Shown piece by piece: positions 1 through 64,000 of a stretch of DNA of 64,000 bases. Where the stretch lies: contig JAQGDQ010000732.1 of assembly GCA_030141605.1 (NCBI GenBank), forward strand, positions 1 to 64,000. Reading direction: 5' to 3'. Source of the stretch: Tubiluchus corallicola. Lineage: Eukaryota; Animalia; Priapulida. Position 1 is the stretch's first letter; each line of letters begins with the position of its first letter. A program made the translations under genes and the position numbers. The notes under the pieces were generated by a model. That model did not search any database and was not told the DNA's origin. It worked only from the letters and a program-made list of their open reading frames with translations.

Positions 1-2120
1 TAATGACATTTCGACCTCATTGCCAAGTTTACCAACAAATCTTCTTTGCTCACCTATAAGAAACAACGTTATGGTGTCTTTAACTGGTGTAGATTATGAC
101 ATTTTTGAATACTGTTGACCTTAATTTTAAGAATTTTGAGCATTGTGGACGAAATATCTCGATTTTTGCTTTACCTCTGAGGATTTATTTTTCAGAACAG
201 GAGTGTGGGGCGAAAAACTTCTCCTAGCCTATTTTTGCATAACATTAACCTTTTATTCGTGGCAGGCCAACGGCGACCCGTAATGGGCATTTTCTAGGGA
301 CTCATCTCTCAAAATTTTGTAGAAAACCGCCCAAAGAGCTTATAGGAGAAATCTATTGTATAACTATTTGGGCACGTTGGGAAATGTTTTCAGAATTGCA
401 GAAAGAAGAGGAAATGGTTACAAGATAGCAAGGTTTCGTTTGGAGAGAAGGTCATAAGATGAAACCGTTGGGGGGGGGGATTAGTATTTCAAAGTTACCT
501 TACAGCTCCCAGTTCCGCATGCTGTTAGGATACTCATTACTTAGGCAAAAGCGATAACCTCCTTCAACAAATGAACGTTCTGCCATCGAGGGATGAGATA
601 AGATAAAATAAAAAGATGTTTTTTTTCAGGATAATTTGATTGAGTTAAGCTCGGTTACAGCAAGATCGTGATTGGTGGTTTTAAGTTTGAAAGAAAAATA
701 AATACATGTAAGGACTCAAACATAAACATCTTACAAACATTATGACTGAGTTCACAAGGGAAATAAGCAAAAACACATAAAGAGAAAGAGAAAGCTAAGA
801 TTACATTCGCAATGAACTTAAAATAAGCAAAAGAAGCAAAAAAACTTTACAAAAGGCGAAATAAAAATACAAACAATCGAAAAAAGTTATGTAATGGGCA
901 GCTAAAATAGCAGAATATATAAGCAAATTTAAGCAAAAATAAAAAAAAGTTACAATAAAAAATCCCCAAAAGCTAAAAGATAGCTAAGAATTACAAGCCA
1001 ATAAAAAATATCATACAGAACATAGATAATATAAATCAAATAAAAACAATAATATTAAAAGCAAATACCTTATAAATCAAATTTGCAAACAATATTTAGG
1101 TTAAAACATTTGAACAAAAACAGGTCAAAATTTAGATTTAGCTCAGAAAGCACAATGTAATTAACTAAACTAACTTTAAATTAATTCAAGGTAGAATGGG
1201 AGAAAGTAGACGCTTACATGTCACAGAAACTCAAACGTCTAACATTTTGTCTTACTTGTTTTCACGCAGTCATCAGAAAACTGCATTAAATTGGCTGTAT
1301 GTTGAGCATCTGGCCAACCACACCCTACTGTGTCATCAAGGTTGTCGCGTCCTTCCTTTGTCCACTTCAGATTACAACCACACACCATCCGGTTTCCTAA
1401 AAAATCACATTATTATGAGAGGCTCTACTAGGTTGTTTGCGTGGAAACATGACGTAAGATCATGCCATCAGAGAATCGCACGATACAGTTAATGACACAA
1501 AGGCGTGTTCAGGGTACCGAGTTTCACACCAAGTAACTCGTAAGTTTGTTCAGACTAGAGCGCAAAACTTGCAGCGAGTTACTTTCAACAGTAAGTGTGA
1601 GCTGACACTCACTTCTATATCCACTGCGAAAACTACAATTGAAAAACATCTAAGCTGTTGAATGGAAACCTTGTTAAAGGTTTTCTTTAAAAGACACACA
1701 TGTCATGTTATTGTAATTTAACGAACATAACTTTAGTTGAAATAATGTGAATGTCAGAAAAGTAGTTTGGACTTTGTAAACAAAGTTAATTTTGCACTTG
1801 CACTTTGCACTGTGCGTTAACTGTATAGCTTTTTTCTGTACATGTCTGTTAATTTATCACTTTTTAGCTTGTAAACATATAATCAGTAAGAAATTCTGTA
1901 CTCTAGCATTTGCGTAATATAAGTGGTTATTTATTTGTATAGTCTGTCCCTGAATATGACTGCAGACTGCAGTCGAAACGTTTGGAGACTTTTAACAGTT
2001 GGCAATTTAAAGTTTAATGAAATTTGTTTTCCTTTTATAAAAATGTGAGTACCTGTAAAAATGCGTTGTTAATTGTTCTTCAAAGAATTTAAACCTATAT
2101 TGAGATAAAAGGTAAATTAC

Positions 2121-2748
2121 CAGCTAGATTAACTCGTACAGAATGGCGTTGGTTGTTGTAAAAACTTGGTTCCTCTAGCTGTGTTATACTGCCATAAGTT
2201 ATACTGAGACTGACTAAGTATTGATTAGCTGATAGGTCTAGCTCTAGTGCTATCAAATTCTCATTTCTAGTTATAAGAAGCTCACGAAGAGAGCTCAGTT
2301 TATTGAATGCTTTTTTATGTATGCTTTCAAGCCAGAAATTAAAACTGATGGCCACTTTTTCCACGCCACCATATATAGAATTTTCTCCTAGAGATGTCAG
2401 TTCTGTTAAACTTATAGTGAGCATTGTAGGTGACAGATCTTCTAAAAAATTGTCTGGTAATTCACGGCTTCTGTAATAAGTAATAGAAAGATGTGCTATC
2501 GACGAAGCAGCTCCTTTCATTTTTACCATCCATTGAGCAAGCTGTACTCGTTTTGCGTACAGACAGTATACATCACATTTTTTCTGATTTTGGAACTGTA
2601 CATCTTGCGGTTTTGTATACGTGCATCTTATGGCCCTATCGTGTAGTTGTATAGCATCATACTCGCAGTGTTTGGCATTCCACGGTACTTGTGATGCACA
2701 TCTATTAAACATACACAAAGCACTAACGAAAGTAAAGATCAAGTTCAT
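2121..2748 (-). CDS. Gene C exon 1: signal peptide plus LRRNT/LRR domain, divergent paralog of genes A and B; later exons not found in the window
   Basis: ATG at 2748 (MNLIFTFVSALCMFNRCAS). LRR motifs ELPDNFLEDL, IHKKAFNKLSSLRELLITRN align by eye with genes A/B. Phase-1 donor GCTG|GTAATT at 2121/2120 sits at the same LxG| position as in the paralogs. Confidence 0.8.
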
Positions 2749-3679
2749 TGCTTTGGGGAAATAAAACTTGAAAAGATCATTCCAACTCAAACCGGCAGTG
2801 ACGATAACAACCTAAACGTTCCACGCAGTTTTCGAAGCCATTATGTAACGGAATGTGGCAAAGACACAAGAATGAAAAATCATAACTGTGATGTCGTTAA
2901 GACCTAGTTCGAGTATTGTATTAAAATAGTAGTGCTGTATTTAACAATTGTGGACGGTATTCCATATAGGCTACAGTATGCGACGGCATAACGAAATGTG
3001 CTAATAAAATTAACAAAACAATGTTTCAGAGGCGTTCTTCAGGATAAGCGTCACTATCACAATAGCGGTTTTACTTGTAACAAATTTTTTATACATATAA
3101 AAGGCAGCAAAATGAGTCCTTGCCATTATTAATAACGTTAAATATAGGCCTTCGCATTTACTGTAACATACAGTATCCTGTATCAGCAAATCTCCTTATT
3201 ATTACAGACTGAGGTGAATTTGGTTGAATTACTTATTCATTTTGAAGTCTACTTTATAAGGCACGAATACAAACAAGAGTAAAAGTGCTACTAAGAAACT
3301 AACTTAAAAACTTATTTGCAGTATAACAGTGACTATAATACGTTCTTTAGCTAATACACATTTTCGCAGATAAAGGAACTTCACTCATACTGAGGGAGGG
3401 TTAAACTCTTAACAAGAATGGACCTGTTTACTACAAATAATATCGAAAGTTGTATGAATTTATACCGTAAGTGCAGAAAAGATGTGTCAAAGTTTGGAGT
3501 ACAATAAATTTGGGAGCAAGTACCATAACAAAGTTGAAGTTTCACAGCAGGATACTACAATACGCTAGTTTTTGGCTGTGAAAATTGCGGGTTTATCGAT
3601 TTTGGCATGTAAAAAATTTGAGTGGCTAAACAATGTTAGAAATTCATCAATTTAAAAACGACCACTTTGAGGTAGAACG

Positions 3680-3993
3680 CATGCTATGGTGTAGCATGTG
3701 TATGCTATGGCGTAGCATGTGTATGCTATGGTGTAGCATGTGTATGCTATGGTGTAGCATGTGTATGCTATGGTGTAGCATGTGTATGCTATGGTGTAGC
3801 ATGTGCATGCTATGGTGTAGCTTGTGTATGCTGTGGTGTAGCATGTGTATGCCATGGTGTAGCATGTGTATGCTATGGTGTAGCATGTGCATGCTATGGT
3901 GTAGCATGTGTATGCTATGGTGTAGCATGTGCATGCTATGGTGTAGCATGTGCATGCTATGGTGTAGCATGTGTATGCTACGGTGTAGCATGT
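3680..3993. repeat. 21-bp minisatellite (CATGTGTATGCTATGGTGTAG), ~15 copies
   Basis: Directly visible head-to-tail repeats; explains the overlapping repetitive ORFs at 3633-4101. Confidence 0.95.
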
Positions 3994-4249
3994 GATACAG
4001 ATAAAGCACTGATAAAAATTTATTACAGTACATGGAATACTCTTATAGAGAAACTGAAGGGTGATCGCACAGAGGAGTTTGATGCCACGCCCCTCTGACA
4101 AAGATGGTCAGACGCGGGGATGCCTGGGCCCAAAAGCCAAACGAGAAAAAAACTTGTTCCATGAGTACGGCGACAAAACAAAATGTGTGCTCGCATACCC
4201 AAACCGTCCATAAGCCGGCATACTAAAACTACGTTATGGTGTTTCAAAC

Positions 4250-5915
4250 TAAAATGCGCCAAAAGTTTGGTCTAATGTGAATTTTTTATTTTTTATGAAA
4301 CAAACGCGAAACGAATTATCTAGAAAACGTTCAAAAATACTAAAAACCTAATTTTTTAACAACTTACCTGCTTTTCTGGTTGAAAACAAGTGTTGCAGCT
4401 GTTTTGAACCTATATTTTTAAACCTTGATAATAGCTCTTGGAAGCGATCATTTTGCTTCAAATTTTTTCTGCTGCCAAGCCCAGATCTTCGTCAGGAAGA
4501 CCCATCTACAGGATTTTAACATAACATCAATGTGTTTTTGCAATGTCCATAGCAACCAACATGTTTTTTTGTAGCAATTTTCTCTAAGTTATGTTTTTCA
4601 GTGCATATAGGGTGCACTTCAATTTAAGCGTAGATTATCTCAGGTTACAAATAACATAGAGCGATAAGCTTGTCATCAAAATGATCCTCATGAAATGGAG
4701 ATTCAGGACGTGTGAATAACTAGAAAAGTCTACTTGTGGAAGATTTTGCTGTGCAAGCACACAAATGTCTATAAGTCGGCGTAGTTATTCTGCGATGAGA
4801 AATTACGCTTTTGTGCTACAAAGTAAAACGCATAGCATATTCTATAAAAATCCGTTTTTTTGTTTTTTTATAACAGCAAGTAAAATTTTTATTGTACTGA
4901 TTCCTTGCTTAAGACACTTCCTTGGTGGATTTAGTTTGAGTATTGTTATTTGGAGAACTGGGTGGGGGGGGGGGCAAGTTTCATTTTGCCCTGGGCTGCA
5001 AAAATTCTCTTGGCGGCAGTGTCTGGTGCAAAGGAACTAAAGGCGAAAATATCAAGTGCTGGGACCAAATATTTTACAAAGAAGTAAGGAAAAGTATCCG
5101 CAGATACCTTTCAGACATTTATTTTTTGACTTGTCATTTTAAAGGGGATGCATCTTTGCAAAAATAAATAGTACGACCTAACATCAGTGTGATATATAAG
5201 CGATTCAATTATTACCTTTTTGTAAAATCGTGATCAAAACGTCATCCCATTTTTTGCACCACCCAGTTATTTGTTCTTGATTTGCTGTTGTACATGCTCA
5301 AGTTAATACTACTTTTGTAAAAACGTATAGGCGAAAGTAGGCAATTTTTTCATATAGTTTTCCATCTTAGCCGGTTTGATCACTTTGTTCAATTAATTAA
5401 TTAATTATATGTGTGCTTGCATAGCAAGATCGTCAATAAGTTGGCAATTAACTTTTTCTAGTTATTCACATATCCATCTCCATTTCATGAGGATCATTTT
5501 AATACCAAGCTCATCGTTCTATGCTATTTTGAAAGCTGAGACAATCCACTTTAAAGTTGAGGTGCAGGCTACGCACTGAAAAACATAATTTTGAGAAAAT
5601 CGCTGTTAAAGTTTGCGATTGTTTTTTGTTGCGTCTCTACAAAACACTTAGCAACTGTACAAAAGTGTGGTACGAAAAACCCCGATGCAAAATCATTGAT
5701 TCCATGAGCTACTATCGGAGCTCAAAAACGCAAGTTTTTTTTACAATTACTAGTTTTTAGTCACAAAAGCGGACTTGGGTTATAAAAATAAACTTTTAGT
5801 ATTTTTGGACATTTTCTTGATAATTCGATGCTAGAATATAAAAGTCCAATATATTTAGAGCTTGTTTTTATAAAAAAACGAAAAAATTAACGTTTGACCA
5901 AATTTTTGGTGCATT
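4250..5915. mobile_element. Degenerate non-autonomous DNA transposon (foldback-type) with long imperfect inverted arms (~4250-4730 vs ~5450-5915)
   Basis: ATGATCCTCATGAAATGGAGAT..GTGAATAACTAGAAAAGT (~4680-4730) is the reverse complement of ACTTTTTCTAGTTATTCAC..ATCTCCATTTCATGAGGATCAT (~5451-5500). Similarity extends outward to ~4252 and ~5915. Exact ends and TSD not resolved. Confidence 0.65.
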
Positions 5916-6882
5916 CTACTTTGAATTATCTTTTGCAGACGTAATGCGTGCTTAATGTATTTTAAACTATGCAGACTTATGGAAGATTCTGGTTTGCAAG
6001 CACACAAGTCGTGATCTATAATACATGCCTGTAATACATGATTTAGTGAAATATGTATGCAGCAAAAAAGTCTATTAATTATTTTACAAAAAACTGAAAA
6101 CACTGATTATTGAAAGATCGTTTACATATATTTACCATGTAGTACCGTGAGTTGATGAATTTGTAGGCATTTTTTTGATGTAAATGTACATCTGTGTCTT
6201 GGTTCATAGAAACCTTAATATATTTCCTTCTTATCATTCAAAACTCTGCAAATGCAAACTGACATGGTTCCTGATTACGTGCGAATTTATTGTGTCAGTA
6301 AGTTAATGAATTTAATAAAGTTTGAAATAATAGTTTATTGTATAAACCAAAAATTACTTTTACCTGACTCTGTGATACTCCAATCCAAAAGACAAAAATA
6401 AACCATAATAGAAAACAATGAGTTTACTGCATGATTTATTGTAGAGTGAACGTAGTAAAACAGTTCGTCAAGGACACAGGTTCAATTCCGTCAGAAACAA
6501 GTCGAGTTTTTCAACATTTTCAAAAACAAGAATTTAAACTTTATCCATTTATCCATTTTTGAATCACATTAGATCCGGCAATAATAATAGCAAATTTATA
6601 AACTATTTCACTCACAAGCTATAGAGTGAAAGCATTGTGAATGATGCAAACTCTTATAGAAGTTTACAAGCATAGTGTTATTACAGTTATCACATGATTC
6701 GGTTTATTTTTGCACATTGTTATGATCGTTATTAGCTATACTAACCCATCCAAAATGTTTCTCCTTCTTGACCTTCTCTCATATCACAAACTTTTCATTT
6801 CCTTGATTGTTTAACACTTTTCCAACTCCTCTGGTACATTAGACGTGTAACAGCTATTCCTTTATGTTATCCAAATCTTCAT

Positions 6883-6904
6883 GATCATCATCATCGTCGT
6901 CATT

Positions 6905-6936
<32 letters not shown>
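6883..6936. repeat. (ATC)n microsatellite
   Basis: Visible imperfect trinucleotide run. Confidence 0.9.
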
Positions 6937-7189
6937 ACGCTCGTCACGTCTATTGTACACATTGGCAGGCAGAATTCTAAAATAAAAGAAATCTGCCTTC
7001 AGAAAGGTAAACGCAGCAGTAATCCAGTGCCTACGCCAGTGGCTTACTTCCGGTTGATGCAGCTAAATGTGTACAATTTGAAAATCTTTGTTTCTTCATT
7101 TGTACATTTACACTTTTGTTTGATTTTTGACTTGTGTTTGAACCTGAAGTTTTGACATTCATAGTTTAGTCCCATTTTCAGAAAAGTGG

Positions 7190-8520
7190 AACACTAGCAG
7201 CGTTCTTTCTGAAAGTGGACAACATGTAACGAGTCTTATCAATTTGTCTATGCTGAATCTGAAAAACGCTATTGTTTGCTCGAGAAATTACCGGAAAAGG
7301 ACTAAAATGTACAAAACAAGAGGGTCACCAAGATTTTGCACAAACTTACAATACTTTGCACGAAGCTAAAGCCCATCAAGGTGATCAATCTTGGACATGA
7401 AACCAAAGAAAAACAATCCAATATTGTTGCCATTTCAGAATGGCCTAGAAGATGGAAGGCTATCGCTAGTTTTTTAAAGTTGTAGCTTAGCTGCCAGAAA
7501 GTTGGTAAACATTAGACCCTTAAACACCAAAATCTTTACCTGACCCGTTCTAATAGTTAAGATATAACCTTTAGAGATATAACTGTTAGCGAGTCATCTT
7601 ATTGGTCATCTTAAAAATGGCGCACATACTGGAAGATTTTTTTTATCCTAAAATTAATCACCATGACGGGTTCTTGCGATGTGCAAAATTTCATAACTTT
7701 TACACATAAGTAATCCGGCGGCCATTTCTTTGCTCATTTTTTATTAGTTATTAGTCTAGCGGTATTAAGACTCAACAAAGTTGATTTAATAAAAATGACT
7801 TGCTTTTTGTTTTCATAATAAATCTTTAGGTGAAATAGGTAATATGATTGATCAGCATCATTTCTTTTTGTGTGGCGACCATTTTAAAACCCGATACCAT
7901 TTTTGTAACAAAAGTAACAGAAATGGATTGCGAAGGCCCTAGAATAGATGTCGTCGTCGCTTCAAAATAAAAATTTTCTGAGAACTTGTTTTGATTTACA
8001 CTCTCTGCACAAGAAGTTGCAACCATTTTGTTTTTTTGCACCTTTGACCATTTACCGTTAATTCTTCAAGGCCGCAACAACTTTTCTCGGATTCAGCATG
8101 GTCGTATTGACAAGAACGGCGTAGAAACACTTGTTCGTGATTTTCTTGTAATCTAATGGCGGCCATTTGGAAAACAGTAGCCATTTTTGAAGCGAAAATT
8201 ATAAAAATAGGTTCCACGGGTTTAACTACCTTGGACTAGATCTCATAAAGGCTTTCTAATGTTAATTTTCTTGAAATTTATTTTAATTTTACATTATATG
8301 TTAAAAAACTTGGGGGCCATTTTGTTATTTGCCTTTTCAACATCGTTCAGCTAATTTTTCGAGTTGCCAACAGCTTTTTCCAATTCAGCGTACTCAAACT
8401 AATAGGACTGGCAATTTTTCTCACTTTTAGGAAAAAACCTAGATATATTTTACCTAGAACTTTGTTTTTAGCTAAACTTTATATATGTGCTTACTTTTTT
8501 AGTGTTTGGGCCTATACTAT
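7190..8520. mobile_element. Possible degenerate DNA transposon remnant
   Basis: Subterminal inverted match AATTTGTCTATGCTGAATCTGAAAAACGCTATTG (~7241) vs CAACAGCTTTTTCCAATTCAGCGTACTCAAACT (~8368), plus several AAAATGGC/GCCATTTT motifs inside. Boundaries approximate. Confidence 0.4.
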
Positions 8521-9849
8521 CAAGTTTGCTGGCTACCAGTTTATAATTTTGTGGCAACAAACCCTTTACTGTAACGTACATGAATAGTTTTGTAATTTCA
8601 AACATGGTATCTTTGCCCGTCATGTCTACTGAGTAGAATTGTATGTTTTAAAATGAAGGCGAAAGCTGTCCACATAATCTTAATGTTTATTTAACGTGAA
8701 TAAGGATACGTCATCTTATGTATGTACATTGACTGAAATGTACGTCCATAAAAAATTGTAATAAATTTTTGTAAAAATCAATGTGATTTATTTGGTGCTT
8801 CCTTGATATTTTTCGTACAAGCCGCTAATGCAATTTCACTCTTGATATTCGTCTTGATATTCGTACGTGACCTCGTTTCTCGGCCTTCAATAACTTTGCC
8901 AAAATCGCACTTAGTTTCTTTCATCAGCTTCAGTATCTTTCACGAAGTTGCCACATCCGTGCACTTGGCAAATCTGTCCTTATTTATCGAGGGAAATTTC
9001 CTATTTCTTAAATATTGCGCTTCCCTTTTTGTTTCCGTAGAAACTTTCACGTCTGAAATAGAAAAGAGAAATACACTTACAATCACACGAATGAGCCACA
9101 TGAGTACTGAATTCGTTTGATAAAAACTTCGGCCAGAGCTCAATGAGAAGTGATGGTTGTTATGGTTGTGTTTGGTTGTTGGATCGTATTGCGCAAGTTA
9201 CGACTACTTACCACGTGATGATCATAAATAGCATCTGTATCCAGTGAACTACATACTATAAGAGTTTTAACTCTTAAAATTCTTACCTGACGTCATTTTC
9301 AATTAACTTGGGCAAATCTTCAATATCTGTTGCCGACGTTGTCGCAGGAGTTGATTCCGCCTAAAAACATGTTATAAACCAGGTGGTATAATAAACATGT
9401 GCCTACTGCACCGTCCTTCTACTTTCAAGCCAGCCTGAGCACTAATTAGAGTTTTTGTTGTCGTTTACGTCGCTTCGTTTGCGTTATTAAAAACTGACAG
9501 ATTCTTTGGGTTATTAAAAAGTCAACATAACTGCGTGGTCACGACAAGCGCTTAATTACATACGCACAGGTAAATATAGTTTGTAGTAGATGCCTGTGAT
9601 TTTTTCTGATTAGACTGAAGTCTTTTTCTAATTAGATTTTTGCTATAGTCAAAATAATTCAAGATAAAAAATAACTAAAAATTTCAAATCTTATTCAAGT
9701 CTCAAGGCTTAATATCCACCTGACTATCCACAATAAAGCAATGTAAAACAATGTCCAATATCGATCTCCTTCCCCCATTCCACCTAGCCAATAACGACAC
9801 AAGCATGCGGGTCACGTGACCCCTATTCTTGTCATGGAGGAAAAAGGGC

Positions 9850-11200
9850 AGCGACACTTATTTACATACAGTCGCTGGGACAACAAACAACATTTTAGCT
9901 GTAGGCTACTACAGTATAAGCGACCTTGAACGAATACAACAATACTGATTCGCCACAAATAAGAAAGAAAAAATAACAACTGTTTGCGCCAGTACAGGAG
10001 GTCGTGAGATTCGATCTCGGGTTGCAAGCAGAGAAACACCCACTATCCATACCTGAACAACTCTGCCAACTGAACAGGAACGTCAAAAACAGAAAATAAG
10101 AACGTATTTTAAATGCAATAATAAATATATTGTGGTAAAATATAGTTATGTAGTGCAGAAGAAAAATTGTATTAATTTACTAAATGATATTATGCGCATG
10201 TTCTATATGTACGAAGGTTTAATATATATACATACTTTGGAATGAGCTAATGAATAAGTAGGTAATAGAATATGTATAATAGTAATAGAATAGAAATAAT
10301 AATAATAGTCTCTTCATCTTGTAATAAGTTGTAATATTGAAAATAAATGACAGTTTTTTATTTAAATATATATCTGACAAAAACTGCAAAGGTACTTCAA
10401 AAACGTTTTGCATTCTGATTGAATTTAAATAAATATGAAAAAAATGAAATAAGATGGCGTCGTCGAAGCAAGACATCACTATATTTTTCAGTATGAGTAT
10501 GCAAAATATATGTAAAATGTTTATCTGATGACTAATGCCAAGGCATTTGCTCTAAAATTTCTATACCTATTTTCCGGCTACTAAATCGAAGACATGTAAT
10601 TATAATAATTATCGTATTAATTAATAAAGCGATTTTATACCGCAAACATCACTGTTTTTGATGGCTTCGTTGTTTTTCCAGGTGAGATTATAGATCCTAA
10701 AAAAAGACCAACAAAAGCAGCTCTCAGTATACAGTTAATGGTTACCATATCGTGATTCACATTAAACGAATCATATTGCACTTGGGGTGATGTGCCAGTT
10801 ACTTTCACCCCCTCTAGAGTGTTAAGAACTCTATCATATAATATCATTGCATGCAGTTATAAATGTTGCGGAAGCTGCAGCAGCACCTGTTCCGCTGGCA
10901 TGAAGGACGCGTGAAAAGACAGCTATGAAACTTATTAATCCTCACTTCCAACATTCTGTTTATCTGTTTTATTATTACCATTATTGCAATCATAGTGCTG
11001 ACAGCGCCGATGAGTATAAATCATTAAACGAAATGATAGCAGGAAAAAACTTAGTAATCAACTTACCAGATGACTTCCCTTGCATCTTCTCAGTTAGTGG
11101 AACAGATGCTGAAATGATATATGCCCCTACTGAACCACAGAACCCAAGTATGCTAAGACAAATTATAGTACTATCATACGTAGGCTTCGTAATGGACAGA
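9850..11200 (-). pseudogene. Possible decayed MFS transporter fragments (SLC18B1-like by eye)
   Basis: Ordered hydrophobic pieces CLSILGFCGSVGAYIISASVPLTEK, GKLITKFF, IAVFSRVLHASGTGAAAASATFITAC, DRVLNTLE, AAFVGLFLGSII, YFFFLICGESVLL are separated by stops and frame changes. The resemblance is from memory, not an alignment. Confidence 0.3.
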
Positions 11201-12124
11201 ATCATTGCAAAATAGAAGGGGTAACTGAGAAACTGGCTTCAGTTCTATGTCAGTCCCTGTGTAAACGACATCAAGTAAAACTAGTCCAGAGTTGAGTTTT
11301 CACTGCCCTAGTTAACTAGAAATGTGTTTCAGAAGACCAGTTGAGTCTGCAATGAATCCATTTTTTCTAAAAATCTAGTCTATACAGTGTAGCTCCATTG
11401 TAGACACCGCAAAATTAAAAACAACAATAATGACGTCATCACCATTATTATCATGGCAAAATAAACCTTTGTATAGACTTGATTTGCAAGACAGAAACAC
11501 AAAAATAGGAATGTCAGGAACAATGAATGTGAGTAACTTACTCGTAGAAAGCTGACTTCTATCACTGTGAGGTCGAACAGTCCTCGAAGCTGCAAAATAG
11601 ACATTAAATAAACAAATATTGAAAGTCAAACTAAACCCTCACTACAATATAAGTTTTTACAACTAAAAATCCTATTCTTACTTCGGATATTCAATTTAGT
11701 TTATTATAAACTTACTGTAAAAGTTATTTTGTCAGATATTCATTAAATTTATTAAATTAGCAGCACTAAATTTGAAGACCCGCCATTTATTATTCTCCGC
11801 GATGAATGTCGTTATAAATGCAATCAAGAGGTCACCAAAAATCGGTAAGCAAATATCGGTCACCATTGACGCTTTTTGGATTTCGTAGTATGTACGTCAT
11901 TTTCGCTCAGTCGCGCCAAAATACTGGAAGATTTTACGGCAATAAACGCATTCGAAATTCGCCAGACAAAGGCAAACTATTAACTCCTTCAGGACCCTAA
12001 GCGGTTGCTGCATTTTGCATGGGTTCATGAGAAACTGCTCTCCCTAAGCAGTGATTACGTTACATTTGATGATTTTTGTAGTTTTCTGCTCCACACACAA
12101 TGGACTTTCATGCAGAAATATAAT

Positions 12125-12259
12125 TGATGTCAAACATTGGTCGGTCTATCTTGACGTCAAACATTGGTCGGTCTATCGTGACGTCAAACATTGGTCGGTC
12201 TATCGTGACGTCAAACATTGGTCGGTCTATCGTGACGTCAAACATTGGTCGGTCTATCG
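12125..12259. repeat. 27-bp minisatellite (TGACGTCAAACATTGGTCGGTCTATCG), 5 copies
   Basis: Direct tandem copies without spacers; TGACGTCA at 12152, 12179, 12206, 12233. Confidence 0.95.
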
Positions 12260-13854
12260 CTCCTCCTCTGCTGTAATGTAAGCAAATTCAGCGACATTCG
12301 GAACAACAGCTCACGCTGGACAACAACTATCAAAACTAAACTAAACAACATGACAGTCACAATTAACGTTTAATCAGCAGATAAACTTATTGCACTTTTT
12401 CATAAACATAAATTTGCAGAGCAGCAGCTATTTCTGCATGAAATTAACACTTGAACTTGTCAAAAAATGACTTTTCAATTTAAACATAATGTAGATACGA
12501 AGTTTCAAAGCACTACAAAATACAGAGACATAAGTATCATAAAGAAACTAAGCCAGTTAACATTGCTTTACAATAAATGGACAACAAAATATATTTACGA
12601 AAGTCTCTTTTGCCTTCGAGTATACGAACACATCATACCTGCGACGTATTTTTTCTAATTTTAACTAATCATGTGGTCGTTAGCAAGTTTATCCACTCTT
12701 TGCATTTTTCCAACTGTTTGTTAGACTACAGAAATGGAATAAATTTGATTGTTTTATTCTTCAAACGATCTTGCTTAAGTTACGTAAGTCATAGGTCCCA
12801 CTGGCATCTTAAATTATGATTATAGCCAGGAAAATAGCATAAAATTGACTATTTAAGGATACAAATTTTACGTTGATATATAACATAAATTTTGACCACA
12901 TTTGAATTAATTAGGACCGTGAAAAACTTATTGAGGTTTTTAAAAACTGACCAAAAAAGAAAACATTTTGCTTGAATGTGAATTCCTATGAGTTTGGTCG
13001 CTTATGACATAATCCTGACTGTTGTCACGGATTCCCGTAGATGAGTTCAACTCTGCCGCTGGGTTCAACTGTTGCTAACTGGCCATTCTTACAAACTGCG
13101 CAAATCTGCTTAGAAGTGTCATGCTATAATTTTTACATGCATGTTAACCTTGAATCATTTATACCCGTCAACTCAGGCTTCAATCTAAAGTTACAAATTT
13201 CATTGTCACCTCTGTTCAAGTAGGCCATTTTACATTTGTCTTCATTAAAGAAGCGTCATATGATCGACCTAATTAACATCGTTAAGTTAATTTGTATTTT
13301 TAAAGTTAATACTTGTCTTTACCTAGTTTGCAAGGTCATACATAAAACTAAACTGCGTATTTTATTAATACTGTAGCAAAATCAGTAACTCACAGACACA
13401 AGCGCTGCGCATTTCTTCCTATAAAAACGAAATTATACTATGTATTTTCACTAATTCACCTGCAATTTTAGTCGACGATACAGACAATCTGTAACCTGTA
13501 ATGAGATCTAAAACCAGCCTGATTTCTCTCTCGCAAATTTGTGAAAAGTTGAGCATTTTTTATAAGAATGTAACATATACACAATACATAGTTAGAGCTC
13601 TTGTCCTGAAAGACGTAGTGATGAACCGGTTCTGTGTGTGTGTGAAAAATATGCATCCTGATTGGACATTCAGCAGAGCTTGACTGAGAATGATTGACAT
13701 TTTGTTTGACGTCAGTTATGTGAAATGTACTTATCTATCTTAGACAAATTAAAAGTTGATTTTTGACTCATTAATTGAAAACAGGTTTCAGTAACTGCGG
13801 TGTTTTTGCACTATAACAAAGTGTAGTATCATAGCCAGAAATTTCAACTATCCA

Positions 13855-14065
13855 GACACAAAACTCTTCTAGACTTTGGCTTCAAGTCTGTTTTTACGGA
13901 GAAATCCCTGCTAAAAGGTGAAACGACCTTAATTTGTCCTTAGCTTTTCGATTGGTTTTTCTGGAGTAGCTACAGATCACGGCAAACTACACAGCTTGAC
14001 CCGGCAGCAAGCAGGCGATAAATAAATTAGTGTGTACGATCACGCAAGTGTACACCAGGCTAAGG
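13855..14065. repeat. Dispersed repeat, ~210 bp (SINE/MITE-like); inverted copy at 60741-60950
   Basis: AAATTAGTGTGTACGATCACGCAAGTGTACACCAGGCTAAG (~14023-14063) matches the reverse complement of CTTAGTCTGGTGTACACTTGCACGATCATGCGCACTAATTT (~60742-60782); similarity continues for ~200 bp. Confidence 0.7.
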
Positions 14066-14246
14066 TACTCAATAAGCTAATTTGAAGTGCCTGAAAAGGG
14101 CGTGTTTTTCTTAATCTTACCGAATTAAAACACTTAAATATTTAATCTTATTTAACTTAAATAAATATTTAACCATATATGAATTCTCTGTGAAATCATA
14201 ATAATGAGTTAAAAAACCTCAATGTCTGTTGGTGTTATATAAGCCT

Positions 14247-14425
14247 TTAATTGCCTTGTTGATTATCATTCATCCTAAATAAGTTAGTTTTGCTAAATAC
14301 ATTTCCACAACTTTTCAAAGATGTAATGCAATGCCAACCTAAAACATATCTTATATGATTCGACTTTTGTTGAAATGAAGACAAAGAGAATTCCGTTTGA
14401 GGTCCTAAGAAGAATTTTGGTGTCT
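14247..14425 (-). CDS. Gene B exon 5 (probable last coding exon): short cytoplasmic tail
   Basis: Acceptor TTAACAACAG|AG at 14426/14425 after a 63-nt intron; frame continues QTPKFFLGPQTEFSL.. to TAA at 14247. An internal donor with further exons cannot be excluded. Confidence 0.55.
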
Positions 14426-14488
14426 CTGTTGTTAACAACAGAAATGTGTTGATTTGCATTAATGCTCCATAAATATACACCTACTTAC

Positions 14489-14608
14489 GTTTGCGTTTCT
14501 TCTTACTTAGAACAACATACAAGAGAAGCGCAACAGCCATCAGTGCAAAGAAAATGGCTAGTGAACCAATCAGTGGCACAATAAATCTTCTTTCCACTCG
14601 ACTTGCGT
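14489..14608 (-). CDS. Gene B exon 4: transmembrane helix plus basic stop-transfer sequence
   Basis: Acceptor TTTCTCTAG|AC, donor AAAC|GTAAGT, 120 nt, phase 1-1. Encodes FIVPLIGSLAIFFALMAVALLLYVVLSKKKRK. Confidence 0.85.
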
Positions 14609-15071
14609 CTAGAGAAACAAATTCTGTTTTAATGTGTTGGAGAGTAACACGAATCCTATCTTTGATGTAAAACAACTGCAAAAATATAAAGGCCAAATTG
14701 TGGTGTATATTTTAATTGTAAGCCTTTGCCAGAATTTACACTACAACCATCATCACTAAATGTATTTTGCTAAGAAAGTGACTGTAATTCTTTCTTTGAA
14801 GTTAAGACATGCAAAGTTGTTTCTTATGACGCCTGTGAGCTCCTAAATATGACTCTTTTGCTTAAGTGATTTCTCAAAAAGCTGTTAAAGCTCTCCTAGT
14901 TTCTCTTTTCATTAACGCAGAACATTGTTCTCACGAAACAGTGTGTGAATGGTGATTTTTATTCCAATGAAAGTACCTAGCCAAATATTGTTACAAACAG
15001 CTAATACATTTGGTGAAGAAACAGCAAGAAATTTGTAAGACTAATAATTATAAACTTCACAAGCAACACAC

Positions 15072-15440
15072 CTGTTTTTCGTATTTTGCTACTCTCTTGT
15101 TTAACGTCTATGGTAACGATGAGTTTTTCAGTGCTGTTCGTAGATGTCACTACTAGAGCATAGACTCCACCATCATCTTCTTCGATAGATTTTATGACCA
15201 GTATAGCTGTGTAGCATTGCCTTGAGTCATGTGCGTTATCTGCTTGAAGTTGTTTAATGCTAATGTTGACGCGGTTATCTCGGGTGTAGTGCGCTCGATC
15301 AGGTAGTTTAGATGTATGTGTAAGAATAATACTTCCTGCAGAGAATTTCCAGGTAATGTTCTCGTATCCGGTCTTTGTACAAAACGTCTCTTCAATGCGA
15401 AGGTCACTCCCTACGCTGGTGTTAAAATTTACTCTGTCAA
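15072..15440 (-). CDS. Gene B exon 3: Ig-like domain resembling the Fasciclin-3 membrane-proximal Ig
   Basis: Acceptor TTTAACAG|TT, donor ACAG|GTGTGT, 369 nt, phase 1-1. Motifs FC..ITW, CYTAILVIKSI, EDDGGVYALVV. Confidence 0.8.
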
Positions 15441-16269
15441 CTGTTAAATGTATGACACAGTTAAAAAACGAACCATATTTCATACACAGTTAAGATAGAC
15501 TGAAATGAGATAAGACTTTGGAACAGTGTGTCTGTGTTTTTGTTATGCTTAGAAGCGCACTTAGGTCCTACAACTCTGATCTAATAAGTCGAAAGTGCCT
15601 TCTTTTACAAGTTAAAACTGGACCCATGTACTGCATATTGTTTCAGTGGAAGGAACCATAAATTACATGCGCCGTGTATTGCAAAGCTAAACACAGGCAC
15701 ACTTTGTTCTAGTTGCTTATGCCGATATGCAAATATAGATGCAAATAGATGGAAATATATATTACATTTGCAAGTGCGTTTGTGTCAAATTGAAAGTAAG
15801 TTCAATTTGTCATTGCTTGTTTTTATTTTGGCAAATATATTTTATATTACTGCTCTGTAAAGAATTTATATGTTTCTTTGTAACGACAATGTACCTGCCG
15901 GTGCTAACCTAAAAATACTATAATTTCGAAACAAATTCATCGAATGACAGGGACAAAACAAAGATGAAGATAATAAATCATAAAGAAGACTGTTACGCTG
16001 CAAGCATGTTAGTACGAGCACCCCTTTTTTTAAATTTTTGTTACAAGTCGACCAGGAAGCCAGCAAAACGTGGACTGCAGGACAGCAGGGAGGAGGGCGA
16101 CCCGCGAACTCTGCCATCACGACTCATACATAGTAGGTTCATTGTATTAGTCAAATGTCACGTGATTTTCTAATTTACCTGGAAACATGTTTGGAAAAAA
16201 TCTATTCATTTTGCTGAATATACTGGACAAATATAATGCAGTTCACATTGCAAACTAAACCTCCCTTAC

Positions 16270-16704
16270 CTATGAAGAACACTGAATCGTTAGTTGTTGT
16301 ATGGGTTGTCACAAGTGGATTTGCTGAACTGATACTGGCGGTTCGTTCAAGAGAACTTTTTGAACTGGCAGCATCTGATGAGCTAGAAATAGTCGTTGAA
16401 CTGACAGACCTCATTGAACTAACATTAGTCGTTGCACTAGCAGAACTTGCTAAGCTGTTGAAAGCTGTCGTTGTTGAACTGGTAGTAGAAAAACTGCGTC
16501 TTATTCTAATTCTTCCCATTGTTGTTGCCAGTGATCTCCTAGTTCTTGGTACAGCACAGACCGCAGTATCGTTTATACATTCTTTAGTAAAATCATCGCG
16601 ATTAGCGTTAGGCACTTCATTTGGACGATAACAATCAATTAAAGATTGTCTCCAGTTGAATGTTTTTACCCACAAGAGTTGACAGTCACAAATGAGACAA
16701 CTGC
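16270..16704 (-). CDS. Gene B exon 2: LRRCT cap plus short Ser/Thr stalk
   Basis: Acceptor ATTTTCAG|GC, donor ATAG|GTAAGG, 435 nt, phase 1-1. GSCLICDCQLLW..C..P..C is an LRRCT pattern, followed by Ser/Thr-rich sequence. Confidence 0.88.
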
Positions 16705-18374
16705 CTGAAAATATAAGAGAAAAAAGAATTCGCGTTTGTGATTTAAGACTTTTGTAATTTTTTTGTAAAATGGTGAAAGCTGATATTGTCCCTTGAAAGT
16801 GAAAGGCTGTAGCTGATCTGGTCGAATCTTTGACATTTTTTACTGGTATAATCAAACACATATTTTAATTTTACAAAAGTTAACTATTCGAGGTAATTAT
16901 CTAAAGCCTTTTTTGTAAAAAGCAATTGTAGTTTTCAATATTTGACAACATACTTTATTTTTAACTGATGTCTACACAATCGTCTGGTTTTTTTTAATAA
17001 TATTAAAGACTTTATTATTACAGATTTAGACCAACTCCCTAATGCTAGTAATGGGTAAGGCTGAGAAGCCCAGTACTGCAAATGTACTTGCATAAAGTAT
17101 GCCGTAATTGGGCGATTCCAATCTGCCCTTTCTGTCTGTAAGCTGTAGGTTTGCTATTTTTTACAAATGTCTGTTCAAATGTCTTTCTTTTGAAGATTGT
17201 GGTAACACAATAATGTTTATTTTACACTCGTGTTCTGGATGTTTTAATTTTTTTGTCGGCTGTAATATTTCGGAACTTGTATGCGGCTCTATACATCCTG
17301 AGACGGATCTGCGCTGGACCCCGGATTCGTAACACAGGGGCGCAGAAGTCTGTTCTAGCCAAACGCTCTGTTGTGTTCAATCAACTCGGATTGTGCTGGT
17401 GGACACTAGGTGCTAGCGTGATGCTAGTCTTTCAGCAAAAAGTTTCTTCTTTTAATTGTACTTGTAGTATCGATTGTCAACATTGTCAAATCAATAGGTA
17501 GAAGCAGATTAAAAGTGTTACAAAGTTTTTCCAGACAAAGTTTGTTTTGTCTTTATGTGCCGAGTCTGTTGCAGTAAGCTTGTCAGAAGAATGCTTACCT
17601 ACTTCCTCCGCTCAAGAAAGCCGAGTACGAATGTGACACGTGTCGACTATGCAGCACCGTCAGAGAATGTGTTTGTGGTCGGGAGTGCACAGCAGATACC
17701 TGAAGCACCTACAGTTTTTACGCTGGAGAAATTTCGCTAGTATCTCAAGTGCTTCATTTCACATAGCGGACGGAACGTTGGAGACGTACCCACGCCCCGG
17801 GACAGCTTCTACGGACTGTTCTTTGCAATAGGTTGTCTTAGTGCCTAGGAATTAACTCGCTCACGACTATTACGTTTCACAGTTCTTGCGTTTGAAGGCC
17901 TGTTTTACAAGTTTTTGACTTTGTGGACAAACTACACATTGGACTGTGCTTCAACGTTTAAATGTTCACTGATGTATTTTCTGTCTACAGACTGTGGTCA
18001 CTGTTTAAGGACTTACTGCACTGTCTTTGTTTACGACACTCAATATATTGTACTGAATTCACGTCAAAGTGGACAATTGAATTGTTTTCGTGAGAATATG
18101 GATTAATAGTCGCTCATTATTTTCACGTTTGTGCTGTTGGAAACGGACTAGCTAACTCTCACTACTTCGGATGCATTTTTTGAAGGTGAGATTTACTTAA
18201 ATGTACTCCCTGAATTTATTTCTTCTTGGAATTGCGATTTTAGAATTTTGATTAATTTTGCTGTATTATTTTTACAAAGCTTATTAACTGAAATCTCAAA
18301 CTTATCTGGGGCCATTCTGCGTTTCTGCATAACTGAAAAAAATCGTCATATTAGCTCAAATATAATTTGTTATT

Positions 18375-18865
18375 GTGGATCTTTTTGCTTAGTATGTACA
18401 CGTATTCTGGATCTTTTAACTTAGTTTGTACTCGTATTCTGAATCTTTTACTTAGTTTGTACTCGTATTCTGAATCTTTTAAGTTAGTATGTACTCGCAT
18501 TCTGGATCGTTTTACTTAGTTTGTACTCGTATTCTGGATCGTTTTACTTAGTTTGTACTCGTATTCTTAATCTTTTACCTTAGTTTGTACTCGTATTCTT
18601 AATCTTTTACCTTAGTTTGTACTCGTATTCTGGATCTTTTAACTTAGTTCGTATTCGTATTCTTAATCTTTTACCTTAGTTTGTACTCGTATTCTGAATC
18701 TTTTGCCTTAGTTTGTACTCGCATTCTGGATCTTTTTACTTAGTTTGTACTCGCACTCTGAATCTTTTACCTTAGTTTGTACTCGCACTCTGGATCTTTT
18801 AACTTAGTTTGTACTCGTATTCTGGATCTTTTAACTTAGTTTGTACCCGCATTTATTCTGGATGT
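18375..18865. repeat. 31-32-bp minisatellite (TTAGTTTGTACTCGTATTCTGGATCTTTTAAC), ~15 copies, in gene B intron 1
   Basis: Directly visible tandem repeats with small variants. Confidence 0.93.
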
Positions 18866-18980
18866 TTTGTCTTAAGTTTTCTAGGCTGCTGTAAAATTTT
18901 ATCACTTGTATGCCACTCTATACATCGTAAGACGGATCCTCACACGACCTCGGATTCGTTACAATGTTTATTATACTGAC

Positions 18981-19554
18981 CTTTTAGGCAAAAAGATATG
19001 TCATCACGTTGAAAACCGTATTTGAGTCTAGGCTCCTTTAGTCGTGTTATTGGACTATTGTAAATGCCAAGAAAATTGAAATGCTTGTTATTTGAGAAAT
19101 CAAAATCTAGCGAGATTAGCTTGGAATTGCCACGAATATGCAGATCTCGAAGGTTTACCATTTTACTGAATGCCCTTGGATGTATGAAGGAAAGTCTGTC
19201 ATTATCAGTTATTTCCAGTTGACTAAAATCAGATTTATTGTTGTAGATACAATCTTCACCTAGGATATCCAAATTTGTGTAACGTATGCTTAAGCCAACA
19301 AGCTGACATCCCTCAAGAAATCTTTCAGGAAGTTCAGAGCCTTCGTAATAATCGATGTAAAGTCTTCGAGTATTTAAATCATATTGTTGTAGTCCTTCTT
19401 TTAACCAAATTTTGGATAGTTCTGCTTTGGTGTAGTTTCTACACATTATGTCTTTATGCTTGGAAACTAATAAAACTTCACAGTCTGAAGCCATCTGTAT
19501 GCAGGGATACAGTACAAACAAAAGACATACAAAGATGAAAATAACTTCGAGCAT
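18981..19554 (-). CDS. Gene B exon 1: signal peptide plus LRRNT and ~5 LRRs
   Basis: ATG at 19554, hydrophobic leader MLEVIFIFVCLLFVLYPC, LRRs (IHPRAFSKMVNLRDLHIRGN), phase-1 donor AAAG|GTCAGT at 18981/18980. Closely similar to gene A exon 1. Confidence 0.9.
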
Positions 19555-21539
19555 TATTAGTAAACTATGTACAAATTCTTTTTAAAAATATTATTTGCTA
19601 TACGTTTATATAACTTGATTTAGTTTAAGCCAGATTAGTTTGCTATAATGTTCATCAGCTTTCAAACATTCTTTACAATATAGGCTTGCGTTGATGAGTA
19701 GACTGTTTCAAATCACAATGGTCGCATGATAAGAACAATTAACAGAACGCATGTGTGTAAATATTCTAGTGTGTAAAACAATGTTGCATTAATGTTCAGA
19801 ACGTAGGCCTAATTTAAACAAAGGCAGACGTAAATAAATATGTCATTGCTTCATTGACTACTAATTTTGTAACCATATTTTTTCTTGTATTTTTCCCTTT
19901 TGTTTCATCTGAAAATAAATAGCAATGGAAGAAAGAAATTTTGTACTGATCTTGTTTTTAGCGTAATTAATCACTAGTTTTGTTATTAGAAATTAAATTT
20001 GCCTTACTGAGGATGTCTCACCAGCAGACTATGCACTCGCATGCGTTAAAATTTCTCTAATTGGTTGGTGAAGCCTGTTAACTAAACTTTTTATTTTTCC
20101 TCACTTTAACTACAAGCTACACAAAAATAATACATAAAGTTTCTCAAAATCTGAATGCGCAAGTGCATGTCGCATTGGTAACTCAGAAAACAGAAAACTT
20201 ACACAATCATAGGTAAATATTTTTATTGCCATAATTATCACTTTGGCCAATTTCTAAATTCAATTGTGAATAACATAATTATAAAAAAATAAACGTATAA
20301 CACCAATTTTTTGTTGTATTTATAGCCTTAATTGATAGTGTTAAGTCTATATGTGAATAGGTGTACATTATGTGATAAAGTCTGTCCGTTTTTTGAAACT
20401 GTTTGTGCCATGTTGTGACAAAAACAAAGACCTGAAATAGGCAAACATAAACATACATTGCCAATCATGTGTATGAAACCAGTCATACTTTCGACTTTAA
20501 TAATGCTAATTTTTTTTTCAAACAACATCACAAACAGTTCATTATGAAATCTGATTAATGTGAAATATTGGTTACTTACAGAGTTTTGCTTTGTGTAAAT
20601 ACAAATTGACTTATAGGTATAAAGCACTGCCAGAACGAGGTATTCTTGGATCAGATTTTAGTTTCCTAGTTGCTCTACAAGAGGAGTTTAGAGATCTTTT
20701 TCAAAAAGTTTACTCTAAAAATCGTGCGACAGTCGCGCACGCACATACTTTTGCAAAAATTTATTCGTTCGATATTTACATAAAGATAAATGCCTATTAA
20801 AGTATAAAATAACAACGGTATTATAACAGAACTAGTTGATCAGAGCAGGCCGTTTAGGTTCGATTACCAATTGCGATTTGCAAAAACTTGATAAAGTTAT
20901 TTTTTTCAATTTGCAATCGACAGATTTCTAATTACTGAAATTTCAAAGAAAAACTCTATTTGAAAAACATGCGATGTTCAATACTTTTTATATATATTAT
21001 ACCTAGGGCCACACTTTCTCTGAGTCCCAATAGCAACATATTCAAACTTTCGTCGTACCTAAACCAAAAAGATTATCGCCTAGATTGTAAGCCGTTCTCT
21101 GTGTCAAAACACTACATTATAACTTATATGTTTAATATTATGAACAATGTAAAAGAATCTTAAACATAATTTTCACAGCTGGCAGGAAGTAAAACTGCAA
21201 GAGAATAAATAATTAATGTCTATAAGTACGTCTCTAAATAGTACACAAATCTATAAATTACAACTATACTTTTACCTTCCACCGGATCGTATAAAAACCC
21301 GTATAAAAATCGTATAAAATCGTATATAATTTGATTAATACCGCAAATGAAATTTATTCACTCGCCACAAGTAGCATCCAGTTTTGAGTCTACATTACGG
21401 GTTTGACGAATTACTATATCAAACTATTTTAATGGGGCATTAAAGTTATTAATATTATTAACATCATTTCATTTCAAATATACTTTACAAAAATCCTCCT
21501 TCTCCCTCTAATTCTTTTTCTATCTTCCTTTTCCCTCTT

Positions 21540-21880
21540 TATGTAACAAAAATGCTGCACTGTATAACAAATCACAAATTTCGTCATTATGTAACACATT
21601 TTGATCATTGCGTAGCTATCATTATGTAGCAATTTTTGAGTCATTACATGACAAATTATTGGGTAACAAAAAATGATGCATTATGTAACAAAGTATGCAG
21701 TATGGGTCGTGGTCTGTGGATAGGCTTTGTCGTGGCCTGGCTTTGCTCTAATAACTGGAATTGGGTCACGACAACGACTAACCTTTCAATATTTTGTTAC
21801 ATAATGCACATAATGCATCTTTTTTGTCACATAATGATTGTTACGTAATAATAAAATGTTGTTACATAATGAACCCGAAC
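21540..21880. mobile_element. Palindromic MITE-like remnant with repeated CATTATGTAAC (left arm) and GTTACATAATG (right arm)
   Basis: Several copies of the 11-mer in opposite orientation on each side of a unique centre; termini degenerate. Confidence 0.5.
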
Positions 21881-22577
21881 ACTCACGTTACATATTTACT
21901 TTCTCGCCTTGACTAGTTTTTTTAGCATATGATCCCTACCAGTGAATACACGTAAAAGCAAACTGTAATACTTTCATCATACTTTTCCATTGCGTGATAA
22001 CTAACAGGACGTTAAAACTAATTTATTACATTTTCTGTGACTTTTACTCTATTTTACTCTTTAGATCCACTTTATACATTTTATAATTTTTGTAAATTTA
22101 TTATCATGGTGCACAATGTTTGAATTGTAATTATTGTAAAGCGCTCTGGAGCATGCAAATGAACATAAATGTAAACGAACATAAAATTAAACTTATGAAA
22201 TGACCTGTTTGGGGAAAGATGCACTTCCGAAAACGAGTTTACAATATATGGATCATAAGTTTTTGCTGTGTCAAAAATGTGATTACTTTATCTCGTTGTA
22301 ACTAGCTTATCCAAACTCATTAGTTTTTGTTGGCACATATCTTGCTTCACTGCTCCATATTAACTTTCATTTTATGCAAATAATAAATGCCATACTAATT
22401 TTTTTATATCTATATATAAACATATTTATTTAACAACAGCATTAACAATAAAGCACAAATATTCTTAACAAAAGTTTCTGCTGTTTTTATAATTGTTGAC
22501 ATTAATCCCTCAAAACACTCAACTTGTCTGTCTTTTATTATGATGGTCAATGTTTTTAAAATGACAAATAAAGATTT

Positions 22578-22666
<89 letters not shown>

Positions 22667-22707
22667 AAATGAACGCTTAACGATCTACTACTACTACTAC
22701 TACTACC
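22578..22707. repeat. (TAC)n microsatellite, two tracts
   Basis: Visible perfect trinucleotide runs at ~22578-22665 and ~22685-22707. Confidence 0.97.
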
Positions 22708-23179
22708 TGAAAGCATTCCATTCGATGGGTCGAACTTGTTAAACTTAATATGGGAAATATCATTTTCTGCACGGTGTACATGTAAACCTAACACGGTTAA
22801 GGTCATTTTCGGCGACTATCTTTAAGTTGACCTCAGAGATCAAGTCATTCATGTTGGAATGAGCATGGCTAATATCACTATATAATTAATTTTGTTATAT
22901 TCTTCTGCAAGTTATATTCTTTTAAAGGGTACAAATCTCAGTCGGGTGTGTTTTCCTTTCTACAGAGTTTGCTACTAGCTAATGTTTACCTTTAACAGTC
23001 GTAAATTTCTTTGAAAAGATCGCGGTTTCTCTTAATTGAAATTATGTTCAGCCATTTTTTCTTTGCTGATATTTTGAACACTTCTTTTTGTTGATCTAAT
23101 TTCATGGGGCGTGCATTTAGCACGTGCGTGTCTCCTAATATCGGAAACAATGCCGTACCTGGGATGAAAACAGTTAACC

Positions 23180-23581
23180 CAGGGGTGTGCAAACTGCGGC
23201 CCGCCGAGAGATCTTGTGCGGCCCGCGAAGAGGTTTGTCAACGTAATGAAAGTGCGGACCACGCGATCCAGCTGAAGTCTGCACCAATATCGCAAAGATA
23301 GTGCGGGTAGTTCTTTCCTCTAGATCGGATGGCATTAACCCTTACAAGACAGTTGTCACTTAATGTCACTGTCGGACATGACGAAATATATGGTTTTAAT
23401 AACTTCTAAAATAGTTTCATGAGTTTAGTAGTGCAGTAGTGATGATGTGCGCAAATCGGATGCAAAAAAATCGTTATTAGGTCGTACTGGACTTGGCTCC
23501 TTGATCAAACTGCATGTGACCCACAGGAATTGCGGTAATGTTTAATGTGGCCCGGCTAGTCAGATAATTTGCACACCCCTG
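23180..23581. mobile_element. Intact hAT-superfamily MITE (Charlie/Buster-type ends), 402 bp
   Basis: 14-bp TIRs CAGGGGTGTGCAAA / TTTGCACACCCCTG, perfect 8-bp TSD AGTTAACC at 23172-23179 and 23582-23589, subterminal GCGGCCC motifs. Confidence 0.93.
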
Positions 23582-23699
23582 AGTTAACCCAAACACAATG
23601 CCAAAAGATTGATTTTTTCTTGGCCAAGAAAATTTTTATTGTTGTTTGGTTTGGCGACAAAATAAGTTACAAGGCTGTGTTGGAGAAACATATGCACTA

Positions 23700-23945
23700 T
23701 CTCTATTATTGGAAATATTGATAAAATTAAGATTGTATTCGAATCCACGTTGCTTGCAAGCAACTAGTGTGGTCTTGCTCGTGGTTGCGAGCAATGTTAG
23801 GCTATCAGTATAAGACAGCATCAAACAACAAATGTTGACCAATTGCAATCTTAGTAGAAGACCGTCAAGATATAGATTAAAAAGAAGAGGGGATTTGATG
23901 GCTCTTTGGCGAACTCCGTTATTAACCCTAAATTTGTATGAATGT
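23700..23945 (-). pseudogene. Decayed non-LTR retrotransposon (LINE) reverse transcriptase fragment
   Basis: FRVNNGVRQRAIKSPLLFNLYLDGL..SYTDSLTLLA..C..YNLNFN matches the GVRQG..LSP.LFN.Y.D and YADD RT motifs, with the catalytic YADD degraded to YTDS. Confidence 0.8.
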
Positions 23946-26019
23946 TCGCTTTCTGCTTTCTGCTCTGTATTTAAAGCAAACGGTAGCTTAATTACTTCTA
24001 ATGTGTTAGGGTTAGGGTTGACATCTGATACACATGCCGCTAACAGGGAAAGGCAATGACGCAAAACATTTGCATCGGCAACACAATTCATATACAATCT
24101 ATTGCCTGATTAACTGAAAATAAGTGGCTTGAAAAGACTTGAACAAAAAATTTTCCTTGCACTTTCGTTCTGTTGATCAGCTTGTTACCATATGACTGAA
24201 TATTTAAACAGCTTGTGTATTAATAAACTTTGCATATCTCATGAATTCACTGTTAAAATTTAAACACACCCGGTCCAGCAATAATTTCCCTCTTTTTTAA
24301 CCTGAATATCAGCTACATCAGTAGTTTGACATCTCGTGCTTTCTTTCTTGTTTTTAATAAAGAGATATTTCATGAATTGTCACTATTTTCGTTATAAAGA
24401 ATAAAATTTGTGTAATTGCGTGTTTCTAAGTGTTTTGATGCTTTCAGACAACGCTCTCAAATGTGTTTTTCCTAACTGTGTGGTTAGTGAAATCAAAGAA
24501 CAATGCGTTTATCTAAATGTACGGTTGGAGAAACCCAAAAAGTGTTTTGTAGGTGCTATCCTCGATTATGTGTTACCCAAAAAGAATACGTAGTATTTCT
24601 TTTCTAAAGAAAGCGGGAAATTTGGATTGACATGCGTATGTCAATTTGTCAACCCATAAAACAGACAACTTATGCAGTCTTAGATAAATAATTTTATTGT
24701 CATAATTACTACTTTGGACATTTTTAAAGGTGAAGTTTGGTTTCCATAATTATTTATAAATCGAATATATATGATTATTAATGAATATTGTTAACGAAAT
24801 GCCACCAAGTCATTTTTAGTGTTAGTTCACAGAGTAGGCTTCTATCTGAGTATGAATGTGTTGGGAGATTCATCATTCTCTGTCATTGAACTTTTCCGAT
24901 TTCGTAAATTTTGAGCTGTAGAAGGTTCTTGCCTGAAATGACAATAGGTGAGTGTAGCAATGACAATAACCACTACCGCAAGAGATTGTTGAACACAATA
25001 GCAAAAACGGCTGGGTCAGCCTTAATTCTCATGATTTCTGTATCCATAGTTCAGATAATGTGGTCGGCAGGTAGGTGTGAGTCAAGGTTCATTCCTGAAT
25101 GTGGCATTTACATGTTGCAGTTTTAGTCGTAACAGCTTCAATTTTCCCAAATTTCGCATTTCATATTGTAGTGTTCCGCGCAGACCAGGTAATGTAGCAA
25201 TAACTGTTACGGTGAGTCTAATTGTTAGTAAAACAGTTACCTAATTATACTAAAGCTTTAGTGTAGTATAGTAGTCTATTTATACAAATTTCTTTTCTAG
25301 GGTTGTAATCAGGAGACTCACATTACTATATTTACAGAAGTCTATTTTTTTTAATTTGCACATTTTCAATAAACATTGCACAAAATCAATAACAACAACT
25401 GCACTGTCTAAAACCACTTGTCCAAAATCACTTAAGGTATGTACAGGCATGTTGATATAAAATAATGGCTTTTGTAGACGAGACATACCAACAAACAAGC
25501 GATTTGTTACCTGTTTATTGTGCACGAAACAGCTTTATTTTCTTTTAAATCAAATTAGTTATGCAGGTATAGAATGCAGATTAACAACTGGCTTTAATTA
25601 CTGAATGCTGTAGGTTGTTAATGCGTAGAGTTGATTGAAAGGCAAACAATGTGAATGCAAAACATGTGAATGCAAGTACAAGTTATAGTTTTCATACTTT
25701 CAATCTTTTCTTGTGTAGTAATTTGTCAGAATAGTAAATACAACGACCAACAATCAACAATGATGGAAGGATGAAAGAGTGTCTCATCTTTCTTTGCAAC
25801 ATCAGAGTGTACTGTATAGTAAAGTTGTTCAATTTTTACTGTTATTGTTTGTTTCTAAATGACCTGCATCTGTGTTCTACCACTGAACGTTTGTTTTGTT
25901 TCCAGGAGTAAGTCGTGTCATTGATTGTTAGTGAATTCTTGAACAATTCAAAGGCTATAATTGTTAAACCCCAACGTACTATTTTGTGTAGGTCTTATGA
26001 TTGCTGTAGGTACTGTAGG

Positions 26020-27407
26020 CCAGTTCTTTCAGTTGAAATCCAAGTCGATTCTCAAGTCCTTTGGTTTCAAATCCGAATCAAGTCTATAGTCACTGTATAC
26101 CAAGTCCAAGTCAAGCATCGTGTCATCAAGCCCAAGTCCGAGTCAAGCATCGTGTCATCAAGCCCAAGTCCTAGTCAAGCATCGTGTCATCAAGCCCAAG
26201 TCCGAGTCAAGCATCGTGTCATCAAGCCCAAGTCCTAGTCAAGCATCGTGTCATCAAGCCCAAGTCCTAGTCAAGCATCGTGTCATCAAGCCCAAGTCCT
26301 AGTCAAGCATCGTGTCATCAAGCCCAAGTCCTAGTCAAGCATCGTGTCATCAAGCCCAAGTCCTAGTCAAGCATCGTGTCATCAAGCCCAAGTCCTAGTC
26401 AAGCATCGTGTCATCAAGCCCAAGTCCTAGTCAAGCATCGTGTCATCAAGCCCAAGTCCTAGTCAAGCATCGTGTCATCAAGCCCAAGTCCTAGTCAAGC
26501 ATCGTGTCATCAAGCCCAAGTCCTAGTCAAGCATCGTGTCATCAAGCCCAAGTCCTAGTCAAGTCTCAAGCCATTATGTCTACAAATGTCTTCAACGACA
26601 AATCGCATTTCAAGACCCAGTAATACGAGATTTAATCAATCCATCCTGGTTAATTGTAAAAAACTATTCTTATTAATTTTGGTGATATTTTGCTAATAAC
26701 TGCGCTAAATTTACTCAGTAATGTTGACGTTTTATGTTTTGCTATGATACGTCAGACAATCTATGCAAGATTTTTTATCTTACACATAGTATTTTTTATT
26801 TTGTCGCAGTTTTATACTGAGTATCTACAACACAAAAGTGACATTAGAACTAATAGTGCCATCTACAGGAAGTAATTCAAGTTACTGATCACATTTGAGA
26901 AAAACTATTTCACATAACTGACGAATTGTGTGGTCTTACTGGCAAACTTGACTAACGGGCAAGCTAATACTTGGGTAACTAAATACTTCATCAGCCAGTT
27001 TAAAAAGCCTGTGTGTGTTGTCAAGCGGATCTTTAACATCGTAATACGCGGAACAGTTTTTAGCGTTGTGTCAACTCAGACGCAGGGTGAACGTAGAAAA
27101 TTTAATAATTACACTTTACTCATAATACAAATATGACAATGATTAAGGAATTCAAAAGTGGAATTTAATTGCTCTTCGAAGAAAGAACGTTGTAATTACT
27201 TATGTGTAACACGCATAATTATTGTTTGTTTCGTAATGTCCGTACAGTTAGATCAAGTGGGTGCTTCGTCATTTCTAGTAGGAGTCAAGTAGTGAAAAAA
27301 ATCATAAGTCGGAGTCAAGTCTAAAGATAGAAACACGCGAGTCCAAGTCGAGAACTAGTCTAAAAGCAATTACGACTCTTATCGATACTCGAATACTACA
27401 ACGATGC
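26020..27407. mobile_element. Degenerate non-autonomous DNA transposon (hAT-like) with (C/G)AAGTC/GAGTC subterminal motifs
   Basis: CAAGTC/GAGTC motif clusters at both ends (26040-26110, 27280-27390); right end ..ACTCGAATACTACAACGATG. Left end and TSD not resolved. Confidence 0.45.
26109..26563. repeat. 32-bp minisatellite (AGTCAAGCATCGTGTCATCAAGCCCAAGTCCT), ~14 near-identical copies
   Basis: Direct tandem copies with period 32 and no spacers. Confidence 0.96.
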
Positions 27408-27472
27408 AAAACGACGTACTTATTTAATGGACATTATTATAAAAAATATTATTGCGACATCAAAATTGATTG

Positions 27473-27981
27473 TTACCAGATGTCATTTTCTGCAGAATTG
27501 TCTTGCTTTACTTCTGTAGAGTACTCGCTTTCCTTTGAGGGACTCACGGGAGATGTAGTATGATGGCTTTCTTCTGGGGTACCCCCAGAAGAAGTAGAAA
27601 ACGGGCTTTCCCTTGAGGGACCGATGGGAGATGTAGTTTGATGGCTTTCTTCTGGGGTACCCACAGAAGATGTAGAAAACAGGCTTTCCCTTGAGGGACT
27701 CACGGGAGATGTAGTTTGATGGCTTTCTTCTGGGGTACCCCCAGAAGATGTAGAAAACCGGCTTTCCCTTGAGGGACTCACGGGAGATGTAGTTTGATGG
27801 CTTTCTTCCGGGGTACCCACAGAAGATGTAGAAAACAGGCTTTCCCTTGAGGGACTCACGGGAGATGTAGTTTGATGGATTTCTTCCGGGGTACCCACAG
27901 AAGATGTAGAAAACAGGCTTTCCTCGGAGTCACCTGCCCAAAGTACAGAATCCTGACTTCCAAAGGAGGCAACTCCAGGTG
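27473..27981 (-). CDS. Gene A last exon: cytoplasmic tail with five 26-aa (78-bp) Ser/Thr/Pro repeats
   Basis: Acceptor TTTTTTTATTTGTTTACAG|CA at 27982/27981 is phase 1 and in frame with the TM exon. Repeat ESLFSTSSVGTPEESHQTTSPVSPSR; stop TAA at 27473. Confidence 0.75.
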
Positions 27982-28300
27982 CTGTAAACAAATAAAAAAA
28001 GGATTTATCATGTGCTGCCCAACTCCCAAGAAAACATCTTGCACATAAACCAATAACACCACACCCCATGACCGCACCACACCACACCACACCTCACCAC
28101 ACCATTTGACAACATACAGAACTATTCCACAGAAAAACTAGCCCACACAGCCACCACCATTACCACCACCAACACCACCACCACCACCTGGCTCCTGGTG
28201 AAAACAAAAAGTTGTGAGACTTAACTGACACTTTATCTTTTTTACAATTATGATCGTGTAAAGTCTCAGAAGAGCATTATATTATTTTCAAGCTACTTGC

Positions 28301-28411
28301 CTTTTCTCTTCCTTAGAATAAGATACAAAAGAAGCAAAATGGCTATCAGTGATAATAAAGTTGCTGACGAGCCAATCCCTGCACCTATAAATCTCTTTGA
28401 CGATTTTGCAT
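28301..28411 (-). CDS. Gene A TM exon (non-canonical GC donor)
   Basis: Acceptor TTTTTGTTTTCAG|AT. Encodes DAKSSKRFIGAGIGSSATLLSLIAILLLLYLILRKRK, homologous to gene B exon 4. Donor AAAG|GCAAGT lies where gene B has GTAAGT; 111 nt, phase 1-1. Confidence 0.8.
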
Positions 28412-29006
28412 CTGAAAACAAAAACAGTTTCAGAGTATTTGAAAAGTTGTGAAAAAGCAAAACCATTAAAAGACAAAAAATGCTCTGCACATTTAAACTG
28501 CGTGACTTTGTAAGAACTTGGGATCTGACTGTCACATAATTTTTCTTGCTAATGACACGTTCACACTAGTGAGCCTTCTCGCTAAGCTAACTCGAGAAGT
28601 AACTTGCAAGCGTGCCTACCAGAGAGCGAATTACTATCATGCAGCAGACTAGCGGTGATCTTCGTTCACTACTCATTGCGCCAAGAGTAACTTGTTGAGG
28701 CGTTCACACTTGACAAAAACCCGCAGAAAGAATTCGCAGCAGCTGTCACAGAATCTGCAACAACTTGCCTACAGTAACTCGCAAAGCAATACGCACTTGT
28801 GAGTTAGCTGTAGAATTGAAAATTTGCAACTGAAGAATCACTGTCACTTTCTAAATGTCTGAACAAAAAAATAATATCATGCATTCAGACTAGAGAGTTT
28901 TCTGTTCGAAGGTAATGCAAGTAGATCGAAGGTAAGTTTCGAAATTGCAAAGGTGCTATATTGTTGTTAGCTGATGATGTAACTGAACTTGTTGAGCCAT
29001 TATTAC

Positions 29007-29335
29007 CTGCTGATTTAACATAACCTGTTAAGCTTTTATTAGTTGTCGATGTAACAGAACTTGTTAAGTTGTCATCAGCTAATGAAACAGCAGAATTTCT
29101 TGTGCTTATGCTGGTTGTCGGTTTGCCAGATGTAGATGAATTGATACTAACTGAGTCGGCTCTTGTTGTGTTTGTCCTCACCGATTGTGTTGGGCTACCG
29201 AGGCCAGCATCTATCATACTAGAAAAAATTATAAAGGTGTTATTAGCTGGTGGAGCAACAGAACTTGTTAAGCTGTTGTTACCTGTTGATGCAACAGAAC
29301 TTGTTAAGCTTTTACTAGATGTTGAAGTAGCAAAA
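29007..29335 (-). pseudogene. Out-of-frame continuation of the gene A mucin exon past the frameshift
   Basis: A shifted frame reads SFATSTSSKSLTSSVASTGNNSLTSSV..TNTTR..INSSTSGKPTTSI, the same repeat family. Candidate phase-1 donors ACAG|GTAACA (29283) and GCAG|GTAATA (29007). Confidence 0.65.
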
Positions 29336-32300
29336 CTGTTGAGGTAACAGAATTTACTAACTTGTTATCAGCTGACGAAGTAGGAGAACTTGCCGAGGTG
29401 ATACTGCTTGTTGATTCACCAGTTCTAGATGAATTAATACTAGCAGAAGTGTGTCTTGTTATGTTTGGCATCTGCGGTGTTGTGAGTTTACCAACATCAT
29501 CATCAGTTAGATTAGTAGAACTTGTTAATCTTACACTAGCAGACGTCGAATTAACTGAACTTGTTAAGAAGAGATCAGCTGTTGAGATGAAGGATCTGGC
29601 CAAGATGATACTGGTTGTTGGTTTAGAAGAGGTGGTTGAATTAGCACGAGAAGAACTGTGTCTCGTTGTATTTGTACTTTTTGATGTTGCCAGACTAACA
29701 ACATCATCAACTGTTGGTCTGGCAGGACTTTCTAAGATTGTGTCGGCAGAACTTTTTAAGGGATTATTTGGTGCTGAAGTAACATAACTCGCAAAGCTTT
29801 TATTAAATGTTGAAGTAACAGAACTTGTTAAGCTTTTGTTAGCCATTGAAGTAACAGAACTTCTTAAGGTATCATCAGGTGTTAACGTAACAGAACTTGC
29901 TAAACTGTCATCTGTTGTTGAAGTATTGGAGAATGCCGAGGTGATACTGCTTGTTAATTTACCAGAGCCAGTTTGTTTAATACTAGTAGAAGTGTATCTT
30001 GTTGTGTTTGCCATCTTTGGTGTTGTGAGATTACCATTATCATCATCAGTTAGACTAGTAGAACTTGTTAATCTTACGCTGGCAGATGTTGAATTAACTG
30101 AACTTGTTAAGAAGAGATCAGTTGTTGAGATGAAGGATCTGTCCAAGATGATACTAGTTTTTGGTTTAGTAGAGGTAGTTGAATTAGCACTAGAAGAACT
30201 GTATCTCGTTGTATTTGTACTTTTTGATGTTGCCAGACTACTACCATCATCAACTTTTGGTCTGGCAGCACTTGCTAAGATTGTGTTGGTAGATGTTAAT
30301 GCAGCAGAACTTTTTAAGGGATTATTAGCTGCTGAAGTAACAGAACTTGTTAAGCTTTCATTAGCCGTTGAGGTAACTAAACTTGTAAATTTGATATCAT
30401 CTGTTGACGTAACAGAACTTGCTAAATTGGCATCAGCTGTCGAAGTAGGAGAACTTGCCAAATTGACACCGATTGTTGATTTACCAGAGCCAGTTTGTTT
30501 AATACTAGTAGAAGTGTATCTTGTTGTGTTTGCCATCTCTGGTGTTGTGAGATTACCATTATCATCATCAGTTAGACTAGTAGAACTTGTTAATCTTACG
30601 CTGGCAGACGTTGAATTAACTGAACTTGTTGAGAAGAGATCAGTTGTTGAGATGACGGATCTGGCCAGGATGATACTGGTTGTTGGTTTGCTAGAAGTGG
30701 TTGAATTAGCACTAGAAGAACTGTGTCTCGTTGTATTTGTACTTTTTGATGTTGCCAGACTGCTACCATCATCAACTGTTGGTCTGGCGGGACTTGCTAA
30801 GATTGTGTTGGCAGAACTTTTTAAGGGATTATCTGGTGTTGAAGTAACATAACTCGCAAAGCTTTTATTAGATGTTGAAGTAACAGAACTTGTTAAGCTT
30901 TTGTTAACCATTGAATTAACAGAACTTCTTAAGGTATCATCAGGTGTTGACGTAACAGAACTTGCTAAACTGTCATCTGTTGTTGAAGTAGGAGGGCTTG
31001 CCGAGGTGGTACTGCTTGTTAATTTACCAGAGCCAGTTTGTTTAACACTAGTAGAAGTGTATCTTGTTGTGTTTGCCATCTTTGGTGTTGTGAGATTACC
31101 ATTATCATCATCAGTTAGACTAGTAGAACTTGTTAATCTTACGCTGGCAGATGTTGAATTAACTGAACTTGTTAAGAAGTGATCAGTTGTTGAGATGAAG
31201 GATCTGTCCAAGATGATACTAGTTTTTGGTTTAGCAGAGGTAGTTGAATTAGCACTAGAAGAACTGTATCTCGTTGTATTTGTACTTTTTGATGTTGCCA
31301 GACTACTACCATCATCAACTTTTGGTCTGGCAGCACTTGCTAAGATTGTGTTGGTAGATGTTAATGCAGCAGAACTTTTTAAGGGATTATTAGCTGTTGA
31401 AGTAACAGAACTTGTTAAGCTTTCATTAGCCGTTGAGGTAACTAAACTTGTAAATTTGATATCATCTGTTGACGTAACAGAACTTGCTAAATTGGCATCA
31501 GCTGTCGAAGTAGGAGAACTTGCCAAATTGACACCGATTGTTGATTTACCAGAGCCAGTTTGTTTAATACTAGTAGAAGTGTATCTTGTTGTGTTTGCCA
31601 TCTTTGGTGTTGTGAGATTACCATTATCATCATCAGTTAGACTAGTAGAACTTGTTAATCTTACGCTGGCAGATGTTGAATTAACTGAACTTGTTAAGAA
31701 GAGATCAGTTGTTGAGATGAAGGATCTGTCCAAGATGATACTGGTTTTTGGTTTAGTGGAAGTAGTTGAATTAGCACTAGAAGAACTGTATCTCGTTGTA
31801 TTTGTACTTTTTGATGTTGCCAGACTACTACCATCATCAACTTTTGGTCTGGCAGCACTTGCTAAGATTGTGTTGGTAGATGTTAATGCAGCAGAACTTT
31901 TTAAGGGATTATTAGCTGCTGAAGTAACAGAACTTGTTAAGCTTTCATTAGCCGTTGAGGTAACTAAACTTGTAAATTTGATATCATCTGTTGACGTAAC
32001 AGAACTTGCTAAATTGGCATCAGCTGTCGAAGTAGGAGAACTTGCCAAATTGACACCGATTGTTGATTTACCAGAGCCAGTTTGTTTAATACTAGTAGAA
32101 GTGTATCTTGTTGTGTTTGCCATCTTTGGTGTTGTGAGATTACCATTATCATCATCAGTTAGACTAGTAGAACTTGTTAATCTTACGCTGGCAGACGTTG
32201 AATTAACTGAACTTGTTGAGAAGAGATCAGTTGTTGAGATGACGGATCTGGCCAGGATGATACTGGTTGTTGGTTTGCTAGAAGTGGTTGAATTAGCACT

Positions 32301-35300
32301 AGAAGAACTGTGTCTCGTTGTATTTGTACTTTTTGATGTTGCCAGACTGCTACCATCATCAACTGTTGGTCTGGCGGGACTTGCTAAGATTGTGTTGGCA
32401 GAACTTTTTAAGGGATTATCTGGTGTTGAAGTAACATAACTCGCAAAGCTTTTATTAGATGTTGAAGTAACAGAACTTGTTAAGCTTTTGTTAGCCATTG
32501 AAGTAACAGAACTTCTTAAGGTATCATCAGGTGTTGACGTAACAGAACTTGCTAAACTGTCATCTGTTGTTGAAGTAGGAGGGCTTGCCGAGGTGGTACT
32601 GCTTGTTAATTTACCAGAGCCAGTTTGTTTAATACTAGTAGAAGTGTATCTTGTTGTGTTTGCCATCTTTGGTGTTGTGAGATTACCATTATCTTCATCA
32701 GTTAGACTAGTAGAACTTGTTAATCTTACGCTGGCAGATGTTGAATTAACTGAACTTGTTAAGAAGTGATCAGTTGTTGAGATGAAGGATCTGTCCAAGA
32801 TGATGCTAGTTTTTGGTTTAGTAGAGGTAGTTGAATTAGCACTAGAAGAACTGTATCTCGTTGTATTTGTACTTTTTGATGTTGCCAGACTACTACCATC
32901 ATCAACTTTTGGTCTGGCAGCACTTGCTAAGATTGTGTTGGTAGATGTTAATGCAGCAGAACTTTTTAAGGGATTATTAGCTGCTGAAGTAACAGAACTT
33001 GTTAAGCTTTCATTAGCCGTTGAGGTAACTAAACTTGTAAATTTGATATCATCTGTTGACGTAACAGAACTTGCTAAATTGGCATCAGCTGTCGAAGTAG
33101 GAGAACTTGCCAAATTGACACCGATTGTTGATTTACCAGAGCCAGTTTGTTTAATACTAGTAGAAGTGTATCTTGTTGTGTTTGCCATCTCTGGTGTTGT
33201 GAGATTACCATTATCATCATCAGTTAGACTAGTAGAACTGGTTAATCTTACGCTGGCAGATGTTGAACTAACTGAACTTGTTAAGAAGAGATCAGTTGTT
33301 GAGATGACGGATCTGGCCAGGATGATACTGGTTGTTGGTTTAGTAGAGGTGGTTGAATTAGCACTAGAAGAACTGTATCTCGTTGTATTTGTACTTTTTG
33401 ATGTTGCCAGACTAACACCATCATCAACTGTTGGTCTGGCAGGACTTTCTAAGATTGTGTTGGCAGAACTTTTTAAGGGATTATTTGGTGTTGAAGTAAC
33501 ATAACTCGCAAAGCTTTTATTAGATGTTGAAGTAACAGAACTTGTTAAGCTTTTGTTAGCCATTGAAGTAACAGAACTTCTTAAGGTATCATCAGGTGTT
33601 GACGTAACAGAACTTGCTAAACTGTTATCTGTTGTTGAAGTAAGAGAGCTTGCCGAGCGAGTACTGCTTGTTGGTTTACCAGAGCCAGTTTGTTTAATAC
33701 TAGTAGAAGTGTACCTTGTTGTGATTGCCATCTCTGGTGTTGTGAGATTACCATTATCATCATCAGTTAGACTAGTAGAACTTGTTAATCTTACGCTGGC
33801 AGATGTTGAATTAACTGAACTTGTTAAGAAGAGATCAGTTGTTGAGATAAAGGATCTGTCCAAGATGATACTGGTTGTTGGTTTACTAGAGGTGGTTGAA
33901 GTAGCACTAGGAGAACTGTGTCTCGTTGTATTTGTACTTTTTGATGTTGCCAGACTGCTACCATCATCAACTGTTGGTCTGGCAGGACTTTCTAAGATTG
34001 TGTCGGCAGAACTTTTTAAGGGATTATTTGGTGTTGAAGTAACATAACTCGCAAAGCTTTTATTAGATGTTGAAGTAACAGAACTTGTTAAGCTTTTGTT
34101 AGCCATTGAAGTAACAGAACTTCTTGAGGTATCATCAGGTGTTAACGTAACAGAACTTGCTAAACTGTCATCTGTTGTTGAAGTAGGAGGGCTTGCCGAG
34201 GTGGTACTGCTTGTTGATTTACCAGAGCCAGTTTGTTTAATACTAGTAGAAGTGTGTCTTGTTGTGTTTGTCATCTTCGGTGTTGTGAGATTACCATTAT
34301 AATCATCAGTTAGACTAGTAGAACTTGTTAATCTTACACTGGCAGACGTTGAATTAACTGAACCTGTTAGGAAGAGATCAGTTGTTGAGATGAAGGATCT
34401 GGCCAAGGTGATACTGGTTTTTGGTTTAGTAGAGGTAGTTGAATTAGCACTAGAAGAACTGTATCTCGTTGTATTTGTACTTTTTGATGTTGTCTGACTA
34501 ACACCATCATCAACTGTTGGTCTGGCAGGACTTTCTAAGATTGTGTTGGTAGATGTTAATGCGGCAGAACTTTTTAAGGAGTTATTAGGTGTTGAAGTAA
34601 CAGAACTTCTTGAGGTGTCATCAGCTGTTGACATAACAGAACTTGCTAAGTTGTTATCAGCTGTTGAAGTAGGAGAACTGGCCGAGGTGGTACTGATTGT
34701 TGATTTACCTGAGCTAGTTGAATTAATACTAGCAGAAGTGAGTCTTGTTATATTTGTCATTGTCAATGTTGTGAGACTACCACCATTACCATCTGTTGAT
34801 CCGGTGGACGTTGTTAAGCTCATATCAGTAGATGCTGAAGCAACAGAACTTTTTAGGGGATTATTAGTTGATAAAGTAACAGAACTGGTTATGGTGTCAT
34901 CAGCTGTTGTGGTAGCAGAATGTGCCGAGGGAATATTGGATGTTGGTTTACCAATTGTAAATGAATTAGTACTAACAGAAGTGCTTCTTGTTGTATTTGT
35001 TTTCATAAGAGATGTGAGGCTACCACCATCATCATCAGTTAGACTAGCAGAACTTCTTAAGTTTATATTTGTAGAAGTTGGACTGGTAGAACTTGTTAAG
35101 GTGAATTTAGCTGTTGAGAAAGCAGAATTTCCCAAGGTGATACTAGTAGTTGGTAGTCCATTTGTAGTTGAATTTATATAAGCAAACGTGCGTGTTGCTG
35201 TTTTTGTCATCTCTAATGTTGAAGGACTAACATCACCACCACCAGATGGACTAGTGGAAACTTTTGATGTGCTATCAGCCATTGAAGAAATAGAACTCAT

Positions 35301-35757
35301 GAAACTGTAGTCTGCTGTTGTAGTAACAGAAATTGACAAGGTGTTGTCATCTGCTGAGGCAGCAGAATTTATTGAGCTCACATTAGCTATTAGTTTACCA
35401 GAGGTGGCTGATTTAGTCCTTGAAGACATTGTACTAATAGACCTTGTTGAACTGATGGTGGTTGTTGACGATGGTGTAGGCAAAGGTATGGGCGGGAGTG
35501 GTTTATCTTTGGCCGAAAATGCTGCAATCAGCAACGAAAAAAGCCCTGCGAATAATGATCCGATAAACCCAAAAATACCCTTTAATGGTCCTATTGGTAA
35601 TAATCCTATTGGCCCCAGCCTTGGGAAAGCAATCCCACCACCACCGCCACCACCACCCCCACCATCACCACCCCCATCACCATCAGCATCACCATCGGGA
35701 TCTTTGATATCTTCATCATCATCATTATCATAATCATCATCATCGTCATCGTCGTCG

Positions 35758-35793
<36 letters not shown>

Positions 35794-37483
35794 GTTGTAG
35801 TAGCAACAGTTGTTGTAGAGGTTGCTGTAGAGGTTGTTGTAGAGGTTGCTGTAGTGGAAGAAGTGCTGATAGTGCTGGAAGTTGAGCAGTTACTAGCTGT
35901 AGATGTAATAGAACTTGTGGAGTTGATAATGTTTGTGGTATTTATCATTGTCGTTGTAGCATTAGTAGTCATCATTGTTGTATTCATCATTGTTGTTGTA
36001 GCATTAGTAGTCATCGCTGTTGTATTCATCATTGTTGTTGTAGCATTAGTAGTCATTGCTGTAGTATTCATCATTGTTGTTGTAGCATTAGTAGTCATTG
36101 CTGTTGTATTCATCATTGTTGTTGTAGCATTAGTAGTCATTGCTGTTGTATTCATCATTGTTGTTGTAGCATTAGTAGTCATCGCTGTTGTATTCATCAT
36201 TGTTGTTGTAGCATTAGTAGTCATTGCTGTTGTATTCATCATTGTTGTTGTAGCATTAGTAGTCATTGCTGTTGTATTCACTATTGTTGTTGTAGCATTA
36301 GTAGTCATCGCTGTCGTATTCATCATTGTTGTCGTAGCATTAGTAGTCATCATTGTTGTATTTATCATTGTTGTCGTAGCATTAGTAGTCAATGCTGTTG
36401 TATTCATCATTGTTGTTGTAGCATTAGTAGTCATCGCTGTTGTATTCATCATTGTTGTTGTAGCATTAGTAGTCATCGCTGTTGTATTCATCATTGTTGT
36501 TGTAGCATTAGTAGTCATCGCTGTTGTATTCATCATTGTTGTTGTAGCATTAGTAGTCATCGCTGTTGTATTCATCATTGTTGTTGTAGCATTAGTAGTC
36601 ATCGCTGTTGTATTCATCATTGTTGTTGTAGCATTAGTAGTCATCGCTGTTGTATTCATCATTGTTGTTGTAGCATTAGTAGTCATCGCTGTTGTATACA
36701 TCATTGTTGTTGTAGCATTAGTAGTCATCGCTGTTGTATTCATCATTGTTGTTGTAGCATTAGTAGTCATTGCTGTTGTATTCATCATTGTTGTTGTAGC
36801 ATTAGTAGTCATCGCTGTTGTATTCATCATTGTTGTTGTAGCATTAGTAGTCATCGCTGTTGTATTCATCATTGTCGTTGTAGCATTAGTAATCATTGCA
36901 CTTGTATTCATCATTGTTGTTGTAGCATTAAGAGTCATCGCTGTCGTATTCATCATTGTTGTGTTCATTGCTGTTGTATTCATCATTGTTGTGTTCATCA
37001 TTGTTGTGCTCATCATTGTTGTGTTCATCATTGTTGTGTTCATCATTGTTGTATTCATCATTGTTGTGTTCATCATTGTTGTGTTCATCATTGTTGTGTT
37101 CATCATTGTTGTGTTCATCATTGTTGTGTTCATCATTGTTGTGTTCATCATTGTTGTATTCATCATTGTTGTGTTCATCATTGTTGTGTTCATCATTGTT
37201 GTATTCATCATTGTTGTATTCATCATTGTTGTGTTCATCATTGTTGTATTCATCATTGTTGTATTCATCATTGTTGTGTTCATCATTGTTGTATTTGCTG
37301 ATAATGTAGTTGTTTCTTTTGCAAGGCATAGCATTTTTTCATTTTTAAAATAAATACATTCTTCTGTAAAATCACTGCGGCTAGCGTTAAGAACTTCGTC
37401 AGGATAATAACAATCAACTATTGACTGTCTCCAATTTTGTGTCTTTATCCATAACAGTTGACAGTCGCAAATGAGGCAAAGGC
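29304..37483 (-). CDS. Gene A exon 11: LRRCT plus giant mucin-like Ser/Thr/Asn/Met stalk (~2700 aa), ending at a frameshift-derived stop
   Basis: Acceptor ATTTTCAG|GC at 37484/37483; GLCLICDCQLLW.. runs in frame into the 2676-aa ORF. Confidence 0.88.
29400..35200 (-). repeat. Coding tandem repeat of 522-bp (174 aa) and 543-bp (181 aa) units, ~10-11 copies
   Basis: Anchor ACCAGAGCCA (KQTGSGK) at 29961, 30483, 31026, 31548, 32070, 32613, 33135, 33678, 34221; spacings 522, 543, 522, 522, 543, 522, 543, 543. Confidence 0.95.
35935..36945 (-). repeat. Coding 42-bp repeat (MMNTTAMTTNATTT), ~24 copies
   Basis: Directly visible in DNA and translation. Confidence 0.95.
36946..37293 (-). repeat. Coding 15-bp repeat (NTTMM), ~22-23 copies
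   Basis: Directly visible (TTCATCATTGTTGT[G/A])n. Confidence 0.95.
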
Positions 37484-37996
37484 CTGAAAATATAAGAGAA
37501 ATTGCTATTTATATTTGCATTTAAAAGCATAACTGGTCATAAAGCAATACCAGCTGTTAAGTTTTCCTAAACTTGCAAATATTTTCATTTTCCTTGTTTG
37601 TGTACAATTTGTTCCTGGACAAATTAGATCAAATTTTTTTATGAGAAACCACTCTTGAGAAAATTGTTTAGTGCAAAATACGAGTTTATGACAATTTTCT
37701 AAATTCGAAAAGTTTTATATCTTCAAGCAAAGAAAACAAGAGCCATACTATTCAAAGACTTTTATAAACAATTGCGATGTTTAGAAAATGAGTCTCCTGT
37801 GAAGATATTTGTACTTGTCAGTGCTTCTGCCTTTGCAATTACACACGATTTTCCTTATTGTCACATTTTTAAAATTCGCTATTTGATGCCAGTTTAGGGG
37901 CTGCATTGCATGTAAAACTGGAAAAAAGTAGTATAATAACCACATGCATAGAATGTTATTAAACTGATGAGCAATACAACTCTTTATCATACTGAC

Positions 37997-38830
37997 CTGT
38001 CAATGTAAATGATATATGATTATGCTGAAAATCATATTTGAATATAGGCTCCCTTAATCGTGTTATTATTGGACTGTCATATATGCCAAGAAAATTGAAG
38101 TGCTTGTTGTTTGAGAAGTCAAAATCTAATAAGGCTAGCTTCGCATTATCACGGATAATCAGATCCCTAAGATATACCATTTTGCTGAATGCCCTTTGAT
38201 GTATGAAGAAAAGTCTTTCATTGTAGGCTATTTCCAGTCGATTAAATTCAAATTCACTGTTGTGGATACAGTCCTTTTGCAGCTGCTGCAAATTTGAATA
38301 TCGAATTACGAAACTAATAAGCTGACGTCCTTCTAGAAACCTTTCAGGAAGTTCAGAGTCTGCATAGTAATCGATGTAAAGGTTCCGAAGTTTTACATCT
38401 CGTGGTTGTAATTCTGCTTGCAACCAAATATTGGGTAGTTCCAATTTAGTGTAGCTCTTACAATTTACATCTTTATATTTGGGGCCTACTGAAACATCGC
38501 ATTTTTTTAAACTTAAAGAACTCGTTAAAGTTTTATAATTTGTTGAAGTAAAGGCACTTGTCGAGTTGATGCTGGTTGTTATATTCAGCTCTGACATTGT
38601 GGCGTTTGATGCCATCGCTGTTGTGTTCATCATCGTTGTATTTGCAGGTGACGTTGTTGTTTCTGATGCGAGGCAAAGAAAATTCTCATTTTCAAAATAA
38701 ACACATTCTTCTGTAAAATCACTGCGGCTTGCGTTAAGCACCTCGTCAGGATAATAACAATCAACTATTGACTGTCTCCAATTTTGTGTCTTTATCCATA
38801 ACAGTTGACAGTCGCAAATGAGGCAAAGGC
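37997..38830 (-). CDS. Gene A exon 10: LRRCT-linker-LRR cassette (type B)
   Basis: TTTCAG|GC acceptor, ACAG|GTCAGT donor, 834 nt, phase 1-1, open frame. Confidence 0.9.
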
Positions 38831-39343
38831 CTGAAAATATAAGAGAAATTGCTATTTATATTTGCATTTAAAAGTATAACTGGTCATAAAGCAATACCAG
38901 TTGTTAAGTTTTCCTAAACTTGCAAATATTTTCATTTTCCTTGTTTGTGTACAATTTGTTCCTGGACAAATTAGATCAAAATTTTTTATGAGAAAGCACT
39001 CTTGAGAAAATTGTTTAGTGCAAAATACGAATTTATGACAATTTTCTAAATTCGAAAAGTTTTATATCTTCAAGCAAAGAAAACAAGAGCCATACTATTC
39101 AAAGACTTTTATAAACAATTGCGATGTTTAGAAAATGAGTCTCCTGTGAAGATATTTGTACTTGTCAGTGCTTCTGCCTTTGCAATTACACACGATTTTC
39201 CTTATGTCACATTTTTTAAAATTCGCTATTTGATGCCAGTTTAGGGGCTGCATTGCATGTAAAACTGGAAAAAAGTAGTATAATAACCACATGCATAGAA
39301 TGTTATTAAACTGATGAGCAATACAACTCTTTATCATACTGAC

Positions 39344-40177
39344 CTGTCAATGTAAATGATATATGATTATGCTGAAAATCATATTTGAATATAGGCTCCC
39401 TTAATCGTGTTATTATTGGACTGTCATATATGCCAAGAAAATTGAAGTGCTTGTTATTTGAGAAGTCAAAATCTAATGAGGCTAGCTTTGCATTATCACG
39501 GATAATCAGATCCCGAAGATATACCATTTTGCTGAATGCCCTTTGATGTATGAAGGAAAGTCTTTCATTGTAGGCTATTTCCAGTCGATTAAATTCAAAT
39601 TCACTGTTGTGGATACAGTCCTTTTGCAGCTGCTGCAAATTTGTATAACGTATGATTAGGCTAATAAGCTGACGTCCTTCTAGAAACCTTTCAGGAAGTT
39701 CAGAGTCTGCATAGTAATCGATGTAAAGATTCCGAAGTTTTATATCTCGTGGTTGTAATCCTGCTTGCAACCAAATATTGGGTAGTTCCAATTTAGTGTA
39801 GTTCTTACAATTTACATCTTTATATTTGGCACCTACTGAAACATCGCATTTTGTTAAACTTAAAGAACTCGTTAAAGTTTTATAAGTTGTTGAAGTAAAG
39901 ACACTTGTCGAGTTGATGCTGGTTGTTATATTCAGCTCTGACATTGTGGCATTTGATGCCATCGCTGTTGTATTCATCATCGTTGTATTTGCAGGTGACG
40001 TTGTTGTTTCTGATGCGAGGCAAAGAAAATTCTCATTTTCAAAATAAATACATTCTTCTGTAAAATCACTGCGGCTTGCGTTAAGCACCTCGTCAGGATA
40101 ATAACAATCAACTATTGACTGTCTCCAATTTTGTGTCTTTATCCATAACAGTTGACAGTCGCAAATGAGGCAAAGGC
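39344..40177 (-). CDS. Gene A exon 9: LRRCT-linker-LRR cassette (type B)
   Basis: Same splice sites as exon 10, 834 nt, open frame. Confidence 0.9.
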
Positions 40178-40691
40178 CTGAAAATATAAGAGAAATTGCT
40201 ATTTATATTTGCATTTAAAAGTATAACTGGTCATAAAGCAATACCAGTTGTTAAGTTTTCCTAAACTGGCAAATATTTTCATTTTCCTTGTTTGTGTACA
40301 ATTTGTTCCTGGTCAAATTAGATCAAAATTTTTTATGAGAAAGCACTCTTGAGAAAATTGTTTAGTGCAAAATACGAATTTATGACAATTTTCCAAATTC
40401 GAAAAGTTTTATATCTTCAAGCAAAGAAAACAAGAGCCATACTATTCAAAGACTTTTATAAACAATTGCGATGTTTAGAAAATGAGTCTCCTGTGAAGAT
40501 ATTTGTACTTGTCAGTGCTTCTGCCTTTGCAATTACACACGATTTTCCTTATTGTCACATTTTTTAAAATTCGCTATTTGATGCCAGTTTAGGGGCTGCA
40601 TTGCATGTAAAACTGGAAAAAAGTAGTATAATAACCACATGCATAGAATGTTATTAAACTGATGAGCAATACAACTCTTTATCATACTGAC

Positions 40692-41525
40692 CTGTCAATG
40701 TAAATGATATATGATTATGCTGAAAATCATATTTGAATATAGGCTCCCTTAATCGTGTTATTATTGGACTGTCATATATGCCAAGAAAATTGAAGTGCTT
40801 GTTGTTTGAGAAGTCAAAATCTAATAAGGCTAGCTTCGCATTATCACGGATAATCAGATCCCTAAGATATACCATTTTGCTAAATGCCCTTTGATGTATG
40901 AAGAAAAGTCTTTCATTGTAGGCTATTTCCAGTCGATTAAATTCAAATTCACTGTTGTGGATACAGTCCTTTTGCAGCTGCTGCAAATTTGTATAACGTA
41001 TGATTAGGCTAATAAGCTGACGTCCTTCTAGAAACCTTTCAGGAAGTTCAGAGTCTGCATAGTAATCGATGTAAAGATTTCGAAGTTTTATATCTCGTGG
41101 TTGTAATCCTGCTTGCAACCAAATGCTGGGTAGTTCCAATTTACTGTAGTTTTTACAATTTACATCTTTATATTTGGCACCTACTGAAACATCGCATTTT
41201 GTTAAACTTAAAGAACTCGTTAAAGTTTTATAAGTTGTTGAAGTAAAGACACTTGTCGAGTTGATGCTGGTTGTTATATTCAGCTCTGACATTGTGGCAT
41301 TTGATGCCATCGCTGTTGTGTTCATCATCGTTGTATTTGCAGGTGACGTTGTTGTTTCTGATGCGAGGCAAAGAAAATTCTCATTTTCAAAATAAATACA
41401 TTCTTCTGTAAAATCACTGCGGCTTGCGTTAAGCACCTCGTCAGGATAATAACAATCAACTATTGACTGTCTCCAATTTTGTGTCTTTATCCATAACAGT
41501 TGACAGTCGCAAATGAGGCAAAGGC
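40692..41525 (-). CDS. Gene A exon 8: LRRCT-linker-LRR cassette (type B)
   Basis: Same splice sites as exon 10, 834 nt, open frame. Confidence 0.9.
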
Positions 41526-42036
41526 CTGAAAATATAAGAGAAATTGCTATTTATATTTGCATTTAAAAGTATAACTGGTCATAAAGCAATACCAGTTGTT
41601 AAGTTTTCCTAAACTGGCAAATATTTTCATTTTCCTTGTTTGTGTACAATTTGTTCCTGGTCAAATTAGATCAAAATTTTTTATGAGAAAGCACTCTTGA
41701 GAAAATTGTTTAGTGCAAAATACGAATTTATGACAATTTTCTAAATTCGAAAAGTTTTATATCTTCAAGCAAAGAAAACAAGAGCCATACTATTCAAAGA
41801 CTTTTATAAACAATTGCGATGTTTAGAAAATGAGTCTCCTGTGAAGATATTTGTACTTGTCAGTGCTTCTGCCTTTGCAATTACACACGATTTTCCTTGT
41901 CACATTTTTTAAAATTCGCTATTTGATGACAGTTTAGGGGCTGCATTGCATGTAAAACTGGAAAAAAGTAGTATAATAACCACATGCATAGAATGTTATT
42001 AAACTGATGAGCAATACAACTCTTTATCATACTGAC

Positions 42037-42870
42037 CTGTCAATGTAAATGATATATGATTATGCTGAAAATCATATTTGAATATAGGCTCCCTTAATCG
42101 TGTTATTATTGGACTGTCATATATGCCAAGAAAATTGAAGTGCTTGTTGTTTGAGAAGTCAAAATCTAATAAGGCTAGCTTCGCATTATCACGGATAATC
42201 AGATCCCGAAGATATACCATTTTGCTGAATGCCCTTTGATGTATGAAGAAAAGTCTTTCATTGTAGGCTATTTCCAGTCGATTAAATTCAAATTCACTGT
42301 TGTGGATACAGTCCTTTTGCAGCCGCTGCAAATTTGTATAACGTATGATTAGGCTAATAAGCTGACGTCCTTCTAGAAACCTTTCAGGAAGTTCAGAGTC
42401 TGCATAGTAATCGATGTAAAGATTTCGAAGTTTTATATCTCGTGGTTGTAATCCTGCTTGCAACCAAATACTGGGTAGTTCCAATTTACTGTAGTTTTTA
42501 CAATTTACATCTTTATATTTGGCACCTACTGAAACATCGCATTTTGTTAAACTTAAAGAACTCGTTAAAGTTTTATAAGTTGTTGAAGTAAAGACACTTG
42601 TCGAGTTGATGCTGGTTGTTATATTCAGCTCTGACATTGTGGCGTTTGATGCCATCGCTGTTGTGTTCATCATCGTTGTATTTGCAGGTGACGTTGTTGT
42701 TTCTGATGCAAGGCAAAGAAAATTCTCATTTTCAAAATAAATGCATTCTTCTGTAAAATCACTGCGGCTTGCATTAAGCACTTCGTCAGGATAATAACAA
42801 TCAACTATTGACTGTCTCCAATTTTGTGTCTTTATCCATAACAGCTGACAGTCGCAAATGAGGCAAAGGC
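42037..42870 (-). CDS. Gene A exon 7: LRRCT-linker-LRR cassette (type B)
   Basis: GCTTTCAG|GC acceptor, ACAG|GTCAGT donor, 834 nt, open frame. Confidence 0.9.
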
Positions 42871-43424
42871 CTGAAAGCATAAGAGAAATAACTATTTATA
42901 TTTGTATTTATGAGTTTAACTGGTCACAGAGCAGTACCAGTTGTTAAGTTTTCCTGTGCTTGTAAACTTGCCTTTATTTTCATTTTCTCGTTTGTGTATA
43001 ATTTATTTCTGATCAAATCAAATTGGATTAAATATTTTTTTTATTTTTTTCAAAGGCATTTATAAGCAGACCATTCCTCACTGCGAAAAACTGTATTTAG
43101 GGTTTCAAGGTTTAATTAGATCTTGCTTGCCGTGCTGCAAACAAAATAAAAATACTTTGTTTATATAATATAATCAAAGACTTATGTACGATATGATTAT
43201 GTGATTAAATGTTTTATGAGAGATATATAAGATATAGGAAATTATTATATACTCACAACAGAATTTTACAAACAATTTTCCTGATTATCACATTTTTTAA
43301 AGTTCGCTATTTGATGCCAGTTTAGGGGCTGCATTGCACGTAAAACTGGAAAAAAGTAATATAATAGCCACCTGCGTACAATGTTTTTAAACTGATGAGC
43401 AATACAACTCTTTATCATACTGAC

Positions 43425-44135
43425 CTGTCAATGTAAATGATATATGATCACGTTGAAAATCGTATTTGAATCTAGGCTCCCTTAATCGTGTTATTATTGG
43501 ACTATCGAAAATGCCAAGAAAATTGAAATGCTTGTTATCCGAGAAATCAAAATCCACTGACATTAGCTTTGCATTGCCACGAATATGCAGTTCTCGAAGG
43601 TATACCACTTTGCTGAATGCCTTTGGATGTATGGAGGAAAGCCTGTCATTATAAATTATTTCAAGTTGATTAAATTCAAATTCACTGCTGTGGATGCTAT
43701 CCTTTTGCAGACTCTCCAAATTTGTGTAACGTATGATTAAACTAACAAGCTTATGTCCTAAAAGAAACCCTTGAGGAAGTTTAGAGTCTACATAATATTC
43801 TATGTAAAGACTTCGAATTTTTACATCTCGTTGTTGTAATCCTTCTTGCAACCAAATTTTGGGTAGTAGCCATTTGGTGTAGTTTTTACATATGATGTCT
43901 TTATACGTGAAGGAAAATCTCACTTCACATTCCTTTGGACCAGTCGCCATTGTTGTTGCTGGTGACCTCGTTATTCGTGATACATCACAGACCACAGTGT
44001 CATTTAGACACTCTTCAGTAAAATCGCTGTGACTAGCATTAAATGATTCAACCGGATGATAACAATCAATTAACGATTGTCTCCAGTTGCCTGTCTTTAT
44101 CCACAAAAATTGACAGTCACAAATTAGACAATTGC
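43425..44135 (-). CDS. Gene A exon 6: LRRCT-linker-LRR cassette (type A/B chimera)
   Basis: CTTGTAG|GC acceptor, ACAG|GTCAGT donor, 711 nt, phase 1-1. Confidence 0.9.
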
Positions 44136-44797
44136 CTACAAGTACAAAACAAAAGTATTTATCAAGAAAAATTTGAAAATTTTTCATTTCAGATTTGTTT
44201 TTGCAATTTTTTATGAAGGCTGATATTATCATTTGAAGCTGACTGGTTATAGCTTTCATTGACAGGACCAGTTCAATTTTCCATCATCAGTATTAGCTAA
44301 TTTTTTCTGCGCATTAGTAATATTATAATATCATATTGAAGCCTAATCACCTTCTTTGTCATCGTAAATTTTAATAGTACTGATTTAATATTTTTAAATT
44401 ACACTTTTAGGAACTATTCTTTTTACACTCATTAATCAACAAAAGAATTTGTAATGTGCAACAACCGGGCTTTATGGAGTTTGTACGAAAACCTCGAAAT
44501 GTGAAAAAAGTGAAGAAGCTGCTTTGTGAACACACTTTGTTTGCTGTCCTTTTTGTTATGTTTTGCATCTCGGCAAATTAAATATTCATTTATGGTAAGT
44601 TCCAGTACTTTTTACAAGCAAGCTTTTGAGAGAATTACAAAAAGAATTATAACATTAATAACGTATTCTTAAAATTTGTTTTTTAACACCAAATATTTAT
44701 AAAGACCTGTTTGGCGTGCAAATGTGTGATGAAGGTTGATTGTACCCAGTCAGCTTGAACATTTTTAAATTGGTGAGCTATACATCTGATTACATTT

Positions 44798-45022
44798 CTG
44801 ACCTGTCGAGGTAAAGAGCATATGATCATGTTGAAGATCTTTTTTGAATCCAGGTTCCTTTAGGCGTGTTAATAATGGACTATCATATGCTTTGAGAAAA
44901 CAAAATCTAGTGAGATTAGTTTTGCACTGTCACGAAGATGCAGCTCATGAAGATGTAGAATTTCACTGAATGTCCTTGGATGTATGAAGAGAAGTCTATC
45001 ATTCAGTTTCAGTGCTGTAGAT
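44798..45022 (-). pseudogene. Decayed LRR pseudo-exon resembling the 3' half of gene A exon 1
   Basis: Shares CAGTTTCAGTGCTGTAGAT, GAATTTCACTGAATG, GAAGATGCAGCTCA with exon 1 and keeps a CAG|GTCAG donor, but has internal deletions and no 5' half or acceptor. Confidence 0.8.
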
Positions 45023-46855
45023 TTCCTGTATTTGGAGTTGGTACACCTGATGACATGCTATTGGCTCACCCAAAGTGTTACGAAAACTTAAAACAACTTT
45101 TTGTTATTCAAAATATTTTTTTAAACACATGCAATTTTAATAGTAATTGTAAGACATGACCGGTTGAGAGCAACATACCCATTATTGTGACAACAAGCAT
45201 ATTATCTTAAGCAAATCTGTTAATTAAATAATGATGTGGACATGCTAGTATTCTGGACTATGTTCTGGAAAAAACTCTAAATCAAATTACGAAGAAACAT
45301 CATTATCAGAAATTTTCTAAAACTTTGTTAAGTTTCTTTTGCCTATTGTGTAGATTAATACAAACAACAGGTATTGGCTGTTACTGACCTTGTAATTTTC
45401 CATATTTATTTATACATCTGTGTCTTAATAGCAGTTAGGGTACCGATAGGAAGCTGTTGCAGATATCTTAGCAGCAACAACATATTAATTTTGTAACATT
45501 TTATTGGAATAGTATGAAGCCAATCTTTATATGCATATGGCTTACTTATCATTGTTAGAAACCACACTTGTAAATCAATGACATATCCAATATCCAATTC
45601 TTTAAAAAGCAGTGTTAATTACTGAAGTAGCTACTCTCAAAAACGTAACCTAAAAATAGCAAATATTGATATGCATTTCATGCGAATGATAGAGTGATAT
45701 TTTTGAACAAGTAGTCGACATTAATGTAAAAAAAACTAACAATTTCTGAAAATTATTATTTGGTTGCATGTTGACACTTCCATTTGAGAAACTATACTGT
45801 GACAGAATCACCTGTATTCAGCTGTAATTACATACAGATTGACAATGTAAATGTTGAAGCATGCTTCATTCGTTTGTTAACTAATTCTGCTCTGGGTTAG
45901 TAGATAACTTTTCTTCCAAACAACCATTACCATCAAGGAATGTACGACTCCACTAAGTCTCATTTTTGATTTTTAATTTTAACACAAACAACAATTGCAT
46001 GATGTAACCGATTTGGCCATTTTACACATGCTTTTCAGCATCATTGGCATATTTTCCACTTACAATCAGCAGTAAAATTACCAATTTGAAAAACGTGCTT
46101 TTCACCAAAGCAGGTATGTTAAAATTGCCTTATTTTTTGTTATAATATTGTAATTATAGTGACTACTGTTATAGATGCTTGTTTGTGACTGAAAGAAATG
46201 CACATTCTTAAATATCTGCAGAAGCATGGCTCTCTCTTGTCAAAAGCACAGTTAAACACTGAGGTGGTTGCACGCAAACAAGAAAGCTTTAAATAAATAA
46301 AATGACTTTCCCGTACGTTTTAGACAGCAGGAATATGATATATTTCAGAAAAGCCACTGGCACAAGCAACTAATGTCTTTTCCGAAAACTGATTCTAATG
46401 TATCTTGCCACTTGAATTTGGGTAATTATACTGTGAAGAAGCGATTCTATTCAGCAATTGTAAGACAATGCTGATTGGTGCACAATCTTGCTGTGCTGAG
46501 TTTCTATTGGAATTTGCAAATTTGAGAAAGATAAATAGGCTGCACCGGGAACACTTTTGTTTATTAGTTTTTTTAATAAATTCCACGTATAAATAAATTA
46601 TATCTTTATAATTTGTTTTCAGGAAATTATATCATAAGACCTTATAAGCTGATACTACTTTCTGCTGATAAACTATTACGAGTTTGGCAATATAAGGAAC
46701 GTGACATCACTATCACCTGTTCAAAAAAAATTTGTTTGTTGATGCAAAATTGCTAGGCCTGGATAGCGCACGAAAGTACGATAAGTGTAGGCCAAAAGCA
46801 ACCTACTGAGAATGTTATTAAATTAGCTAGCAATCCTCCACTTTAACATACTTAC

Positions 46856-47572
46856 GTTTCAAGGTGAACGATATATGATCATGTTGAAAATCGTATTTGA
46901 ATCTAGGCTCCTTTAGTCGTGTTATTGGACTATCGTAAATGCCAAGAAAATTGAAATGCTTGTTATCTGAGAAATCAAAATCCACTGACATTAGCTTTGG
47001 GTTGCCACGAATATGCAGTTCTCGAAGGTATATGACTTTGCTGAATGCCTTTGGATGTATGAAGTAAAGTCTGTCATTATAAATTATCTCAAGTCGATTA
47101 AATTCAGATTCACTGCTGTGGATGCTATCCTTTTGCAGTCTCTCCACATTTGTATAACGCATGATTAAACTAATAAGCTTATGCCCTAAAAGAAACCCTT
47201 CAGGGAGTTCAGAGTCTACATAATATTCAATGTAAAGACATCGAATTTTTACATCTCGTTGTTGTAATCCTTCTTGCAACCAAATTTTGGGTAGTAACCA
47301 TTTAGTGTAGTTTTTACATATGATGTCTTTATATGTGATGGAAAACCTCACTTGACATTCTTTTGGACTTGAAAAACCTGTCACCATAGTTGTTACTGGT
47401 GATGTCGTCGTTCGTGATACATCACAGGCCACAGTGTCATTTAGACACTCTTCAGTAAAATCGCTACGACTAGCATTAAACACTTCAACGGGATGATAAC
47501 AGTCAATTAACGATTGTCTCCAGTTGCGTGTCTTTATCCACAAAAGTTGACAGTCACAAATTAGACAATTGC
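46856..47572 (-). CDS. Gene A exon 5: LRRCT-linker-LRR cassette (type A)
   Basis: CTTTTAG|GC acceptor, AAAC|GTAAGT donor, 717 nt, phase 1-1. Confidence 0.9.
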
Positions 47573-49698
47573 CTAAAAGTAGAAAATAAAAGTATTTATC
47601 AAGAAAAATTTGAAGATTTTTCGTTTTTGATTTAGTTTTGCAATTTTTTATAAAATTGTCAAGGCTAATACCATCATTTGAAGTTAAATAGCTATAGCTG
47701 ACACTGACAGGAACACTTCAAATTTCCATCCACATTTTGAGCTACTTTTTTGCTCATTAGTAATATTGTATCCTTCTAATGAAAAAGACTTCTTGAAGCT
47801 CGCATCTCCTTTGTCATTATGCATATATTTTAGATTGTTTGAAATTTCGACAGTATTGATTCAATATTATGAAACGAAACTTTTGGGAACTATCCTTCTT
47901 GCACACTTTTATGAACTTTAGCTGGATATAGAGTAATATTTCCATTATAACTACCTGCCCTATAGTAAACATTTCTTGTATTTGGAGTTGGTACACATGG
48001 TATGATCAATGAGCAACATACACGTTATTGTGACAACAAGCATATTATCTTAAGCAAATCTGTTAATTAAATGGTGTGGACATGCTAGCATTCTGGACTA
48101 TCTTCTGGAAAAAGCTTTAAACCAAAGTACAGAGAAACATCATCATCAGAAACGTCTAAACTTTGTTAATTTTCTTTTGCCTATTGTGTAAATTAATACA
48201 AACAACAGGTACTGGCTGTTACTGACTTTGTAATTTTCCATATTTATTTATACATCTGTGTCTTAATAGCAGTTATGGTACCGATAGAAAGCTACTGCAG
48301 ATATCTCAGCAGTAACAACATATTAATTTTGTAACATTTTATTGTAATTATATGAAGCCAATCTTTATATGCATATGACTTTCTTATCATTGTTAGAAAC
48401 CACACTTGTAAATCAATGACCCATCCAATATACAATTCTTTAAAAAGCAGTGTTAATTACTGAGGCAGCTACTCTCAAAAACGTAACCTTAAAATGGCAA
48501 ATATGGATATACATTTTATGCGAATGATAGAGTGATATTTTTGAAGAAGTAGTCGACATTAATGCAAAACCAACTAACAATTTCTGAAAATTATTATTTG
48601 GTTGCATGTTGACACTTCCATTTGAGAAACTATACTGTGACAGAATCGCCTGTATTCAGCTGTAGTTACATACTGATTGACAATATAAATGTTGAAGCAT
48701 GCTTCATTCGGTTGTTAACTAATTCTGTTCTGGGTTAGTAGATAACTTTTTCTTCCAAACAACCATTACCATAGAGGAATGTACGACTCCACTAAGTCTC
48801 ATTTTTGATTGATTGGTTTTTAATTTTAACAAAAACAACTATTGCATGATGTAACCGATTTGGCCATTTTACACATGCTTTTAAGCACCATTGGCATATT
48901 TCCGACTTACAATCAGCAGTAAAATTACCAATTTGAAAAACGTGCTTTTCACCAAAGCAGGTATGTTAAAATTGCCTTATTTTTTGTTATAATAATGTAA
49001 TTATAGCGACTATTGTTATATATGCTTGTTTGTGACTGAAAGAAATGCACATTCTTAAATATCTGCAGAAGCATGGCTCTCTCTTGTGAAAAGCACAGTT
49101 AAACACTGAGGTGGTTGCACGCAAACAAGAAAGCTTTAAATAAATAAAATGACATTCCCGTACGTTTTAGACAGCAGGAATATGATATATTTAAGAAAAT
49201 CCATTGCCACAAATGGCTAATGACGTTTCCGAAAACTGATTCTATTGTATCTTGCCACTTACATTTAGGTAATTATACTGCGAAGAAACGATTCTATACA
49301 GCGATTGTATGACAATGCTGACAGGTGCACAGTCTTGCTGTACTGAGTTTCTATTGGACGTTGCAAATTTGAGAAAGATAAATAGGCTGCACCGGAAACA
49401 CATTTCTTTATTAATTTTTTATTAAATTCTACGTATAAATAAATTATATGTTCATAATTGTGTTTTCAGGATATTATACCTTAAGACCTTATAAGTTGCT
49501 TGTACTTTTTGTTGGTAAACTATTAAGAGATTGGAAATATTAGGCACCAGCAGCGCTATCATCGTTCAAAAGTTTTTTGGTTGACGCAAAGTTCCTAGGC
49601 CTGGATAGCGCACAAAAGTACGATACGTGTTGGCCAATAGCTGGCTTCTGAGGACGTTATTAAAATTGGCAACCAATCCTCCACTTTAACATACTTAC

Positions 49699-50415
49699 GT
49701 TTCAAGGTGAACGATATATGATCATGTTGAAAATCATAATTGAATCTAGGCTCCTTTAGTCGTGTTATGGGACTATCATATATGCCAAGAAAATTGAAAT
49801 GCTTGTTAGCTGAGAAATCAAAATCCACTGACATTAGCTTTGCATTGCCACGAATATACAGATCTCGAAGGTATACCACTTTGCTGAATGCCCTTGGATG
49901 TATGGAGGAAAGTCTGTCATTATAAATTATCTCAAGTCGATTAAATTCAGATTCTCTGCTATGGATGCTATCCTTTTGCAGTCTCTCCAAATTTGTATAC
50001 CGTATGATTAAACTAATAAGCTTATGCCCTAAAAGAAACCCTTCAGGAAGTTCAGAGTCTACATAATTATCGATGGAAAGGCTTCGAATTTTTACATCTC
50101 GTTGTTGTAGTCCTTCTTGCAACCAAATTTTTGGTAGTAACCATTTAGTGTAATTTTTACATATGATGTCTTTGTACGTGATGGAAAATCTCACTTCACA
50201 TTCCTTTGGACTTAAAAAACTAGTCGCCACTGTTGTTGCTGATGATCTCGTCGTTCGTGATACATCACAGGCCACAGTGTCATTTAGACACTCTTCAGTA
50301 AAATCGCTACGACTAGCATTAAACACTTCAACCGGATGATAACAATCAATTAACGATTGTCTCCAGTTGCGTGTCTTTATCCACAAAAGTTGACAGTCAC
50401 AAATTAGACAATTGC
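49699..50415 (-). CDS. Gene A exon 4: LRRCT-linker-LRR cassette (type A)
   Basis: CTTGTAG|GC acceptor, AAAC|GTAAGT donor, 717 nt, phase 1-1. Confidence 0.9.
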
Positions 50416-51881
50416 CTACAAGTACAAAATAAAAGTATTTATCAAGAAAAAATGAAGATTTTTCATTTTTGATTTAGTTTTGCAATTTTTCATAAAATTG
50501 TCAAGGCTAATACCATCATTTGAAGTTGAATAGCTATAGCTGACACTGACAGGACCACTTCAAATTTCCATCCACATTTTGAGCTACTTTCTTTGTTCAT
50601 TAGTAATATTGTATCATTCTAATGAGAATGACTTCTTGAAGCTCGCATCTCCTTTGTCATTATGCATATGTTTTAGATTGTTTAAAATTTCGACAGTATT
50701 GATTCAATATTTTGAAACGAAACTTTTGGAAACTATCCTTCTTGCACACATTTATGAACTTTAGCTGGATATAGAGTAATATTTCCATTATAACTAACTG
50801 CCCTATAGCAAAAATTTCCTGTATTTGGAGTTGGTATACCTGATGACATGCTGTTGGCTCACCCAAAGTGTTACAAAAACTCGAAACAACAATGGTTATT
50901 CAAAATATTTTTTAACACATGCAACTTTAATAGTAATTGTAACACACGACCAGTGGCGACTGCACGACTCCACCAAGACTCATTTTTGATTTACTTGTTT
51001 TTTTATTTTAACAAAAACAACAATTGCATGATGTAACTGACTTTGGCATTTTAAACATGCTTTTAAGCACCATTGTCGTATTTTCGACTTACAATCAGCA
51101 GTTAAATTACCAATTTGAAAAACGTACTTTTCACCAAAGTGCACATTTTAACATTGTTTTATTTCTTTGTTATAATATTGTAATTCTAGGGACTGTTGTT
51201 ATATATGCTTGTTTGTGACTGAAAGAAATGCACATTCTTAAATATCTGCAGAAGCATGACTCTCTCTTGTGAAAAGCACAGTTAAGCACTGGGGTGGTTG
51301 CACGCAAACAAGAAAGCTTTAAATAAATAAAAAGACTTTCCCGTACGTTTTAGACAGCAGGAATATGATATATTTAAGAAAAGCCACTGGCACAAGCGGC
51401 TAATGACTTTTCCGAAAACTGATTCTAATGTATCTTGCCACTTGAATTTGGGTAATTATACTGTGAAGAAGCGATTCTATTTAGCAATTGTATGACAATG
51501 CTGACAGGTGCACAGTCTTGCTGTACCGTGTTGTTATTGGAATTTACAAATGTGAGAAAGATAAATAGGCTGCACCGGAAACACATTTCTTTATTAATTT
51601 TTTATTAAATTCTACGTATAAATAAATAATATGTTCATAATTTGTTTTCAGGAAATTATATCATAAGACCTTATAAGCTGATACTACTTTCTGCTGATAA
51701 ACTATTACGAGTTTGGTAATATAAGGAACGTGACATCACTATCACCTGTTCAAAAATTTGTTTGTTGACGCAAAATTGCTAGGCCTAGATAGCGCACGAA
51801 AGTACGATAAGTGTAGGCCAAAAGCAACGTACTGAGAATGTTATTAAATTGGCTAGCAATCCTCCACTTTAACATACTTAC

Positions 51882-52589
51882 GTTTCAAGGTGAACGATAT
51901 ATGATCATGTTGAAAATCGTGTTTGAATCTAGGCTCCTTTAGTCGTGTTATTGGACTATTGTAAATGCCAAGAAAATTGAAATGCTTGTTATCTGAGAAA
52001 TCAAAATCCACTGACATTAGCTTTGGGTTGCCACGAATATACAGTTCTCGAAGGTATATGACTTTGCTGAATGCCTTTGGATGTATGAAGGAAAGTCTGT
52101 CATTATAAATTATCTCAAGTCGATTAAATTCAGATTCACTGCTGTGGATGCTATCCTTTTGCAGCCTCTCCAAATTTGTGTAACGTATGATTAAACTAAC
52201 AAGCTTATGTCCTAAAAGGAACCCTTCAGGAAGTTTAGAGTCTACATAATATTCAATGTAAAGACTTCGAATTTTTACATCTCGTCGTTGTAATCCTTCT
52301 TGCAACCAAATTTTGGGTAGTAGCCATTTGGTGTAGTTTTTACATATGATGTCTTTATACATGAAGGAAAATCTCACTTCACATTCCTTTGGACCAGTCG
52401 CCATTGTTGCTGCTGGTGACCTCGTCGTTCGTGATACATCACAGGCCACAGTGTCATTTAGACACTCTTCAGTAAAATCACTACGACTAGCATTAAACAC
52501 TTCAACCGGATGATAACAGTCAATTAACGATTGTCTCCAATTGCGTGTTTTTATCCATAAAAGTTGACAGTCACAAATGAGACAATTGC
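51882..52589 (-). CDS. Gene A exon 3: LRRCT-linker-LRR cassette (type A)
   Basis: CTTGTAG|GC acceptor, AAAC|GTAAGT donor, 708 nt, phase 1-1, frame open from GNCLICDCQLLW. Confidence 0.9.
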
Positions 52590-54695
52590 CTACAAGTACA
52601 AAACAAAACTATTTATAAAAAAAATTTGAAAATTTTTCATTTTTGATTTAGTTTTGCAGTTTTTTATAAACTTGTCAAGGCTAATATCATCATTTGAAGT
52701 TGAATAGCTATAGTGGGCACTGACAGGACCACTTCAAATTTTCATCCACATTTTGAGCTACCTTTTTGTTCATTAATAATATTGTATCATTCTAATGAGA
52801 AAGTCTTCTTGAAGCTCGCATCTCCTTTGTCATTATGCATATATTTTAGATTGTTTGAAACTTCGATAGTATTGATTCAATATTTTGAAACGAAACTTTT
52901 GGGAACTATCCTTCTTGCACACTTTTATGAACTTTAGCTGGATATAGAGTAATATTTCCATTATAACTACCTGCCCTATAGTAAACATTTCTTGTATTTG
53001 GAGTTGGTACACATGGTATGATCAATGAGCAACATACACGTTATTGTGACAACAAGCATATTATCTTAAGCAAATCTGTTAATTAAATGGTGTGGACATG
53101 CTAGCATTCTGGACTATCGTCTGGAAAAAGCTTTAAACCAAAGTACAGAGAAACATCATCATCAGAAACGTCTAAACTTTGTTAATTTTCTTTTGCCTAT
53201 TGTGTAGATTAATACAAACAACAGGTACTGGCTGTTACTGACTTTGTAATTTTCCATATTTATTTATACATCTGTGTCTTAATAGCAGTTATGGTACAGA
53301 TAAGAAGCTACTGCAGATATCTCAGCAGTAACAACATATTAATTTTGTAACATTTTATTGTAATTATATGAAGCCAATCTTTATATGCATATGGCTTTCT
53401 TATCATTGTTAGAAACCACACTTGTAAATCAATGACATATCCAATATCCAATTCTTTAAAAAGCTGTGTTAATTACTGAAGTATCTACTCTCAAAAACGT
53501 AACCTTAAAATAGCAAATATGGATATGCATTTCATGCGAATGATAGAGTGATATTTTTCAACAAGTAGACGACATTAATGCAAAACCAACTAACAATTTT
53601 TGAAAATTATTATTTGGTTGCATATTGACACTTCCAGTTGAGAAACTATACTGTGACAGAATCGCCTGTATTCAGCTGTAGTTACATGCTGATTGACAAT
53701 GTAAATGTTGAAGCATGCTTCATTCGGTTGTTAACTAATTCTGTTCTGGGTTAGCAGATAACTTTTCTTCCAAGCAACCATTACCATTGAGGAATGTACG
53801 ACTCCACTAAGTCTCATTTTTGATTTATTGGTTTTTAATTTTAACAAAAACAACAATTGCATGATGTAACCGATTTGGCCATTTTACACATGCTTTTAAA
53901 CATCATTGGCATATTTTCGTCTTACAATCAGCAGTAAAATTACCAATTTGAAAAGCGTGCTTTTCACCAAAGCAGGCATGTTAAAAGTGCCTTATTTTTT
54001 GCTATAATATTGTACTTATAGTGACTGTTGTTTTATATGCTTGTTTGTGACTGAAAGAAATGCACATTCTTAAATATCTGCAGAAGCATGACTCTCTCTT
54101 GTGAAAAGCACAGTTAAACACTGGGGTGGTTGCACGCAAACAAGAAAGCTTTAAATAAATAAAATGACTTTCCCGTACGTTTTAGACAGCAGAAATATGA
54201 TATATTTACGAAAAGCCACTGGCACAAGCGGCTAATGACTTTTCTGAAAACTGATTCTATTGTATCTTGCCACTTGCATTTGGGTAATTATACTGTGAAG
54301 AAGCGATTCTATTCAGCGATTTATATGACAATGCTGAGAGGTGCACAGTCTTGCTGTACTGAGTTTCTATTGGACGCTGCAAATTTGAGAAAGACAAATA
54401 GGCTGCACCGGAAACACATTTCTTTATTTATTTTTTATTAATTTCCACGTATAAATAAATTATATCTTTATAATTTGTTTTCAGGAATTTATATCATAAG
54501 ACCTTATAAGCTGATACTACTTTCTGCTGATAAACTATTACGAGTTTGGTAATATAAGGAACGTGACATCACTATCACCTGTTCAAAAATTTGTTTGTTG
54601 ATGCAAAATTGCTAGGCCTGGATAGCGCAGGCCAAAAGCAAACTACTGAGAATGTTATTAAATTGGCTAGCAATCCTCCACTTTAACATACTTAC

Positions 54696-55409
54696 GTTCC
54701 AAGGTGAACGATATATGATCATGTTGAAAATCATACTTGAATCTAGGCTCCTTTAGTCGTGTTATGGGACTATCGTAAATGCCAAGAAAATTGAAATGCT
54801 TGTTATTTGAGAAATCAAAATCAACTGACGTTAGCTTTGCATTGCCTCGAATATACAGATCTCTAAGGTATATCACTTTGCGGAATGCCCTCGAATGTAT
54901 GGAGGCAAGCCTGGCATTATGAATTATTTCCAGTCGATTAAATTCAGATTCTCTGCTATGGATGCTATCCTTTTGCAGTCTCTCCAAATTTGTATACCGT
55001 ATGATTAAACTAATAAGCTTATGCCCTAAAAGAAACCCTTCAGGAAGTTCAGAGTCTACATAATTATCGATGTAAAGACTTCGAGTTTTTACATCTCGTT
55101 GTTGCAATCCTTCTTGAGACCAAATTTTGGGTAGTAACCATTTAGTGTAGTTTTTACATATAATATCTTTATACTTGACAGCAAATCTCACTTCACACGC
55201 TCCTGGACTCGTAGAAAATGTTGTCGCCATTGATGTAGGTGGCGGCGTTCGTGATACAGCACAAACTACAGCGTCGTTTACGCATTCTTCGGTAAAATCA
55301 CTGCGACTAGCATTAAATACTTTAAAGGGATGATAACAATCAATTACTGATTGTCTCCAGTTGTGTGTCTTTATCCACAAAAGTTGACAGTCACAAATTA
55401 AACAATTGC
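54696..55409 (-). CDS. Gene A exon 2: LRRCT-linker-LRR cassette (type A)
   Basis: CTTGCAG|GC acceptor, GAAC|GTAAGT donor, 714 nt, phase 1-1. Confidence 0.9.
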
Positions 55410-56883
55410 CTGCAAGTATAAAAGAAAACTATTCATTGTGAAAAATTTGAAGAATTTTCATTGATGATTTGATTTTATGAAATTGTCAAGGCTGATTTCA
55501 AGGTTGAATAGCTATAGCCTGCACTGACACTGAGGTTTCCATCTCCACTCCAGTTTTCCATCCACAGAATAAGCTACTTTTTTCTGTGCACTAGTAATAT
55601 TGTGTCATTCCAATAAGAAAGACTACTTGAAGCTCGCGTCATCTTTTTTGTCATTATGTATTGATTTTAGATGAGTTTGAATTGTTGTAAGTATTGATTC
55701 AATATTTTGAAATGAAACTTTTGGGAACTATCCTTCTTGCACATATTAATCCATTTTTGCTGGACATACTGTAATATTTCGTTATAAATGTCATACTGCA
55801 GCACAAATTTCTTATGTTGGGAGTTGGTGGCTTGTGACATGGCTATCTAGTGATTCAAAGTATTGTAAAAACTTACAATAACTTTTACAATTCCAGACAT
55901 TTTTTGATACACGTGCATTTTTACCTGTAATTGTAAGGCATGACCAGTTGCAAGCAGCATACACATTATTGTGGCAACAAGCACATTATCTTAAGCAAAG
56001 CTGTTAATTAAATAATGATGCGGACATTCTAGTATTTAGAACTGTGTTTAGAAAAGATACATCATCACCAGAAACTTCGTAAACTTTGTTAAATTATTTT
56101 TGCCTAATGCGTAGTTTATTACAAACAACAGGTGCTGGCTGTTACTGATTTCACAATTTTTCATTTTATTTATATATCTGTGTCTAAAACGCAACTATGG
56201 TACCGATTGAAAGCTGCTGCAATCATTTAGAGCAGCAACGATATAATATTTTTTTAAAAATTTATTTTAATTACATGAAGCCAAATTGTATATGCATATG
56301 CCTTTCTTGGGATTGAAAGAAATCACTTATCTACATGCCATTACATGTCCATCTCCCTGAAAAGCAGCATTAGGCACTGAAGTAGCCACTCTCAAAAAAG
56401 TAGCCTTGGAATTGAAAATATGTATTGACTTTGACATACATTTTACAGATTTGACAAAATTATATCGGTCAACTTTAATGCATTCATTTCTGTTTTTGAG
56501 AATTCTTATTTGGTTGCACTTTGCTACTTCCATTTGAGTAATTATTCTGTGAGAGAATCGTCTCAATTCAGGAGAATTAAAGACTGTTGCACATCACAAA
56601 TTCTTTTGGTGACGAGTTTTTATGAAAACTTCGAAATATAAGCAAAGTTAAGAGGTGGCATGCGTTGTTAAATTATTTTGTTTACTAAGCTTTTAATAAT
56701 CTTTGCATATAGACAACTTATACATTAATTTTTGTTTGATCTGTAGTCTTTTTTTCACGCTAATTTTTGCGAGGTTTACGAAAAGTATAATATTAATAAA
56801 GCATTTTCAAAAACTACTTGTTTACACCAAATATTTGCAAAGAGAAATAAATTTGAAGTGGGAGAACAATATATCTTACTGAC

Positions 56884-57460
56884 CTGTCAAAGTAAACGAT
56901 ATATGATCATTTTGAAAATCGTATTTGAATCTAGGCTTCTTTAGTCGTGTTATTGAGCTATCGTAAATGCCAAGGAAATTGAAATGCTTGTTATTTGAGA
57001 AATCAAAATCCAGTGAAATTAGTTTTGCGTTGCCGCGAAGATGCAGCTCACGAAGATATAGAATTTCACTGAATGCCTTTGGATGTATGAAGAGAAGCTT
57101 ATCATTATCAGTTATTTCCAGTCGATTAAACTCAGTTTCAGTGCTGTAGATACAATTTTCTCCAAGGGAACTCAAACTTGTACGCCGAACAATTAAATCA
57201 AGAAGCTTACGTCCAAAAAGAAACCCTTCAGGAAGTTCAGAGTCTATATAATAATCAATGAATAGACTTCGAATTTTTACATCTCGTTGCTGTAAACCTT
57301 CTTGCAACCAAATTTTGGGTAGTTCCACTTTAGTGTAGTTTTTACATGCTACATCTTTATACTTGGCAGCAAATCTCACTTCACATTCTGAAAGCATCTG
57401 GACGCAAGGATTATATAATACAATCAAAAGACATACCACGGCAAAAATAATCAGAAACAT
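56884..57460 (-). CDS. Gene A exon 1: signal peptide plus LRRNT and ~5 LRRs
   Basis: ATG at 57460, leader MFLIIFAVVCLLIVLYNPC, LRRs (IHPKAFSEILYLRELHLRGN), phase-1 donor ACAG|GTCAGT at 56884/56883. Confidence 0.9.
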
Positions 57461-60400
57461 TATCACTACAGAAGCTTTTAAAACGACGGCTCTTCTGCAC
57501 TTAATATGAGTTAACTGAATGCCGAAACCGGATTAGTTTAGAGTACGTAAGAGTGCGGCTTTATGAAGCTATGCACACCTTCTCAAGGTGATTCTGAGAT
57601 GGCGGACACATCCCTCGCTAGCCTCAACAGCTTACAGCCTAGCTCAGAAAGCGAATCAAATTCGTTTTCCAAAATACCCAATAGAGCTTTCAAGCATTTC
57701 AATACATTGTTGATTAGAATGCCTCTTGTCACAATGATTCCACACTAAGAATAACACAACCCACAAAACACGCAGATCAGAACACACACAAAAAGAATTT
57801 GTTCTAAAATGTATTATTATTACTTATATACGCCTACGTATAGCAAATCGACATAAAATTTGTTGAAATTAGCAAGCTGTAGGCATGTAGCCACATTTTG
57901 CAGATCACAAATGAGATTGTATCACGTTCTAAGAGCTGTAAACATGCACGCTAGTTACCCTAATTTTCCTCAAATTTGTATGCCAGGTTTTGCCGTCAAC
58001 CACAAGGATCCAGAACAAATCTTCCTGCTCACCATAAATGTTGGGGTTCTCCAACATGTATTGTTTTTCCTAAAGTGAGGATCTGGTACTGCAAAAGTAA
58101 ATGTCCTTCTTCATCATTGTAATACGACTGTTGTGTGAGTTACTGTTTGTGCAGTTATTAAAAGTAGTTTTGACGGTTTCTTAAGACTTCTTATAGCTGA
58201 TTTAGCTATAAGCTAATTGTATTGTCCAGTGACTCCCTACCTTCTATGAAATAAAGGCTGTAGCGAAGTGTGCATAGTTCTAAGTTGGTTGCAGGAAATC
58301 TGGCTGGAACTGAGCCATAGGCTTGCTAAAATGCTGCATGCAGTAGTTTTTCTCTCAAATTTCTGTGTTAAAATAAACCTCTTCATTATGTGAAAAGGTA
58401 TTTCGCATAATGAAAAACGAAAAACATAAGGTTATTTGACATGATTTTCTGAGATTTCAAATGCAAGCATAAAGAGATCATGTTTAACACTGCCGCAGTT
58501 GTGAGCTATCATCTGTTGATCTGTGTGAATGCTTGTCTGCATAGATGCCAGATAGTCTACAATGCAACAACGTAAACATTGTTACTATAATACTGAACTA
58601 CAAAACTTCTAGAAAATCATTTTTGCAAATAACGCTGCTACGCAAGAGCAACTTCACAACTAAGTTTTTTAATCATAACTTGCACCTAATACTATTACGT
58701 TGAGAAAATATGACTGACAAACGTGTGTTTAATCTATTACATTTACAAACGTCCCATCTCATTGCCAAAAATTATAATAAGCGAGAGTTTGAAGATCTGG
58801 GAACATCAATGGCACTTGATGTTCTAGATTGGAACACTAGCAAAGAAAATTTAGCACTGAAACTGAATTTAATCGACTGGAAATAACTGATAATGATAAA
58901 CTTCTCTTCATACATCCCAGGGCATTCAGTGAAATTTTGTATATGAACCAAGTTCATTGTTTCGGGGCCCAACGTGCACAAAATATCGTGATAGTCAGGG
59001 GTAAATTTGTTACCAAAAAGTTGAAGTGGCAGTTGAACCAACGCGTAGCCTACGCGCTTTTTAACAAAACTATAAAGGATGCTACTAGGGAGCGCAAAGT
59101 TAAGTAGCGTTTATATGACATGCGGATGTGTGTGCGTTTTGAATGGTGCGAAATAGATAAAATCGATTTATATTGTTTACAATGCACCCGTTTTTGCAGC
59201 CTATCTATGCGTTATTTTTTTCAGCTAATCCTATTTGATTTTTCCACAGGTCCAAAACGCATTTGCATCAGCATGCAACCTAAATGCCACTTCAATAAGT
59301 TCAATAAGTAGATCGTTCACATTTCATTCTTGGACATGGTCACGTGTACCCCAATTTAACGATTTCATTAACATGAATGTGTTTTAGTAGAAAAATAGTT
59401 TCTTGCTAGTTGGAAGTCATTTAATTTGGACAAAACTGTACATTGCCTGTTGTTTCCTAGTTTTCATCTATCTTCTTTGATTGAACCCATGTATTTGGTA
59501 TTTGCAACATTTCCAGGGTTGATCTCGACTCTAGAAATGCTATATTCTTTAGTTTTCTTGTAGACGACTTTGAGATTCCTTTTTTCTAGTTTTTAGAGCA
59601 GTTTTAATGTGTGCGGAATTTTCAAATTCTAATCCATCCATGTCGTGGGCGTGTTGTTGGGCTATTAGAAATGGCTGATAGGAATCCGATGCAGGAGCAG
59701 CATGACCAACCAGATATCAACAAAAAACATTAGTGTTTAAAGATGCATTAGTGTTGTTTGCTATAGAACTTTCAGTATTTCAGAAAAATTGACTGCAAAA
59801 CCATCCAACGACATTTTTTAATTGTGCGTACTTTTTAAAAAGCATTTACATCAACAAAAAACACTAATTTTTAAAGATATTTGTGTTTTTTCAGAAGAAA
59901 TTTGAAATTATATTCAGTAAAGATTAAAGAGCCAATTAAAAACGCAAACCGACGAACCGAAAATATAATGAATTCTGTTCCTACCTTTATATTTTAGCGT
60001 AAATAATTTAATATTAACAATACCGTAATAAACGTGACGAGAATGAAGTCGGCTAGCCTGTTATTGTTCTAGTTGAACACAGACCGCATAATAAGTATGT
60101 TTGAGACCTCACAAGATACTAGATCTCTTCAAAATTTCACCCACGGTTTTATTCTAGGTCGCGTGGCAAAGATGTTTACTCACATATTTCTGATTAGGTC
60201 TACAAATAGTTCAGTTTAAACAAGTCCCTATTGTTCAAACTATGGCGCGAGCCACTGCTGTTTGTATACTGCAGTACGTAAAATAAAGGTTGGACATAAA
60301 AAGTAAGCCCTTTTGAAATATTCATTAGAACTAGTTCTATTCGCTTCGAAATGTAAACACAAGTTTTATAGACAATACCTACTTTAAGCAATACAAAATT

Positions 60401-60534
60401 TGGATATTTGGACAAAAAACAACCATTAAGTTAGATAGTTAAACCAAGTGAATAAATTTAAAGCGGATTACGTAGCTTTAATTAATTAATTAATGAACGA
60501 ATTGGAAAAAATATTGATGTTGACTTGACGTTCA

Positions 60535-60705
60535 AGAACTCACACTGGAGAGAAAATTCCAAGTGCAGTCGGTGTGATGCTGAATTTGCTCAGCGAGGCC
60601 ATTTCAAAAGATATTTAAGAACTCACAATAAAAAAAATCATCCAAGTTTGCTGTGATGCTGTGTTTAGTCAGACACACATCTTGAAAAGACATTTAAGAT
60701 CTCCC
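60535..60705 (+). pseudogene. C2H2 zinc-finger pseudogene fragment (~2.5 fingers)
   Basis: Translates RTHTGEK, frameshift, KCSRCDAEFAQRGHFKRYLRTH..CDAVFSQTHILKRHLRS. HTGEK linker present; metal ligands mutated; no long ORF. Confidence 0.75.
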
Positions 60706-60740
60706 AACAAGTGCTTGGTGAATCTTCTATTTATCGACTA

Positions 60741-60950
60741 GCTTAGTCTGGTGTACACTTGCACGATCATGCGCACTAATTTATTGATGGCCTCTTGCTG
60801 CTGCAGGTGAAGAGAACAGTCTACCGCTTAGAGTTCCGTAAAAAAACCAACCGCTCAGCTAAAGACAAATTAACGTGGTCTCACCTTTCAATAGAAAGTT
60901 CTCCTTAAAAACAGTGTTGACTTGAGGCCGTAGTGTATCAGAGTGTGTCA
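60741..60950. repeat. Inverted copy of the dispersed repeat at 13855-14065
   Basis: Reverse-complement similarity over ~200 bp. Confidence 0.7.
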
Positions 60951-62779
60951 AGTGCATTTCATATAATATTATAATTTTCCATGAAATCACATTGTGTGAG
61001 GAGCATAAATGTGCAAAAATTGTCAAATAAAAGGAAATCGTTGCTTTGTGAGAGCAGTTTTATATGCAAAACAACAAATTCAACACAATTTAAACACAAC
61101 AATCACATCACTATCAAGCAATGCAATGCAGCAGCATTTATACGCACAACCCACTTTAATTTAAATTGTTTCCTTTAATTTTTCATAAGTCCTATAATCA
61201 AAAATATCAAACACCGTAATACTAGGTATAATGAATATTATGTCAATTATTGCAGAACCAAATTTTCTAAACATTTTATTTCTTTTGTAGGTCGTAATGT
61301 TTAGAATTCTATTTCTTGTAATATCAGAAGAGTATCAAGCCTACCCAGATTTAAGAAGGAGGTGTTTCTCTTAAATATATATTAGGTGGATTTGGTCTTT
61401 AACGTTTCTTGCCATATTGTGTTCATCACGCTGGTTGCTACTCACTGTCCGTCCCTGTATACATAAATGACTGTCATGGTACAGAAATTTCATTCCATTT
61501 TCGTCATTATCACCTCATCGTTTTTTTAATTTTTTGTAATTTTTAGCTTTCTTTCTTCTCTTGTACTTATATTACTTACTTAAACCCTAATTTTACCTTC
61601 ATTTTGTCTTCTCTTTCCATTGCTTGCTCACCTCTTTTATCCTAGCCCTAACATGTACAACACACAATACATTGCAGTTTCAGCATTTCCTCAGTCAGTA
61701 ACAAAAAGCTCTCACAGGAAAAGTGATTAGGTAATCACAATTGGCACAGGAGAATTCGTGCAGGAGAAAACCCTTTTGTATGTAGTTATTGTAATACTGT
61801 ACTGCAGGTTTAGATGTGCGTCCTTGAAGAGAGATGCAGGAAAAATGACGCCATTTTGTTGGGCAGGTTTCAGCTTTCTGCTAATCAGTGCTTATGCGTG
61901 CATGCGATATTTTTGCAATAATAATTTTTTATTACATATACTCAGTGTAGTGAATTTTTTTCAAATCGTATAAAAAAGCAACAACAACGTGTTTTGACAT
62001 GTAATGGCATCCTACATTTTCATTTCAATGTAATAATATTGTTATTGATCTTTTATTAATTTTCTAAACTGCATTCAGAATATGCATGCTAGTCCGGCGT
62101 ACATGCACTTTGTTTCGCGAGCTGACCGCCAGTTAGCGGGGCCGTCACCTTTGCTTACATCAGTGTAACCATAGCGATAACCGCAGCATGTAACGATAAT
62201 CCGGTAAATATAATAATTTCTGTTTTTCTAACAATGGTATTTTATACACAAAACAACTTCCCTGAATAACTTAAAAACTGAATTGAAGAAAAGGACAGTT
62301 AGTGACAGACAATTTTGTTTCAAACAATTTCGAGTAAACAATTTTTTTAGTTTTATTTTATTTTAGCAGCCTTACATTTGGTGAAAAAAATAATTTGCAG
62401 TTGGCATACTTTTAATTTATAGAATAATATAATTTTGTAGTTTTATTTCAAATAGCAAATGATAATGGCTTGACGAAACGTCTATATATAAAAAGTGATT
62501 GATACATCATGTTCCACAATCGTAGAATAATTCAATTTCCATTCGTCTTAAATGCAAAATCTGATAATTTTTAATTAGCTGGTTAATTAATTATATTAGT
62601 AACAATTCTGAGAGGGTACCCTTTCACCACTAATCAGTAATTACTTTTGCACTTTGCAATAACTTAAAATGATGTTAAACTAAATAAACTTACTCCACTT
62701 TGGATTTTTTTAAAAGTACTCATTAAAGGTACAGCTATTAAATTTCACTGTTATTCTTTACTTAGTTAAGCTATGTTAA

Positions 62780-63210
62780 TGCTACAACATAGGCCTATAC
62801 ATATTATATCTTGTAGGCCTATCATTGAAATAAAAAATTAGCATGATAAGTATTACAAATCATTTTTAATAACACAAAGTACAATGGAGTCATATTATAA
62901 CACACAGTTTAGAAGAATATACAATTTTTTTTAATAACACAAATATTATATTCGCGTAGTACAATGCAGCAATATTATAAACATAGGCCTACACACATTA
63001 AATCATGTATCTTTTAAATAAAAAATAAGTAGAGTAAGTTATTCATTCATGTGTTTCTTCACTTCGAATAATACGAAATTATTTTAATAACACAAATACT
63101 ATATACACGTGTAATACTGTGCAGTTATATGCACGTATAGTGTACTATGCACTAATATTGTAACATAAGCTATACACATTAAATCATGTATCTTTGAAAT
63201 AAAAAATATC
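62780..63210. repeat. Degenerate AT-rich tandem triplication (~180-190 bp period)
   Basis: AACATAGGCCTA(T/C)ACA(T/C)ATTA..AAATAAAAA recurs near 62787, 62981 and 63162. Confidence 0.5.
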
Positions 63211-64000
63211 CTTGATGAATTATTGGCACACAGTAAAACTCGTAACACAATAATTCACAATCGATATAGTAGGCCTAGAACACAAGCTTAATTAACATTG
63301 GGTCATTTTTGAAACACCTTTCACTGTCAACCATACCTGTCTTAGTAACCAATACCAAATATTTATCAACTAAGAGACGTCATTTACAACAGCAAGTTTT
63401 TACAAAACAAAAATCGTAATTTTACTTTAAATTATGTAATTGTAGTTTTTCGGCTTATTATTTTTTCAACTAAAGCAGAGCCTCCTAGCAGCGGTAAACA
63501 AAAATAAAAAACGGAGTGCATAAATATGGGGTGGTTTTCTTAACTAATACAGTAACTAGAACAGTACTTAATTTGTAATCATTTAGTTATGTCTGTGTTG
63601 CTACAGTAGCAGAAAAAATTACAGGTTTTATATTATTTTGAAGGGTGTGGCCCTGAAGAAGTTAATTATTAAGCAACTTATTATCATAATTAGTTACGTT
63701 GTCAAACGAGGAGCCGGGGGAGGCACTACAATGTCCTCTTCCACAGGAGATCTTGTTAGAATGTATTGCCTCCGCCCGACCCCCAGCACCAAGTTGTCCT
63801 TTCCACCACAAATGAAAAGTTTGGACATCTACGTCTGAAAAACAAACGTTCATTGGTGTCAACAAAACAGTGTTAACCTAACCAACTGCAGTCTCCCCAG
63901 AACCTGCTAAATGTACAACATAAAAAACATGAAGCTTTGCACTTTCAATATACAAATTGTCAAAATTTACAGCTCTATACAAGATTTACGTAAAATTTTG

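What the first reader, a model, noticed from the sequence alone, without database searches (positions are those of the whole stretch)
37483..57460. Candidate novel system: tandem array of interchangeable phase-1 LRR cassette exons
Seen: nine intact internal exons (714, 708, 717, 717, 711, 834 x4 nt), all multiples of 3 and phase 1-1. Each begins with the LRRCT cap for the previous module and ends with a new LRRNT plus LRRs. Any exon can therefore be skipped and the upstream solenoid is still capped by the next acceptor, including the final mucin exon. Full inclusion gives 10 LRR domains in a ~5200-aa chain; independent skipping allows up to 2^9 = 512 combinations. Established: Dscam diversifies by exon arrays and agnathan VLRs by LRR cassettes on a stalk. 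Inference: an invertebrate LRR receptor diversified by splicing and/or exon copy number, or a multivalent adhesin. I do not recognise a described gene with this layout.
Basis: partly seen in the sequence, partly recalled or inferred. Interest (0 to 1): 0.9.

Follow-up and report, generated by a model that had tools for sequence, protein, structure and literature searches.

The report
Ten-headed LRR array on mucin stalk
An animal gene has copied one leucine-rich-repeat binding module, intron included, into ten intact tandem heads ahead of a very long, likely sugar-coated stalk; it likely works as a many-handed binder whose head count likely differs between chromosomes, and whether cells also vary it by skipping exons is untested.

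Summary
There are nine internal exons (714, 708, 717, 717, 711, 834 x4 nt), all GT-AG and phase 1-1, and they join into a 5,219-aa ORF with ten LRR modules.

The phase symmetry needs no splicing design. Single-module paralogues in the same window have the same phase-1 intron, and the repeated unit is exon plus intron. Each internal exon fuses the start of an ancestral exon 2 (LRRCT, stalk) to an ancestral exon 1 minus its signal peptide.

All 45 module pairs show dN/dS of 0.08-0.44. The predicted binding face is not hypervariable, and I found no convincing docking/selector pairing. DNA contigs hold further unit types absent from the assembly, and another sample has a diverged chimeric exon. 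So the array is real and probably varies in copy number.

Best reading: a DMBT1-like multivalent LRR-mucin whose valency is set in the DNA. Combinatorial skipping is possible but has no RNA support here.

The parts
56884..57460 (-). Gene A exon 1: predicted signal peptide (about 24 aa) + LRRNT + about 5-6 LRR strands (module 1); phase-1 donor
   Evidence: hydrophobic N-terminus; Pfam LRR_8 E 4e-4
54696..55409 (-). Internal exon 2 (714 nt, class L): LRRCT + short S/T linker + LRRNT-LRRs
51882..52589 (-). Internal exon 3 (708 nt, class L)
49699..50415 (-). Internal exon 4 (717 nt, class L)
46856..47572 (-). Internal exon 5 (717 nt, class L)
44798..45012 (-). Degenerate, frameshifted LRR-exon remnant inside intron 5 (a dead unit)
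43425..44135 (-). Internal exon 6 (711 nt, class L)
42037..42870 (-). Internal exon 7 (834 nt, class S; longer linker related to the start of the mucin exon)
40692..41525 (-). Internal exon 8 (834 nt, class S)
39344..40177 (-). Internal exon 9 (834 nt, class S)
37997..38830 (-). Internal exon 10 (834 nt, class S)
29304..37483 (-). Giant exon 11 ORF: last LRRCT + about 2,680-aa S/T-rich (45%) tandem-repeat stalk, ending at a premature stop
35511..35792 (-). Poly-Asp run, Gly-rich spacer and an uncharged 23-aa hydrophobic segment (35579-35511; possible membrane-spanning or self-association helix)
   Evidence: Eisenberg mean 0.85 vs 0.75 for the TM exon; no Atlas hit
29330..29345 (-). Site (about 29338) of a 19-nt deletion relative to 4 of the 5 upstream stalk stretches aligned; it shifts the frame and gives the stop at 29304
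   Evidence: contigs of X1, X2 and X4 span it without gaps
28885..29337 (-). Stalk continuation still open in the pre-deletion frame; candidate phase-1 donors at 29283 and 29007; AATAAA at 29040
28301..28411 (-). Predicted transmembrane exon (111 nt, phase 1-1, GC donor), ends in RKRK
27473..27981 (-). Predicted cytoplasmic-tail exon (S/T/P/E-rich 78-nt repeats; no TIR or kinase domain visible), with stop
14489..19554 (-). Single-module paralogue, gene B: signal+LRR (19554-18981) | LRRCT+short stalk (16704-16270) | Ig-like (15440-15072) | TM (14608-14489); all introns phase 1
2121..2748 (-). Diverged paralogue, gene C exon 1 (signal+LRR, about 33% identity), donor at the same position and phase
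58853..58942 (+). Inverted 90-nt copy of part of exon 1 (84/90 identical), 1.4 kb upstream of the ATG

Best explanation
Gene A is a ten-module LRR array formed by tandem copying of an exon-plus-intron unit in an LRR-mucin receptor family, and it likely acts as a multivalent secreted or surface binder whose valency is likely set mainly by DNA copy number rather than by programmed splicing. SHOWN: the one-module family plan (signal-LRR | LRRCT-stalk | TM) in paralogue B; chimeric internal exons (exon-2 start fused to exon 1 just after the signal peptide); duplicated introns; purifying selection on every module; extra unit types in DNA contigs; a 19-nt deletion before the TM exon. INFERRED: unequal crossing-over or conversion builds and turns over the array; most transcripts include most exons; each module folds as its own short capped solenoid on a glycosylated linker; the heads bind a repetitive ligand (microbial surface, matrix or another cell) with avidity; this allele is released from its C-terminal anchor unless an upstream in-frame donor (e.g. 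29420) or the internal hydrophobic segment is used. The ligand and any immune role are unknown.
For: Paralogues B and C share the phase-1 intron, and B's 3 internal exons are also phase 1-1. Exon nt 1-189 (class L) aligns to B exon 2 at about 80%, nt 1-218 (class S) to A exon 11 at 90%, and the LRR part aligns to exon 1 from about 57388, just after the signal peptide. Introns are 87-94% identical among introns 2-5 and 98-99.6% among 7-10. dN/dS is 0.08-0.44 in 45 of 45 module pairs. Variable columns are 16 of 25 on the predicted concave face vs 66 of 143 elsewhere, p=0.13. In X2, single-copy stretches have depth about 250-390, while the class-S unit has about 2,300-2,700, of which 1,356-1,649 carry letters at 42218, 42430 and 42491 absent from all four assembled units. 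X4 shows that other type at depth 13-14.5. X5 (same species label, another study) has a 713-nt contig with the chimeric LRRCT-linker-LRR layout at about 82-86% identity, with an AG acceptor and an unrelated intron. Precedent: in DMBT1, SRCR number at the DNA level, not splicing, sets most isoform length (PMC9038570, passages).
Against: No RNA from this locus was seen, so full inclusion is assumed, not shown. Logan contig depth is not a copy number by the tool's own caveat, table 8 was cut, and the extra units could belong to a paralogous locus: a second, diverged stalk-end contig exists in X1, X2 and X4. The premature stop lies more than 55 nt upstream of later exon junctions, so the allele could be degraded by NMD. 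Exon 2's four-fold sites diverge more than its downstream intron (19-26% vs 6-8%, p<0.001, 3 pairs), and the 6 class-S pairs lean the same way (not significant); gene conversion explains this, but so could intron constraint. No ligand data.
Confidence: 0.6

Rival explanations
1. The array is a splicing-diversified receptor: cells skip subsets of the symmetric exons (or include one of n) to make many isoforms of different valency and head composition.
For: All 9 exons are frame-neutral and caps are interchangeable. Long exons with near-identical splice sites offer competing acceptors. Tandem duplication with introns can create competing RNA structures (PMC6071210, abstract). Splicing of LRR exons is reported in NLRP3 (PMC6642158, abstract), brown-algal ROCOs (PMC11378527, abstract) and crab VLR2 (PMC10045472, abstract and section 17). 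3 of 13 intron-pair duplex tests gave z <= -2.5.
Against: Symmetry is the family default. Modules are under purifying selection and nearly identical within class S. The two strongest duplexes were reached by 1 and 2 of 80 shuffles, and unrelated control pairs reached z -2.4. Inverted repeats are at most 34 nt and of a kind expected in AT-rich DNA. In DMBT1, 4 of 5 long transcripts carried the full genomic number (PMC9038570).
Confidence: 0.15
2. This copy is a recently disabled allele or paralogue: the 19-nt deletion created a premature stop, the mRNA is degraded, and the intact modules reflect earlier selection.
For: The deletion is absent from 4 of the 5 upstream stalk stretches aligned; the old frame stays open for about 150 codons; intact TM and tail exons follow. 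A dead unit lies in intron 5. A second stalk-end sequence exists in the same runs.
Against: All 10 modules are intact, including recent class-S copies with more synonymous than non-synonymous change per site. The deletion is shared by X4, a different sample and study code. An AATAAA at 29040 or an in-frame donor at 29420 could give a stable product.
Confidence: 0.17
3. The near-identical class-S units are an assembly duplication.
For: Units 7-10 are 96.5-99% identical in exons and 98-99.6% in introns. No listed contig spans the stretch laid.
Against: The units differ at about 50 columns in a nested pattern, with a synonymous bias. X2 depth over the unit is several times the single-copy depth and points to more copies than assembled, not fewer. 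Class-L units are 87-95% identical, far beyond assembly error.
Confidence: 0.04

Closest known systems
DMBT1/SALSA/gp340 (PMC9038570; passages read)
   Same: Tandem recognition domains separated by S/T-rich linkers; intragenic copy-number variation; binding depends on domain number; length isoforms once ascribed to splicing but mostly genetic.
   Different: SRCR rather than LRR domains; CUB/ZP C-terminus; no homology. Here the repeat exon is a chimera that splits each domain across an intron.
GPIb-alpha-type eLRR receptors (SS-LRRNT-LRR-LRRCT-TM, PMC2235866 passages; VNTR in the mucin-like macroglycopeptide, PMC1660532 passages and reference title)
   Same: LRR head on a mucin stalk with a TM and a short tail; this is the plan of paralogue B and of ancestral gene A.
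   Different: One head only, and the VNTR is in the stalk rather than in the number of heads; no specific sequence relationship found.
Multi-module eLRR proteins: Lrrc17 (two modules, PMC2235866 table passage); Slit (four modules, recalled); Owenia fusiformis CAH1776630.1 (four LRR-Ig-type blocks by my reading of its sequence, E 7e-4 only)
   Same: Several LRRNT-LRR-LRRCT modules in one chain.
   Different: 2-4 modules, ancient and divergent (Slit, recalled), no giant mucin stalk; here 10 or more recent copies in active turnover.
Dscam1 mutually exclusive arrays (PMC13428168 passages; PMC6071210 abstract)
   Same: Tandemly duplicated homologous exons.
   Different: Dscam exons are alternatives for one slot, chosen by docking/selector pairing. 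Here all exons can be included in series, no such pairing was found, and the exons are not hypervariable.
Agnathan VLRs (PMC13408188, PMC13428168 passages) and crab VLR2 (PMC10045472)
   Same: Capped LRR solenoid on a stalk.
   Different: VLRs are assembled somatically from LRR modules into one variable solenoid with deaminase help; crab VLR2 isoforms are truncations of one solenoid. Here each unit is a whole germline module in an intact ORF.
Sponge aggregation factors (PMC5400394 passages)
   Same: Huge modular extracellular proteins with nearly all introns in phase 1 (154 of 155), for which splicing was proposed as a possible diversifier.
   Different: Calx-beta/VW domains; no homology.

Membership tests
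Extracellular LRR (eLRR) proteins | Signal peptide | tested here: met
   Most hydrophobic 19-mer of the chain is residues 2-20, KD 2.71; same in paralogue B; no dedicated predictor was run
Extracellular LRR (eLRR) proteins | LRR solenoid | tested here: met
   AF2 model; Foldseek TSHR E 5e-4; Pfam LRR_8 below curated cut-off; Atlas LRR clusters
Extracellular LRR (eLRR) proteins | Cys-capped LRRNT/LRRCT | tested here: inconclusive
   Cys pattern and alignment to P0001 support it; no Pfam LRRCT hit; a spliced module was not folded
DMBT1-like tandem-domain binders (works-like) | Tandem recognition domains with S/T linkers | tested here: met
DMBT1-like tandem-domain binders (works-like) | Domain number varies between haplotypes | tested here: inconclusive
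   Extra unit types and depth excess in X2, X4, X5, but unphased contigs; a paralogous locus is not excluded
DMBT1 family (membership) | SRCR, CUB and ZP domains | tested here: not met
   No such Pfam hit in the 9 segments scanned
Dscam-type splicing-diversified receptor | Mutually exclusive or combinatorial exon use in mRNA | not testable with these tools
   No RNA holder listed; X6 contigs gave no junction
Dscam-type splicing-diversified receptor | Docking/selector complementarity | tested here: inconclusive
   nothing convincing; only 240-nt intron ends were tested by duplex energy and no cross-species conservation was available
Dscam-type splicing-diversified receptor | Alternative exons differ at the binding surface | tested here: not met
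   Class S differs at 0-1 of 25 predicted concave positions, class L at 2-8; no enrichment (p=0.13); dN/dS <0.45
Agnathan VLR | Incomplete germline gene completed somatically from single-LRR cassettes | tested here: not met
   The germline ORF is complete and spliceable; units are whole modules
Toll-like receptors | Cytoplasmic TIR domain | tested here: not met
   The predicted tail exon is a low-complexity S/T/P/E repeat ending in a stop; read by eye, not scanned against Pfam

The most novel reading that the evidence does not exclude
A lineage-specific invertebrate LRR receptor family diversifies at three levels in one locus: the number of whole LRR heads differs between haplotypes, combinatorial skipping of frame-neutral self-capping exons tunes valency and head mix per cell, and a frameshift or alternative donor switches between secreted and anchored forms. 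That would be an LRR-based counterpart of Dscam/DMBT1 for immunity or allorecognition.
Probability: 0.12. Interest if true: 0.8.

Novelty: new variant of a known kind. Interest (0 to 1): 0.45.

Why it matters
It shows how a one-head LRR-mucin receptor becomes a ten-head chain: copying across its single LRR/LRRCT intron yields self-capping, frame-neutral exons at no extra cost, and the one-head state sits next door for comparison. The family has almost no database relatives (two single-module proteins), and the array looks polymorphic. Fast-evolving, copy-variable surface binders of this kind are candidates for invertebrate immune or self/non-self loci. It is a clean test of whether symmetric exon arrays are used for splicing diversity or only for valency.

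Tried and rejected
No genome is held for this window, so other family loci and phased haplotypes could not be searched.

No RNA holder was listed. X6 (RNA is a guess) laid 0 contigs on 27930-29760 and 2 short partial matches of diverged family-like sequence on 41670-47990. Neither result bears on expression. X4 and X5 leave parts of the stretch uncovered, which is no proof of absence.

Homologue searches: exon 3 vs longer proteins, 0 of 187 candidates; alignment A1 near length, 2 of 3,031 (P0001 itself and a weak LRR hit); A1 longer, 1 weak hit of 7,650; representatives search, 11 hits, of which only P0001 and P0002 look like true family members by alignment; metagenome contigs, 0 of 213 pattern matches. 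The taxon therefore remains undetermined beyond 'animal, probably invertebrate' (inference from gene structure and domain content).

Docking/selector search: unconvincing. A putative 39-nt micro-exon near 28800 was dropped because it lies in a high-depth interspersed repeat. The four e6 pairs were left out of the exon-vs-intron comparison because intron 6 is not homologous to the long introns. The Atlas gave no hit for the poly-Asp/hydrophobic segment. The Foldseek search of the P0001 model gave eLRR folds but none at E<=0.001.

Literature: searches listed no paper whose title or abstract start describes this layout. The library lacks most subscription papers, and I read no supplements. Earlier scan findings: none by sequence or place; five loosely similar by words.
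Full report
OBSERVATION. On the minus strand, gene A has a first coding exon 57460-56884 and nine internal exons of 714, 708, 717, 717, 711 and 4 x 834 nt, followed by an acceptor at 37483. All ten introns are GT..AG and phase 1, all nine exons are open, and the joined ORF is 5,219 aa. The chance of one such open frame is about 1e-8. The LRR fold is supported by sub-threshold Pfam LRR_8 hits, Atlas LRR clusters, an AlphaFold2 solenoid and a TSH-receptor ectodomain match, E 5e-4. The exon starts align with the C-terminal cap of a natural one-piece relative, P0001.

ORIGIN OF THE LAYOUT. The window holds the one-module state. Paralogue B reads signal-LRR (19554-18981) | LRRCT-short stalk (16704-16270) | Ig-like (15440-15072) | TM (14608-14489). 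Its first intron sits where gene A's introns sit, and all three internal exons are phase 1-1. Paralogue C has the same donor. Each internal exon of A is a chimera. Its first 189 nt (class L, e3-e6; 163 nt in e2) match B exon 2 at about 80%, or its first 218 nt (class S, e7-e10) match A exon 11 at 90%. Its last 500 nt or so match exon 1 from just after the signal peptide. The introns are copied too: 87-94% among introns 2-5 and 98-99.6% among 7-10. A one-intron unit duplicated in frame must give symmetric exons, so the symmetry says nothing about splicing use. A dead unit remains in intron 5, as expected from birth-and-death turnover.

SELECTION. Nei-Gojobori dN/dS between LRR parts is 0.08-0.44 in all 45 pairs, and the caps are almost invariant within a class. 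Predicted concave-face columns vary in 16 of 25 cases vs 66 of 143 elsewhere (p=0.13). Class S differs at 0-1 and class L at 2-8 of the 25 positions (positions were assigned from the LRR pattern and agree with the strands). The modules have therefore been translated and conserved, in three classes (e1; e2-e6; e7-e10). Skipping could alter the number and mix of heads but would not create new binding surfaces. Four-fold sites and introns diverge alike for e3-e5. They do not for e2 (19-26% vs 6-8%), and class S leans the same way without significance. I read this as conversion or breakpoints, but intron constraint is not excluded.

SPLICING SIGNALS. The longest inverted repeats are 28-34 nt at 70-93% complementarity, among 885 pairs. 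In duplex tests of intron ends, 3 of 13 pairs gave z <= -2.5 on 15 shuffles. The two strongest were reached by 1 and 2 of 80 shuffles, and 13 unrelated control pairs reached -2.4. No docking/selector system is evident. No RNA holder was listed, so splicing is untested.

IS THE ARRAY REAL AND VARIABLE? Only contigs were available, and the tool warns that their depth is not a copy number. In X2, single-copy stretches have depth about 250-390, while the class-S unit has about 2,300-2,700. Of this, 1,356-1,649 carries letters at 42218, 42430 and 42491 that none of the four assembled units has, and 405 carries one at 41846 (4 of the 14 listed positions checked were absent from the assembly). X4 (other sample and study code, no species label, so independence is unproven) shows this other type at depth 13-14.5 against about 10 for a unique stretch. 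Two intron junctions in X2/X4 are also absent from the window. X5 (same species label, third study) has a 713-nt contig that reads LRRCT-linker-LRR at about 82-86% identity, with an AG acceptor at the same place and an unrelated intron. The array is therefore not an assembly duplication, and further units exist, either on the other haplotype or at a paralogous locus.

A 19-nt deletion near 29338, relative to 4 of the 5 upstream stalk stretches aligned, shifts the frame and produces the stop at 29304. The old frame stays open to 28885. Beyond lie a 111-nt phase 1-1 TM exon (28411-28301, GC donor), similar to B's, and a tail exon (27981-27473). Contigs of X1, X2 and X4 cross the deletion without gaps, so it is real; a second, diverged stalk end is present in the same three runs. 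Possible outcomes: a secreted chain (AATAAA at 29040), rescue by an in-frame donor such as 29420, anchoring by the internal uncharged 23-aa segment at 35579-35511, or NMD.

MECHANISM. Most likely (0.6) this is a multivalent LRR-mucin binder built and varied by unequal recombination, mostly fully spliced. The rivals are a recently disabled copy (0.17), a splicing-diversified receptor (0.15) and an assembly artefact (0.04). The ligand is unknown, and an immune role is only an analogy.

COMPARISON. It works like DMBT1, where domain number is genetic and 4 of 5 long transcripts carried the full set (PMC9038570, passages), but it is not a member. The ground plan resembles GPIb-alpha-type eLRRs (PMC2235866 and PMC1660532, passages). 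All-phase-1 modular genes are known in sponge aggregation factors (PMC5400394, passages). It fails the VLR test (complete germline ORF) and the binding-surface test for a Dscam-type system. LRR-exon splicing has precedents in NLRP3, algal ROCOs and crab VLR2 (abstracts; section 17 for VLR2), but these alter a single solenoid. Slit's four modules are recalled, not looked up. Homologue searches found only two single-module relatives, and literature searches listed no description of this layout; the library is incomplete and I read no supplements.

VERDICT. A real, unusual and apparently undescribed ten-head LRR-mucin gene. It is a new variant of a known kind (tandem-domain, copy-variable binder), and the 512-isoform idea is unproven. 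Interest 0.45.

Noticed in passing
window 58853-58942 (+): Inverted 90-nt copy of exon 1 sequence (84/90 identical; 61/75 to 67/81 to the other exons), 1.4 kb upstream of the ATG; could form a hairpin with exon 1 if co-transcribed.
   Followed up: partly
window 35792-35511 (-): Poly-Asp run, Gly run and an uncharged hydrophobic helix-like segment inside the stalk; possible cation-binding or membrane/self-association element; no Atlas hit.
   Followed up: partly
window 14489-19554 (-): Paralogue B has an Ig-like exon that gene A lacks; its cytoplasmic exon(s) were not traced.
   Followed up: partly
window 2121-2748 (-): Diverged paralogue C exon 1; its LRRCT exon was not seen in the remaining 2.1 kb of the window.
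   Followed up: no
window 29336-29528 (contigs of X1, X2, X4): A second, about 87% identical stalk-end sequence exists in all three DNA runs: another allele or paralogue of gene A, whose frame is unknown.
   Followed up: no
window 28240-28295 and 28740-28811: Short high-copy interspersed repeats flanking the TM exon (depth spikes and loose ends).
   Followed up: no
window 44436-44463 and 56585-56612: 28-nt, 93% inverted pair between introns 5 and 1, the most complementary pair listed; possibly a small mobile-element remnant.
   Followed up: no
window 3681-3994, 12125-12259, 18371-18853, 26100-26563: Minisatellites with 21-, 27-, 32- and 32-nt units, between genes or in introns.
   Followed up: no
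window 23636-24109 (-): Degenerate ORF that looks like a reverse-transcriptase fragment (by eye; not scanned).
   Followed up: no
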